A stretch of DNA of 64,000 bases from Catajapyx aquilonaris. Its lineage: Eukaryota. The stretch is from contig JYFJ02001507.1 in assembly GCA_000934665.2 (NCBI GenBank), positions 1-64,000 of the forward strand. Reading direction: 5' to 3'. The notes beneath the pieces are model-generated. The model saw only the letters and a list, made by a program, of their open reading frames with translations. It was not told the DNA's origin and did not search any database. The position numbers were made by a program, and so were the translations under genes. Shown here piece by piece: positions 1-64,000 of this stretch. Position 1 is the stretch's first letter. Each line of letters starts with the position of its first letter.

Positions 1-307
1 ATTCGAGGTCATCAACAGCCTATGTGTACTGTACAGGGAACATTCCCAATTTGTGTGGCGTATGCCATTACCATACAGAGGACAGAGCCAAGGCCTGGGT
101 CTCACTAATGCACTCATCGATATGGGTTCCCCTGTCTTATTCTCGTGCGGTCAAGCCTACGTGGCTCTTTCCAGAGTTAAAAGTATCAATGGAGTGCATC
201 TCATCAATGCCTCCTTTACTAACATCAAGGCTCAAGAGTCTGCTATTCTGGAGTACGATAGATTGAGATCTATTTATCGACCAGACTTATCATACTCAAA
301 AGAATGA
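1..307 (+). pseudogene. Degenerate C-terminal fragment of a PIF1-family helicase (probably Helitron Rep/Hel derived)
   Basis: FPICVAYAITI in one frame shifts to SQGLGLTNALIDMGSPVLFSCGQAYVALSRVKS. This matches the PIF1 C-terminal motifs (YAxTIHKSQG, GQAYVALSR) with a frameshift between them. Truncated by the window edge. Confidence 0.75.
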
Positions 308-574
308 GCTATGCGATCAGGTGTAGCAGATGTCCAATTCGCACAACCACAACAGAATAAAGGAAGCGTAATATGAGAAAGCAGAAGAAAATCATACATA
401 TTCAGTGGAAAAGATAGAGCAAAATGTGTAGGCAAGGTGTAAACTCTTAAGTTATTCATTGCCTTAGGCTATTTGGAATATTTAACGGACCTTTGCTTCC
501 ACGCCCAACCGTAGGGGGCTCCTCGAGCTATCTTATAATTATCCTACACTCCTGCCTACAAAAAGAGGTGAGAT

Positions 575-656
575 CCCACCAAAAACCTTTCTGTAAAAAA
601 AAGGCCAAGTTCTCCTGACTGCTTGGCCATTTTTTTACAGAAAGGTTTTTGGTGGG
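575..656. repeat. Near-perfect hairpin, about 35-bp arms
   Basis: cccaccaaaaacctttctgtaaaaaaaaggccaag ... cttggccatttttttacagaaaggtttttggtggg. Confidence 0.85.
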
Positions 657-1284
657 TATAATTTGAAAATCGTGCCTCAAATGACACAGTTGCCAGGTAC
701 GTCAAAATGTGCACAGTAAACATTAATAAAAAAATAACTTTGTATGGCTCAAAAATTAATTTTGAAATACGTTAAATATTTTAAAACCCCATTCTGAGGG
801 GTAGCCAGATGGCGTCGGAGGCGTCGTTGATCTTTCTTTTCCTGTGCACGATAAATGGCGTCGCCCGATGACCGGTTGTCTCCACAGGTCTGCTTCTCAG
901 GATGTCAATAAGTCACCCTCTGAAATAATTAGCTGTTCATACTAATCAAAAAAATGAGGTTCAGCCACACGTACTTAGTCATGTGCGTACAAAATAATGT
1001 TGAGGCTTGCAGCTTCTTGGTGACGTCTGACCTTGAACTTGAGATTAATTTAAAAAATGCAACACTTGCACGTAAGGAGCTGACCTTTGACACCACCGCA
1101 GATAGTTGGCCGCACTTGTGTCGGACCCAGTTTTGCATTGTACGCCACGTTACGACAGGTGCATTCTAGGGTGACACGCATGTGTACCACATGTTATATG
1201 GCCTTAGCCTATAGTTTATTCCAATGTTTCATTACGCAGCTCATGCTTGACTTTCATTGCAGAAGTTTTCACTTAGCTGGTACG

Positions 1285-2337
1285 ATGCTCCTGTACGTGA
1301 TCCTCACGCTGAGCACTGTGATGGCGACGTCTCGAGAAGAGTTGGGACACACTCTTCTGAACAAGTTCTCATCAACTGGTCAGCTCACGTCGGACGAGAC
1401 GGATGCGATGCTGATGCGTGTACGAAGCTGTACGAACGAGCATACCACGAACGGGGCCACCATGCACAATTGCAGCGCAGACGACATCTTCTGCAAGGGT
1501 CTTAACGAGGTACGACTTAACTTTAATTTGGTCGTACTCTCGTGTACTATCCACTCTTCATTGCAGTGCATAAACGGGAGTACTCTGGAGTCGTACTTGG
1601 GCCGCACCATGGACCTCGCTGGACTCCTAGACGTCTGCCCACTTCTGCTGTACCAGTCCGAGAGCGGCGTATGCTGCCGGAACTTTCACGTCGATCACAA
1701 GCAGAAGCCCAATCAGTCTGAAGGTGACACACTCCGTTAATTAAAGCTCGTTATAAAAATGCAGAAAGATGCAACCAAACAACCGAAGAATAATTCGTTG
1801 CCTTGGACACAGTTGCCATGGTAATCCCATGGTGATGGACAAACGGACAAACTTTGTCTTTTATATAATTGTGTAAAGATTTTTAGTCACTACGTTCTGC
1901 TCATCGAGTGGAAATTGTAGCATATAAGAAAAAATTCCGCAAAAATTACTTCTGGTGCAGCGCTGGGTTAATTTTGAAGCAAGCAAGCAAACAACTTTTT
2001 CATTTATATATATGTAAATATTTTTAGTCATTATGAGGGCGACACGGTGGCCGAGTGGTTAGCCCCGCAGCCTTCCACCTCTGAGGTCCCGAGTTCGATC
2101 CCCGGGTCGGACGGAGGATACTTATGTGGATAGAGTTTCGATGGGTTCTCTCCGTGTTCGCGTGGGTTTTCTCGGGGTTCTCCCGTTTCCTCCCACTATC
2201 AAAATCCATCACATTGCAGGCAAAAGATTGAAGGCGGGTATTCAAAAGATGATCCCCGAAGAGGCCCAAGGGGCCTATCACGGGGTATCCATTATCCATT
2301 ATTTTTAGTCATTATGTTGTTCTGCTCATGAAGTGCA

Positions 2338-2407
<70 letters not shown>

Positions 2408-4273
2408 TCATACCCCATTATCAGCCGGTGGCTCTTTAGGAGGGATATTTTTTGTTTTGACTGGAACTCTTCGTTTCGTTTTTACTGCACTCTTTGGGAT
2501 AGGATAGGAAAGGAAGGAGGCGGCTGTGGCCTATTAGTTTAGGAAACATCTCTGGAAATCTCCTGGAGGAACCGTGGGAAACCACAGAAAACCACGGTTA
2601 GAGTTGCCAGCACCGGGATTCGAACCCAGGACCTCCCGATTAGCAGTCGGATACCATATCCCCTCCGCCACCACTGCTTCGGTTATGAAGTGCAATATAT
2701 CATATGTAATAAAAAATTCCATACAAAAATATTCAGGCACCTCTGGGTTAATTTTCAAACAAGCAAACGAACATACAAACTTTCCTTATGTAAGATTTGT
2801 CATTTTATTGCGGCAAAGGATGCGGTAGTAAACGCTGTATTGTTGCGTCTGTTTGCGGTGCAATTGCCATAAATGTCTATGACAGCTGGTTCCATTGCTT
2901 TTATGGCGACAGATGGTCGGATCTTTGTTGGCGTTCGCTCCTATTGAATAGTGCAATCAGATTGTAGGCAGGTGCGGACACCTGATAAAGAAGCCGACAG
3001 CTTGGCTGTACAGAACAATGGGCAACTAACTCATATTTTGTTGTTACAGTATGGGGTTACGGCATCTTATTCGTGACGCTGATCAGCCTGTGCTCCCTGG
3101 TTGGTGTGAGTGTCCTCCCGTTAATGGGCAAGGACTTCTACCACCAGCTATTGACCGCGCTGGTTGGACTGGCCGTCGGATCGCTCGGAGGCAGTGCCGC
3201 CTTCCACTTAATCCCGCAGGCATTCGGACTCCCAGAAAAGGACACGTCCCATGCCTACTTGGACCAGGCTGCGTTTATGTGGGCCGGAGTTTGGGTCTTC
3301 TTCATTGTGGAACGTGCACTCAAGATCACAATGGACGTGAAGCAGAGAGCGCAAGAGGCTACCTCGTCGCCAAAGACACCGCACCACAAACTGTCCAACG
3401 GGACATTGCCACACACTGAGTCATGCCAGCAGTGTCTCCCACCTGATTCGGAAGTCATTTTTGAGAGCCAGGAACAAGTACGGCTACTCGTGAAAGATGT
3501 AATTGAACTACTGTACTAATTATGACTAAATGTTTCGCAGGTGATCAAGGCATCGTTTGGCCACCAGCAAAAGCCCCGCTGGAGTCACGGAGGTCATGAG
3601 CATGTCGCTAGATGCAGCGTCAGCAGCTCTTCGCCAACTACGCCACCAAAGGACAGTCCGATTGCGGTCGTAGCTTGGATGATCATATTTGGCGACGGTC
3701 TTCACAACTTCATCGACGGACTTTCAATCGGAGCTGCATTTAACCAATCCATTCTAACTGGCGTAAGAGCTTCAAAATTGTTTCGTATTGTGGAAGAAAA
3801 TTTCATGAAGCTCACATTGTTGTGTTGCAGGTGTCGATAAGCGTTGCGGTCATGTGTGAGGAGCTTCCGCATGAGCTTGGCGACTTTGCGGTGCTGCTCA
3901 ACTCGGGGATGCGTATGAGACAAGCGCTTGCGTACAACTTTTTGTCGGCATGCACTTGCTACCTTGGACTCATGCTGGGCATTGTTCTCGGAGAAATAAA
4001 CGCCACGAGCCAATACATATTCGCATTTGCTGGCGGGATGTTCCTGTACATCTCACTCGTGGACATGGTAAGCACATTTGAAGCGTAACCTGCACCAATG
4101 ATTAACTATTATTGTCTCGACAGGTGCCTGAGATGAATGAAGTTGTGGAAGAAGCGAGTAAACTAAGCTGCAAAAAAGCACTCAAAGTTCTTTTCCTTCA
4201 GAACATTGGTCTCTTCATTGGAGTCAGCGTTCTGTACCTGTTGGCTCGGTATCAAGACGAGATCCAGTTCTGA
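1285..4273 (+). CDS. LIV-1 family ZIP metal transporter, SLC39A8/SLC39A14-like (paralog A)
   Basis: Exons 1285-1509, 1567-1723, 3050-3477, 3541-3762, 3831-4067, 4124-4273, all GT-AG and frame-consistent. Shows signal peptide [21 protein letters not shown] (CPALLY motif), [36 protein letters not shown] and FLYISLVDM. Confidence 0.92.
2036..2300 (+). mobile_element. tRNA-derived SINE, family 1, copy 1
   Basis: A-box tggccgagtgg and B-box gagttcgatccc, a GTGGGTTTTCTC...TTTCCTCCC core and a (ccatta) tail. 16-bp TSD atttttagtcattatg at 2020-2035 and 2301-2316. Confidence 0.88.
2341..2684 (-). mobile_element. tRNA-derived SINE, family 2, with (ATT)n tail
   Basis: Reverse-strand tRNA-like head with GGTTCGAATCCC B-box. 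The (AAT)n run at about 2337-2406 is the tail. 13-bp TSD atgaagtgcaata at 2328-2340 and 2685-2697. Confidence 0.85.
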
Positions 4274-5181
4274 GAACTTTTGTGTCCGGAATGCCGAATG
4301 TATGTAAAAGAGAGCAGGATCAGCAAGTATTTTTTTTGCTGCCGGGGAGCTGAGGTTTATTTTTTTGAATATCCCCATATTTAACGAGTGTTATTTATTC
4401 GAGTGCAAGTTATGAACTTGTCATGTACCTGATCGTTGCCACATTGGAACTGGTAATGGAAAAATAATCCCTCTGCCTTAATACGTGCTGCAAAAGAATT
4501 ATGAGAATGTATGTGTGAGGAATTGAATTTATAAATCTGCACCGAGTAGTTCTGGAATCATTGCGTATCAAACTCTCTTCTATTACGTGTGAGTTAGTTG
4601 GTCATGATGCATTTAACTGTTTTATTAGTGCAGACTGATTTTCAGTGCCAAACAAATAGCATGGTTTTTAATTTATTCTCTGATATTTTGTTCAATTTAA
4701 TTTCGTTTCTTAGTTTTAACGTTTTCTGCCTAATTGGCAGTATCCTTTTTAGTCCATTGTTTGTTGGATGGGCTAGATTTTTTCTACTCTGTGGTCAAAT
4801 ATATTGATCTATCCTAGATCTGCCTGATAGACGTAACTAGTCAGGAAAAATGTGCTCACCATGACAGTAACTGTAGAGCAGCAGTTCTCAGCTCGGATTT
4901 TGGTAAAAGCGAGTCGTTCTTCTGTCAGAAGTTGATGGCAGCAAGTACAGCAAATGGATTAACTGCTCAACAATAGTTGATTCAGAAAAGATTCCTGAGA
5001 GTCATTGACAAGACCTTGAGAACTGCTGCCTCAGAGTAACAACTTGATGTCACATTGTATAAAAAGCACTGCTCAAATGCGTCTCCTTAGTTCGGACAAT
5101 CTCTACAACAGATCTGACTGTACTTGTGAACTATGTGCAATAAAGAGGCTTTAAATCATTACACCTGCTGTAATAGTGAAT

Positions 5182-5453
5182 AATAATTATAATATAATAA
5201 TGGATAAGTGATAGGCCTCCTTGGGCCTCTGAGGAAATCATCTTTTGAATAACCATCTTTAATCATTGTCAGCGCTGTGATGGATTTTGATTGCAGGAGG
5301 AAACGGGAGAGCCCCGAGAAAACCCACGCAAACACAGAGAGAACCCATCGAAACTTGATCCACATAAGTATCCTCTGTCCGACCCGGCGATCGAACTCAG
5401 GACCTTAGAGGTGGAAGGCTGTGGCGCTAACCACTGTGCCACCTTGTCGCCCT
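5182..5453 (-). mobile_element. tRNA-derived SINE, family 1, copy 2
   Basis: Reverse complement aligns along its length with 2036-2300. TSD ctgtaata(g/a)tgaat at 5168-5181 and 5454-5467 (1 mismatch). Confidence 0.85.
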
Positions 5454-5909
5454 CTGTAATAATGAATGTTTCAACGCATTATTTTACACCTGAAATGTGA
5501 CATTATTTAACTCTAAATTGTTCTGGAAGAGACCAGGAAAAACCATTATCATGCGTATAATGACAAAGCGGGAAGTATACGACTTGCATTCCTGGTCGCA
5601 ACTTGTTTTTCCATATAATTATGTCACCTGCCTTGATTTCAAACGCAGGTGACGCATCACGTTATTATATGTGTCTCATCTCGCCCTTGAAAAATCTGCA
5701 CCTGACACTATCAGAGAGAGTCCTTGCAAAAATCAAGATAAACTGTCTCGGATGCATTTCGCATTCACCTACATGTTTGTTTATGCACTGTCTTTTAGCC
5801 ATTACTGACCAGTAGATGTCCATGTGCATATAATATTATGCAATACTGCCAGTCAAATTGGCGATGATTGGTAGTGTGACCTTTGACTCGTGGGAAAGTT
5901 AAGAAAGGT

Positions 5910-6520
5910 ATAAAAATAAAATTCAATTAATGAATAAAATAACAAATAAATAAAATGACATGAATATTAAAAATAAATAAAAGCAAATTACTGAATGAAA
6001 ACTAATATAGAGCTAAAATGAAATAAACTAACTATAATAAAATAAATTACCGAATGAAACTAATATAGAGCTAAAATAATAACAATGAAATAAAATAACT
6101 CAAAATAAAATAACTAAAATAACTATATTACTCTATAAAACAATATAATGCAGCTAAATTAACATTAATTAAATAACTAAATTAAATTAAAATGAAATGA
6201 AATAACAATGAAATAAAATAACTAAATTAAATTAAAATCAAATGAAATAACAATGAAATAAAATAACTAAAATAACAATATATTCCTCTATAAAACAATA
6301 TAATACAGCTAAATTGAAATGAATTAAATAATATAAATAACTAAATTAAAATGAATTAAATAATATAAATAACTAAATTAAAATGAATTAAATAATATAA
6401 ATAACTAAATTAAAACTAAATAAAACAACTAAAAGAGAAATTACGCTATAGCTAAATTGAAATGAAATGAATTGAAATGAAATAAATATAATAACTAAAA
6501 AATTTAAAAAATAGTAATAG
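5910..6520. repeat. AT-rich low-complexity degenerate tandem repeat
   Basis: Recurrent aaataactaaattaaaatgaa-type units. Confidence 0.8.
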
Positions 6521-7185
6521 GGAGATCGAGGTCTGTTAGGGTACAGTTGTAACATTGCCAATAATAAATACGTTTGGATGGCCCTGAAGCTGAAACTCAC
6601 ACAGCACGTGTGTCACTATGGCCTCCAAGCCAGGCAAAACTTTGCTGGCTACTCCCTTTTTGGTTTTTTTGTTCTTCTATATATGCAAAATATCAAAATC
6701 AAGGTGTGTTCCCAACTTATTTGAGTGGCAGTAATCAAGAGATTATGAGGAGGGTAGAGGTGTTATTGAATTGCCCTTGGTATCATGAGAAAGGTTCTTT
6801 TAGTGGGGTCACACTGACAGTATGAATGACCAAATCATGTGCACCGCAGTTAAAAAGTAGTAAGCATATCTACAAAGACAACACAACACAATGGGGAAAG
6901 TAGTTGTAACAACTTCCTTGGGGTCGGTTTGTAACATTGTAAAATCCATATAGGAGAAAGGTCAAGTCTGTGTACAGATGATCTCACGGGGATACTGAGA
7001 GTAGAAATAGATATTATTTTGTGCAATAAAGCCTCATTATCAGTTTGTCAAAAATTTATATTAATAAAAAATTTAATGTCTGATACTACGTGCCCAAAAT
7101 GGGGACCAGAATATTAATCCTTATCTGCTGAATAAATTCCAGTGTATCGAGAGATAAAGAGTAATCTATAGGTGGACCAAATGAG

Positions 7186-7425
7186 GGGTGTGGTGGAAAA
7201 AAGGTTATCATTTTTGACCTAAACGCACCTAGCAACAACTATGTACAGTACAAGACATGTCAAATAGTTTGGTATACTCCAAGTTCACGTACTATCATGC
7301 GCGAGATGAACTATACTGTATATGAAAACGAGCATTCCCTATGATTTGTGAAGAGAGTGCAAACTTCAATTAGCTCTCCTGAAAAATTACACTTTTGTGG
7401 GTTATCGCCTTTTTCCACCACGCCC
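7186..7425. mobile_element. Putative MITE, about 240 bp
   Basis: Terminal inverted repeats gggtgtggtggaaaaaagg and cctttttccaccacgccc. No coding capacity. Confidence 0.5.
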
Positions 7426-8119
7426 ATCAGTTAAATCTTCAATTTGCCAAATTTTCCATCTTGAATCGTTTCTAAGTAAAAAGTTACTTGTATGTAGTAC
7501 TTGGGAGAGTGCGTGATTCCCATTTATTGCAACTTTATTACGGTGAGGAAACTGGTTCGGCGAAGGTCGAATTTTTCCTTGTGCACCTCTTTCTGCACGC
7601 GAACTGTTTTTCTTGGGCTTAAAAAGATTTTTTTTTTTAGCAAATGAAATATTCGAGACTATACTAGAATCGGTTCAAGGTCAACGAAACGGTATTAATT
7701 TCGGCGGGGGAAAATATATGCTGTGTCCTCATCTTTTGTCACTATCAAGGTCAGCTTGGTCCATGGCCAAATTTTCAGAAACTACGTGACGTACCAGGAC
7801 AATTCGCGAGCACTCGCTTTTATTGCAGCATCATCACAAACACGCACTGTATAGGTGTGGGCTGCCTCCGAAATTCAATTCGCGGAAAGGTCACTTCTTT
7901 TCTCAATTTCCCCGAATGAAAAGGGGATTCCCTCCCCGTCCCCGCCTTATTAATATGTAGCAATTATTATTCATAACAATGTCTGCAAAAAATTGTGAAG
8001 TTTCCAGTTCCAGTTCAGGTATTTAAATTAAATGGTTTTCCCCATGCCAGCTGCACTACTTTGAAGTTGTTCACAAGCCCACAGATTTAACGAATAATAT
8101 TCCATTTCTAAATGTTGCC

Positions 8120-8830
8120 ATTTTAATTATTATTTTATTCGTCTGAATTAAATAATTGAGTTATCTCACCTTAATAATTAATTCGATCATTTTATTTTCA
8201 TTTTTATTTAATATTTTTTAAATTCAATTTCATATTAGCGTAATAATTAATTACAATTATTTCATTAATTAATTTTGCATGTTACATATGATTGTTTTTA
8301 ATTTCAGTTAAATTTATTTATTTCATTATTTTTTATTTCGATTATTTTGTTTAACTTCATCGATTAATGTTTAATTTAATTGCATCTTAACGTAATAATT
8401 ATATACAATATTTCATTAATTAATTTTGCATGTTACGTACGATTATTTTTAATTTTAGTTTAATTTATTTGTTTCATTATTTTTATATTTTTATATTTTT
8501 ATTCGATTGTTTTGTTTAACTTCATCGGTTAATGTTTAATTTCATTTCATTAATCGATGTAATTTCATTTCTAATTTAAATTTAAATTATTTTATTAATA
8601 ATTTAAATTTAAATTAGCTTATTTTATTTATAATTTCCTCATTTCGTTACCGTATTTTATTTATAATTTCCTCATTTCGTTACCGTATTTTATTTATAAT
8701 TTCCTCATTTCGTTACCGTATTTTATTTTTAGTTTCACTAATTCAAATTAATTTAATTTTTTAATTTTATTAATTTTAAGTTTAATTTGCAGTAATTTAA
8801 TTATCAGTTTCATTTTTAATTTAATTATTT
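8120..8830. repeat. AT-rich low-complexity block including an approximately 33-bp tandem triplet
   Basis: attttatttataatttcctcatttcgttaccgt x3 at about 8620-8720. Confidence 0.8.
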
Positions 8831-8862
8831 ATATTGCTCCTGACAGTTCCAGGAGCAACTTC

Positions 8863-8951
8863 GCAGACTTGAAGCTCAAAATAGCCTCCTAAGAGGCGAC
8901 TTGACAGGAAGAAGTGCCCGTGTTGGAGGCTATTTTGAGCTTCAGGTCTGC
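8863..8951. repeat. Hairpin made of a dispersed 27-bp repeat
   Basis: gcagacttgaagctcaaaatagcctcc ... ggaggctattttgagcttcaggtctgc. The same motif recurs at about 41860, 41945 (reverse) and 42018. Confidence 0.75.
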
Positions 8952-9357
8952 TACCTTTTACTCCTCTTCCGCGACCCTCCACCTGATGAGAGTGTCTGTA
9001 TCGCCATCTATGTGAAGGGTATATGGTACTACTGCGTGTTTGCCATCAGTAATGAATATTTTGCAGTTGATGCAACAATATAATATATCAAATAGGATGT
9101 AAGTCACAAGCTCAATGATCCTATAGACCTCTGTACCTCATATCAGCTTCCCCACCGTGCAGATAAAAGTGACTTTAACTGATTGGACCAGTAGTGGCGG
9201 GCACCCCCGCCTCTCTCACCAACCCCACCCACGGCCAATATAGTGTCCAGCCATATAGAGAGACAGGGATTGGCCACTGGCTCCTTATTAGTTAATTTCC
9301 CACGGTTGTATGTGAAGCAGAGCCAGGAAATGATAGAGTCGTCGTCAGTCGGGCAAC

Positions 9358-12300
9358 ATGTGGACGAGGACACTGCTTCTAGTGCGGCTCCTGCTCTTTT
9401 CATTGCTCCCTTGCCTGCTGCTGGCCCACCCTTCCATTGACCAGCTGCTGGACCTCTGGGAGCAATCCTCAGGGGTCAACAGCAGCAGCACGGTCAACCT
9501 CACCTGCTCTGTTGACCTACAGAGAGGTCGCCTCCTACAACAGGGCTGCAACGACACCTTCTGCCAGACATTACGAAAGGTATGTCACATAATGATCTAT
9601 GGTCAAACTTATTCTGGTATGTACTCATTAACAGTACCTCAGGGTCACTTTTTTGTAGAGTGGTTATTATAGTCCTCCGAAGACTAATTACTGATGAGAT
9701 AATGAGCTTCAGACACATCCAGACATGCAGGCGTCTCTCCTTGAAACCCGCGGGAGTTAGGCGATAGAAGTGTCATAGGCTGTATCTGTCACATACATCA
9801 CAACTTAATAACTTATTAATATAATATAAATAATGTAAATATATAAAATAAGCAATATGGGGTGGGCATACACTATTTAACCCACATATGCCCAAAAGGC
9901 CTATATCCTGCCAGGTAGGCTACTCGTAGGGAACATCCTGCGGATTAGACTACCTGTACATTTGTTCATTTAAAACATGGAAAAAAATGAAACAAAAAAA
10001 TTAGCTCATTAATTATTTCGGATTCTGAAGCCGAACATAAAGCGACCGGATTTTGTTTGAATATTTATTGAAACTGTGATTGGCAATGTGCGCAGTTTTT
10101 TTTTTTTTTGCAATCAATATTGTTTTGATTGCAATTTTTTTTAAGTATGAGATATGTACATATGGCTCGTTTTATCACCTAACTATATAGGTACGGAGCT
10201 GTCATGTTTTATTTGTCGCACTACGTGTGAAGCAGCTATGAGACCTTCACTTTACACTCCAACTAAAAATACTATTGCGAAACCCGTTTTACCGCAAACC
10301 TTGCCTTATTATTATTTGCGCGATTCAATCGATTGGAGATATCTCGAACTTGATCGATCAAGTACGAAAAATTTTCTTTTCCGGGTTTGAGGCACACCAG
10401 TTACACCTGTCAAGTAAGCTCCCAAAAAGTGGACAAAAAGAAACGAACAATTCCAATAGAAAAAGGGGCGATATGCATGACATGTAACGAGGCAATTACG
10501 CAATTGTTTTCAAGCTCATTTTCACGTGTAATCTCTAAACGGCTGTCACAAACTGCTGCGTGCAACAAGTGAAGATGCTTACACACACACAAGCTTCCGT
10601 ATTATCGGGTTATCGGCCCAACTTATCTCCTCATGTATCCTGAAAATGTAAGGATCCAAAGTACAGATCATACGTATTGAGAAATACACATGTGCAATAA
10701 AATTTTCGTTTAAAAAAGAAAGGAGTTTGCAATTTCCCCGCACTTGCAGTTAGAGGAAGTTGCTGGAGGCAACAATCTGTAACTCTTCACCTTTTTAAAG
10801 TAATTAATTGCAACAGTTTTTTTTCAATTAATTTTATTGCCACAGCTAACAGTACTGTGAATTGGCAGTGATTCAGAGCTTAAGGTGTAATCTAGTGATT
10901 CATAGAGATTACAGGTGTGTACACGCAACTTTTGCAATTAATTTCACAGCATTAGCTATGGGATTCCACGTAATCACTCGTACGCACTTTTCCTCAATAA
11001 AATTAGTAGGGAATATCCTGCTAGTTAGACTACATTTGTAGGGAATAATCGCGAGTTATACTCGCGTAAGGAATATCCTGCAGGTTATACTACGAGTTAG
11101 ACTACGGTACTTTTGTATGGAACATTCTGCGAGTTAGACTACTTTTGTATATGGAACATTCTGCGAGTTAGACTACTTTTGTTTGGACCATTCTGCGAGT
11201 TAGGCTACTTTTGTATATGGAACATTCTGCGAGTTAGACTACGTTTGTATGGAACATTCTGCGAGTTAGACTACTTTTGTATGGAACATTCTGCGAGTTA
11301 GACTACTTTTGTATGGAACATTCTGCGAGTTAGACTACTTTTGTATGGAACATTCTGCGAGTTAGACTACTTTTGTATGGAACATTCTGCGAGTTAGGCT
11401 ACATGTAGGGAAGATCCTGCAGGTTAGACTACTCTTGTAAGAAATATCCTGTGAGTTAGACTGCTGTTGTAGGGAATATCCTGGGAATTAGACTACTCTT
11501 GTAGGAAATTTCCTGCCAGTTAGACTACTTTTGTAGGGAACATCTGACTAGTTAGACTACTCTTGTAGGTAATATCCTGTGGGTTAGACTACTTTTAAGT
11601 TCAAAATAGATGACAAATTTTTATTCCAAGTGGGACACTTCAAAGTGCAGCTTCCAAAGTGCTTGTTGATTTTAATGTAATGACCTCCCCCTAAAATATT
11701 TAGGTCATTGCTGATACCGACCCAGCACATGATGCGGATGACCCCACCATCTGCCCCCAGTTAGTGGGCACACTTGTCCACCACCTGTGTCTGGTGTCGG
11801 CGACAGAGCATGTCCCATCAGACTGGACAGAACCTGGACAGGTCGTCAAGCCAACTGAGATTGAAGGTACTCAGTAAATTAATTAGAATTTTAGTGCAAG
11901 TAATTAATGTGATGTTGATTTTTGCAGTATGGGGATTTGGACTGCTGTTCGTGACCCTGATCAGCTTGTCCTCGGTCATGGGCGTGGCCTTCTTTCCCAT
12001 CATGAAGAAGGAAGCGTACAAACAAGTCATGAGGTTCTCAATTGGCCTAGCCGTGGGCTCTCTTTCCGCAACAGCTGTCTTCCACCTCATACCTCAGGTA
12101 ATTAACAATCTAACCGCAATGGCACGTGCGGTATGCCGGAAGCTGGGAAAAAAAATAATTGAACTAACCGCATGACACTAAAAAGTAACCACAAATATTA
12201 CGCTCTACTGACCACACAAGGTTGTACATACTCCAACGCTTCACAACAAATGACCGGTAGTTACATTATTTAAATACCCAATCAACATAGTGGAACACTG

Positions 12301-13660
12301 TTGTTGTCAGTAATCTTTTACGACTAGTAATTGAACCTGGTACACAAACACTGCCGGTTTATAGCAGGGTGCAATAAACCAATTTTTCATCCTTGAATAA
12401 CTCTATTTTTATCGGCAGGTCAACCAGGCAATTGCATGGTTAACCGTCACAAAAATATTAATCGCTTTTCTCTATTCGCAAGGCCTTCCACCTTCCGAAG
12501 CAGGATCCAACCCATCGCTACCTCAACACTGCCGCGTTCACATGGCTCAGTTGCTGGCTCGTCTTCTTTCTCGAGTGTGCGATGAAGATCACAGTCCGAA
12601 GCAACAGACAAGTGAGACGATACAGAGCATAATAATAAATCATGAATATATCATAATTGGTCCAACAGGTGGTCGTACGAAAGAGGGAATCGGATGAATC
12701 ACTGCCAGTCAAGAACGGAAATGTGTCTGCCAACAATGAATCCTGCTACGAATCACAGCTAATGCTCGCTGCCTTCGACTCAAAGGTATGGGCTACATAC
12801 AAGTGCTGGCGAACCCAATAACGTTGCCTTATATTTCACAGGAAACTACAAAAGCAAACGGCATTGCAGGTGTTCATCACAATCATCACGGACATCTCGG
12901 TGCGGACAATCCAGAGGAACATGGCATCCGAGCCGTGGCCTGGATGGTCATCTTCGGTGACGGCCTGCATAATTTCGTGGACGGGATGTCCATTGGAGCC
13001 GCATTCGGAGAGAGTATATCCACAGGAGTCGGGATGAGTTTGGCCATCATGTGTGAAGAATTTCCGCATGAGCTAGGTACATTTGGGTCTTGTATTTATC
13101 CTGACTTGTATTCATCCATGTTCTCATTGCAGGCGATTTTGCGATCCTGATCAAATCGGGAATGAGCGTACGTCAAGCCTTGTTCTTCAACTTCCTCTCC
13201 GCATGTTCATGCTATGCAGGACTGGTCGTGGGCGTACTCCTCGGAGAGCTTGAAGGCAGCGTGTACATATTCGCATTTGCTGCCGGACTTTTCCTGTACA
13301 TCAGCCTCGCAGATATGGTGAGTATACACTGGAAAAGTTCAAGCGATATACGACGATAGCACTATTACAATATGGTAATCAATCGATAATCTGCCTAATC
13401 AACTCCAAGGTTCAGGTGCACATGCAATAGCTCACTTGACAATGACCTTGGAAATTCATGCACCATTGACATAATATTCATGAGTCGCTTTTGTGTTTTG
13501 TCTCCAGGTTCCAGAACTCTTGTCGGATGTCCAGGAATCTTCTGCTCGTGGAGGTGCGGCTGGATTCCGTGTGTTTGCACTTCAAAATGCGGGAATACTC
13601 ACGGGAGTTCTCATCCTCTACGTCCTGGCACGTTTCCAGGACCGAATACGCTTCGATTGA
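9358..13660 (+). CDS. LIV-1 family ZIP metal transporter, SLC39A8/SLC39A14-like (paralog B)
   Basis: Exons 9358-9579, 11704-11866, 11928-12097, 12483-12611, 12669-12785, 12842-13076, 13133-13317, 13508-13660. Shows a signal peptide, CPQLV, VWGFG, His-rich loop [31 protein letters not shown] and FLYISLADM. The exon 1-2 link is the least certain. Confidence 0.9.
11005..11596. repeat. 32-bp minisatellite in intron 1 of ZIP paralog B
   Basis: Unit gagttagactacttttgtatggaacattctgc, homogeneous in the centre and diverged at the edges. Related units at about 9900-9955. Confidence 0.95.
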
Positions 13661-14258
13661 CCTCTCCCCACGTCGAGAGAGAAGTTACAAATCGATTTTT
13701 ATTAAGATGGTCATATCCATCAATCTCCTCCTGTCATATTCCGTCCATGGGGACGAGAAGACAAATTGCTCAGTCGCGTTGTGGACTCATACTAGAAAAA
13801 GCAAAGAGACGATTTTTTTTTTTTTTTTGGTCTAAGTTATTGCAAGAAAAGAGACAAAACAAAACCACTTTTTACCTTTCATGTATTTAAAAAAAAAACT
13901 CTGCAAACTTCCTGTAACTATTCTACATAAAATAACTACTTCTAAGTTGTTGTATGTATTATTTTGAGATCGAGGCACAATATCACTAGTGTGGACGGAT
14001 TCGTTTACAGCAAATCACTCTGAGACGACGAAGTGCATGGAACAACGTACAAAGTGACTAGTACTTTTAACACAATGTAAATAGAACAGGTACACACCGC
14101 ATTTCTAATAAGGAAACAAAGGCACAAAGTATGACTAGAAAGTGACGATATGTGTTAAAACGTTACAAGCTCCAAGTTTCTTCTGGTTCATTCGCATCAG
14201 CTGGAATATACTTCAACAAAATAATGCGTCAAAGTGTTAATGATGTCAGGGTCGTGAC

Positions 14259-17200
14259 CTAAGCCTCGCCTGTTTTGATGATCTTGATGAGAGAAGACAC
14301 GTTTTGGTTCTTGATCGCTACCCTGCATGCGTTTATGACGTTGGTCTTGTGCTTTCCAACTGCGGGTGAGAGAAATGAGTGACAGATTCTCACGGTAATT
14401 AGCAAATGGGGAAATGAACACGCTCATTGTGTTACTGTACACATGACATGCAACACCACTTCCATTATAAAATTAGGAAAAATAATTACGGTGCATATCG
14501 GCTCGAGGTGGTAATGCTTTTTATCTGTTTAGATAATACGAAGTACATGACTCACCCCTAAGTCTCCCCGCCTTCTGTACAATCTGATTAATCTGCTTCA
14601 GACATCCAATCAAGTCTTGCTGATTGTTGCTGCTGATCTTGTAGCCGCTGATTAAGTCCTTGTTGATCTCGAACAGTTGGGTGTACCATTTACGCATGCT
14701 CTTCCTTTATTGAAACGTTAGAAGCGTAAACATTGAATAGTTCAACCGCAGACGAAACCTTATCTTACATGTCATCCAGCAAACGCGAATCTTCCGCTCG
14801 GACCACCAGGCTCCGGATAAGTCCGGAATTATCCGCCATCTCAGCAGTAAGTTTCTGCCGAACGCTCTGAAGGTCCCGCATCCTCTCCAGCAGCTCTTCT
14901 ATCTTCTGAGTCTCCTTGGGAAAACTAGCTTCCACCTGCAGCTCATCAATGTTGAGAAAAAGGGACAACGACTGGATGAGATCTCCTACGAGGTCCATGT
15001 CGTTACTGCCGATGGTCATTTGGCCACCGGTGTCCATGTTGAGACTCAGCTCTTCGTTTGTACGAAGGGAGAGGAAGGTCACGCTGAACCCGCCCTTCAC
15101 CTCCAAGTCGGACATCAGAAGGAAGTTTTGGTTGATCCACATCGATATCTGAAATAAGAGAATGCAATCATATAGTGGCAAATGTGCTCACAGAAGCGTA
15201 CTAACCCGTTGAACTCGCTCGTGAATTTGAAACTTGACGTATCCCTCCGTTTCCTGCGCTGGAGCCATGCATACTGCATACATGGAGAATCTCGGGAGCT
15301 GTCTTGTGAGCTCGAAGACATGAAAGTGCTGGCTCCCCTTATACCCGACTAATGCCTTAACGTGAAGGTCAACAGGGACGTCCTTGGGCGGAAAAATGGG
15401 GACGTTGAGGCTGCTGGACAACTGGGTCTCCTTCGGATGGACAACGTGACACTCCCCTTCAAATATGCCTTCAGCAAAAATCAGAATTGCTTTCAGCGCC
15501 GTGTCGTTTGTGGTCGACAGAGCAATTTCGACATGTGGCTGCAAATAAAGTCATTTAGTACGTGTAAACAGAAAGCTTACATACAACCAGATCTTACCCG
15601 CAAGTCCTCGCTACCCATGTTGATTGCCAGGCCAGTCTGCAATTGCGTCTGAGCCTGAAACAATCATTTCGCATGTGAAAATCATCGTCGTACTTTACAA
15701 TTTTCAGAAAGGTGAAGCGGTACTGACTGGAATTACTCCAACTCCTTGGTAATCAGCATCGTTGCCCTGTGACCTCAACTTGGCATTCTCCTCGTAGTTC
15801 TTAAGCTCCAAGAGTAGGTTCTGCTTCTTGTGGCTCAGGTCACGGATGGCCTCTTGCTCCAGACTGGACTCCATCATCCCTCGCCTCATTTCCTGCGAGC
15901 CCGGTTGGTATCCGCGAACTGACAAAAAATAAATCAGAACCTTTAGTCTAACTGTACGTCTTTAAAAAAAACAAAACAATGGGCTAACCTTCTCCTTCAA
16001 TGGAGCAGCAGATAAGCTCCATCTTCCCATTCAGCCTGTAGTCCGCTTCGGTGATTCCTGCTATTGCGTGAGGAAAGTTGTCCTTGAACACCACCTCTCC
16101 TGTCCGATCATTCCTGGCGTCCACCTTCCCGTTGCTCCAGCCTGTTATTAGCTCTTTCACACCATCACCGTCCAGGTCGAAACTGTGTATCGTCATAGCC
16201 TGGTTCTTTGACTGAAATTAATCCAAAAGCGACATGTTGCGATACAACTAACGAAGACTGCATAGCATTCAGCACGCACCTCCATAAAATATCTTGAAAT
16301 AAAAACCTTCATTTTCCGACCATTAGATGTATTTCAGTTTGCATTACAACTTATTCAAAATATTACCATTTACTTGCCAATCATCGGGTCTGTACCAAAT
16401 ATACATCAAGTGTAGGCACTTAATTCCTTTCATTACACAACGGCAGAGGGAAATATAATGGCTCACACCTTTACCTCGAATTACCCAAGAAGAGATTAAT
16501 GTGACGAAAATTAACGGATCAGAAACTGTTACGCAACAAAAGGTTGCAAAAATACTGCTTTCAATTGTCCACAGTAATACAAAAAGGTTCAGAAAAACAC
16601 TTAATGACACTGTTACATTTCTCATCATCACAAATTTCCGGAATAAACTGATTGCATGTTTTAAATTTACACCAGCATTACCATGATTAACATGCATTAG
16701 TGAAGCTCTCGCAATCAGCCGTGAAAGAAACAAATCCTGAGTAATAATCAAAACGTAGTTATTAATCCAATTACAGCTCTGACAAATTTTTTAAACTTCT
16801 TTGCATTGATCATTGCTTAATAGCCGAGGCCTGGCAATCAGACCTTCCCCTCGGGATGCCTCTCAACCAACATGGCTATAGCTTGACCTCCAGCAGCACA
16901 TGCGGTGATGAGAGCCAACTGCCCGTCCTCCCTGATGAGCCGGTTTGAAGCATGGCAAGTCAGCCTCACACCTGTCGCGGCGAAGGGATGCCCGATGCTC
17001 AGGGAGCCGCCCCAGAGGTTGAATTTGTCAAGCGGTGGTCTTCCAACCTTGGCCGGACGCTTCATGTACTCCTTACCAAACCAATCGGAATCCATTGCCT
17101 TCAAGTTAGCCAGGATCTGGCCTGCAAATGCCTCGTGGACTTCCCACACATCGATGTCGTTGACGGTGAGGCCGAGGCGATCCAGCAGTTTTCCTGTGGC

Positions 17201-20200
17201 ATATGCGGGTCCCAGCAGCAACTGATCCTTGGGATCTTGCGATACATACACAAAGTCTCGCAAGTATGACTTTGGACGCAATCCTAGCTCCTTTGCCCTC
17301 TCTTCTGTGGTGACGATGCAGGCGGAGGCACCATCAGTTAAGAACGATGCGTTGGCAGCCGTGATGGTGCCGTATGGCTTCACAAACGCAGGCCGCAGCT
17401 TCCCAAGCTGATCCATCGTTGAAACACGGATTCCGTTATCCTTTGTAACAGGCTGGTCTACTCCGGGTACTTTAAACGGCATGACATCAGACAGCCATCC
17501 CTTGTCTTGTGCCTGCTGGGCCAGCGTGTGTGACCGCAGGGCATATTCATCCTGCTCCTTGCGTGTCAGCTCAAACGCTGCGGCCAACCGATCTGCCGAG
17601 TGCCCCATGGTCTCTCCGGTGCTGAACTCCGCCACTGCTGGCAACTCTGGCATAAACGTCTTGGGCCGCAGTTGCGATATCAGCTGGAGCCGCTGCACCA
17701 TGCTCTTGGCTCTGTTAGCCCGCAACATCAGCGACCGCATCTGACGCGAGAAGCGAATGGGCACGTCCGACATGAACTCCACCCCGCCTGCAACACACAG
17801 GTCGTACGTCCCAGTAGCCAGCAGCCCCATCGAAGTGGTGATCGCCTGATTGGAACTAATGCAAGCCTGGGTCACCGTATGGGCTGGAGTGTGCTCGGAA
17901 AAACCAGCTCCAAGAGCAGCCTCACGACCTGCAACATAAGCCAACAGTCAGAATGCTTAAGATCTGTTTATCTCGCTTGTCATTTGCCCTGCATTACCCA
18001 CCGATATTGCTTGTCTTGACCTCCTGGATGACCGTCCCATACACGATGTAGTCCACCGACTCTTTGGGCAGGCCAGTCTTCTTGAGGAGGGCGATGAGCG
18101 ACTCCCTGGCCAGGTCGTGGGGCATGAGCCTGTTGTAGTCAGTCCCCGACTGCAGGAAGGGGGTTCGAACCCCATCGATGAACACCAGGTTCTTCGGCCC
18201 CTTCAACTTCGGGGCCTGTCTTGGGGGAGCTGCCAATCCAGGGGTGGTGGACAGGGACCTCACCCACACCCCGGTCGCCAAGGCGGGGAAGGAAAAGGAC
18301 TTGGACAGGCAGACGGAAGCCATCTTCGGATTGATTTTGATGATGTTTGATGACGATGGCTGCCCTTTTGGAATATTCGGTCGGAACAGGGAGGGCCGAA
18401 TCGCGCGTAGCAGTTCTGAACCGGAAACCTTACCGGAAATGTAGCTGTTGCACGACCGATTTATTTCGAACGAGAATTCGCTTTTTAAAAGGCAGGGTTG
18501 GGTATAATAAGGGTGCAGAATTTTTCGTAGCATGTACAATTGTCGGAACTGGTCGGTACACACCCCCCTGTACACTCGCACGGTCATTCATAGCACATTA
18601 CGCACGCAACTAATATAAATAGCGGCTACTTCATAATAGCGGCTACTCACAAGGGGGGTCACAGGGTACAGTACTTTTCAAATGTACAGTACACTGCAAA
18701 TAGTATGTACGGAATTTATAAAATAATGGCCACATTGTGTGCACAAATAATATTAATTGTACGGTTAATTTAAATTTGCACGTAACCAATAATTGCAATT
18801 ACAGTTTATTTAATTTTGGATTAATTGCGTTTAAATTAATTTTAATTATTTTAACATGCTAATTTATTTTCATTAATTATAGCATTATATTTTAATGCTA
18901 ATTAAGTTGAACTGGTTTACTTTAATTTGGATTAGTTGTGTTTAAATTCATTTAAATTATTTTAACGCAATCATTTATTTACATTAATTACAACATTTTG
19001 AATTATATTAATTGATTTAAGCTATTTTACTGTAATTTTTAATCATTTAGTTTAAATTTATTTTAATTATTTTAACATGCTAATTTATTCTCATTCATTA
19101 TATCACATTAATGCTAATTAATTTCAGCTTTTTTACTTTAATTTTTATGAAATGAATTGCATTTACTTTATTTTTAACTGATTATAGCACATTAATTTAA
19201 ATACACCTAATTACACCATTTGTGATTTTCATTATTTATAACATGTCATGAAGTTGATGATTATTATTATTGATAATGATAACATTTGAATTTCAATTAA
19301 TGATAGCATATTAATTTCAATTAATGATAGCATATTAATTTCAATTAATGATAGCATATTAATTTCAATCAAATAAAAACAACACGTGCACAAGTAATTC
19401 TAATCCAGTTATTATAGTATTTGATTAATCATTTAAATTATTTATAACAATTACTAATTACAGCATTTGTGATTTTTATTTTATTTGTAACATGTCATGA
19501 AGTTGATGATTATATTTATAGCATATTAATTTAAATTAATTGCAGCATATTAATTTAAATTAATTGTAGCATATTAATTTAAATTAATTATAGCATATTA
19601 ATTTAAATAAAATCAATGTAACAATTGTACAAGTAATTCTAATCAATTAGAGAATGTGATTTGTCATTTAAATTATTTATAACAATGTAAATTTGATTAA
19701 TTGCAGCTATTTTAACTAATTATTTATAATAATTTTAATGTGATTTTAATGACATGGCCATAGAGTAGGCCTAAAGCAAAAATCATGCATCACTTACAGT
19801 TAGAAGAGCAATAATTATTGATTGTGTCAATTAATGTAACTGCCTCAAATAAATAATGCACAAAATTCCCCTGATATAAATGCCTGATGGTGTCGAAGCA
19901 ATATTTTTACATGACCGTGTGCAATTGTTGCAGGCTTACCTTGATCCGCCACCACCTGGAAATCTTCTCGTAGACGCCCACAGTCCCGTTTGCCAGGGCG
20001 TAACCAAACCGTCCGCCTTCCATCGGGGTAAGGCCTGTCACAGCCTCGGTTTCAGTCAATTCGTTGACAATGTTGTCCTCCTTGAACACTCGTATGTTGA
20101 AATCCTCTGAGCCAACCACCAACTGCAAGGTTTTCGAATTAGTCTGGCGCCTTGTACGTCCAGGGCGACATATTACCTCGTTCTCTCCATCTCCATCAAA

Positions 20201-20890
20201 GTCAGTGAGAGTGAGCGACCTCACATTGTCCCCACCGACACTCCAGAAGGGGTCGTTTCCAGACATATCGAAGCCATGAATTGCACAGTTGCCTCCGACA
20301 ATGGCTAAGGGCTTCGGAAAACTTCCCAAGCTTCCCACCGTCACCACGTTAACACCAGCCGCAACCTTTCAAATAATATTGCATATTTATAAAGGGTAAA
20401 GCTGTATGTTGAAGGCTTGTTACCTCCTTATAGAACAAATCGCTGTTGTTTTCCACATCAAATGCGAGGAGATTTGTGTGCGTTCCGACTACGAGCGTGT
20501 CCCTGTCCACTGAGGGATCAAGCTGTCCAGCAGCCAATGCGCTAATGGAATGGTTGATGTTGAGAAAGAAGAGATCCTGCGAGATGCTGCTGGTCACCAA
20601 CATTCCTCCCATGCTACCCATGCGACGGTGCGGATTGTGAACAAACACCTGCGGATCAAAGTCAAATTATTTGTCCATATTTACAGGGCTTGTAATGTTT
20701 GGTTAGTAGGACATGTTAGGCTAGATAAGGTTAGGTTAGGTAGCGTTGTAAGTAACAAAATGCAATAAATTTCAACCTTGTCACCAGTCGTGGCTGCTGT
20801 GATACACGGGTGATACCCATCGTACTTGGCGACCGTCACCCTTCCAGGAAGAATCTTTTGCTGGAAATTCAGCGTGAAAATCGGCAGCAT
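14259..20890 (-). CDS. BBS2: Bardet-Biedl syndrome 2 protein (BBSome subunit)
   Basis: Exons 20777-20890, 20424-20648, 20177-20365, 19940-20122, 15989-16211, 15728-15918, 15598-15654, 15206-15538, 14769-15148, 14556-14704, 14259-14359. Recognised by [71 protein letters not shown] and [10 protein letters not shown]. Confidence 0.95.
16838..18323 (-). CDS. HADHB: Mitochondrial trifunctional enzyme subunit beta (3-ketoacyl-CoA thiolase)
   Basis: Exons 18002-18323 and 16838-17928. Shows a mitochondrial presequence, [41 protein letters not shown] (catalytic Cys), [16 protein letters not shown] and CAAGG. Confidence 0.96.
18750..19750. repeat. AT-rich low-complexity block with approximately 24-bp tandem units
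   Basis: atttcaattaatgatagcatatta x3 at about 19290-19370 and similar units at about 19520-19610. Confidence 0.75.
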
Positions 20891-21335
20891 TTTCCAGCAA
20901 ATTGTCCAGAAAATTAATAATTCGAACACTTCGCACGAAAGTGGTTTCTCTCCTGTTTTGTTTACACGCTCCAGCTTCCAGGCTGCCTTACACCTATATG
21001 GTTTCTCTCCTATTTATACGTTCCAGCATGCATATAATCCACCCAATCATGATTCAGTATCCAGCAGTTTAAGCCAATCAGCGGTGTAATGAGGTACTAA
21101 AATGTAAATGGTTTCTCTCCAATATGCGTTTACACGTTCCAGTCTGCCCGAAAACTCAAATGGTTTCTCCCCTGTATGTTTACACGTTCCATAACGCGAG
21201 GAGTCAAACCAATCAGCATTCATTATCCAAGCGTTTAAGCCAATCAGTGCTTGGCATGTCCTACATGTTGGACAACATTTGGCAACGTTGCCAATTAATT
21301 CATTACAAAGTACTTGCGGTGTGTACGTGCCTGCC
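20891..21335. promoter_or_regulatory. Putative bidirectional promoter of BBS2 and MTG1 with duplicated CCAAT modules
   Basis: 445 bp between divergent ATGs. CCAAT at 21043, 21074, 21119, 21209, 21240. TGGTTTCTC motif at 20942, 20999, 21109, 21161. Confidence 0.6.
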
Positions 21336-23091
21336 ATGTGCTCAGCATGGAAAAATTTGGTCCAAATACCGAATAAGTTCACCCCAAAATTCACTGCCAA
21401 AATTCAGTGGTATCCAGGACACATGGACACAGGTATGTATGCAGTGTAATAAGCAAGTGTATGAAAGCAAAGTGTATGAAACATGGGCACATGCGTATGA
21501 AATGTATGAAATGTGTATGAAAGCAAGTGAAAACATGCGCATGAAATATATGAAAACACGTTATGAAACATATGGAAGGTATATGAACTGTATGAAAAGT
21601 GTGTATGTAACATGTATGAAGCAAGTGTATGAAAAGTATGAAACAAGTGTAAGAAGCATGTGTGAAGAGTATGCAACAAGTGTATTAATCATATTAACCA
21701 AAAGTACTAATCCCAATTATCCTGCAGGTATAAAGAAGATGCAGGCAAAGCTCAAGAGTGTGGACTGCATAGTTGAAGTGCATGATGCTCGAATATCCTT
21801 TTAAATATTCAATCATTATTTTTGGCTAAACAATCAGCAAGTACATGCGATTAGTCCTTAGCGATACGCACATACCATTCTCAGGCAGAAACAGGCGGTT
21901 CAAGCACCTTTTGACTGCTGCAAAGCCGCACGTCCTGCTGTTGAACAAGATGGATTTGACGGACCGCCGGATGATGGAGGATGTTAAGCAGACTATAATG
22001 AGCGAAGAAAGTGTGTCCGAAGTGATTTACACTAATTGTAAGAACCAGAAGTGCATAGGGCTCAAAAAGGTAATGTGCTGCACACACCGTGTGGTTGTAA
22101 TTGCAACGGTTCAATTTTACAGGTCGTGCCAACTGTAATAGATATGATACAAGCATCGGACAGGTACCACCGCAATGAGGTGAAGGAATACTGCCTGATG
22201 GTCATAGGAGTACCGAATGTCGGCAAGTCATCCTTCATTAACATCCTGCGGAGTACGCATCTTCGTAGAGGTTTGTTTCACTTTCATTGGAACCTGAGCA
22301 ATTTGTAAATTTTAAATACATTGCGATGAAAATTGAATGTGTTGTTTCCAGGAAAAGCGGCGCATGTCGGTGCAATCGCAGGGATTACCAGGAGCGTCCA
22401 GGAGAAGATCAAGATCAGCGAGGATCCTCCTATTTATCTGCTGGACACACCGGGAATATTGGATCCCTCGATTAAGAATTACGAAGCGGGCATGAAGCTG
22501 GCGCTGTGTGGTACGCATTAATTTCAATTGCTAGTAACTCACACGTCCATGTAAAGTACAGCAACCTCGCAGCTTATGCTAAGTACCGGTACCATAAACT
22601 GCAAACAAAACTCAGGGTATTACGATGTATTTTTATTTTGTTTCCACTAATTGTGGTTTTTATGCAAATCATATGTAATTTACCTTCAGCGAGTTTCCCA
22701 GACCATTTAATTGGAGAGGAGGCAATGAGCGATTACCTTCTGTACTACCTCAACAAGCATGAGAATTACAGGTAATTAATTGTGTCCATTACAGATGAAA
22801 CATGTCATTTATTTTTAGATAGTAACGAAGTGAATGTTTGGACCATTCGCTCTATTATTTTTTTGCAGGTATGTTGAACACTTGGGTTTGGAGGAACCGT
22901 CAGTCAATATACTGGAGGTTCTTGTGAAGTGTTGCCTGAAGAATAACATGACCATCAAACGGCGTGATCCACGTGGCGAAGTTGCGAGAAGGCCCAACCT
23001 TGTAGCAGCAGCATCGCTTTTTATACGCGGCTTTCGAGAAGGCATGTATGGGCCGATGTTGCTGGACTCAGAAATCGTCCAGAAGAGTTAA
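21336..23091 (+). CDS. MTG1: Mitochondrial ribosome-associated GTPase 1 (YlqF/RbgA family)
   Basis: Exons 21336-21432, 21728-21792, 21872-22069, 22123-22270, 22352-22510, 22690-22771, 22869-23091. Shows WYPGHM, EVHDARIPFSGRN, NKMD (G4), GVPNVGKSS (G1) and LLDTPGI (G3), in the circularly permuted order. Confidence 0.93.
21433..21690. repeat. Degenerate (gtatgaa)-type simple repeat in MTG1 intron 1
   Basis: Recurrent gtatgaaa / gcaagtgtatgaa units. Confidence 0.8.
21793..21871 (+). other. U12-type (minor spliceosome) AT-AC intron
   Basis: 5' site ATATCCTTT, branch-like TCCTTAGC about 10 nt before the terminal AC. Removal joins HDAR|IPFSGRN in frame. Confidence 0.9.
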
Positions 23092-23135
23092 TAAAACATA
23101 GTTCACAAGTCCTGTTTTATGCTTCACCACACTGA

Positions 23136-26100
23136 TTAGAGCCAATCTTGCTTGATCATGTCGGCACCTTTCTCTGCAATCATGGTCACGGCAGCCATTA
23201 TGTTCGCACTGGGTATCGAAGGTATTACAGATGCATCGATAACACGCAACCCATTAACACCACGCACTCGTAATCTCGGGTCGAGAACTGCCATTGCATC
23301 ACTGTCATTCCCCATTTTGGCTGTACCGCAAAAATGAAACTCTGTCAACGTGTATTCGCGCAAGTGGCACTCCCAATATTCATCAGTCGTCATATCGAAT
23401 TGACGACATGCCGGAAATGGGATTGGCCACAGCGTCGAATTAACAATTTTGAATGAATCGGACTGGCCAAACTTAAGTGCTGTCTTGGCTGCCTCGATCA
23501 GTACTTTAATGTCATCTGGTTCACTCAGGTAATTGGCATGGAACACCGGGTGGCTCTCTGGGTTGCGATCTTTTAATGTCATGTACCCGCTACTCTTTGG
23601 CCTCATTATTGTCGCTAGTACCATCCAAGCATCACGATTAACCAACGGAGCATACACACTTTTCCACAATTCGTTTGAGATCCGATGCGCACGTCGTAAC
23701 CCCCCATAATCCGCCGCAACCGACCCGGCCGCAAATGTCAGTTGCACATCCGGAGAATCTTCCTGATCCGCGTACTTAGTCCGCACAAACGCCTGACCTT
23801 CAACCCCTCCCGGTATTGTAAAAGGACCTTCCCGTGTCATACCCCACAGCAGCAAATCTCCCGCATTGTACTTATTGACATTCCACGACACAGGACTGCT
23901 GATTGCAAATGTTATCCCTCCGACGCTTATGTGATCTTGCAAGTTACGTCCGACACCTTGAAGACTTGCAAGTACCGGTATTTCTAGTTCATTCAATGCT
24001 TGTGCCGGACCGATACCTGAGAGCATCAGCAACTTCGGCGATGCAAGTGCTCCTGCGCTCAGTATAACCTCACGTCGTGCCCTTGCTTCAGACATAGCCA
24101 AACCTCGTCTGAAACGCACACCAACAGCTCGTCCCCTTCTATCAAACACAATCCGATGCACCATTGCTTTTAAAGCCACATGTAAATTCCGTCTGTGTCT
24201 TACGGGCTGTAAGAAAGCCCGGTTATGACTGCACCGTTCGCCATTTCGGACTGTCAATTGCGGCTTCATAACCCCAGTCTGCCGCTCGCCGTTAACATCC
24301 ACTTCGGGATACCCCAACTCAATTCCAGCGTCCAGGAAGAGGCGGGAGAGCGGTGTCTCCCATTTGTTCTGCTGCACTGGAAGATATCCGCCTGTTCCGT
24401 GATGCCGTCTGTCTTGAGCGTACCTGCAACAGACAATCAGCCATTGACCGACCATCGTATGATATGCGAGAGAGTATACCTTTTATCCCGGTTGTCCTCC
24501 GATTTCCTAAAGTACTGCAGCACATCTTCGTAGCTCCATCCGACGTTCCCGACCGCTGCCCATCCGTCGTAGTCTCTCCGGTTTCCTCGTATGTACTGCA
24601 TGTAGTTTAACAGCGAGCTTCCACCGAGCCCCTTTCCTTGTGTCCATCCGCATCGCCCGGCAGTCATGCCTCGGCAGAAGGATGGGTCGGCTTCTGGGAG
24701 ATATCCCCAGTCGTACTGTGGGGTGCCGACCAGCAACGAAGGCAGGGCAGGCACCTGTCCGATAATTGATTCCTCTCCGCCTGCTTCTAACAGTAGGACA
24801 GTCCAGTTGGACACTTCGCTCAGGCGATTAGCTACGACACATCCTGCAGTACCTGCGATGACATTTTCTAATTAGTACAGTGCACCATCATTTGTCCAAC
24901 ACATATTGAAAAATTAAGCATTATTCTCACCTACACATGTCTAATTAGTAAATTGCAACATTTTTCCCCCCCAAAATGCAAGAAGTGCTGGACAATTAAC
25001 CATTGTTTTCGTTCACATACATGTCTAATTATAGTCAATTGCACCCAAAAAAAACTTACAAATTATGGAAAATTTAAGTGTTTTTTTTTCAGCCACACAT
25101 CAACTTTTTATCCGAAAAATGATGGAAAATTAAGCATGATTTTTCTCACCTACGCTTGCTAATTAGTAAATTGTAATCCATGTTTTTTTTATTTACCAAA
25201 GCAGCGTTTTGTTCACCGGCGTGACTAATTAGTAAGTTGCAACATTTTTAGCACTATTTTTCCAATAATGCTGGAAAATTGAGCATAATAATTGTTCACT
25301 CCTAAACATGTCTAATTATAGCAAATTCCAATGTATTTTTTCAAAAACGCTGGAAAATTATGCGTAATTAATTGTTCACATCTACACTTATCTTGATCTT
25401 AAAATTATCTTAATAATAATTGCAGGTGTAAATTGCAACATTTTTTTTTCTCCAAAATACAAGAAGTGCTGGAAAATGAAATAATTTTTCACCTACACAT
25501 GTCTAATTAGTAAACTGCAACTTTTTTTCCGGAAATGCTGGAAAATTAAGTGCAATTGTTCACACCTTCATATGTCTAATTAGTAAATTGCAGCATTTAA
25601 TTTTTCAAACTGCTGGAAAATTAAGCTTAATTTTTCTCAACATGCATGTCTAATTAGATTGCAACATTTTTTTCTTCTCCTAAACACAAAAAAGTGATGG
25701 TAAATTAAACTAAATTTTTCCCACCTTCAGTATACAGTACTTTAAAATTTAAATGGAACGTCCATTGTTCTGAGATGCACCTTTCTTCACCTGTGAAAAA
25801 ATTGCAATAATCTTGCAATCTTATCTTTTGGCAAAAAAAAAAACTATTGACCTTCACTTTTTTTTTGGTTTGCATTGTTTCAGCAAAACATAAGAGCATA
25901 TTGTATGCATATTGGGTATTAATAAAGAGAATTCTTTCTGGCGAACTAATTTCCACTCGTTATACCTGCATTACCGGTATAATGAATGTAAGGTATGCCA
26001 AGTTCCTTTTTGTTGTAGGTATAACCGGTCATGAACATGACCTGTACCGTCACTTTCTCTTCCAGTACTTGAATTTATCGGAATTATTATTTCAGTCCCC

Positions 26101-27494
26101 CTTTTTTTATTATAAATTGTGCACAGTCTGGATTCATTACTTGACCAGAATTGTAATTAGTGGCCTCCTTTTTTTGATTGGGAAGATAACTGCATTTTAC
26201 ACTGACATTATAATCATGTTTACAAACATTCTGCCTGTGTTATTTTTAGAAGGTGGGTTGAATGATGTAATATTTCACAATTGATTGAGGCTGAAGGGTG
26301 TTGCCAAAATATGTACGTGACAAACAAAGCTACCCAGGAAGTGGTACCTTGATTTATAATAATAGCTCTCACTGTGGTATGGTGTCCAAGGCAATCAAGG
26401 TGATTAAAATGCCATTAAAAAATATGATAATATGACCTATGGTACAGTATGTACAGTAGCATCGCTCCAAAGAGTGTGAAAATAATGTACATTTACAGGG
26501 AAAAAATTGGGAACTGCCCACTTGGACGTAGTACAAAATTCCACTAACAGATGGCGCGCATCTTCTCTCTCTCTGCACGCTACTGACACCACGTGATCAC
26601 TATGGATACAGTATCCAGGATACTACATGCACGTTGGTGATAAGTCAACGTATGTAGGGGCAGAGTCACGCCTATAGCCAATACTATGTAGGTTAGACGT
26701 GACTTTGTCCATATTCATGAACGTTGGTGATGAGTCAACGCGTGTATAGGGGACAGAGTCACGCCTAGACAATTCTGTATAAGACTGCTGAACATCCTAA
26801 TGCCAAAACTTGGCAACACTGCCCGGTCCTCTCCCCCACATGTGCAAAGTACGATAAGCCACCTACAGATGGCGCTCATATACACTCCTTCTGCACGCTA
26901 CTCCCACCTCACGGTGGTAACTGTAACTACATGCACGTTGGTGATGCGTCAACCTGTGTATAGGGACAAAGTCACGTCTAGCCAATCCTAATATAGAATT
27001 GGCTATAGACGTGACTTTGTCCTGGAATTACTTACAGAGTTACAGTAAGTAATCCCTATACGTGCACGTTGGTGATGAGTCAACGTGTGTATGGACGGAG
27101 CGGACAGAGTCACCGGTACGTGTTGAACTGAACGGAATAAAATGGGGGCAAGTTGAACGAATCATAGAATCGGCTAGGCGTGACTCTGTCTCTACACCGC
27201 GTTGACTCATCACCAACGTGCATGAGTATAGGGACAAAAAAAAGTCACGTCTAGCCAATTCTATATATGATTCCGTTCAGTTCAACACGTAAGATCCTTC
27301 GTATAGATGGCGCACTATACTCGGGACAAACAGAGGCACAGACTTATACACTACTATCACTGACCTGCACCCACCACAATAAAGTCGTACTCCCGGTCCA
27401 GCACGTGTCTCTGCACCACGTAGTCACCGAGACACGTCACAGCAGCCATACACACCAGGCATATCAGTCTTGCTGCATTGTTGGCGGCTCTCAT
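23136..27494 (-). CDS. Secreted GMC oxidoreductase (glucose dehydrogenase [FAD]-like)
   Basis: Exons 27365-27494, 24480-24852, 23136-24423. Shows a signal peptide, YDFIVVGA|GTAGCVVANRLSE (GxGxxG), GKGLGGSSLLNYM, EVILSAGALASPKLLMLSGIG, catalytic His in EFHFCGTAKMG and N in SANIMA. Confidence 0.92.
24900..25700. repeat. Degenerate tandem repeat in GMC intron 1
   Basis: Recurrent catgtctaattagtaaattgcaacattttt ... gctggaaaattaag units. Confidence 0.8.
26548..27312. mobile_element. Non-autonomous element with nested direct and inverted repeats
   Basis: cacgttggtgatgagtcaacg...ggacagagtcacgcctag occurs in about 4 direct copies and 1 inverted copy. Internal hairpins and 3 agatggcgc motifs. Confidence 0.55.
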
Positions 27495-27854
27495 TATTAT
27501 AATATTATTATTATATACAGTACTGTATCAAACCAGCACTGGTCAGCGCCAAGGTTTGAAACCTACTGTCGGCCTCGGTGTATTATACCCGTTGTAATAT
27601 ATTATGTTGAGGCAGGTTCGGGTAGTGTATAGTAGTCAGCCTTCGTTAAAATGCCATCTGACTGGCTACCCCTAGTAGTTTCGCAACAACTAGTTTTTCT
27701 CTCTCTCTTCTCTACTATGATATACCGACACACTTTCTTGGCTGTATTCCCCGCTTATTGTGTCCTACAAAAATTCGCAACAATAATTCACGAGATGCCC
27801 TTGGTCCAATGCTACATTTCCCATCAAGTGTGTGAAAAGAATCCACGTGCCTAA

Positions 27855-28570
27855 AGTGTGCCTCCACTTTGATGTCCCAGATAGTACCGTACCTTTCGGC
27901 GACATCTGTGCCTCAATTTTTTATGTCTCTCAGTACTTTTCAGCGACTTGTGTGCCTCAACTTTGTTGTCTCAGGTAGTACCTTTCATTGACTCAAAATG
28001 TGCTTCAACCAGGGAACATAATATAGGCTACTACATAAGAGGCGCAAACTTCTGCCCGCGCCTTATTGATGTTCGCGTCTCTCTGTTTGGGGCCGTTACC
28101 CAGGCTGGCGGCCATTTTGAAGTGTGGGCAACGCCCCAAACAGAGAGACGCGGAAATCGAATGTTTGCGCCTCTTATGTATAGTATATGCTCCCCGCTTC
28201 AACTTTGATATTCAGTGACGAAAGTGTACATTTTTCAGTGACAATAAGTGTGCCCCAACTTTGATGTACCAGAGAGTACTTTTCGTGGACAAAAATGTGT
28301 CTCAACTTTGATGTCTCAGATAGTATACCGTTGATGGACAAAAGTGTGCTTAAACTTTGATGTATCGAAGAATACTTTTTCAGTGACATGTGTGCCCCAA
28401 ATTTGACGTCCCAGATAGTACTTTTCAGGGATTACAAAATGTGCTTCAACTTTGATGTCCCAGATAGTACATTTCAGCGAAAAGAATGGTGTCTGAGATA
28501 GTACTTTTCAGTCACATAAAAGTGTGTCTAAACTTTAATGCCCCAGATGTAGTAGTACTTTTCAGGGACA
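27855..28570. repeat. Degenerate approximately 50-bp tandem repeat
   Basis: Unit approximately tgtgcctcaactttgatgtcccagatagtacttttcagtgacaaaa, interrupted at about 28010-28195. Confidence 0.8.
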
Positions 28571-28905
28571 AGGTTAGGTTATGCAACTTGTCCTGTTTAT
28601 TTATTTATTTTTTTGTGACGATTAAAAAAACAGGTTTGGGTTGTGGGCAAACGAGTTGGTGACAGCTCCTCTGGTTAGATGGGTCCCAACGTGGCAACCT
28701 CCACTATTTTTTTTTTTTCGCTCCTCCCCAAAAAATTCCTGACTAATTCTCCTGACCGCGGGCAATGTTGTCAAGGCCTTTCCCCAAATTACCCTGCCCA
28801 GTTTTCATTGGAGGAAAGCCCTCCTCCTCTCCCAAAAAAGGGCCACCTGGGGTGAACTGTTGAACCCCCCCTCTCCCAAAAAGAAAAGAACAAACTGTGT
28901 GTGTG

Positions 28906-29686
28906 ATGGCGTTGGTCTTTCTTGCACTTCTCTTGTGGTGTGGAGGAACCGATGGTGGACCTGTCCGCACCATTGTTGTGACTCAGAAGCCGGTTAGGTT
29001 GAATGTCAGTACGACCAGCACTGAAGGTCCATCGTTGCTGGTGCTTCTGTGGAACCGGAGATACAAAGAGGTGCACAACATAACATGCGATGGACCGGAT
29101 GTACCGGTATTCACCGACTCTGTTGGAGTGTTGGCCGTGCCCAGAAACATCACCAGTACGTATCGACAACCACGTACATTTTTATACAAATTAATAACTT
29201 GTATTCGCAGGCAACCAGCGAGACCGTGTGGTTACCCTCACTTATGAGGTGATGGTTAAGCGGCCCCAGCGGATCCTCAGCGCTGAATTATTCGTCCGGC
29301 TGCACCGCTGGTTCGGGCATGATAGTGCGGACCTGGGCCAGCAGGGTGTAACGTGCGTCCTCCGTTACCAGGACGGCTGGTCTGGATTAGGAGTACCGGA
29401 TCCCTCTGCCCCACCAGACGACCCCAGACTTAGCTTCGATGTCACGCACGTCCTCCGTAACGCCTTTGCATCTCCGTTCCCTGGAAAGCACAACATCATT
29501 TTTCAACTCGAGGCTCGTAACTTGAAAGGAGGTGCTCCCAGGAGTCCGAAGAAGATACTGAGGCTTGGAAGGCGTGGTTCCAACCATGCGCCAGTGTTGG
29601 ACATCCGCTTCCCACCGTGCCAGTCCATGCAGGATGAATCGCCTGTCCCCATGATGCAGTTCTTGGCCGGGAGTCAAGGAGTGTGA
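28906..29686 (+). CDS. Secreted protein resembling a TGF-beta family prodomain, without an intact mature domain
   Basis: Exons 28906-29155 and 29211-29686 (55-nt GT-AG intron). Shows signal peptide MALVFLALLLWCGG and the ordered motifs ILSAELFV, LSFDVTHVL and PVLDI. Confidence 0.6.
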
Positions 29687-32600
29687 AAGAGCGGAAAAAA
29701 GGCTGGGTCGCACCAGCACTAAAGATGGCCTCAATGAGGCTGCAGTAAAACCTCTGTACATTGCTCCAAGTGCATTTATATTTGCCGAATGGTACTTAAT
29801 ACGATTTAAACATTGACAGAACAGGTTGAATTTCGACAAGATCTCGACACATCTGCAGAGGTTTAACTGTAGTCACAAATTTTTCTATGGGCATTATTCC
29901 TGCAAATGTGTACTTGGCGGGATCTGTTCAGGTAGCAAGAGAAGAAATGATAGACCAAGATTTTTTTTTTCCTTCTGTTAATGTATTGCTTTCTTCTTTT
30001 TCTTTTTCATTGTCATGTTTCTAAATCGGATAAAATTGTCTTCTATCACACTTAAGAGGTCTACCGCACAGAGACCCTCGGACTTATCCCCAATCCTTGT
30101 CCTTCGTATCCACCAATCCGCACTGGCCATCCTTCAATAAGCTCTGTGGATCGATTGGATTGAAATTTTAAAGTTGTAAACAAATGTGACATCTTCAAAA
30201 AACCGAAATGCAAATGACCATGTACAATGTTCACGTAGGACAGCATAGCAATTATTTAACCACTGACATCGAAAGGACCAGGTACAAGTCCTAGAGGACA
30301 CCATGAGTAGACTCCTTTACAAGTTTTTTTAACAATAAACATTCACAAGTATTATCCTACAACTGTTTACAACAGGGCATTTCAAAAAGTGCTTACAAAA
30401 TATCTAAAAATACATTTCGGAAAAATCTACAACCATTGTGACTTCCTAATTCCTTTTTTTCCCCCCCTTTTCTTCTCCTCGGCAAAAAATTGCTGAGAGA
30501 AATATGGGGGGGAAAAAAAGCACACGTTTTTGCTACGCCCCTTGCAAAATGTATAAAAATATACATTGGACAAAATTAAAAGAGGAATAAAACAACAACT
30601 ATGGTTCTACCAACCGACAAAAAAAAAAGGCTGTAAACTGAAAGGGATATTATGCTTGTGTTTTTTTTGCAATCGAGATTGCAACATGTGTCAGGTGGCT
30701 TATTTTTTTTTTCAGTTAGTACCTTTCGTCATTCCTTGGCATTAGTAATAATGGCAAATAGTTTCTCAAAAGAACTAATAAACAGACGAGTGATATATTT
30801 TTTATCTTTTAGCGTGGTTCATGAGTGGAACGTAACTACCTCTAGGACACTTTGACACCCAATAAGAAACACTGAGATTTTGTTCGCGTTAACGTCTAAG
30901 AGACCCAAAGTGCTAAAATTAAAAAGTGATTGACTACTTTTTTTTAAAAAAAAGGTGTCACCTACATGATTTGTGCAGAACTGTAACCATTCTTGTTAGG
31001 AACTTTCCGGCTGAAATTCAAGGCAACTTATTAGCCGACAAAGGCATGCCAATAAAATGTTTCTTTTACTTGACCAATATAAACTTTCATTTTTAAGTTA
31101 CACCGATTTATGCAGATATCCGTACAAGGTAGGTCATTGGAGAGATGCGACTTGATTTTTACATTTTTTTGGGGAGACCAAAGGCCGTTGTTTTCCTTCA
31201 AGGACAGATGTGTTTAATCGCGTAGGAACTTAGTAACTGCCATTCATGCTACTTAAAAAAAAAATCTATCGGAATCTCGATCGGAATCCACAGACTAATC
31301 ACATCAACATAGGAGCGAACAATCGGGAGTGAACATGTCATTTCAACAGACATTACTATTTATCATCAAAAGACAAATATGGCCCAGCACAATTATCTTG
31401 CGTAAAATCAAAAAGACCGCCACAAGCTTAAACGTTAGGTGACTAACACTGAACATTTTACTTTGCGCTTTAAAAAAAAAAATGCAATACATTCAAGCAC
31501 AAAAATGACACTAAACTCATTCTCTTAGCAGAGCACCAGAATAGCAAATTGACAATTGTATACAACAATCATGTGACTGGAAAACATGTGATATGGATAT
31601 ACATACAATGTATAATAACACAATAAAGTCATAATTTTTTTCCGGCATCGTAAACCAGAAGTGCAGTTCTTTCCATTATTATTTTTTCCATAGTGGCTCT
31701 CGTACATACAGGAAAGAAAAGAAAAAAAGCCCCGACGTGGAACTTGTGCTAATTAAAAATGAAGTATAGTTAATGCAATTTGTACTCCACTCGCCTATTT
31801 ATATATACACTCAAATAAATTCAGTCTGTTTATTAGTTTCTACTTTGGGCTTTGTACATCCAAGTTTACTTAACGTAGCGAGTTAATGAATGCGAAATTA
31901 AAAGAGCACCATGCAAAAAAAAGTAAAGCAGTTAGCCGCCTTGGGCTTAAGTACGTCCTCACACCAAAAAAAATAAAATAATACCCTCCGAAATCTTACG
32001 ACAGACTTTAATCCCTTTTCTTTTTTTTTGGCACACTCAACTGCCAAAGAAAAATATAATAAAGACAAATCACACCATCGAGTGCGATTTAAAAAAAAAA
32101 ATGCAGCTGAACTTTGGCAAGACCAATTTCCGAATATTCCGATGCCCTTAGAATCCATCACTACACTTTTGCGAGCCTACACAACAGCAACAGGACAATG
32201 TAGCTGTCAAGTGTGATACAAAGAGATACTGTAGTTAGGTACATTCTTTTTTTTTAACACTTAACAAGTGTCACAGAATGCAAAATAAGGTTTGGGAGAG
32301 GGGACTATATTTACAAGTAGACATGTTTTCTTTTTTAAAGCTGTACGTCAGACACGTAGGATCTTCTTTCTCACGAGTAGTCCATGATGCTATTGTCCTC
32401 AGGAGAACCATTTCTTATATCGTGATATATGTATATTTTTAAAACCATTACAAAATTTTTTTTGCACGTTCAGCGCAGTATTACAGGAAAAGTTGTAAAA
32501 GGAAGGAATGTCAGGTACTGAACTCTGTCCATTCCGATAAAAATTTCTCATTCTTGCAGTATGTACACGCTTTCTCCCATGATTCAAGGAGTACAAAGCG

Positions 32601-33500
32601 CAGCAGCACGAAACTTGGCTGCTACGTTACTTTATAAATCTGCCGAGCTTTTTAAAAATGTTACCTAAACATTAGCAAATAAAAAAGCAATAAGCTCTAT
32701 TTCGGTGACGAATTAGCGTTATTAATGTAGAAGACTATGTATCTTGTAAGTAGACCCACTACTCATTTAAAATTAGTTCCTCTGTTATTGCAACAGGCAA
32801 CGAGAACAGACGGACCTCTAGATGACACTGTGTGTGATAAGCATTTCCAGCCATTTTTGACTTGCGCACATTGCATGTACAATCGATAGTGCCCATCAAT
32901 TTCCATCTGTCTTTCCGATTCTCTGCTCCCGTCATCTGCTGTCCCTATTCGAAAAACCACTCACGCCATTGTTGCACACCCAAAACTTAACAATTAAAAT
33001 ACTCTGATTTACCTATCAACAGTCAGTAAACTAATGACAAAAAAAAAAGAGCTGTGCCTTTTTTTTTTCAACAACAAAAAATAGGGGTCTTGCCTGTACA
33101 ACCATTTCACACCATACGCCGTCCAAGAAAAAAAATCTGATGCAGTAAAACTATGGTCCTTTCGCCGCCAAAAAACATGGCAGGCGCAATGTAAATAGAG
33201 TGGGTCAAAGTGTAAAAAATCTGATCACTTTTTAGCATACATGTACATTTTTTTGTAGTTGATTCATGGTGACAAAAAAAGAGCCACTCAAACCTTCCTC
33301 TTTTTGGCCTTCTGCGACTGGATGGCACCGGACTTCCGCCGCTTCAGTTTCCCTCGCTTGGGATCGTCGTCGGCTTTGGCGACTATTCCTTTCTTTTTTC
33401 CGGCTCCCGAGGAAGCAGGAGATTGCTGTTCCGATTGCAACGACGCTGCAGGGGACCTCTTCCTCTTCCTCTTTGCCCACCTTCCAGGTTGCTGTGTTAG

Positions 33501-36500
33501 TCATCTAAACAGTGGCGCCTTGCTGCTGCGGGCAGATGCAACGCGCGAGCTGGAAAGAATCCAAGGGAAAATCAGCGCACGGATCAGTCCGAGCCGCAAG
33601 TGAGAAGTCGGATGGAACAAAGCAGCGAGCTAAAAGCGACCCTTTTAGCTCAATTCCTTTGTCAGTTCGACTCTCACGTGAGGATTAAAGCATCGACTTT
33701 AACAACAAATGTTATTAGCCTGATTTACATTTCATTGCATAATCCTGTTGCCTTCATACCAACAGCAGATGGACATATAATTACATAAAGTTATTATACA
33801 GTAACTCTGTACACAGACACACCAGGCATCACACAGAGAAAGAGGGGATAATAAGCAGGGTTCAAATGCGTGTCCTAACCTGGTTCTTGGCAACACAGTG
33901 GCGGCTAGGTTGTGGCTTTCCTTCCCCTTTGTGCCGTACTGCCTCCCAACAGCAGCAGTCCTGTTCCAGCCCAAGCCGCAAGAAACAAGAGGAGGGAGAG
34001 AGAGAGAAAAAAAATAGACCAGAGGCAGACCACAAAAACACAAAAAGCAAATGGCACAGCAGCTTAAAAAAATAAAGCACAGCAAAACAGATTTTAAAAA
34101 GGCTGGCGCAAAAATCACATGCACACATATGCTTTGATCTCTGTACAAATATATACCGCGAAGTAATCGCTTCCCCGTGCAACAATGTCAGACGAAACGG
34201 TTTTTAATCTCCAAGTTCGCAAAAGAATTTCTTCGGAAGAACAAAGCCGGTTCATCAATTCAAAAGGCCTGCATATCCTGCTGATAATACAAGTGCATCT
34301 AATTAGCTTTTTAAAAAGTGCAAACGTGGGAAAATCCTTCGTAACATCTTTCGCAACCTGTCAGCGTTTCTTTCGAATGCAAATGTAGCCAAAGCAATGT
34401 CAAGGTGTAGGTTGCATCACACGTCATCTGGCACGTGTACGCATTTGAGTACATAGAGTGCGTGGGAGCAAACTGTGGGCAGACAATGAGGTTTCATGCC
34501 TGCCTCTCGTTTTGTGGGCATAAAAAAGGGGTGTCGCCCGACATGACGCAATTCTATTATTCGTAAGATATTCACAGGTAGGAATCATCGCATGATTCCG
34601 ATGCTTCCCACTGCTCAAGGCCACCCAAGGTGTCGCAACCGATGCACCTTAATATCCCCGTATCCAAGAAAATGGATTTCATAAGTGAGAACGGTGGCGC
34701 TTGCATCCAAATTCTCAATTTGAGAAACAGCTGCAACCAAAATTGCGTTCCATTAGTACACACTTTCCGCCAAACACTAGCGCTAAAAGGCTAAACTGAA
34801 AAGCATCGCAACCAAAGAACTCCATGCTCATTACAACCTGCGTTAATGACACTTGCGCAACAGTAAACCTCCCGAAACTCAACCCCTTTAGAAAAAAGCA
34901 ACATTTGGGCTCTCTTTTCGGCCTGTAGCAGGCACGGGGAGGGAGGGGGACTTACATGGGTGCGACACGCAACCTGTTTCCCTTGTCCGCGCTTCTGAGA
35001 ACCATAGTTTGGCCAGAGAGAGAGTGGTGGTGGTGGTATGGGCTGAGAGTTAACGTACTTTGGGGGACTGAGGACGGTGTGTGCAGAGGTGACGGAGAGG
35101 TTGAGACGGGAGTGGAGGAGGCTAGGGAGGCAGCGTAAGACCGGGTCAGGGGTCGCCCGCATGGGGAAGTCAGGGTCACCCTGTTGACGTGCAGCAAGCG
35201 GTTGTTCCCATAGCCAGAGTTAAGGCGACTTTGTCTACAATGAAGACAGAGCAACATGTGGGTTGGGAGGAGACGACAAGGGGAGTTCGACACGAAAAAA
35301 AAGGTGTGGGGAACAATTAAGGGTCGCAAAAACATCCTCGACCGAGATTCACAAAAAGTTATTTACAACATGTGCAAGGAAGTACGACTTGCAAAAAACC
35401 TAGAAACTAAGAGGTTCATCAAGTCGGTACATTAAAACCCGTACAAAGCATGCAAAAATATTTTTGAAGCAACGTATCGTCCTGCATCTGAAATCACTTG
35501 CTACGGTTAAAATTAATTTTGTACAATTCATTCCGGGCCGGATGTGCGAACCCAAGTTAACGTTAACTACGGAGTCAGCTGTTGTTCACATGCAAGCCCA
35601 TAGTTATTGCAACTTGCCCAGTGTCACCTTCTAATTCAGACACATTTCGCAAGTTTGGGTTCAGGCTTCGGATTTGCAACAGTGCAAAAATCAGAATCAG
35701 CGATAAACAATATTCAATAAGATTAGGAGATCAACACACACAGAGATTTTTAATTAGCCAGCATGGGTTTACAATATTACTTTTTGTACCAGTCCTGTTC
35801 CGTTAATGGCATGTGAAAAGTTCAGGGTTCGTTAACAGGGAATCCAAGGTAAAGCCAATCAGCAATATTCCCTTCAAATCATTACAAACACTTTGCCTAT
35901 CCTGGCATGCCTTGTGCGAACCTTCCAGATGTGGAAATACGCGGACCAAAGTTTCAAACGCGCGTACCTCTTCGGCGAGCTGACGAGCGATCCCCTTGTG
36001 GTCCGTTTCGATGCCGCTTCCTTCCCTTGTGCGGCTGCTATAGTGGCCGTCACCTTAGTTGCCTTCATCGGGGACAGGTTGGTCTGGGTCAGGACGCTGC
36101 CGGACCCCTGATACACCTGGCTCTTGCTGCGGGTGTGGATCTTGCCATCATCGGTGCTACGGGCGGTTCAAAAGAGAGAGCAGTTAACCCCCTGCAAAAT
36201 TCACGGAAGCTGGCATAAGAGTCCAAACGCAAGGGTCGAAAAGTGCAGCAAGTGCAGGCAATTATTAAAGCAAGGACCGTTAAACCAACAGAATGTGCAA
36301 GGAACAGTCCTTACTACAGTGCTCCAGTTGTGGCCGACCTCGGATGGTGCCTCATCGCCTTGATCTGGTTCAGGACGTCACCTTGCGTCCGACCCCCGAC
36401 CCCGCCTTCTTCCTCGGCGACCACCACGTTTCCCTCCTGGTCCGAGTCTATGATGACTTCCGTTCTCCTGCTTCTCCTGTTCCGATTCTCGTCATCGTCC

Positions 36501-39353
36501 AGCTTCATACTGTCCACCTGGTTCGAGAGGATGTGGGCCACGTTGTTGTCCTGCAAGTCCCCGTCTCCCCCTCTTATCACCATCGTCTCGTCTCCAACTA
36601 ACGAGTTGTTGTTGGGCTGATGGGCCTGCTTTCGCCTTATGCTGTAGATGGCGAATTTGGAAGGGCAGTGGATCTCCCCGTGACCGAGCTGGGCGCGAAG
36701 CAGGTCGCCTTGAAGCCACAGGTACGACTGCTTGCTGTGGATAAAGCAGATTAATTAGTACGCACACTTAGAACTCTCTTCATTTAATTTTTCTACTACA
36801 AACCTGTTGCTCTTGATCGTTCACCATTGTGTTAAAAAAATCACACAACACTTACTCTTCCAGCCACTGCTGCTGGTGGCCGATGATGGACCCGGGGCGG
36901 CATATCCTTATCCAAGCGATGGCCTCCCTGGCCGTGAACCGATGGTGTTTCATTATATAGCACGCTATTAGGCTTCCCGTACGGCCTAGTCCAGCTTAAA
37001 ATGGAAAAAGATATTCTTCCAAATGCCTTTCAAAATTCCAACCCTATCCGCTCACTGATGTAGCTGACCTTTGCAATGTATGGCAATGCTTCCCGAGGCT
37101 TTCTCCGAAATGTCGAGGAACTGCCTCATGATGGCGTCGCTCGGAGTGCTTCCGTCAATGAAGAAGAGGTCCTTGTGCTCGAAGCCAGCGTTCACAAACC
37201 GGTTGGCATCGTAGATCTTCTTGTTCAGGCGCACCACAGTCGTAATGTTGTTCTTGCAGAAATAGGAAAAGTACGCCTCTGGAGCATGAAGGTGGTAGCC
37301 TGCGGGAAATGAATCACATCAGTACTTCACGTCTTCCAGTTATTTAACGGAAATCAATGTGGGCTGTACATAAACGTGGTCGTTTGACAATTTATCCATA
37401 AATTCAACTGCACCCAAAACTAATGAACGACAAGACTTCTTGGTTAGAACGCACAAGCTGAAGATAAAATCTAAGAAAATTATTACCATTCTCGATCTTG
37501 GTCTTGGGATGTGGCCCGCAGAAAGCGATGAACTTATCCGGCATTATCCAGTTGAAGTCACCATTTTCAACTCTCTGGAGGAAAAGCAACATGATATTTA
37601 AAAGTGTGTACCATTGCTAATAGTAATTTTACTTTTCGTAGTTTTCGAGATGAATTATTCTCAATATGGCTTCATTGAAATTAGTTACGTAAATCAATAT
37701 TCTTACCTCATAGTATTCGTACTCATCCACATCAAAGTCCTCGAAATTGAAGAAGCCAAGTGTGAAGGCCTTGTAGATCGCATGGAGGCAATCCGAGAGC
37801 GAGATATGGTAGACAGACATCCCAAACGATGCATCCCTGAAGAAGGGGGGGGGGAAATGCACAGTTCCCGCCCCAGAGGGGAGGGCATCAAATTCTCTAT
37901 CGACACTGACCTGAATTGAAGGAAGGGCGGATTGGATGATCCCAGCAGTATCCGATATGATTCCTCAGGCGTTTTCTTCAAGTATATGATCTACAAAACA
38001 AAAACAAAATGTCACAAAACATTCTGATATAAAAATTAACAATTCCAAGCTTACAGCGTATGCACTTATGAGGAAAGCTGCATTGGCTCTTTTCTGCGCG
38101 TCCATCGTGGTGTAATGGACAATTTTCTTCCGCGCCAAGGAATATGACTGGGAAGAGAAAAAAAATACATTCACACATTCAACCAGGTAACCACAAACTG
38201 AAACACGTATCGTTCAAATCAGTAAAACTTCACTCTCTTCATGCATTGCACAAAGCTAACATAATTCCCTTTGCAGCACTGCAATTACTTTCTACCATCG
38301 TCTAAATCAGAAAAATGTACGCATAATCACATCGTCTACATTTGAAAAACGTACGCATAATCACATCGTCTAAGTTTGAAAAACGTACACAAAATCACAT
38401 CGTCTAAATCAGAAAATGTACGCATAATCACCTTTAATTTCTTGTTAAGCTTCTGACAGTAACGATACAGCATTGCCAAGTTAAGAGGGCCGAAATCGGC
38501 GTAGAAGTTTTCATACACCAGCTCATCGTCCACGCTGAAGTAGTGGGTGTTCGGTGTGGACTTGGGCTTCACGGTGGTACGGAGGGTTACAAAGTAGAGC
38601 CGTTCTGAAAGGGAAGACGCACGTCATTTCTCATTGCACAACTGCAAATAAAAGGGATGTACCAGCGAAACAGGCATATGTGACGCCCATATCTACATTC
38701 TTGAGGATCCGCAGGTGATACCATAAATGTGCAAAGCAGTGGTAATTCAGGCGGAATAAAAGTCTCATCCGCTCAAGTACTCATAAACTCAACGTTGTAT
38801 AAATGTATAAAGTGGCATAAAAATATTACTCCCCCAGCAACTGATCGTGCAGAATACTTAGCAAAATAAAATCCAGGATGATCACAAATAAGATGCGTAT
38901 GAGTTCAGTCTCCTTTCCCTCTATACAAATTAAATCATTAAACATAATTATGTATCCATGACTTCCATCGTTAACCATGGCAACACAGAAATTCTAGTTT
39001 ATTTCACGACTTTGAAGCACCGTGTATGCTATTGCATCAACCGGCATCGTAATTTTAATTTATTGCAAAGTTGTGGTCTCCGAGACGTTCAAATTACCTA
39101 TTTTTGAAGTATGCTATAAATTGGGCAAAAAAAAAAAAACTTTGATGTAATAATTAGCGCCCGTACCTTTAATGAATTCTGATGCGCAGACCAAAATGTC
39201 GTTATTATCCTCCATGGCTCCGATCTTCTTCTGGCGTTGCTGTTTCTCAGTGGGACTTACAATCTGAATGATCCCTTTTGACGGCAACCAGCAACCTTTG
39301 GGCAGTTGATTTCTGTTTTTGTTCGGCCTCGTGCTGGTCACGACCTGGCTCAT
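33501..39353 (-). CDS. CDC14: Dual-specificity phosphatase CDC14
   Basis: Exons 39167-39353 (or ATG at 39215), 38432-38604, 38055-38147, 37911-37990, 37707-37836, 37487-37574, 37069-37299, 36856-36994, about 36315-36734, 35968-36156, 34956-35234, 33501-33549. Shows [28 protein letters not shown] and catalytic HCKAGLGRT. The 3' exons are less certain. Confidence 0.93.
38295..38430. repeat. Approximately 33-bp tandem repeat x4 abutting a CDC14 splice donor
   Basis: catcgtctaaatcagaaaatgtacgcataatca units. Confidence 0.8.
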
Positions 39354-39967
39354 GTCTTCCTCATCACTTTTTCAACCAATAAATAAAAAAGGGTGCGAAA
39401 GGGGGGGTCCACTGATAAATTTCGACAACAGGTCCTTCTTTTTTTAAAAAAATAATTAATCCCCAGCAGATGCTCACGGCTGAAACATTTGAGGCGAAGT
39501 CAGTTTCTTGTTGTCATATCACTAAAAATTTTGAATCCACACTGGAATTTTGGCTACCTCATCTTCTTAGCACCGACCTGTAAAGGAGAAAGAAAGAGAG
39601 AGAGAGCATAAGTTGAGAGCTCCCACACAATAAAGCGCAAAAGGCAGAAGTTACATCACGCTATCCGCCCAATAAAACATGCCAGATCAATAGTCAACAC
39701 AGGAACTTCAGCAATAAATTATTCATGTGGGTAAATAATTCATCCGATCAGGAAGTGTTACACCACACTGTACTGTGGGTAATCGCATTAGCCACGCATC
39801 ATCGCAATGTGCCAGTGCAACGTTTTAAGTACGACACAAGAACGAACTGGACGAGCAGCGGAATGGTTGGGGATCATGACGTACACCTTTCGAATGTGAA
39901 CAGGTTCAAGCTTCATTGTCTAACTGCTGTCAGGCTTAGCACTTGTCCAACTGTATCGTAAGGCTTT

Positions 39968-41062
39968 GTAATTGTCCAAATGTAATTGTCCGGCTTTTAG
40001 AAATTGTCCAAATGTAATTGTCCGGCTTTTAGAAATTGTCCAAATGTAATTGTCCGGCTTTTAGAAATTGTCCAAATGTAATTGTCCGGCTTTTAGAAAT
40101 TGTCCAAATGTAATTGTCCGGCTTTTAGAAATTGTCCAAATGTAATTGTCTGGTGCTTAGTAATTGTCCAAATGTAACTGTCCAGCTGTTAGTAATTATC
40201 CAACTGCAATTGTCCTCAGTGCTTAGTAATTCTCCAAATAAAAGTGTAACTGATCTGAGCACTCAGTACATGTCTAATTGCAAGTGTAATTGCCCAATTG
40301 CAGGTGTAATATTGTCATCAGCACTTACTGTCTTATAGTAAAGGTAAATGTTCTTAACACTTATGTCCGATTGCACCAAAGAAATGACCGATTCGATAGC
40401 GCTTAACAGATCGTTAGCACACGTTAAAAGGGCTCCTAACGATCCATTAGTAGCTATCGGATTGGTGATTTCGGTTGGTGCAATCGAGTATTAGCAATTG
40501 TTCTCAGTACTTGTCCTACTGTAAGCATATATTGTCCTCAGCACTTAGAACGTGTATTATTGTAAGTGTAATTGTGCTCAGCACTTGGTACGTGTCTTAT
40601 TGTAAGTGTAATTGTGCTCAGCACTTGGTACGTGTTATTGTCCTCAGCACTTAAATAATTGTTCAATTTCAAGTGTAATAAATTGTCCTCAGCACTTGAA
40701 CAATTACTAAGTGCTGAGGACAATTACACTAAAAACTGGACTATTGCTAATTGTTAAGAACAATTACACTGACTATTAGGCAAGTGCTTAGGTCAATTAC
40801 AGTTGTAATTGAACAATTACTAAGTGTAATTGTCCTAAGCACTTGTCTAATAGTAAGTGAAATTGTTCTTAACAATTAGCAATTGTCCAGTTTCAGGTGT
40901 ACTTGTGCTCAGTAACTGTCCAATTGTCAGCATAACTGTCCTGAGCTCTTACTTAGTAACAGTCCAAATGTAATTGTCATGAGCACTTAGTACATGTCCA
41001 GATGTAAGTGCAATTGTCGTGAGCACTTAGTAATAGTCCTGATCCATCGGTACTTGTCCAAT
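39968..41062. repeat. 32-bp minisatellite and degenerate derivatives, partly inverted
   Basis: attgtccaaatgtaattgtccggcttttagaa x5 perfect, then degenerate taattgtcctcagcact units with an inversion at about 40700-40830. Confidence 0.9.
40368..40486. mobile_element. Small MITE-like inverted repeat inserted in the satellite
   Basis: cgattgcaccaaagaaatgaccgattcgatag and ctatcggattggtgatttcggttggtgcaatcg. Confidence 0.55.
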
Positions 41063-44030
41063 ATATTGTTAAGTGTCCGGTTCTGAGCTCTTGTTAGTGT
41101 GTCGACCAGCACATATGGTACGGACATGCTGTACCTTATTCTTCCAGCATCCCTGTTCCGTTGACCCCTTATTATTATTACCTACACTACGTACCCTCCT
41201 CCTTTTTACGGTAAGTCCGAGTGACTGCAAAGGTACTGGTAGTTTGACATTCCAAACCTCCAAAAGAGAGAGAAAAAATCCGTTACGCACGACCCTTTTT
41301 CGGAGGATTATCGAACGAGAGAGTGGGCGGCTCTCTCTCTCTCTATATACCTTCTCTGATTTAATCACCTCCCCTTGCCCACCACCCCTTTCCATGCTTT
41401 AAAAAAAAAAAAAAGTGTCATTACATAACCCCTCCCAATGTTTACTACAATCCCTTTAAAATTATTAAAATCCTAATAACAACAGAACTTACCCCTACAG
41501 AGAGAGAGAGAGAGAGGCCAACCGGAAAAAGATTTTTCCACTCTTTTCACTGGCGGCAGCCGTTCGATTTATGACGTTCTCAAAATCGTATTTAAACCCG
41601 TTTTTTAAAATGTATATAAATAAATGGGAGGGGTCACATGTGTGGGTCTGGGCCAATAGGAAGGCTTGGATTTGCGGAAGTCGCACTTGATTTATACGGT
41701 ATATCAAAAAAGTGGAGGGGTGGAGAGGGGGGGGGGAGGGTCAAAAGGACGGTTGGAAGCCGCTATTTTGAAATGTATTAGCTACCAAATGTAACTGTTA
41801 TTTCGAACAGCACAAATCGCGTAAATCGCTCTAACTGCGGTACTGGTGGCGCCTGTCTTGGAGGCTAGTTTGAGCTTCAGGTCTGCTGGCTACCGTTACT
41901 CAACTCCGCGAGTGTACAGTCACCGTAAAAGAGTAAGTTAGCATACCTGATTCTCAAATTAGCCTCCAATTGTTGTGACGATCTATCACTACTCTTGAGG
42001 TAACGAGAGATGTCTTTGGAGGCTAGTTTGAGCTTCAGGTTTGCTCTTGGGTTTGCTACATTTACTCTTTTAAGCGACTGGACAAACAGCGATCGCTATT
42101 TCCAGTCGAAACCATCGCTGCTTTATTCGAGGCCAACAGCTACGCGTTGTGTTACATCGTCGCCAGTGGCATCTGTTGTCAGATTCACAAACTAACAACC
42201 GTATTCGCGTCGATGACATAATTTGTCACCCTCGCCATCTGTTGCCCGAACTTCGCACCACTTCGCACCTTCTTCGCTCAGTTTTTTTTTTCCTTTTTTC
42301 TTTTTTTTTTAAAAAAATATTGTGATGATCAATGCTCCTCCATATAAAAGTCGATCAGTTCTGACACACTGACCCCAGCGATAATAATAAGAACGTACCG
42401 ACAGAAGAGATCCTGCGCCTGCTGAGCCTGCTTGTTTTGATATGCGTTTGCTGCTTGAATAATAAAACCCACGGCGTAAAATCAACTACTACGTAATGGG
42501 GGGTTGCCTCAGCCAGCTTTTCATCCTCTGCATGCATGAATTGCTTTTGCTTGGGACGCCCACTTCCGACGGGTTTGCGCGAATGCAAATCAGTGCACAT
42601 AAAACGGCGTAGGATTATATATAAAAAAAACAGACAGAGAGAAAAGACACTGAGAGAGACACACCCCGGCTTGAATGTTTGCGTCATAGGGACACGCTTA
42701 CAGTGTACAAGAGAGGCGTCGATATGCGTTTCTGTCATATCTATACAGTAATTAACATGCAGAAAATTTAAATATAGTGGAATTATATTTATAATTACTT
42801 ATATGCTAATTGCTATATACATATTCCTGTAGCACACTAATTTCATGGCTCAGGAGAAAACATGCTAACCACTAGTAGCGATGTTTTTCTCCCGAACCCT
42901 TCAATATTAGTGTATATTAGCCCTGCTACCATATACTCAAGATGTGTTTATCCATCTTGCATAATTATACTCGACCATATACGCAATGATTACACATCAT
43001 TGAAAGCAGAGTACATAAAAAAATTACACGTACGATTAATTTCTTTCCTAAAATTATCCAAAAATGATGCAAAGACTATTTTTATAAAGAGGCAGTCAGA
43101 TGGAAATTCGAGGCGAGAAAATTGGGTGTTGCTATAAACAGCACATAGTGTTACTTAATGACCCTTATGAGGCTAATCTTAATTGCACCCTGTGTTTGGC
43201 TCATTATTACATAATGGAGTATCCTTGAGAGTAATGGCTATGCAATGGTACTAAAAAAAAAAAGTTCTGCCAGATTGGGATAATTTGGATCAAAAATAAG
43301 TAGTGCAAGACTGAAAAGCAAAGTGGAAAAAGGTCATTTTAGATAGGGATGTAAATAACTAATACATTAATGTTAAATAACTATTGTTGGCCAAAAAATT
43401 ATCATAGTGCCTCGAAGTTTTTGAAGAGGGCTGAAAAATGTTCAACATAAAAAATTAGCGTGGAATGTAATTTTTTTTCCCACGAACAGTTTCGGCAAAT
43501 CAAACGGATTCAAATAAAGTAAACATTCGTACCTATAATTTAAAAATTCCTAACAATAGATGCAGGGGACAGCTGAAGTATATTTATTTCTTAAATTAAT
43601 ATTGTTATTGTTTAGATGTCATAGGCTAGGCTAATTGCATACTAAAAATGTGATAGTAGAATAAAATCTTGTACAGTGTGGAACAAAAGTTACTTCAAAT
43701 TTGCTTCAATATTTGGGTTACCTGAAGTTTGACCAATTTGTGGCAAGAGATTGAGCAGTTCCAAAAAAAAAGTTTAATTTCATCTTATGTTACATACATT
43801 ACAGAAAAGTTACAGCATTGCCCTTCATGTGACATGTCCCAATTCATCATTACAACAGTCGACAGATTTCCTGAAGATGCAATATCAATACATTTTGCCA
43901 TGCCCATGAAATTCTTTTGCAAATTTATAAAAAAAAAGAGGGCTGAACACAATGCACTTTAAAATTCTTCCAACTTGATTCAACACTTGTAAGTCAAACA
44001 GTAACATTTGGCAAGACTCTACAAAATCCG

Positions 44031-44162
44031 GGGGTGGATTCATCAAGTGTCGTAAGTCAAATTTTCGGCGTAACTGGTCGTAACCATAGTTAGTTAATTA
44101 TTCGAGATATGGTTACAACCCTGGTTACAACTAAAACATTTGACATTGGATGAATTCACCCC
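44031..44162. mobile_element. Small MITE-like element
   Basis: TIRs ggggtggattcatc and gatgaattcacccc, with inner inverted segments (gtcaaa/tttgac, gtaaccata/tatggttac). Confidence 0.55.
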
Positions 44163-46672
44163 TAGGCCCTGCCCTAGGTTACCAAGTGTCAGTCCTGAAA
44201 ACATGTCCCCTAACAGCATTCTCTATGTATGTATGTTTTAGTGTACGACCTTGGATCATCAGAAGTCAGGCTTGACTTTTTATAAACTTTGATTTTACAA
44301 GTCCAGATTGCCTATGAAGTTCATGACAAACTTCCAAAGTTCCTTGATAATGCATGTTACAAATATGCTAAGCATTTTGTAATACTTGATAAACCATCCT
44401 TTATTTACATTTTCATAATGTAAGACACATACAACCTTGTGTGAATAAAATCATGAATGTAAACTTTGGCACTCAGATTAGCTCACATAATTATGAACTG
44501 ACATCAATTAGTCTACAGAGGTAAATTACAAAAAAATATATACTGCCATTAGAACATAAACTCACGTGCCTCTTACTGTTCATCACTTGTAATATTGCAC
44601 ATAGCAATGTGATGATAATTAGTACGGCTTATGTTCGGTTTCTGTTACACTTGATGTTAGTTACTCTTGCTGAGGGCCAAATTACAAATTAGCAGGTGTG
44701 TTTAGAAGAGAGATGATAATACAATTTGCATATCAATATCTTATAAAAATCACATTTTCAAATATCAGTTCTCATAGTCTTCTTAGTACATTGGCGCGGG
44801 GCCTTTATGGCCAGGTCGCCGTAACTCAGACATAAGTCTTCTTAGTACATTATGTTATTTACAATAAGAGTTAAAAGGTGTTTCAGGTGACTAACTTGTA
44901 AGTAAATACAAAATTTAATACTTGTTAATTGCAAGTAGAAATGGTCTGGGACAAATGGATGATTAGGAAAGGCAAATAGATCGACATAAAATCTGGAGTT
45001 TGACTAAAACAATGCAAAACAATACCAAATGTAACATCATACTGTTGTACTAAGCACATTACAATTACATCATCGCTGTAAAGAGAAAACGTGTTATGTA
45101 ACAGAGCACACTGCTACCTCATTACGTGATACAATGACGTGATAGAGAAGTAGCACCACATAAAATAATGCGTAAACCAGAAAATTAAATATAGAGAGCC
45201 TCCAGTTGTCACCCCAAATATCCTTGTGACTGTGTGAAGTATTCCCTTTAGAAATATTACAAATAATCCCATACAAAAAAACGAACATCAAGTGACCTAA
45301 AATGCTCCAAATACTTCGGATTCAATGTATACTGGAACCTGGCATTTACTCAATGAAAACCAGTCACAGAAAAATGAAATTATTGACTCAATATTGGTCA
45401 ATGTTCTCTGAACGGTTCCCACCAACCTGTACGTGCTGAACACCTGTGCCATTTGGCTTCATCTCGTAATATCCTCGCATTTACACATCTTTACAAACAT
45501 TGTAATATTGTCAACAAGACTATTGTACAATTCCAATAATACAGAACATACTCCAATCAAGATGTATTATCTACAAAAGCATCAAGAAGCAACATATTAA
45601 ATTGCAATAACTCTGTAGAAAATGCCTCAATTTCACATCTATTTTGACATTTTAATAATTATTATCTTTGGTAAATTCAATTTGTAATGTTTGGATTGAA
45701 AGTCTAGCTTTTGAGACATTTTCTCCTCATTTCTTGAGTAGTTTAAAGTAAATTGAACATTTAGTGTGTAACATGGTTTAAACTTGAACTTTTTGTGCAA
45801 CAAATTCGGTAATTAAAAAGTTGAAAGTCAAGTTTGATCAGCACTTTTTTTCCCTTGGCATCATATAAATATTTAGCATCACAGACAATAATATTGCACA
45901 TTATCTTGCAACATTTACAATGTACGGTACACGTTGTACATGACCTAAAATATAGTCATAAAATTTGCAATTAAACTTTTACGCAATAAATTCAAGGCCA
46001 ATATTGTATGTTTAGGTTTAACAGCTGTTAATTGGTCTGTGAAGTACAAGAATTTTCATTGCTGGTAACCTCACACACCAATTACCAGGCTATTAAAATT
46101 TACATAAAGGTCAAAAAGTAACTGAAAATTTGTAAAGAAAAAAAAACTGAACATTGAAGAAACTAACACTGCAACACTGTCACTTACAAAAATCCAACTC
46201 CTCATATTTTTCTGAATAAAACGGGTTGCCATTCCTCACTGGACAATTACAACTTTAAATAAACCTTCTCTTTGCAATATAACTCTCTAACAGCACCAAT
46301 TTTGACTACAGTGTAAACTTAGAGAAGGTAAATCATTTAGACCATTCCACTGTAATTGCACAAGGCTCCAATTAGAAGAGGCAACCCATCATCTCATTTT
46401 CTTTTTATGTACAGTACATCAGCAGTTCTCTGTTCACAGTAAAATTTGTCCATTAGTACACTTAAAAAAAAAAATCTTGTTGCATCTTTCATGCACTTCT
46501 ATCACACAATACTATTCTGCTATACTGAGTTGCTATGTTGACTTCTTTTGACATGCTCTTGGTAACGCAACGATACTTCCGACATTTACTATGCATTCAA
46601 TACCTTAATATTAATATCCCCCAGTAAAACTTCTAACAGGTCACAACATCGTTAAATGCACTTCACTCACTG

Positions 46673-47809
46673 TCAGTGCTGCGATCCCAAAGCATAGTTG
46701 AGAAGAGTCATGAACATAAATCCAACGAACATGAACAACACCTTGACCATCCGGCTCTTCCCATCAACAAACTCTTCAGGGATCAGCTCCATAAAAGTTA
46801 CGTACACGAACACACCTGCCGCAACACCTTGCAGCAACCCGGACACCAACATACCCGTGGCTCCAGGTGCACTTCCCAAACCGATACCAATCAACCCTCC
46901 GATCGGTATGGTAACAGTGAAGGCCAACACATACCTGCAACCTTTCCACACACCCATCCCCAGCTTAGAGGTGCTTACACCCATCGCTAGAGCAACCAGC
47001 GCTTCATGTAGCAGCACAGCCAGGAAGAGACGTAGTGCACGAGTCTCCTCACGCTGAAGTCCTAGTGCAACACCTTCCAGCAGTGAATGGACACTCACAG
47101 CAAGTAACAACAAGACAAACTGAAGGCCGGTCGTGTGGCCCAGAAGGTCTGCCACTTGCGAGTGGCTGTGATGGTGTTTCTGAGGCTGGAAGATCGGGCT
47201 GGGTGGGATGGCCGCATTCCCATTTAGATGGCCAGCTTGAAAAAGCAATCATTAGTTAGTTAATGTACGTGGAAAAGAGATTGACAATGCATTACCTGGA
47301 ACTGTGCTTCCAGTCTTCACCGCACAGCAATCTCCATCCTCAACAATGGGCAGCTCTTCCTCCACATCCTCCTCCTCCTCCAGCAGCTCCTCCTTCTCCT
47401 CGTCCACCCCTTCCCCTTTCCTCCTCATCAAGTCCACCTCCACCCTCTCGCCTTCCCTCCGCCTCCCTTCCTTGCATCCCAACACTCCTTGCTCCAGGGC
47501 CAGTATGGCAAAGAAGCCCAGGACCAAAGACATCTCCGCCAAGGGCATGTCCGCCGCGAAGCTTCCACCAAATGCGGTAACAGCCTCCTCGAACTTGTGC
47601 CTGGAGAAAGGAAGTAGGCCCAAGAAGCAGACGCCCACGAATACTCCAGCTGCCACGCAATTGCAGAAGGAGAGGACGCGGGAGGCAAAGTCACTAAGTT
47701 GGGAGGACCCACGGCGGTGCACCAGGATCACCGGTATCACCCCACAGAGGGTTGTCACCGAGAATATTGTCACCAAGCATGATAACTGAAGCGCAACGAT
47801 GTTCATCAT
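46673..47809 (-). CDS. ZIP subfamily II zinc transporter (SLC39A1/2/3-like)
   Basis: Exons 47296-47809 and 46673-47235. Shows NCVAAGVFVGVCFLGLLP, PLAE, HHHSHS loop, SVHSLLEGVALG, LLHEALVA and GVAAGVFVYVTFMEL. Upstream splice acceptor at 47840. Confidence 0.93.
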
Positions 47810-48224
47810 GAGTAGATGCTTCCAGCAATGGTGCTAAGCCTGGAAAAGATTACAATGTAAATTTTCCAGCACAATACTTGGATGTTACCATATTTCAAGC
47901 ACGATTCCCTCAATTTTAATTACTGTCCACTGCATTCATGTACACATTCAATGAGCACATTTCAGATACTTGTCAATGTATTAACACATGTATTAATCCC
48001 GATTAATCCTGCCTTTCCTATCAGTGACACCTCAAAGATTATGAAGTCACACTTGATACATTTGAACTTTGTATTTAGAAAGCTATAAAGGTGTAATACC
48101 TAGGCACTTACATATTTAGTTCATGAGCTAGTTTTTCATTTGCTCATGAAATAATATTTTAAAAAATTAAACAAAAAATAATTCGGCCACATCTGGGTTA
48201 ACACGTACTAAGCTGTATTATTAA

Positions 48225-48484
48225 CCCTGGAACCATGCCGTGGGGTCTTTTTGGACCCCAAGAAACTAAAATGGATTAAAATTATACTTACAATGAACTT
48301 TTGCCTTTTTTTTTTTTACTGTATATAACAAGAAGTGCATGTTTATTTTGAATTAGCGATCATTTTAGGCATCGTTCAAAGAATGATTGTATATAGTCAA
48401 TACATTGAAAAGTATTATATAAAAATTAATAAAAATTAAAATATGGATGGGGTCCGAAAAGACCCCCACGGCACGGTTCCAGGG
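48225..48484. mobile_element. piggyBac-type MITE
   Basis: TTAA flanks at 48221-48224 and 48485-48488, CCCT...AGGG termini and about 36-bp imperfect TIRs. Confidence 0.85.
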
Positions 48485-49389
48485 TTAACATTTACTGTAC
48501 TAACATGTATTGTAAGCATATACTAACATATGTAAAGTAAGCAAGTACTAACATGTTTCATTAACATGTATTAACACATGTATTAACAGTGTAAGTCCCA
48601 CCTGTTTCATATATAATAAGGTGCGTAAGGACAAGGCGGCAACAGTCTGCAGAAACATTGCGGAAACCTGGTTCGCTCTAGAAGCGACACAACTTGTCCT
48701 CACCCTTCCAAACGTGTTGCAAAATGTATTCCAAGCAATTGAAGGCACAACAATGCACAGGTGCGTACACAGCAAGTGAACATATGTCCCAACTTTATAT
48801 TATTCACACCTTTCCCCTGGGTCTGGCCAATGTTTTGGCCGCATCCAGTTCCAACTTATTGGCAAAATAATTAGGTGACGTCTGGACGTGACAAGTACTT
48901 GAATATTTTATAAGGTCTCACCATATTGATTTGAAATTTAGATGAATCCGGAAGACTGGAAGGGTGAAAGTCCCTGTCGCATTTTTTCTCCATTTTTTTT
49001 TTGGTTAACTAACTGAACCCCAGCTGTAATTCAAACGATAGTATACTCAACTCCCACGTAATTAAAATATGCTGTAATTACAATCTTCATACAGCTAATT
49101 AAGATTAAAAATTAAAATGAAAAAAAAAAACATTTTGTTTGCATCGCGTAGTTGGAAAATTACGATAGTATCGATGTGGCACTACTAGGAGCCTCGCATG
49201 AAAAAAAAGCAGAAAAAGTCAGGTGAGATTTAATTCAATTTATTTAAATGAATTTAGCTGCAATTGCACAATGTAACTGCAATTGAAATGTTCATCATGA
49301 AGTATGCTTTGAGCTGAAATTAAATTCTGAACATGCCTTTTAGTATTTGAATCACATGCTTCATTCCTCCGAAAGGGCTATCATAGCTT

Positions 49390-49962
49390 TAGATGTACTG
49401 TACATATGTAAAAACAACACATATGTACTGCATAGAGTATGTACAGTTATAACCAACCTATGTACTACATAGAGTATGTACACAACCGTACATATGCACA
49501 TGAACATATATTTATACATGTAAATAGAGTGATGTGTACATAAGTTGTACATATGTAAATAGACAGTTGTGCATATGTAATAGAGTATGTACATAGGTCT
49601 ATAGACATAGTTGTACATAGGTCTATAGACATCTATAGTCTATAGTACATAATTATGTAATATAGTATGTACATAGTTGTACATATGTAATATAGTATGT
49701 ACATAGTTGTACATATGTAATATAGTATGTACATAGTTGTACATATGTAATATAGTATGTACATAGTTGTACATATGTAATATAGTATGTACATAGTTGT
49801 ACATATGTAAAAGAGTATGTACATAGTTGTACATATGTAAAAGAGTATGTACATAGTTGTACATATGTAATATACTATGTACATAGTTGTACATATGTAA
49901 AAGAGTATGTACATAGTTGTACATATGTAAAAGAGTATGTACATAGTTGTACATATGTAAAT
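49390..49962. repeat. 30-bp minisatellite
   Basis: acatatgtaatatagtatgtacatagttgt in about 10 near-perfect copies (49655-49960) plus degenerate copies. Confidence 0.95.
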
Positions 49963-49978
49963 ACAATACTTGTATGTA

Positions 49979-50406
49979 CAGTGCCGTGCACAATAGCATA
50001 TAACAAGTGTAAACAACGACTTTGGCGTTACCTGGCAACTGGGCGTGTTCGGACATCGGCATGTGGAGAGTGCTTAGCGCTCTTTCTGTCGTTGCCACTG
50101 TTTACAGGTAGCGATTGATGATAACTCCATCATCGTGGGAATAAGACAGTGACGATAGTGTGATAATAACGAAGCGCCTTCTCAAAATAATATCCCCTCA
50201 GCCCGCTTATTCCGATGCCATGCATTGGTAAGCATGCACACACCCTTTGCTATAGGTCGCCCAGCATCAATCGCTACCTGTAAACAGTGGCAACGACAGA
50301 AAGAACGCTAAGCACTCTCCATATGCCGATGTCCAAACACGCCCAGTTGCCAGGTAACGCCAAAGTCGTTGTTTACACTTGTTATATGCTATTGTGCACG
50401 GCACTG
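49979..50406. mobile_element. Tc1/mariner-type MITE, 428 bp, 142-bp TIRs
   Basis: TA|CAGTG...CACTG|TA ends. Arms 49979-50120 and 50265-50406 differ at only 3 positions around a 144-bp spacer. Confidence 0.85.
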
Positions 50407-50501
50407 TACTATTGACTTGTAGAAAAAATTTGGCATTACGCTTATCTAGTGAACTCATGTTTTTCCTTCAGGTTGGTAATCCGGCAACGTGCAGTTAAAT
50501 A

Positions 50502-51234
50502 ATGGTGGTACGTACGCTTCCGTACTGTACGGAGATAAATATTTTGAAACCTAGACCTTGTGTCCATTTCTAGAAAATAAGCCTTCAGATTAAGGCGAAT
50601 GTTGAGAATGTGACTGACCTTCGACCGGAAGATAATGACTTTCGGTGGTACCTGAAGGTATGTGCAGCTGCTCTCGTTACGTTGTTGTAATCTGTTCATG
50701 GTATCCGTATTGGGATTTCAGCTGCGATGCCTGAACTGTGGCGAAGTACCAGACAAATGGCAGTATGTGAGTGGTACTGAATCAGCCCCGTTGAAGGGAG
50801 GGAGAGGTTCGGCCAATTTGGTCAGCAAGTGCAGGCTATGCTCCAGGGAAAATTCAATCGGTATAGTTATCTTTGAACAATTTTAATTTGGGTGTAACGT
50901 CTGTTCTGCATCTTCAGACATCATCAAGGATAGTATCAAGCCTTACTCTTCCGAGAGCCAAGGAAGATTCAAGACTGTCGTGACTTTTGACTGCCGAGGA
51001 ATGGAACCCACTGACTTTTCTCCAAGAGTACGCTGCTCTGATACATGAAACAGAACTGTGTGTTTATGATAAACTTTCTATTGCTAGAACGGTTGGTTTG
51101 CCAAGGGTGAGGAAACGAGCACCAGCTTCAGTAACGTCGACTTGTCAGAGAAGGAGTGGGCAGACTTCGACGAGCAGGCGAAACTTCCAACTGTGATCGA
51201 CGAACTGGAGCATCAGTTTGTCAAGGAAAAATAA
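50502..51234 (+). CDS. CZIB: CXXC motif containing zinc binding protein (C1orf123/UPF0587/DUF866)
   Basis: Exons 50502-50507, 50574-50657, 50722-50860, 50918-51027, 51088-51234. Shows MVKISLQIKANVENVT, FRWYLKLRCLNCGE, LKGGRGSANLVSKCRLC and FDCRGMEP. Confidence 0.93.
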
Positions 51235-51308
51235 TGAAAAGAACCCAACGGATCCGAAATAAAGCTGCAGATTCATATTCAAACCATGTATTATGAAGGC
51301 ACATGTTT

Positions 51309-53999
51309 TCAGGACATCGCAAGAGCCTTTTGGGCCATTAAAATCGCTCCCTCCTTGGTCACATTCCCTCCGATGAATCCAACCGAGTGGACAAACACAC
51401 ATCCTGGTATCCCGGACACTTTCGTCAACTCCTCGTCCCTCAAGCCCCGCCAGGATTCCGGTAGAAATTTCCTGAAAAATCCACAGATAATATTTTAAAA
51501 ATTACTCGCTGTAAAATAACGTCTACTCTTGTAAGATGTAACTGGTTGCCATGTAACCCCATTGCCATTTCAATCTATTGTGATGGTAGCATGTTGTCAA
51601 TTGCCATGAAAACAATTTGCAATGTACTCCTATTTCCATTGCAATCTGTTGCCATGTAACCTCATTGCCATGGTAACATGTCACGTAATCCTGTTGCCAT
51701 GGACAGACAAACTTTCCCTTATATACTTGTACATGTGAGATACTGTACCTGCACTCGAAGGATGTGTCAGAGAGAGGCACGCACTGCACCCTCCACTTCC
51801 CACTCTGGTCGCCAAATATGACGTAGACCTGGTCTTTCCCTACATCCAGCTCTTTTTCCAGGGTGAAAAGGTGTTCCTTCCAAGGGCAGGAGGTTTCCAG
51901 GAAGACTATTTGTCCGCCCGAGTCGACGTCATATCTCTTCTCGATTGCAGACTTCACCTTCTCGCGGGCGGGAAGCCAGACCTTGCTGTAGTAATGGACT
52001 CGGTCTGTGAATTCGGATCCGACCAGTTTCATGGCCTTGTTGAATGCCGCTGTCTCGTCCGGATTCTGTTCGGTCCAAGGCGGATTGAGGTGGCCAACTC
52101 GGGCGCTCAAGGTGGTCGTTACTTTGTATCTGCAACAAGCATAATTTTTAAGCTCAAAGTGGACATCTTTCTAAGAGCGTGTGTACCTAGGATTTCCGTC
52201 GTGTGTGGATATCCCGTTGTCAATAGCATCAATTTCCTCCATCAAGTTTTCGTACACTTTATCGTATATTTTCTCCAGCACAGGGTCGTCCGCTGGCATC
52301 TTCAGTAGTTGTGAAATCACGTGCTTCCCAAAATGAGCGTAGATCAATCCAGCGCTGCTAAGCTTCGTTACCCAGTACTTCCCTTCCTTCAGTGTGCTCA
52401 TCGAATGGTTAAAACCTCTGCAATGATAATTACCAATAATCTTAACAGTCCGATAACAAGCTCAGTCAGAAGCGAACCTCTGGTGATGATCAAATCGTTT
52501 CTTCTCAGCGTCAAACACCCCTCCGACGTCCACTACGATTGTGCACGTGTCCAGTTTGCTTTGGTCCCTCGTTCTGCGAAATAAACACACCCAATATTAA
52601 GAAATGCCTATATAATAATAAAGACAATTATTCCACCTGATTATCTCAGCATCTTTGTACTCCGGCAGCAGCTTGAGCATGAAGCAGGCGAGGACCTCAT
52701 CGCAATGAAACACTCCATTATGAGTCCCAATCGTCAAGCCCTTGCTCCTCTTCGGTTCAGGACTTTCCGCCATCATTCTAATCAAACCTGCATGGTAATT
52801 AAAACGCCAGTTTTCATTAATAATCCCTAGTTGCTTATTTTAAAACAGTTAATGATCACCAAGCTGCTTATTTATAAGCAGTTAATGACACGAGTGTGCT
52901 TATTTTATAGCAGCTAATGATTACTATGCTGCTTATTTTACAGCAGTTAATGATCCCTTAGCTGCTTATTTATAAGCAGTTAATGACATGAGTGTGCTTA
53001 TTTTATAGCAGCTAATGATCACGATGCTGCTTATTTTACAGCAGTTAATGATCACTATGCTGCTTATTTTACAGCAGTTCATGATCACTTAGCTGCTTAT
53101 TTATAAGCAGTTAATGACACGAGTGTGCTTATTTTATAGCAGCTAATGATCACCATGCTGCTTATTTTATAGCAGCTAATGACACGAGTGTGCTTATTTT
53201 ATAGCAGCTAATGATTACTATGCTGCTTATTTTACAGCAGTTAATTATCACTTAGCTGCTTATTTTACAGCAGTTAATTATCACTTAGCTGCTTATTTTA
53301 CAGCAGTTAATTATCACTTAGCTGCTTATTTATAAGCAGTTAATGACATGAGTGTGCTTATTTTATAGCAGCTAATGATCACTATGCTGCTTATTTTATA
53401 GCAGCTAGTGACATGAGTGTGCTTATTTTATAGCCGCTAATGATCACTAAGCTGCTTATTTTATAGCAGTTTGAGCAGAATGTGCTTATTTTATAGCAGT
53501 TTGAGCCTAATGTGCTTATTTTATAGGAGCTAATGATCCAAGTCACTAAGGTGCTTATTTTATGGCATGATCATTAAGCGGCTTATTTTATAGCAGTTAA
53601 TGAGACTAAGTGGCTTATTTTTAAAGCAGTTAATTTTCAGTATATTCGCTTTTCCTATTTTCCTATGAATAGTGTCACATCTTTATAATATTAAAGGTGT
53701 GTTAACCTCTCTGACGTGTAACGTACAGTTAATTGTAATTGTGCAGATAAACCCACACTGATTTGCATAGAGTTAAGTACCGGTACTGTTGATTATTACC
53801 CAATAAGTTTTGTAATTATTACGGGTAATGTACACATGATAATAACGCCGTGTAATTAGCGGAACTTACACCTGAAGTGTTGCTGGCTTCCTCCCCTAAC
53901 TCCGGACCAGTTCTGCTTGCTCGAAATCCCGATATATCCAGCAAATAACTCACTAATTAATCGCACCTCATTAATAATCCTCCCGAAACGAAGTGCCAT
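51309..53999 (-). CDS. MYG1: MYG1 exonuclease
   Basis: Exons 53870-53999, 52637-52787, 52478-52573, 52187-52417, 51749-52129, 51309-51471. Shows [44 protein letters not shown] and WRGLRD. Confidence 0.94.
52828..53635. repeat. Approximately 30-31-bp minisatellite in MYG1 intron 1
   Basis: gctgcttattttatagcagctaatgatcact-type units with variant subunits. Confidence 0.95.
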
Positions 54000-55810
54000 G
54001 AGCGGCGTCCGGCAAACATGGCAACCACGCACATCGATACTAACCAGATTCCCCTTTTTTTTACTTTATAAGTATTACACTTCCATAACTTACATATCAT
54101 ATATAAAGCGCCGAAAATTCATACTTGTCTGTTTATTAATTAAAAAATTTGCAATGGCTGTCACTCTGCATGTGTGAAAACAAGCAGCTTACAAGCGGTG
54201 TATGTAACCGTTATTTTTCAACACAGTAGCAGCTTACTTGTCCGCAACAAATCGCACCGACAAGTGCTATAACCGTTACTTTTCTATTAAGTGCGGATAT
54301 ATCAGTTGGCGACATTAGTCTGTCGTTGCAACGTTGCCACATTCCCCAGTCAATTTTTTTTGTGCAGTCGGCCCGCAGGGTTGTCAAATGGAGCGAAGTA
54401 TCGACACCTGCTGCTACCGCCACACTTCTTCTTTTTTTTCCCCCTTCTCTTCTTTCTCCGGCATTTTGTGTGTGCGTCTCTCTCCTGTGCAGAGTCGCCC
54501 CGCATCTCTTTGCCGTACAGAGAGACCACAGCAGGAAGAAGAAGAAGAATCGGCCGGTTCGTATTGCTGCTGCGAGTATGAGCCATTTCAGGGTCATTTC
54601 GTGGGGAGGGTTGTACTGTGAGAGAATAAGCCTAGGTCGGATCGAATGAGGAGGCGGAGGGAGGGAGGGTGACAAGAGCCGGTGGGTGGGGGGTGGGATG
54701 GAATAAAAATCGAACACCACATTGCAACATTATGCACTGTGTACGCGCTTACCTAGTGTACGCCACTTCTATGTACGCATCTCACCTTATGTGGATGGCC
54801 AAAAAAGCCCCAGTTAATTTATTGCTGTGATATATATATATTTTTTGGGGCTCCTAGTAGCAGTCTCTGTACATTCATGTTCACTGGCTGATTTTTTTAA
54901 AAAAAGGAAACAACTATTTTGGTTTTCAAGATAAGGCGGCTAGAATATGCGAGAGGGAATGCGGATGACATTTTGTTGACTAGTTTTGTTTGCAGTAGAC
55001 CTATGCAAGGTTTTGGGACATTAGGATAGTTATAATATGAAGGAAGGCCTAATAGGTTTACAACGTCTCCAACAGGAATGAACATGTCTCTCAGGAACGC
55101 AAATTGAAGGGTGGCGATGCCAGAGGATATTTTGTAGGAATGAGCGTTGTTGGGTTTTTAAAAAAAGATCCTTTGCAGATGTACTGTATAAAGAATTCAC
55201 TTTTATTTTTGAAAAGAGAAAAGTATCCTATGATATCCAGCTCCTTTCTGATTAGGAAAACTGGCTGTCAAATTTCTTCCTGATCATAACTCACACTATG
55301 TATACCATGTGTATAACACTTGACATGCAGCTGTTTGCGTCACTTATAATGTATATTGCAATACGGCAGCACGTAGGAATTATTTTAACAGCTGACGGTA
55401 ACTGTTGAAGTCCACAACTACACCAGTGAGTGCTACTTGTGGCAAACAGAGCCTTTCAAACAACATAAAACTTTTATTGTAATCGTAACATTTTCCAATC
55501 AAGTTTATTGATTGTTCAAGTACTACATGGCGCAAAATGATGGAGGCTATTTTTCACTGCAACCAAATGAAACCTTGTCTCCTGCTTTTTGATCATTGAA
55601 ATACTGTTGTTGATCCGAAAATTAATGTGACTTCCCAACTTGTCATGCTATCTCATTTTATTGCCGTAATCATTTTGTTTGTTCGGTGTTAAGTGTACTT
55701 TGCTTGTATATCAAGGCTGAAGCCTTTCATAGTTTCATTATTCGTCGACGCCACAACCTTTTCCAGAGCCATTGTAAGTCAGGTGAGGCTGAATCCTCAT
55801 TTGCCGGGAA

Positions 55811-58800
55811 ATGGATCACCACATGATGGATGAAGAGGGGCTTGACGAACGTGTGAACCAAGATCTGGATCAGCTGGAGAGCTTGGCAGACTATGGTGTG
55901 ATGGGAGAGTACCAGAAAGATGAGGGACCGTACGGAGGAAGGGGAGGCAGGCAAAGGAGCGGGTCTGACGAAGCAGAGGCTCGCTCCTCGCAGGGCTATT
56001 ATCACAGGCCGGATGATCGGGATCAGGAGAAACTAAGGTATGCCCCTAGGCGTGACGACTACAGACGCGATGACTACCAGAAGAGACGTGGTGGGTTCTC
56101 CCGCGGCGGAGGAGACAGGAGGTGGTACGGGAACACCCCACCACAGCGTCACTATGAAAGAAGCCCACCTAGATATGACAAGAGAGACAGTGGGGGGTAC
56201 CGCAGTATGGAGAAGCATCGTGACGAGGTATGAGCCATTCTGCACTGCAGTTGATGCTACTCGTTAAGATGTCCAGTTAACGCTACACAGTGTACTTAGC
56301 ACCATGCTTTTCAGGGATACCGTTCAATTCGCCGGTCCCCTCCCTCCCCCCCGATCCAGGCCCCGCCACCTCCCCGGTTCAATAAGCCTCCTTCCCCCAA
56401 CCGGTCCTGGACCCACCAGGTGGCCATGGCCTCGCAGCCGTACTACACCCAGCCGCCTCCCATGGCGATCCCTCCTCCCATGGGGATCCCTCCTCCTTCT
56501 CACCCGCAGGCTCCTACCCCTCCGCATATCCGGGGACACAACAGCTGGTCTCGCTCCCGATCTAGGTCCCCCTCAAGACGTGAGTGGGGGCGCGGTAGGA
56601 GCAGGAACGGAAACAGGAGCAGGAGTCGCGGGGACAGCTATTCCCCTGGCAGGAGAGGCCAGGTCAGTGGGGCGATATAGCTTGGGAAGCTATTTTTTGG
56701 TCAAATGATTTTCAGTATGCGAGGCAAAAGAGTTCATGTCACCAAGATACTGGTTATGTAAGAATGGAAAATCATTTACGTACTTGTAGGTAATTAGTGT
56801 AATTGTACCAATTCAGTTGAATGTACGTGCTCGACTTTTTATCACGAAAAGTAACATCTGTAGGCAGCGACATCTGCTTGTCAAAATTCTTTGAGGAAAC
56901 TTAAACATATATTAAACATTTTAACATGTAAAAATTGAAACCTTATCGAATTATTTAAAATAAATAATTTATCAAATGTTACCATTACCATTAATTACAT
57001 ATTGAAGCTAATTACATATTACAATTAAATATTGGAGTTAATTACATATTACAATTAATTGCAGTTAATTACAGATTACAATTGCAGTTAATTACATAAA
57101 ACAATTAATTGCAGTTAATTACATATTACAATTAAAGCTAAATTGTTAGAATTAATTGAAATCGGAAAACTAATTACAAATTAGACTGTTAAATGAAAAT
57201 TAGAAAATTTAAATATAAAGTGAACTAATTATAGTAATTCATATTAAAATTGAAAACATTAGAAATGTCATCTCGTACTGTCCTTTTTGTGTGAAATTAT
57301 TTTAATTAAAAATTAAAAATTACTACAATTGATTAGTATTGCAGTTAATTACTTAGTAAAATTATTAAAAACTGAATTGTTATTAAATATTAATTTAAAT
57401 CAGGAAACTAAATACAAATTAGAAAGTTAACTGAGAATTAGAAAATTAATTAAAATTGAAAATATTGTTATTAATATAATTAATTTTTTGTGACATCATG
57501 CTACAATTTTTAAATAATTTAAAAAGAGTATTAGCATAGTTTGCGTCTTGGAGACTTGAACATTTCCTCTTTGCCTCTCAGTACATGCATTAAAAATATT
57601 CCAGTCATCACTGAAGAGTTTTATGATTATTATTATTAAAACACAAGCCAAAAAGAAAGAAAGAAAATGCGCCAATGCTGTTTTAAATGTCAGGAGGCAA
57701 AAGTACGTTAATCATTCCTCCTTATTTCAGGACGCCTGTGAGGGTGCATAAAGTTGCCCTGGAATTATAATAAAAAAAAAGCAAATACACTTATCTCATT
57801 GAAATTTGGGCCCAAGTGCAAATTTATTTTCACACTGTGTCCGAGAGTTCAACTTGGAAGGATCCATCCCCCATAAAAAGAATAATGTGTGTGTTTCAAT
57901 TTTGAGACCATCATGGGTTTGTTGCATTAGTATTTTTTAAGTACTTTTACGGCGCTGAATGATCAACTTAATTTATATATTTTTTCAATTATTTTTGATA
58001 GGCGCTAATTGCAGAAAAAAAGAGCTGACCGTGCAACGCATTTTGATTTTCCAATTGCAGAAATACGGACAGAGCCGCAGAAGCTCGTCTTCTAGCAGCT
58101 CCTCCTCAGCATCGTCGGATTCCAGTGCTGAGGTGGAAAAGAAGTGTAAGTCATTCACACTGGAAAAAAAGTCGCCTGCTTTTTTGTTCGGTTTGTGTTG
58201 TTGCATGGAACATTTTTTTTTTTTGGCATGATGCTTTTTGCAGCACCGAAGAAGAAGAAGCCTCGTAAAAAGGAGCCTTCAACCCCACCAGGTATGGCCA
58301 GCTTCGTTTAATTTAATTTAATTATCTTGCATCCAGCATCTTCCGATGTTTCCGCATCTGACGAGATGATAGGAGCCAATTAATTATCTATTTGCGCAGG
58401 TGATGACGAAGAAGATCGTGCCAACCTTGTGAAGCAAAGGGATGTGTACTTGCAAAAATTGGCAGTTTTGGAGCAGCAAGAAGTGTTGCTTGCAAAGCAG
58501 CTGGCCGACCTACGACGCGGACAAGACAACAATCCGACATTACTTCAGGAGAATTTGCGGCTACAGGTAGACTTTTGTAATTAGTGTAAGAGGCAATTTA
58601 GGCTAATCGATCATCATAAGTCGAGAAGTATTCATGATGTTGCTCTAATTGCTAATGACTAATTTTTTTGTAAGATGATCCAATCAGTCAGGAATGAAAG
58701 GTGCAAGTCTCCGCCCCTTTATGGAAATTCTAGCTTGAGATGAAGTTTGAAGAGATCTCAACTCCAAATGAGTGAGATTCCTGCATGTTTACGTCAATGG

Positions 58801-60699
58801 TATGAATAAACATTCACTTTTTAGACGTACATAATTGCAGATAAATTGACCTCGTCAAGGTTCACCTGGAAGTCTGATGGAATCGATTACGTAACGTGAT
58901 GTTCAGGATGCTCGTTGTGTGAATTGGGACTTTGTGTAACTTTTTCTGTTCTTTTCTCTTTCAGACTGAAATCAAGAGCAAGGCACAAACCATTCGGGAT
59001 GTTGTGAACAAGATTAACATTGTCCTGGGCGATCCCGTGCTGGTAGAGAAGGAAGTGGTTGTTGAGCCGCCAGAGCCACCGCCAGTAATACTACCACCAC
59101 CAAAGCCAGCTGTGCCGAAACTTCCAACACCAACGCCAGTGCCAGTGCCAGCCGTTGTGGAACCATCTCCTGAACGTGACTCCAATGCCGTTTGGCATAT
59201 CCCTGCAAAAGTTGATTTCTTTGATTCAGGCCAACACTGGTGCAGAATCTGCAATGTGTTTCCGCTGACTATTAAAAGTCTGCTGAACCATTACATGAGC
59301 GAAGGGCACAGAGCTCAGATGCTTGTGAGTAATAACCAGCTGTATGTATTTAGCTGTCATGTTGTGTTCGAATTAATTGTGACGTAATCATATCCGATCC
59401 AATTTTGAGCTACTAAACAAAGGAAGATGTCTTGCAGGAAAAGAAAGTGGAGGAGCAGCCGTGGCACCAACGGCAAACAAAAGACGGAGGTCCGGATGAC
59501 CAAGAAGCGCTGGTGGCGTCGGGACTTGCAAAGAGGGAACCCCTGAAGGGCTGCCAGTTCTTTGTGCCAATGAGGGGCTGGTACTGCAAGCTGTGTGACT
59601 CCTGGATGGGAGATCACCACTGCGTCACCAAGCATCTGCACAGCCAGAGACATAACGCCAACTACGCTGTGAGTTTTAAGCAAACTGAAACAGGCCATGT
59701 GTAACATTATGATGTTTGGTAGCGATATGTCGAAGCACATCCGGACTGGGAGACCCGATACTGGTCAGAGAGGGCTGAAGCTCTGGAGGCGCTCGAGGAG
59801 GAAAAGGACGGAGTGCATAAGGCACCACGAGCTAAGGAGCCGCCTGCGCCGCCGCCTAAGGTGGAACCGCCATCGTACGATCCGCTGCCTGAAAAGGAGT
59901 TCAGGAATCCTCCGAAGCGCAACCAGGAGGAAGAAGACGCCTGGAGCCGCAGCATCCGAGTACAGATGCGCAACAAGCGTTGGAAAGAAGAGGCGCCGAG
60001 AGCCGAATCCAAGTGGGCTCCAGTCGACATCAGCAAGGAGAAGGATATGAAAAGGTATGGCTGTCTGCGTAACGAGGATAGGTCTACTTAATGTATCTCG
60101 ACAGATTGCCAACCGGGCGTGAGGACGGCGAGGACCGTCAAAAGCACCGGCGTCATCACCATCATCGCTACAACAAATCAGATGAAGAGGACGGTCCTAG
60201 TACGCCTCCTGACCACAAACGGAAGTCGATGGAGCAACGGACTCCACGGGCCAGACATAGCCCTGGAAAGGACATGCGAGCCACGAAGCGACCTCCGCCG
60301 CCTAAGCATGATCCGAACCGTTCTAGGGTGAAGCTGCCGTTCATCGGACGCATGCCTGTACTCCGCACGGCCCGGAAAAAGGAGCCGACGCCACCTAAAC
60401 AGACCCAGCCACCGCCGCAACCTAAACTTCCTCCGCCGCCTCCATCTCCTCCGCTCCCTGCACTTCCTCCAACCCTGCCACCCGCACCGCCTCCAGCCCC
60501 TGTCCACTACATGATGTATTCACAGCCGATCTTCCCGCAGCCTATGACAGAATATGTCGCACCCATACCGGCCCCGTTGCCAGTGGCGGACCCTCCATTG
60601 CCACCACAGAATATGTTGAGTGCAGACGAGATCGAGGAGATGAGGATGCTGGGAATTGATGTCAACGATGCTGCAGCGCAGGCTTTATCCACGCGCTGA
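55811..60699 (+). CDS. ZNF318-like matrin-type zinc finger protein with RS-rich, coiled-coil and Pro-rich regions
   Basis: Exons 55811-56227, 56315-56662, 58061-58145, 58244-58291, 58400-58566, 58965-59324, 59438-59668, 59723-60054, 60105-60699. Two fingers: FDSGQHWCRICN..NHYMSEGH and GCQFFVPMRGWYCKLCD..KHLHSQRH. Confidence 0.8.
56950..57530. repeat. AT-rich low-complexity intronic block
   Basis: gttaattacatattacaatt-type units. Confidence 0.7.
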
Positions 60700-60808
60700 T
60701 TGCAGGCATGAAAAAAAACACTTACTTTTTTTTTTGGATGTTTTTATTGTAGCACCCCTTTTGTCTGCCCCATTCATTTACAATGGACCAATCGAGAATA
60801 AATGGCGT

Positions 60809-62521
60809 CTATGTAGACTTATGTTGGAGTCGTAACAGGTTTTGAAGTCGGCCGAGTAGAAGTTGGCTCACGTCTTCTGGGTTGTGCTGTTTGGTACAAG
60901 TCACGTTAGCGTTAACCAGTTATTAAATTTAATTACACAGCTGACCTGTAGTATGTGAAGTCCGTGGGCAGTTAGGACGACAAACTCATTCAGGACGTCC
61001 CCGGTTATGTCCAGGTAGTCCAGCGAAAGGATTGGATTTGCGAAGCTCCGTTGCCAGGACAGCTCCCAGCTTCCCTTCACTAGGGAGTAGTTGTATACAA
61101 GCAGCTCCTGGCCGTACGTCCCCAGCAGGATCTCCTTCCGTCCATCCATGTCCACGTCCGCAAGTGTCGAGCACAGCACTGTGTCGAATCTCTCGCTCTT
61201 AGGAAGTGTGGATACGCTGCTCAGCCCATTAGCCGACACATCGCTGCAAAATACACACTGCTCATCCTGCATACTGAAGCGTGTGGTACTTACTTGTACA
61301 CACAAGACGGCTCCAGCGAATTTGTAACTAGAAGATTAACCGGACTTGGGCTTTCATCCGTGTCCGGTCGCCACTGTAAAAAATCCGGCGCTTTCATTCG
61401 GACGGTCAGCTCAAACAGCCGCACGGATGTGATTGGTCCGGAATGCTGGACATCCCAACTTCCGGTGATGAACTGCCCTTCCACTTTGAACACCCGGACT
61501 GCGCCGCACTCGCACCCGACTGCGGACAGTCTGCGCCCGTCCATCGCCTTGACATCCATCCAAAGCACGGTGCTGGGAAACGGTTGAGCAAACTCGGGGA
61601 ACAGCTCTCGGGCACTGCTTGTCTCCTGGTAGCGATGGTTGGCTGGGTCCTCCCTGTACACGTGCACCATGTGGTCGCTCCCACTCAGCAGCCAGGTGTA
61701 CTCATCGCCTGTCAGCGTGTGGAACAGATGGTACGGCACAAAGTCCAGCTCCAGCGACAGGCAGCTCTGCGCAACAGTCTCGAGGTCAAGGCGACTCCCG
61801 GATTCCCAGTCAGTGTAGATGTTCAAGTAATGACTAGACTCATTCTCTCCACTCTGCGGAAATTATGCAATGAGCAATGACATGGTGCCCGGCAAGTGCA
61901 CATGCAACTATAATTACATATACTCGCACATTAATAACTTTAAAATTATATTAAATGATTAAAACATAAGTAATGTACAAACAACTGAAATCGCAATGGA
62001 AAATAAATGATTATGTATAAGAAATGACAATAAATCCGTGACGTGCAGTACACCTTTGTGATGGTGATTCCGATGACAAAGTCGTTGCTGGTGAGTGACT
62101 TGTTGAAGGCGTCGATGGCGATGATCTCTGCCCCGCTTGGGATGTAGGTGAAGGGCACCTCCTTGGCGGCGGGGACTATGAGCCCCGGCTCCAGGCCCTG
62201 CACGTACTCGAAGGAGAAGACCTTCCTCTGCTGGGAGCTGGCCACCAGCAGCCTGTTGCTGAGCAGCGTCCCGCCCGGCCTGGTGCAGCAGCTGGTCTCC
62301 ACCACGGTGCACAGCCTGCACAGGGTGTACACGTTGGGCTGGGAGGGAAGGGCGAAGAGGTGGGCGTCCACCATGCAGCACAGTCTGCCGGACTGACCTC
62401 CTCTTCTGGTGCTGGTCTCTTCATCCTCATGGGCTGATGGTGGTGGGGGTGCTGCTGGTGGTGGTGCTGGATCTTCAGGAGGGAGAGGTTGTGAAGAGAC
62501 CTGTTCAACCTCTGACTCCAT
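60809..62521 (-). CDS. KPTN: Kaptin (KICSTOR subunit)
   Basis: Exons 62054-62521, 61294-61853, 60946-61243, 60809-60886. Shows SQPNVY, KEVPFTYIPSGAEIIAIDAFNKS, LDFVPYHL, LLSGSD and DVDMDGRKEILLGTYGQELL. Confidence 0.9.
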
Positions 62522-63236
62522 TTACTATAATGATACCATCGATCAGAAGAGCTTCGAATCGTCCGCACTTTTTTTTCGAAAAAATTGCGCCAAAAGGTTC
62601 ATGTAGAGTCGAGAAGAAGAACAAAACAAAAAACAAAAATAATGTATGTACTGTACACGAACTAGTACCGTTATGTGTATGTACTGTACATGAACTATAG
62701 TACTGTTAATTTGTTGCAATATTTTGCATGTGTCAGTAGCTGTAGCGTGCCTAGGTCCCTCGAGGGGCTGGATGGCACGTCATTTTTCCTGCTAAGTAAC
62801 ATTCAATTTTATGGGCCACATTATTAACAAAGTTTTGCCCAATATTGTTTATTATTACTTTGATTAAATAATTCACTCTCTAGAGGCCACATTTCATTTG
62901 TTCAATAATTGTTTATGACTCCTGATGTAAATGAGTTTTTAATTATTTAAACAAAAAAAAAAAAGGCAGGAAAAGCGTCCCGCACCATGAGTTGGAGCCT
63001 TGTCGCCGGCGGTGTGGCTTTTCATCAATCCAGCTCGCACACCATTGTCGTGACTCACGTAAACATGCGCAAGACATGTGTCGTGTGTGTTTACATGAGT
63101 CATGACAAACACTTTAATTTGTTTTCTTCCTTTAAATTATCTGTGAGCACCATATTGTCCTGCTGCCAGGTGCCTGCCTATGGAAGGCCCGGCCCGAGAA
63201 AGAGGAGCGGGTGATTGAGGTCCCCAATGGATGCGG

Positions 63237-63264
63237 CATAGACCTTAGAGCTCTAAGGTCTATG
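63237..63264. repeat. Perfect 28-bp palindrome
   Basis: catagaccttagag|ctctaaggtctatg. Confidence 0.9.
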
Positions 63265-64000
63265 GTATTAACATCATAAAATGTGAGGAAATTCTGAAAA
63301 GTTCTGAGAGATGAGTATATGTTAATAACACTTCTTGGCTTACAAAAAGGGCTTGTAACCTTTATTACAAAATGAAAAATTAATTACTGTACAGTGATAA
63401 TTTGTTCGTTCTTGAAACGTGCAATCATTACAACGAAAATCATCACAACAAAAAGGACACGTACGGTTTTTAAATAAGTCACAAAATTGGATGGATGTGG
63501 TGTGTTGTGCAATTTTACACAAACAAACCATCAACATTTGGCAAATTCATCGGTGATCATCATGTCTGGTTGTGATGTAAACAGGTCGAAAACATTCCTG
63601 TTCGTCAACGTTTGAAAAAAGTTCTCACTATATGTGCACACCTGTGAAAAGTTATTGAAATAAACATTCTTCATATCGTAACAACCGTTTTTAACGTTAA
63701 CCCTTTGAAACTCATACCGGAAAACATTACGTGCTATTTTTTTGGTCATAGGCATTTGATATGTGACTTATCACATATGTACAGCGTTCCAACGTCACAT
63801 AAACATGTGGCAGTGATTTGGCAACGTATCTTTTGTAGTTAAAGCCAAACTTAAACACTATCGGGAATGATAGTTCAAAAATTTCTAACTGCCTGAGAGA
63901 CTAGAATTCGATGACTAGTTACCAGTACCGTATTGAAAAAGAGTCTACTGGAATGTCGTTTAAAATTTAGTTTCAAAAATTGAGGATTTCAAATACTGCG

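Follow-up and report, generated by a model that had tools for sequence, protein, structure and literature searches.

How can a gene carry a second, complete gene on its own strand within one of its introns, and how does such an arrangement arise? Host/nested gene pairs were first described in Drosophila in 1986 and have since been catalogued genome-wide in human, mouse and fly. In human, about 63% of nested genes are reported to lie on the opposite strand from their host and about 37% on the same strand (PMC3192792), and a later study speaks of a 'slight bias', describes both orientations as 'broadly similar' in mouse and human, and notes that the host introns occupied by nested genes are long and preferentially 5' (PMC11694760). 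An earlier note on the locus studied here had held nested genes to be more commonly antisense; these two papers agree with the direction of that bias but make it only mild, so that the claim was overstated. Here, we analyze a 64,000-nucleotide stretch of DNA (the window) in which BBS2 contains a HADHB gene on its own strand. We conclude that BBS2 and HADHB very probably form a host/nested gene pair of an ordinary same-strand kind, in a pancrustacean-like arthropod genome that is compact. Both genes are complete and conserved, and the nesting is therefore not a chance pattern.

Results

The host gene is a complete BBS2 (Table 1), with zero internal stops and GT..AG boundaries at all ten introns. 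In tblastn searches, a full-length crustacean BBS2 protein (P0121, 725 aa) is collinear with the window, its residues 2-238 matching 20890-19940 and its residues 227-725 matching 16247-14262, and a second BBS2 query, P0123, likewise gives a full-length collinear match. A global alignment of our splice model to P0121 contains 458 identities in 725 columns, or 63% identity over the full length. The Pfam scan, which covered the exons downstream of the N-terminal ones (these align to residues 2-238 of P0121), detects BBS2_Mid, BBS2_GAE, BBS2_pf and BBS2_hp, corresponding to the mid, GAE, platform and hairpin domains. Intron 4 splits the BBS2_Mid profile, with positions 11-74 in the exon upstream and positions 76-108 in the exon downstream. 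The best splice choice between these exons, and our predicted exon 4-5 junction, is 19940/16211, where the donor is a good consensus match. The domain split, the tblastn collinearity and the splice choice all bear out the earlier reading of BBS2 from RWWRIK to SKNQA across a 3.7-kb intron. The nine other introns, first put at about 55-200 nt, measure 128, 58, 54, 70, 73, 59, 57, 64 and 196 nt; intron 4 is 19 to 69 times as long, because a complete HADHB gene is nested within it.

Table 1. Coordinates of BBS2, the nested HADHB gene and associated features in the window
Feature	Position	Strand	Description
BBS2 coding region	14259..20890	-	complete, 11 exons, 714 aa
BBS2 exons 1-4	20890-20777, 20648-20424, 20365-20177, 20122-19940	-	
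BBS2 exons 5-8	16211-15989, 15918-15728, 15654-15598, 15538-15206	-	
BBS2 exons 9-11	15148-14769, 14704-14556, 14359-14259	-	stop TAG 14261-14259 within exon 11
BBS2 exon 4	20122..19940	-	ends ...RWWRIK; donor AAG/GTAAGC
BBS2 exon 5	16211..15989	-	begins SKNQAMTIH...
BBS2 intron 4	19939..16212	-	3728 nt, GTAAGC...TTTCAG, phase 0
AT-rich tandem-repeat block	18803..19686		GC ~0.24
Presumed HADHB promoter region	18750..18381	-	putative; directly upstream of first base of X1 contig
HADHB coding	18323..16838	-	ATG 18323, stop TGA 16840-16838, two exons, 470 aa
HADHB exon 1 (RNA-covered)	18380..18002	-	5' UTR of at least 57 nt followed by coding 18323-18002
HADHB intron	18001..17929	-	73 nt, GTGGGT...TTGCAG, phase 1, between codons 107/108
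HADHB exon 2	17928..16316	-	coding to stop; 3' UTR of 522 nt to contig end 16316
AATACA, candidate poly(A) signal variant	16333..16328	-	12-17 nt upstream of last base of X1 contig; putative role
Gap from HADHB contig end to BBS2 exon 5 acceptor	16315..16212	-	104 nt, including the intron 4 3' splice-site region

The nested gene has a coding sequence of 1413 nt interrupted by a single intron, and encodes both Thiolase_N and Thiolase_C Pfam domains. Residues 1-358 of its second exon (362 aa) align to residues 100-456 of the human MTP beta subunit (6dv2_A) with an E-value of 1e-166 and one 1-residue gap, and this exon is 76-77% identical to trifunctional-enzyme beta subunits of arthropods. The stretches ACIS, HEAF, GHPF and CAAGGQ, which we take to be the active-site Cys/His/Cys stretches of thiolase, are identical between the window's protein and 6dv2_A, and its N-terminus looks like a mitochondrial presequence. 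Judged by its sequence, the gene is an intact orthologue of HADHB, the beta subunit of the mitochondrial trifunctional protein (3-ketoacyl-CoA thiolase), resembling human HADHB/MTP beta (PDB 6dv2, 5zqz) in its thiolase domains and in aligning end to end. Gene model, domains and the 73-nt GT..AG intron thus agree with the initial description of an intact two-exon HADHB at 16838-18323 on the strand of BBS2. GC3 is similar in the two genes (0.686 in HADHB, 0.642 in BBS2), and we therefore see no compositional oddity.

Evidence for expression comes from X1, the single public run compared with the window, whose kind is not on record. It has no contig on 14301-14567, 15903-16169 or 18573-21242, and none that joins exon 4 to exon 5 of BBS2; exons 1 to 5, their 4-5 junction and the AT-rich block go uncovered, which bears on neither their expression nor their assembly. 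For BBS2, exons 6-10 lie under spliced X1 contigs, from which introns 15727-15655, 15597-15539 and 14768-14705 have been removed. For HADHB, X1 record 5 (1992 nt, >99% alike) aligns to 18380-18000 and 17926-16316, lacks the 73-nt intron (joint 17926/18000, cut +2), and differs from the window at three positions, two of them synonymous and one in the 3' UTR. The span of this contig, 18380-16316, falls wholly inside BBS2 intron 4, both genes being on the minus strand, and the contig has no part on a BBS2 exon and no loose end. A spliced contig free of BBS2 exons indicates that HADHB is a separate unit of transcription and splicing. The presumed promoter region contains two copies of TTTCCGG (18439-18433 and 18427-18421) and a 13-nt direct repeat (18647-18635 and 18630-18618).

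Between the HADHB stop and the BBS2 acceptor (16837-16212), the minus strand contains neither AATAAA nor ATTAAA. The hexamer variants found there are AGTAAA (16374-16369), AATAAG (16355-16350), AATAAC (16763-16758), two AATGAA and AATACA (16333-16328), the last followed by a T-rich stretch at about 16306-16297. The earlier note had reported both the lack of AATAAA and the presence of AGTAAA (16369-16374) and AATACA (16328-16333), and was correct on each. We treat AATACA as a candidate signal only, because the ends of the X1 contig are limits of the contig rather than a mapped RNA start or 3' end.

The 3' UTR of HADHB also contains a 148-codon open frame (16347-16790), which we rejected as a gene. 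The frame is long for its composition, a length attained by no mononucleotide shuffle and by one dinucleotide shuffle (2000 of each). It has no Pfam domain at E<=1, an Atlas search with it returned no usable match (recognition 1053), and its GC content by codon position is flat (0.36/0.35/0.33, versus 0.58/0.46/0.69 in HADHB). Its sole HMMER match, P0338, is a translated tandem repeat in which 14 near-identical units add up to the E-value of 2e-22; a single unit scores 28.9 bits against the frame at 25% identity.

BBS2 intron 4 is made up of 1559 nt upstream of HADHB, the 2065-nt HADHB contig span, and 104 nt downstream. AT-rich tandem repeats account for about 0.9 kb of the upstream part, with a 110-nt unit present 2.9 times (18803-19123) and a 239-nt unit present 2.0 times (19207-19686), the latter with internal arrays of four 24-nt units. 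This block contains eight of the nine AATAAA and all nine ATTAAA hexamers on the minus strand of the intron. We rejected a dispersed-repeat origin for the block, which has no second copy in the window (blastn, E<=1e-5), and a search of positions 13000-22000 detected no known RNA families. Special pairing between the block and the acceptor region of intron 4 was also rejected: the duplex energy of -31.5 is low compared with shuffled sequences (mean -24.2, sd 2.8; 1 of 100 as low), yet one of the nine other BBS2 acceptor regions pairs more strongly (-35.8).

A proxy for gene order in other arthropods is the contig on which each protein is encoded, using only the longest contig per protein cluster (one cluster, P0025 of Periplaneta, lies on two contigs) and species that are distant relatives, at 63-77% protein identity. 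By this measure, HADHB and BBS2 lie on contigs of unequal size in nine of the ten arthropod species having both proteins listed (Hetaerina, Periplaneta, Anabrus, Gryllus longicercus, Diploptera, Homarus, Trinorchestia, Meganyctiphanes and Amphibalanus), and on a contig of equal size, 47,363,072, only in Pollicipes pollicipes (P0273 and P0151, respectively). A metagenome scan with HADHB exon 2 gave, among the best 80 of 191 relatives, a best segment identity of at most 74%, so that no close relative is present among these loci. The match runs uninterrupted across the HADHB intron position in 74 of the 75 single-match loci; most of the 80 loci are cDNA-like contigs of about 1.4-2.7 kb, which are uninformative on gene order. 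Intron positions were taken from two loci, L022 and L033, and three others with overlapping matches resembling frame errors (L023, L067 and L071) were set aside.

Discussion

We propose that the two genes are expressed from the same strand as separate units. HADHB would be transcribed from its own upstream region, with its one 73-nt intron removed and its own 3' end formed. The polymerase transcribing BBS2 would pass through the AT-rich repeats and the entire HADHB unit, and the strong donor of exon 4 would be joined to the exon 5 acceptor 3.7 kb away, with the result that the splice and poly(A) signals of HADHB would be discarded with the intron. Read-through may be eased by the reliance of HADHB on non-canonical hexamers, namely AATACA and, close to it, AGTAAA and AATAAG, in place of AATAAA or ATTAAA. 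Mis-joining of BBS2 exon 4 to HADHB exon 2, or of HADHB exon 1 to BBS2 exon 5, is out of frame in both cases, with stops after 18 and 15 codons, and such products would yield no full-length fusion protein. U1 'telescripting' suppresses intronic polyadenylation in long pre-mRNAs, and the proposed expression of BBS2 is similar in that a same-strand intronic 3'-end signal would be ignored during host transcription. It differs in that the signal here is part of a functional gene nested in the intron, which makes use of it, and the suppression is putative.

Two other readings of the expression of this locus start from the same layout: transcription of the host has to continue past a same-strand acceptor (17929) and then a 3' end that is in use, two elements that could together form a terminal exon, and the exon 4-5 join is predicted from sequence logic. 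If these elements served as an alternative terminal exon for a sizeable share of BBS2 transcripts, the product would be a BBS2 cut short at 238 aa and extended by 18 out-of-frame residues, the full-length protein would require suppression of HADHB 3'-end formation, and a cilia gene would come under the control of a housekeeping metabolic gene; we regard such a trap as very unlikely. It is highly improbable, in our view, that the insertion broke BBS2 outright, such that exons 1-4 and 5-11 are no longer productively joined, through a split or decay of the gene or through most transcripts ending at the HADHB 3' end. Against this reading, the frame is open in each of the 11 exons, their splice sites are canonical, the protein matches crustacean BBS2 over its full length at 63% identity, spliced contigs lie on exons 6-10, and the donor at 19940 fits the consensus well. 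We can also hardly credit that the nesting is an assembly artefact, with the HADHB segment falsely joined into the intron, for example at the AT-rich repeats. The tandem repeats at 18803-19686 are of a kind that confuses assemblers, and no independent sequence bridges HADHB to the BBS2 exons across 16212-16315 and 18381-19939. However, a false join on the 3' side would need to fall in the 104 nt of non-repetitive sequence between the HADHB contig end and BBS2 exon 5, and the two halves of BBS2 fit exactly without the insert, continuous in phase and domain, so that an artefact would require a clean insertion rather than a scaffold join.

The most likely origin of the arrangement is relocation of HADHB into the BBS2 intron in this organism's lineage. 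The first description of the locus had offered a relocated or retro-derived copy; relocation gains indirect support from the unequal contigs in nine of ten species, and retro-derivation is unsupported, given the spliced intron and the lack of an A-run and of flanking repeats. We consider it unlikely that HADHB reached the BBS2 intron as a processed retrocopy, took over from or supplemented its parental gene, and gained its intron later. Like processed retrogenes inserted into introns, the gene is an intron-poor housekeeping copy inside an unrelated gene, with one 73-nt intron in its 1413-nt coding sequence and a location away from its place in nine of the ten compared arthropods. Human HADHB has 16 exons and lies head to head with HADHA, whereas the window's HADHB has two exons and no HADHA-type domain was detected in the window's 217 scanned open frames of at least 75 aa outside the already annotated region. 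Unlike a processed retrogene, however, HADHB has a real and spliced intron, which a fresh retrocopy would lack, and is without an A-tract or a target-site duplication: no A-run follows the contig end at 16316, and all ten direct-repeat families in 16150-20000 lie inside the AT-rich block rather than flanking the gene, although an old insertion could have lost both marks. Relatives on the genomic metagenome contigs L022 (near residue 360) and L033 (near residue 73) also have single introns, at other positions, and intron-poor HADHB genes therefore occur with no retroposition event needed to explain them. Retention of an intron near the 5' end is also consistent with a model of gradual intron loss biased to the 3' side. 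An old nesting, ancestral to a wider crustacean group and lost elsewhere, would account for the barnacle Pollicipes pollicipes, in which both proteins are on an equal-size contig. We judge it quite improbable given the unequal contigs of the nine other species, which include three malacostracans and another barnacle, and given that two genes would share a chromosome-sized contig by chance in roughly one pair in ten to twenty, a rough estimate based on chromosome number.

The locus resembles known animal host/nested pairs in having a complete protein-coding gene within one intron of an unrelated gene, an intron far longer than the others, and differs in its compactness, with other host introns of 54-196 nt and the nested contig ending 104 nt before the host acceptor. 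We found no discussion of the HADHB-in-BBS2 pair in print, the papers that name both genes appearing, from their titles and the start of their abstracts, to be gene-list or clinical studies. This is a tidy, ordinary gene-within-gene of a kind already known, and because host/nested pairs of both orientations are numerous in annotated animal genomes, it touches no open question. Its value is mainly for annotation: gene prediction should not be misled by the 3.7-kb intron into dividing BBS2 or merging it with HADHB. The locus also offers a compact, naturally occurring setting in which to study how the pre-mRNA of a host disregards a gene nested on the same strand. Within 3.7 kb lie a strong donor of the host, an acceptor used by the nested gene, a nested 3' end that is non-canonical and, 104 nt beyond it, the host acceptor.

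HADHB lies whole within intron 4 of BBS2

The window is eukaryotic in character, with short introns and densely packed genes. The full-length crustacean BBS2 protein P0121 (725 aa) is collinear with its minus strand, residues 2-238 matching 20890-19940 and residues 227-725 matching 16247-14262. Our BBS2 model, in which GT..AG introns were chosen for an open frame and maximal similarity to P0121 and three introns are fixed by RNA contigs, has 11 exons and a product of 714 aa, with 458 identities to P0121 across a 725-column global alignment. Its introns measure 128, 58, 54, 3728, 70, 73, 59, 57, 64 and 196 nt. The sequences ...RWWRIK and SKNQAMTIH... flank intron 4, the fourth and longest of these. 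Positions 11-74 of the Pfam BBS2_Mid profile fall in exon 4 and positions 76-108 in exon 5, and intron 4 therefore interrupts a single domain. A 119-aa piece of BBS2 is nearest to malacostracan crustaceans (69-75% identity). The earlier note described the host gene correctly.

The HADHB gene inside this intron encodes a conserved beta subunit of the mitochondrial trifunctional protein (MTP). Both of its exons match Pfam Thiolase_N and exon 2 matches Thiolase_C; exon 2 also aligns with residues 100-456 of the human MTP beta chain (6dv2_A) over 358 residues with a single one-residue gap (E 1e-166). This alignment shows that the ACIS, HEAF, GHPF and CAAGGQ stretches, which we take to bear catalytic residues, are retained. 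Ser, Thr, Arg and Ala abound at the N-terminus, and no acidic residue occurs before about residue 60, a composition that would fit a mitochondrial presequence. The nearest relatives are arthropod trifunctional-enzyme beta proteins, at 76-77% identity over 362 aa in Odonata and Hemiptera and 72-74% in crustaceans, and similarity searches with HADHB and BBS2 turned up no relative nearer than those arthropods. On this basis we regard the source as a pancrustacean arthropod.

Positions of features in the window
Feature	Position	Strand	Detail
BBS2 intron 4	19939-16212	minus	3728 nt, GTAAGC...TTTCAG, phase 0 (predicted junction)
Tandem repeats	18803-19686		upstream part of BBS2 intron 4; 110-nt unit x2.9; 239-nt unit x2.0 with internal 24-nt arrays
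HADHB exon 1, coding	ATG 18323 to 18002	minus	inside BBS2 intron 4
HADHB intron	18001-17929	minus	73 nt, GTGGGT...TTGCAG, phase 1
HADHB exon 2, coding	17928 to stop 16840-16838	minus	product 470 aa
AATAAC	16763-16758	minus	HADHB stop to BBS2 acceptor
AATGAA, two copies	16434-16429, 16313-16308	minus	HADHB stop to BBS2 acceptor
AGTAAA	16374-16369	minus	HADHB stop to BBS2 acceptor
AATAAG	16355-16350	minus	HADHB stop to BBS2 acceptor
AATACA	16333-16328	minus	HADHB stop to BBS2 acceptor
ZIP zinc-transporter gene	2989-4085	plus	Pfam Zip
ZIP zinc-transporter gene	11765-13356	plus	Pfam Zip
ZIP zinc-transporter gene	46676-47833	minus	Pfam Zip
GMC oxidoreductase	23139-24871	minus	Pfam
Dual-specificity phosphatase with DSPn domain	37055-38623	minus	Pfam
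CXXC zinc-binding protein	50656-50883	plus	Pfam
MYG1 exonuclease	51526-52839	minus	Pfam

HADHB has a transcript of its own

Logan contigs from one public sequencing run, X1, whose kind is not on record, contain 41% of the words sampled from 15900-20400. Six X1 records align to 13500-21500, each at least 99% alike, and four joints in them skip 64, 59, 73 and 73 nt. The skipped stretches begin with CT and end with AC when read on the plus strand, hence GT..AG on the minus strand, from which we infer that the contigs derive from spliced RNA. Record 5 (1992 nt) spans 18380-18000 and 17926-16316, and the 73 nt it skips are exactly the predicted HADHB intron; it has no part on any BBS2 exon and no loose end, and it differs from the window at three positions, two of them synonymous (codons 79 and 95) and one in the HADHB 3' UTR. 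Other, spliced records cover BBS2 exons 6-10 and the sequence directly 3' of the BBS2 stop. HADHB is thus transcribed as a unit of its own, and the gene structures confirm what the earlier note had claimed, a complete HADHB nested on the same strand in a BBS2 intron. The limits of X1 contigs are not RNA ends and depth is unfit for ranking genes, so nothing follows from them about where transcripts start or are cleaved, or how strongly genes are expressed.

Composition of the intron and the HADHB 3' end

Of the 3728 nt of intron 4, the HADHB contig spans 2065 nt, with 1559 nt lying upstream of it and 104 nt downstream. The tandem repeats in the upstream part have no further copy within the window, and the roughly 370 nt of ordinary sequence upstream of HADHB are presumably its promoter region. 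Subtracting HADHB and the repeats would leave an intron of only a few hundred nucleotides, much closer in size to the other introns (54-196 nt). A pair of TTTCCGG motifs spaced by 12 nt (18421-18439, minus strand) is found 41-59 nt upstream of where the HADHB RNA contig begins, and two copies of a 13-nt direct repeat, 17 nt apart (18618-18647, minus strand), lie about 240 nt upstream of it; judged from sequence, both pairs are possible promoter elements. The acceptor region of intron 4 (16195-16260, minus strand) is partly complementary to AT-rich repeat units (18740-19830), as in 16204-16222 against 19358-19376 (19 nt, 89%). The energy of this duplex is below that of 99 of 100 shuffles, yet pairing is stronger still for one of the nine other acceptor regions in BBS2.

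Neither AATAAA nor ATTAAA occurs on the minus strand in the 626 nt from the HADHB stop to the BBS2 acceptor, where several variant hexamers are found. The HADHB contig ends at 16316, 12-17 nt past AATACA and before a T-rich stretch, which hints at AATACA as a candidate poly(A) signal; the sequence from there to 16212 holds the 3' splice-site region of intron 4. The HADHB 3' UTR contains a stop-free frame of 148 codons (16347-16790, minus strand), a length reached by 0 of 2000 mononucleotide shuffles and by 1 of 2000 dinucleotide shuffles. This frame probably does not represent a gene: its sole database match is a translated tandem repeat, Pfam and Atlas returned no match, and GC is flat across its codon positions.

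A model for expression of the host gene

The earlier note had proposed that a weak poly(A) signal permits read-through, and its interpretation as a whole is partly supported. We propose that BBS2 transcription runs through the nested HADHB unit and that the strong exon-4 donor of BBS2 would join the exon-5 acceptor, removing the HADHB signals along with the intron. With a non-canonical signal at HADHB, premature 3'-end formation on BBS2 transcripts would be less likely, and U1 snRNP, which suppresses intronic sites, could add to that effect. In the part of the intron upstream of HADHB, AATAAA and ATTAAA each occur nine times on the same strand, almost all of them within the AT-rich block, and the BBS2 pre-mRNA would have to pass over these hexamers as well. 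Joining BBS2 exon 4 to HADHB exon 2 by mistake brings a stop after 18 codons, and joining HADHB exon 1 to BBS2 exon 5 brings one after 15, so that neither would yield a full-length fusion protein.

Origin of the nested copy

The suggestion that the intron-poor HADHB is retro-derived is unsupported: its intron is spliced in RNA, no A-run follows the contig end, and no direct repeats flank the gene, all ten repeat families in 16150-20000 lying inside the AT-rich block. GC3 is alike in HADHB (0.686) and BBS2 (0.642). The genes for HADHB relatives on two genomic metagenome contigs contain one intron apiece, of 177 nt at about residue 360 (L022, 467-1987) and of 364 nt at about residue 73 (L033, 44-1727). 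These relatives share 66-71% identity with HADHB and neither has an intron at 107/108, where the HADHB intron of the window lies; with their single, differently placed introns, they show that intron-poor HADHB genes are found elsewhere too.

The evidence on relocation is indirect. As a proxy for position, we compared, species by species, the sizes of the contigs on which the HADHB and BBS2 proteins are listed. The sizes differ in nine of ten species: Hetaerina americana, Periplaneta americana, Anabrus simplex, Gryllus longicercus and Diploptera punctata, the three malacostracans Homarus americanus, Trinorchestia longiramus and Meganyctiphanes norvegica, and the barnacle Amphibalanus amphitrite. 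Only in the barnacle Pollicipes pollicipes are they equal (47,363,072 bases for both P0273, its HADHB, and P0151, its BBS2). As far as this proxy goes, the nesting does not seem to be a general feature of arthropods, and HADHB seems to have moved in this lineage. The window's scanned open frames of at least 75 aa outside the annotated region (113 and 104 frames) contained no HADHA-type domain.

Neighboring genes

A gene divergent from BBS2 lies within 20891-23100 (plus strand). In this neighbor, an exon seen in an RNA contig runs to 21436, where splicing connects it with sequence matching about 21745; a tandem repeat in what is presumably the gene's first intron yields a 243-codon low-complexity frame (21073-21801). 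ORFs at 21830-22521 (plus strand) bear GTPase-like motifs and look like a mitochondrial ribosome-associated GTPase; the scanned pieces of the gene matched no Pfam family at E<=1e-5. Three ZIP zinc-transporter genes lie within the one 64-kb window. An RNA contig that stops at 13945 and apparently represents the final exon of a plus-strand ZIP gene is spliced to sequence upstream of 13507, and about 50 nt away a second RNA contig (13996-14254) lies directly downstream of the BBS2 stop, placing the convergent 3' ends of the two genes very near each other (13507-14254).

Comparison with known nested genes

Genes lying within introns have been on record since 1986, with hundreds now catalogued. In the parts of the literature consulted, about 63% of human nested genes are cited as lying on the opposite strand and 752 nested genes as studied in fly (PMC3192792), while mouse and human are described as having merely a slight bias to opposite orientation, with nested genes favoring long, 5' host introns (PMC11694760). 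On these figures, same-strand nesting is common rather than exceptional. We found no published account of the HADHB-BBS2 pair; papers naming both look, from their titles and the start of their abstracts, like gene-list or clinical studies. HADHB in BBS2 belongs to a well-known kind of arrangement and is not surprising; its neat features are how compact the setting is and how short the distance from the HADHB contig end to the host acceptor is, at 104 nt.

Follow-up and report, generated by a model that had tools for sequence, protein, structure and literature searches.

A foldback element between a ZIP transporter gene and CZIB of Catajapyx aquilonaris: probably a young Tc1/mariner-type MITE

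Here we analyze a 428-bp foldback element at positions 49979-50406 of a 64,000-nucleotide stretch of Catajapyx aquilonaris DNA (contig JYFJ02001507.1, positions 1 to 64,000; hereafter the window), located between a ZIP zinc transporter gene on the minus strand and CZIB on the plus strand. The explanation that we favour, with somewhat more confidence than doubt, is that a young non-autonomous Tc1/mariner-type MITE inserted into the CZIB 5'UTR intron, that both genes keep their older promoters, and that the element is spliced out and tolerated. A sequence-only reading of the same DNA had taken the element to be a mirror-image promoter and first exon for both genes. Our results leave this proposal unsupported without refuting it, since its donor and its MRE core are found at chance level, its symmetry is a by-product of the terminal inverted repeats (TIRs), and equal or better candidates exist outside the element. 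The genes and the parts of the element are as follows.

46673-47809, minus strand: ZIP zinc transporter (PF02535), two coding exons, about 358 aa
49977-49978, no strand: left TA, putative target-site duplication
49979-50406, no strand: MITE-like foldback element CAGTG...CACTG, 428 bp, recognized by inverted repeat and fold
49979-50120, plus strand: left arm, 142-bp TIR
50121-50264, no strand: 144-bp unique spacer of the element, without TATA, Inr or DRE match and without a long ORF
50235-50241, plus strand: single MRE core TGCACAC, at chance level
50265-50406, minus strand: right arm, 142-bp TIR, three transitions relative to the left arm
50407-50408, no strand: right TA, putative target-site duplication
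50502-51234, plus strand: CZIB (PF05907) coding region, five exons, about 160 aa, start MVKISLQ

This stretch of arthropod DNA is dense in genes, and its introns are short. The ZIP gene at 46673-47809 is a putative member of the ZIP1/2/3 subtype. Two further ZIP genes, which we take to be ZIP8/14-like, lie in tandem at 1285-4273 and at about 11700-13660 with matching intron positions, which brings the number of ZIP transporter genes in the window to three. For CZIB, a coding exon further upstream was considered and rejected, as the ATG at 50502 yields MVKISLQ, as in the N-termini of homologues. MYG1 lies on the minus strand near CZIB, and the two genes are convergent (51235-51470): the last MYG1 exon ends near the CZIB stop codon, and the 3' ends may overlap. 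The likely first coding exon of MYG1, placed by eye at 53870-54001, encodes an N-terminal extension resembling a mitochondrial targeting peptide. MTG1 and a GMC oxidoreductase gene are likewise convergent (23090-23140). MTG1 also shares a divergent promoter with BBS2 (20900-21346), in which there are forkhead cores, three CCAAT boxes, a unit repeated four times and, at about 21280-21293, an X-box-like palindrome. A BBS2 intron of 3.7 kb contains HADHB on the same strand (16212-19939), and the single-exon part of HADHB matches named insect proteins at up to 76-77%, as would fit an early-branching hexapod. As to other repeats, a SINE-like sequence is present in two inverted copies that are 85% alike (2028-2295 and 5197-5465), and a weak tRNA-like Rfam match at 2605-2677 is separate from it. 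All three AGATGGCGC words of the window, which we take to be CTCF-like, lie within 760 bp (26549, 26867 and 27305) of the first GMC intron, surrounded by nested inverted repeats.

The 428-bp length of the foldback element, its TA/CAGTG ends and its 142-bp arms with three mismatches had all been given in the sequence-only reading and were confirmed here. The mismatches fall at 50050/50335, 50063/50322 and 50080/50305, which corresponds to an arm divergence of 2.1%. The arms make up two thirds of the element and have a GC content of 50%. The element contains 24 CpG in 428 bp, and no other GC- and CpG-rich block in the interval between the two genes is as large. Its predicted fold has a z-score of -32.6, and none of 100 shuffled sequences was equally stable. 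The 64-kb window contains one copy. The inverted repeat, the TA-CAG ends and the acceptors of both 5'UTRs described below exceed chance. TACAG occurs at 0.13% of window positions, and it is unlikely that an inverted repeat ends on TACAG by chance.

From this observed anatomy we infer both the origin and the age of the element, which is probably a young Tc1/mariner-type MITE. The earlier assignment to the MITEs is borne out by the TA flanks, the CAGT ends, the long near-identical arms and the absence of coding capacity. TIRs, TA on both sides, CAGT-type termini and a short, non-coding body with only short stop-to-stop frames are all present. Furthermore, TACAGTA, the expected excision remnant of a CAG-ended element, was observed 30 times in the window as compared to 11.7 expected. 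The element would be young because its arms are only 2.1% apart, unless gene conversion homogenises them.

Tc1/mariner elements are reported to target TA and to give rise to MITEs of 80-500 bp (PMC2874221), and the Tc1-like Thm1 has TA/CAGTT ends (PMC4683633). With the Tc1/mariner-derived MITEs of these two accounts the element shares the size class, TIRs, TA flanks, CAGT ends and lack of a transposase frame; it differs in that its arms occupy two thirds of its length and are GC-rich (50%). With Sleeping Beauty-type IR/DR elements as described in PMC5224488 it has long TIRs and TA/CAGT ends in common, whereas no internal direct repeat of at least 7 bp is found within one arm; 7-8-mers recur only across the arms, where motifs are inverted. 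Thus, it is not IR/DR-like. Pattern scans with the element ends gave no match for 21 nt in metagenomes and none for 17 nt in viral contigs, and a both-ends pattern matched two loci, both of them unrelated larger palindromes sharing only the 11-nt pattern. In the metagenome contig stretch L001:1-1618 a bacterial-looking gene is duplicated, imperfectly and in inverted orientation, over the whole length, probably as an amplification or read artefact. An Rfam search returned no match within the element.

To assess splice sites, position matrices were built from 54 of 59 introns placed by eye, the remaining five being dropped as they had no clear GT or AG; among the 54 training introns the translation check was limited to those of CZIB and ZIP. 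The sites concerned are the following.

47840-47857, minus strand: ZIP 5'UTR acceptor, AG at 47840, 9.9 bits
50026-50034, minus strand: mirror copy of the donor-like site, GT at 50031
50090-50107, plus strand: inward-facing acceptor-like site in the left arm, AG at 50107, 7.4 bits, mirrored at 50278 on the minus strand
50351-50359, plus strand: outward-facing donor-like site CAG/GTAACG, GT at 50354, 6.15 bits
50454-50471, plus strand: CZIB 5'UTR acceptor, AG at 50471, 12.5 bits, 65 bp outside the element

The CZIB acceptor and the orphan ZIP acceptor were located where they had been claimed, and both score above chance: only 7 of 7179 AG sites are as good as the former and 71 of 7179 as good as the latter. 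Because both score this high, CZIB and ZIP probably each have a non-coding first exon. Strong orphan acceptors lie upstream of 3 of the 11 start codons of the window, the third belonging to the ZIP8/14-like gene at 1.3 kb, so that 5'UTR introns are ordinary here. Spliced-leader trans-splicing was rejected as the cause of the orphan acceptors, as no acceptor above 4.9 bits lies within 100 bp of 8 of the 11 start codons, whose positions were assigned by eye.

The outward-facing donors CAG/GTAACG are indeed present in both arms, at 50354 and 50031, but they are of medium strength and of a frequency expected by chance rather than strong, as had been stated. In a leave-one-out comparison 36 of the 54 real donors equal or exceed 6.15 bits, as do 316 of the 7531 GT sites, and a donor as good was found in 265 of 900 tiles of 142 bp and in 509 of 2000 shuffled arms. 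The arm donor agrees with the consensus at 7 of 9 positions, which 14 of the 54 real donors reach, and, like 19 of these 54, it lacks G at +5. It is usable, not exceptional. Since an inverted repeat copies any site automatically, its mirror copy does not count as a second observation. Within the interval the arm donor ranks ninth on the plus strand, where eight donors score at least as well (seven of them outside the element), and sixth on the minus strand behind 48703, 48809, 50243 (in the spacer), 48921 and 48111, four of which lie outside. It was still outscored after the CZIB and ZIP introns had been removed from the training set. The donors of the element are therefore not the best partners for the acceptors of both genes.

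Candidates for host first exons, together with two further features of the interval, were found to the left of the element.

48221-48488, no strand: second small foldback element with TTAA/CCCT ends (piggyBac-like MITE), arms of about 40 bp, in the presumed ZIP 5'UTR intron
48698-49016, minus strand: candidate ZIP first exons, with TATAAAA at 48912 and donor 48809, Inr-like word at 49016 and donor 48921, and donor 48703
49166-49228, plus strand: candidate CZIB first exon and promoter, with a DRE-like 13-mer at 49166-49178, CpG o/e 1.41 and donor 49223
49538-49960, no strand: AT-rich, CpG-poor minisatellite, 30-bp unit, 10.2 copies at 49654-49960, reaching the left end of the element

The best plus-strand donor of the interval, CAG/GTGAGA with its GT at 49223, scores 9.1 bits, a value reached by 31 of 7531 sites. 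About 45 bp before it lies the DRE-like 13-mer, whose site differs at one base from the DRE consensus TATCGATA. A second copy of the 13-mer is present in the MYG1 promoter at 54030-54042, in the same sense and 30-40 bp upstream of the MYG1 start. Among random stretches, 7 of 600 matched the promoters of the window equally well; the match of the 13-mer was noticed post hoc. The CpG o/e of the 49166-49228 patch is comparable to that of several other promoter stretches of the window, and the patch at 49.13-49.22 kb is small (5 CpG in 93 bp). On the minus strand, TATAAAA at 48912 has a CA about 29 nt downstream and is followed by donor 48809 with 7.3 bits; it is a weak candidate, as 9 of the 115 TATAWAW sites of the window pass the same TATA plus CA test. 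The Inr-like TCAGTT at 49016 precedes donor 48921 (6.5 bits), and donor 48703 reaches 7.7 bits. A model for a host promoter at 49.0-49.2 kb may be seen in the divergent gene pairs of Drosophila with BEAF-32/DREF sites, in which CGATA or DRE-like words lie between divergent starts and to which 32% of fly genes are reported to belong (PMC4132727).

Once the element is removed, its flanks consist of the CpG-poor minisatellite, with 2 CpG in 749 bp, on one side and of 65 bp from the end of an intron on the other. As these flanks look intron-internal, the CZIB acceptor requires a donor further left. As both genes are ancient and both acceptors lie outside the element, the donors should moreover predate it, as the acceptors presumably do. 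That a second MITE is found at 48221-48488 suggests that the interval tolerates insertions.

The preferred course of events would thus begin with the insertion of the MITE at a TA within the CZIB 5'UTR intron, 65 bp before the acceptor. The older promoters and non-coding first exons of both genes would lie in the 48.6-49.25 kb region, the best CZIB candidate ending at donor 49223. In the CZIB pre-mRNA the arms would then pair into a 142-bp duplex that hides the cryptic acceptor at 50107 and the donor at 50354, which could otherwise enclose a 246-nt cryptic exon, and it is because the hairpin would hide the element's own cryptic splice sites that the insertion may be tolerated and spliced out. 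In these calculations the arm donor had a predicted unpaired probability of 0.0 when the RNA reads through the element and of 0.5 when transcription starts in the spacer, with a progressive release for starts right of about 50045 (0.22, up to 0.5 in the spacer), and the predicted accessibility of the CZIB acceptor region was the same with and without the hairpin. As the arm donor is masked in read-through RNA, its use would point to transcription that starts within the element. The scores and this predicted masking were observed; the transcription start sites and the neutrality of the insertion are what we infer. Against the preferred explanation speak the CpG richness of the element, the strict X-box and two forkhead cores in each arm (see below), the 7/9 match of the donor and the normal size of the 118-nt intron that it would form.

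An unlikely reading, though one with an appreciable chance, is that the element serves as an alternative first exon for CZIB alone, probably in a tissue-restricted manner. Transcription would start in the inner left arm or the spacer and use donor 50354, and the copy on the ZIP side would be silent or spliced to nearer cryptic acceptors. The donor is usable, its 118-nt intron to the CZIB acceptor is of typical size for the window, and it is predicted to be free for starts right of about 50045. A short uORF in the arm terminates ahead of the CZIB ATG, and Tc1/mariner promoters are reported to sit in the 5' end between TIR and ATG (PMC6446368). However, the spacer has no core-promoter match, and chance supplies an equally good donor in the 265 of 900 tiles mentioned above.

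It is improbable that the element provides a promoter and first exon for both genes, be it by divergent starts in the spacer or by promoters in the arms that fire inward and exit via the donor of the far arm. The donor, the X-box and the forkhead cores are symmetric in both arms, and each gene has its orphan acceptor, but such symmetry is automatic in an inverted repeat. The ZIP intron of 2.2 kb would have to skip minus-strand acceptors of 7.9-9.7 bits at 49314, 49277, 49258 and 48647, and ATGs in the arm would burden ZIP with an out-of-frame uORF of 58 codons spanning its start codon. Furthermore, both genes are old, unlike the young element. A precedent is the LTR9/ERV1 element at human DSCR4/DSCR8, where one transposon between divergent genes is proposed as the source of promoter and first exons for the two (PMC11007075). 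LTR9, however, is a retroviral LTR with reported promoter assays, whereas here a DNA-transposon foldback is known from its sequence and the symmetry would lead to near-identical leaders. Domesticated transposase genes that borrow bidirectional host promoters, as reported in PMC2777200 and PMC13548663, represent the reverse case.

A zinc link between the two genes had been part of the same proposal. The MRE core TGCACAC is present in the spacer as described (at 50235), but its significance did not hold up: with 36 MRE cores in the window, the probability of at least one in 428 bp is 0.21, and the 2.6-kb interval contains one core as compared to 1.5 expected, a number that does not exceed chance, whereas that of an MTF-1-regulated promoter would. 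Zinc co-regulation via the MRE was therefore rejected as chance. Human CZIB is reported to bind one structural zinc via two CxxC motifs with the copper chaperone CCS as its partner (PMC6160046) and has been linked to oxidative phosphorylation (PMC6166629); neither of the two abstracts gives it a role in zinc homeostasis, and co-regulation of ZIP and CZIB by zinc thus finds no support. In a case of MTF-1 acting on a ZIP gene, that of Zip10, the effect is repression via an MRE downstream of the start (PMC3124522), which speaks against the reading of the element as a promoter for both genes.

Promoter-type motifs are present in the arms.

50346-50358, plus strand: strict RFX X-box match GTTGCCAGGTAAC, overlapping the arm donor and mirrored at 50027-50039
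50009-50105, no strand: two forkhead-type cores (GTAAACA/TGTTTAC) in the left arm at 50009 and 50099, mirrored at 50280 and 50370

The GTAAACA/TGTTTAC words are here assumed to be forkhead-type cores. RFX together with a forkhead partner forms a ciliary-gene module. No TATA, Inr or DRE match was found in the element, and each arm has a TCT-like word. The site at 50346-50358, about 145 bp upstream of the CZIB ATG in the right arm, agrees in full with the strict X-box consensus RTNRCC N1-3 RGYAAC of RFX target promoters (PMC2375033). About 0.002 such matches are expected per arm, and 4 of the 7 strand-hits of the window lie inside the element, as do 4 of its 18 forkhead cores, with only one other pair of cores within 142 bp. 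Tissue-specific promoter or enhancer activity of the element via the X-box and forkhead cores is therefore possible, and a transposon could use RFX and forkhead factors for its germline expression.

On this basis the element may lie outside any mRNA and act as an RFX/forkhead enhancer or proximal element, through which one gene or both could gain expression in ciliated cells or male germ cells; we assign this a low probability. The X-box and forkhead motifs were noticed after the fact, and in Drosophila an X-box upstream of an ATG is reported not to be predictive without conservation (PMC2375033). Moreover, two of the three strict matches outside the element (1812-1825 and 51664) lie in what appears to be another repeat, and words shared between the arms and other promoters of the window are at chance level (137 of 600), as are those of the spacer (264 of 600). 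The regions 1790-1870 and 51530-51730 are intronic; in each, GTTGCCATG-type words recur and a similar tail follows. These may be members of a small repeat family by which X-box-like sites are spread.

A crossed variant of the mirror-image promoter, which we likewise consider to have little chance, combines these motifs with the splice sites. The MITE would have arisen from two copies of the promoter-bearing end of its parent, and its RFX/forkhead sites would start transcription inward, past the point up to which the hairpin masks the donor, with exit via the donor of the opposite arm, so that in ciliated cells or male germ cells ZIP and CZIB would acquire new leaders that are nearly identical. 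Owing to the overlap of X-box and donor, a single word of 13 bp would be both factor site and splice site. Inward-firing arms are a more natural geometry than divergent starts in the spacer, since Tc1/mariner promoters lie in the 5' end and the spacer has no core-promoter match. The 'blurry' promoters of Tc1/mariner elements resemble this arrangement in that promoter activity is possible in the 5' end of the element, whereas those of Bari1, Bari3 and Hsmar1 are reported to be AT-rich (65-71% AT) and to drive the transposase, and the terms 'outward' and 'bidirectional' are absent from the main text (PMC6446368). If the crossed arrangement were true, alternation of the two overlapping transcripts would be more likely than their joint expression.

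That the element is no transposon at all is very improbable. In that case a host promoter together with exon 1 and the start of the intron would have undergone a single inverted duplication, or the structure would be an artefact of assembly or amplification. The single copy in 64 kb, the lack of a relative in the viral and metagenome collections scanned and the promoter-like CpG content would fit, but the duplication boundary falls exactly on TA/CAGTG, the arms differ at three sites, and unique sequence continues on both sides.

A search of the open-access literature, at the level of listings, returned no MITE whose two TIRs each supply a first exon to divergent host genes. Overall, the element can most probably be regarded as a young MITE of ordinary kind that lies in an untranslated intron, and it illustrates how an inverted repeat can make chance motifs look designed. 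If both arm donors proved to be used, it would show clearly how a single insertion can rewire two neighbouring genes at once via the symmetry of its TIRs.
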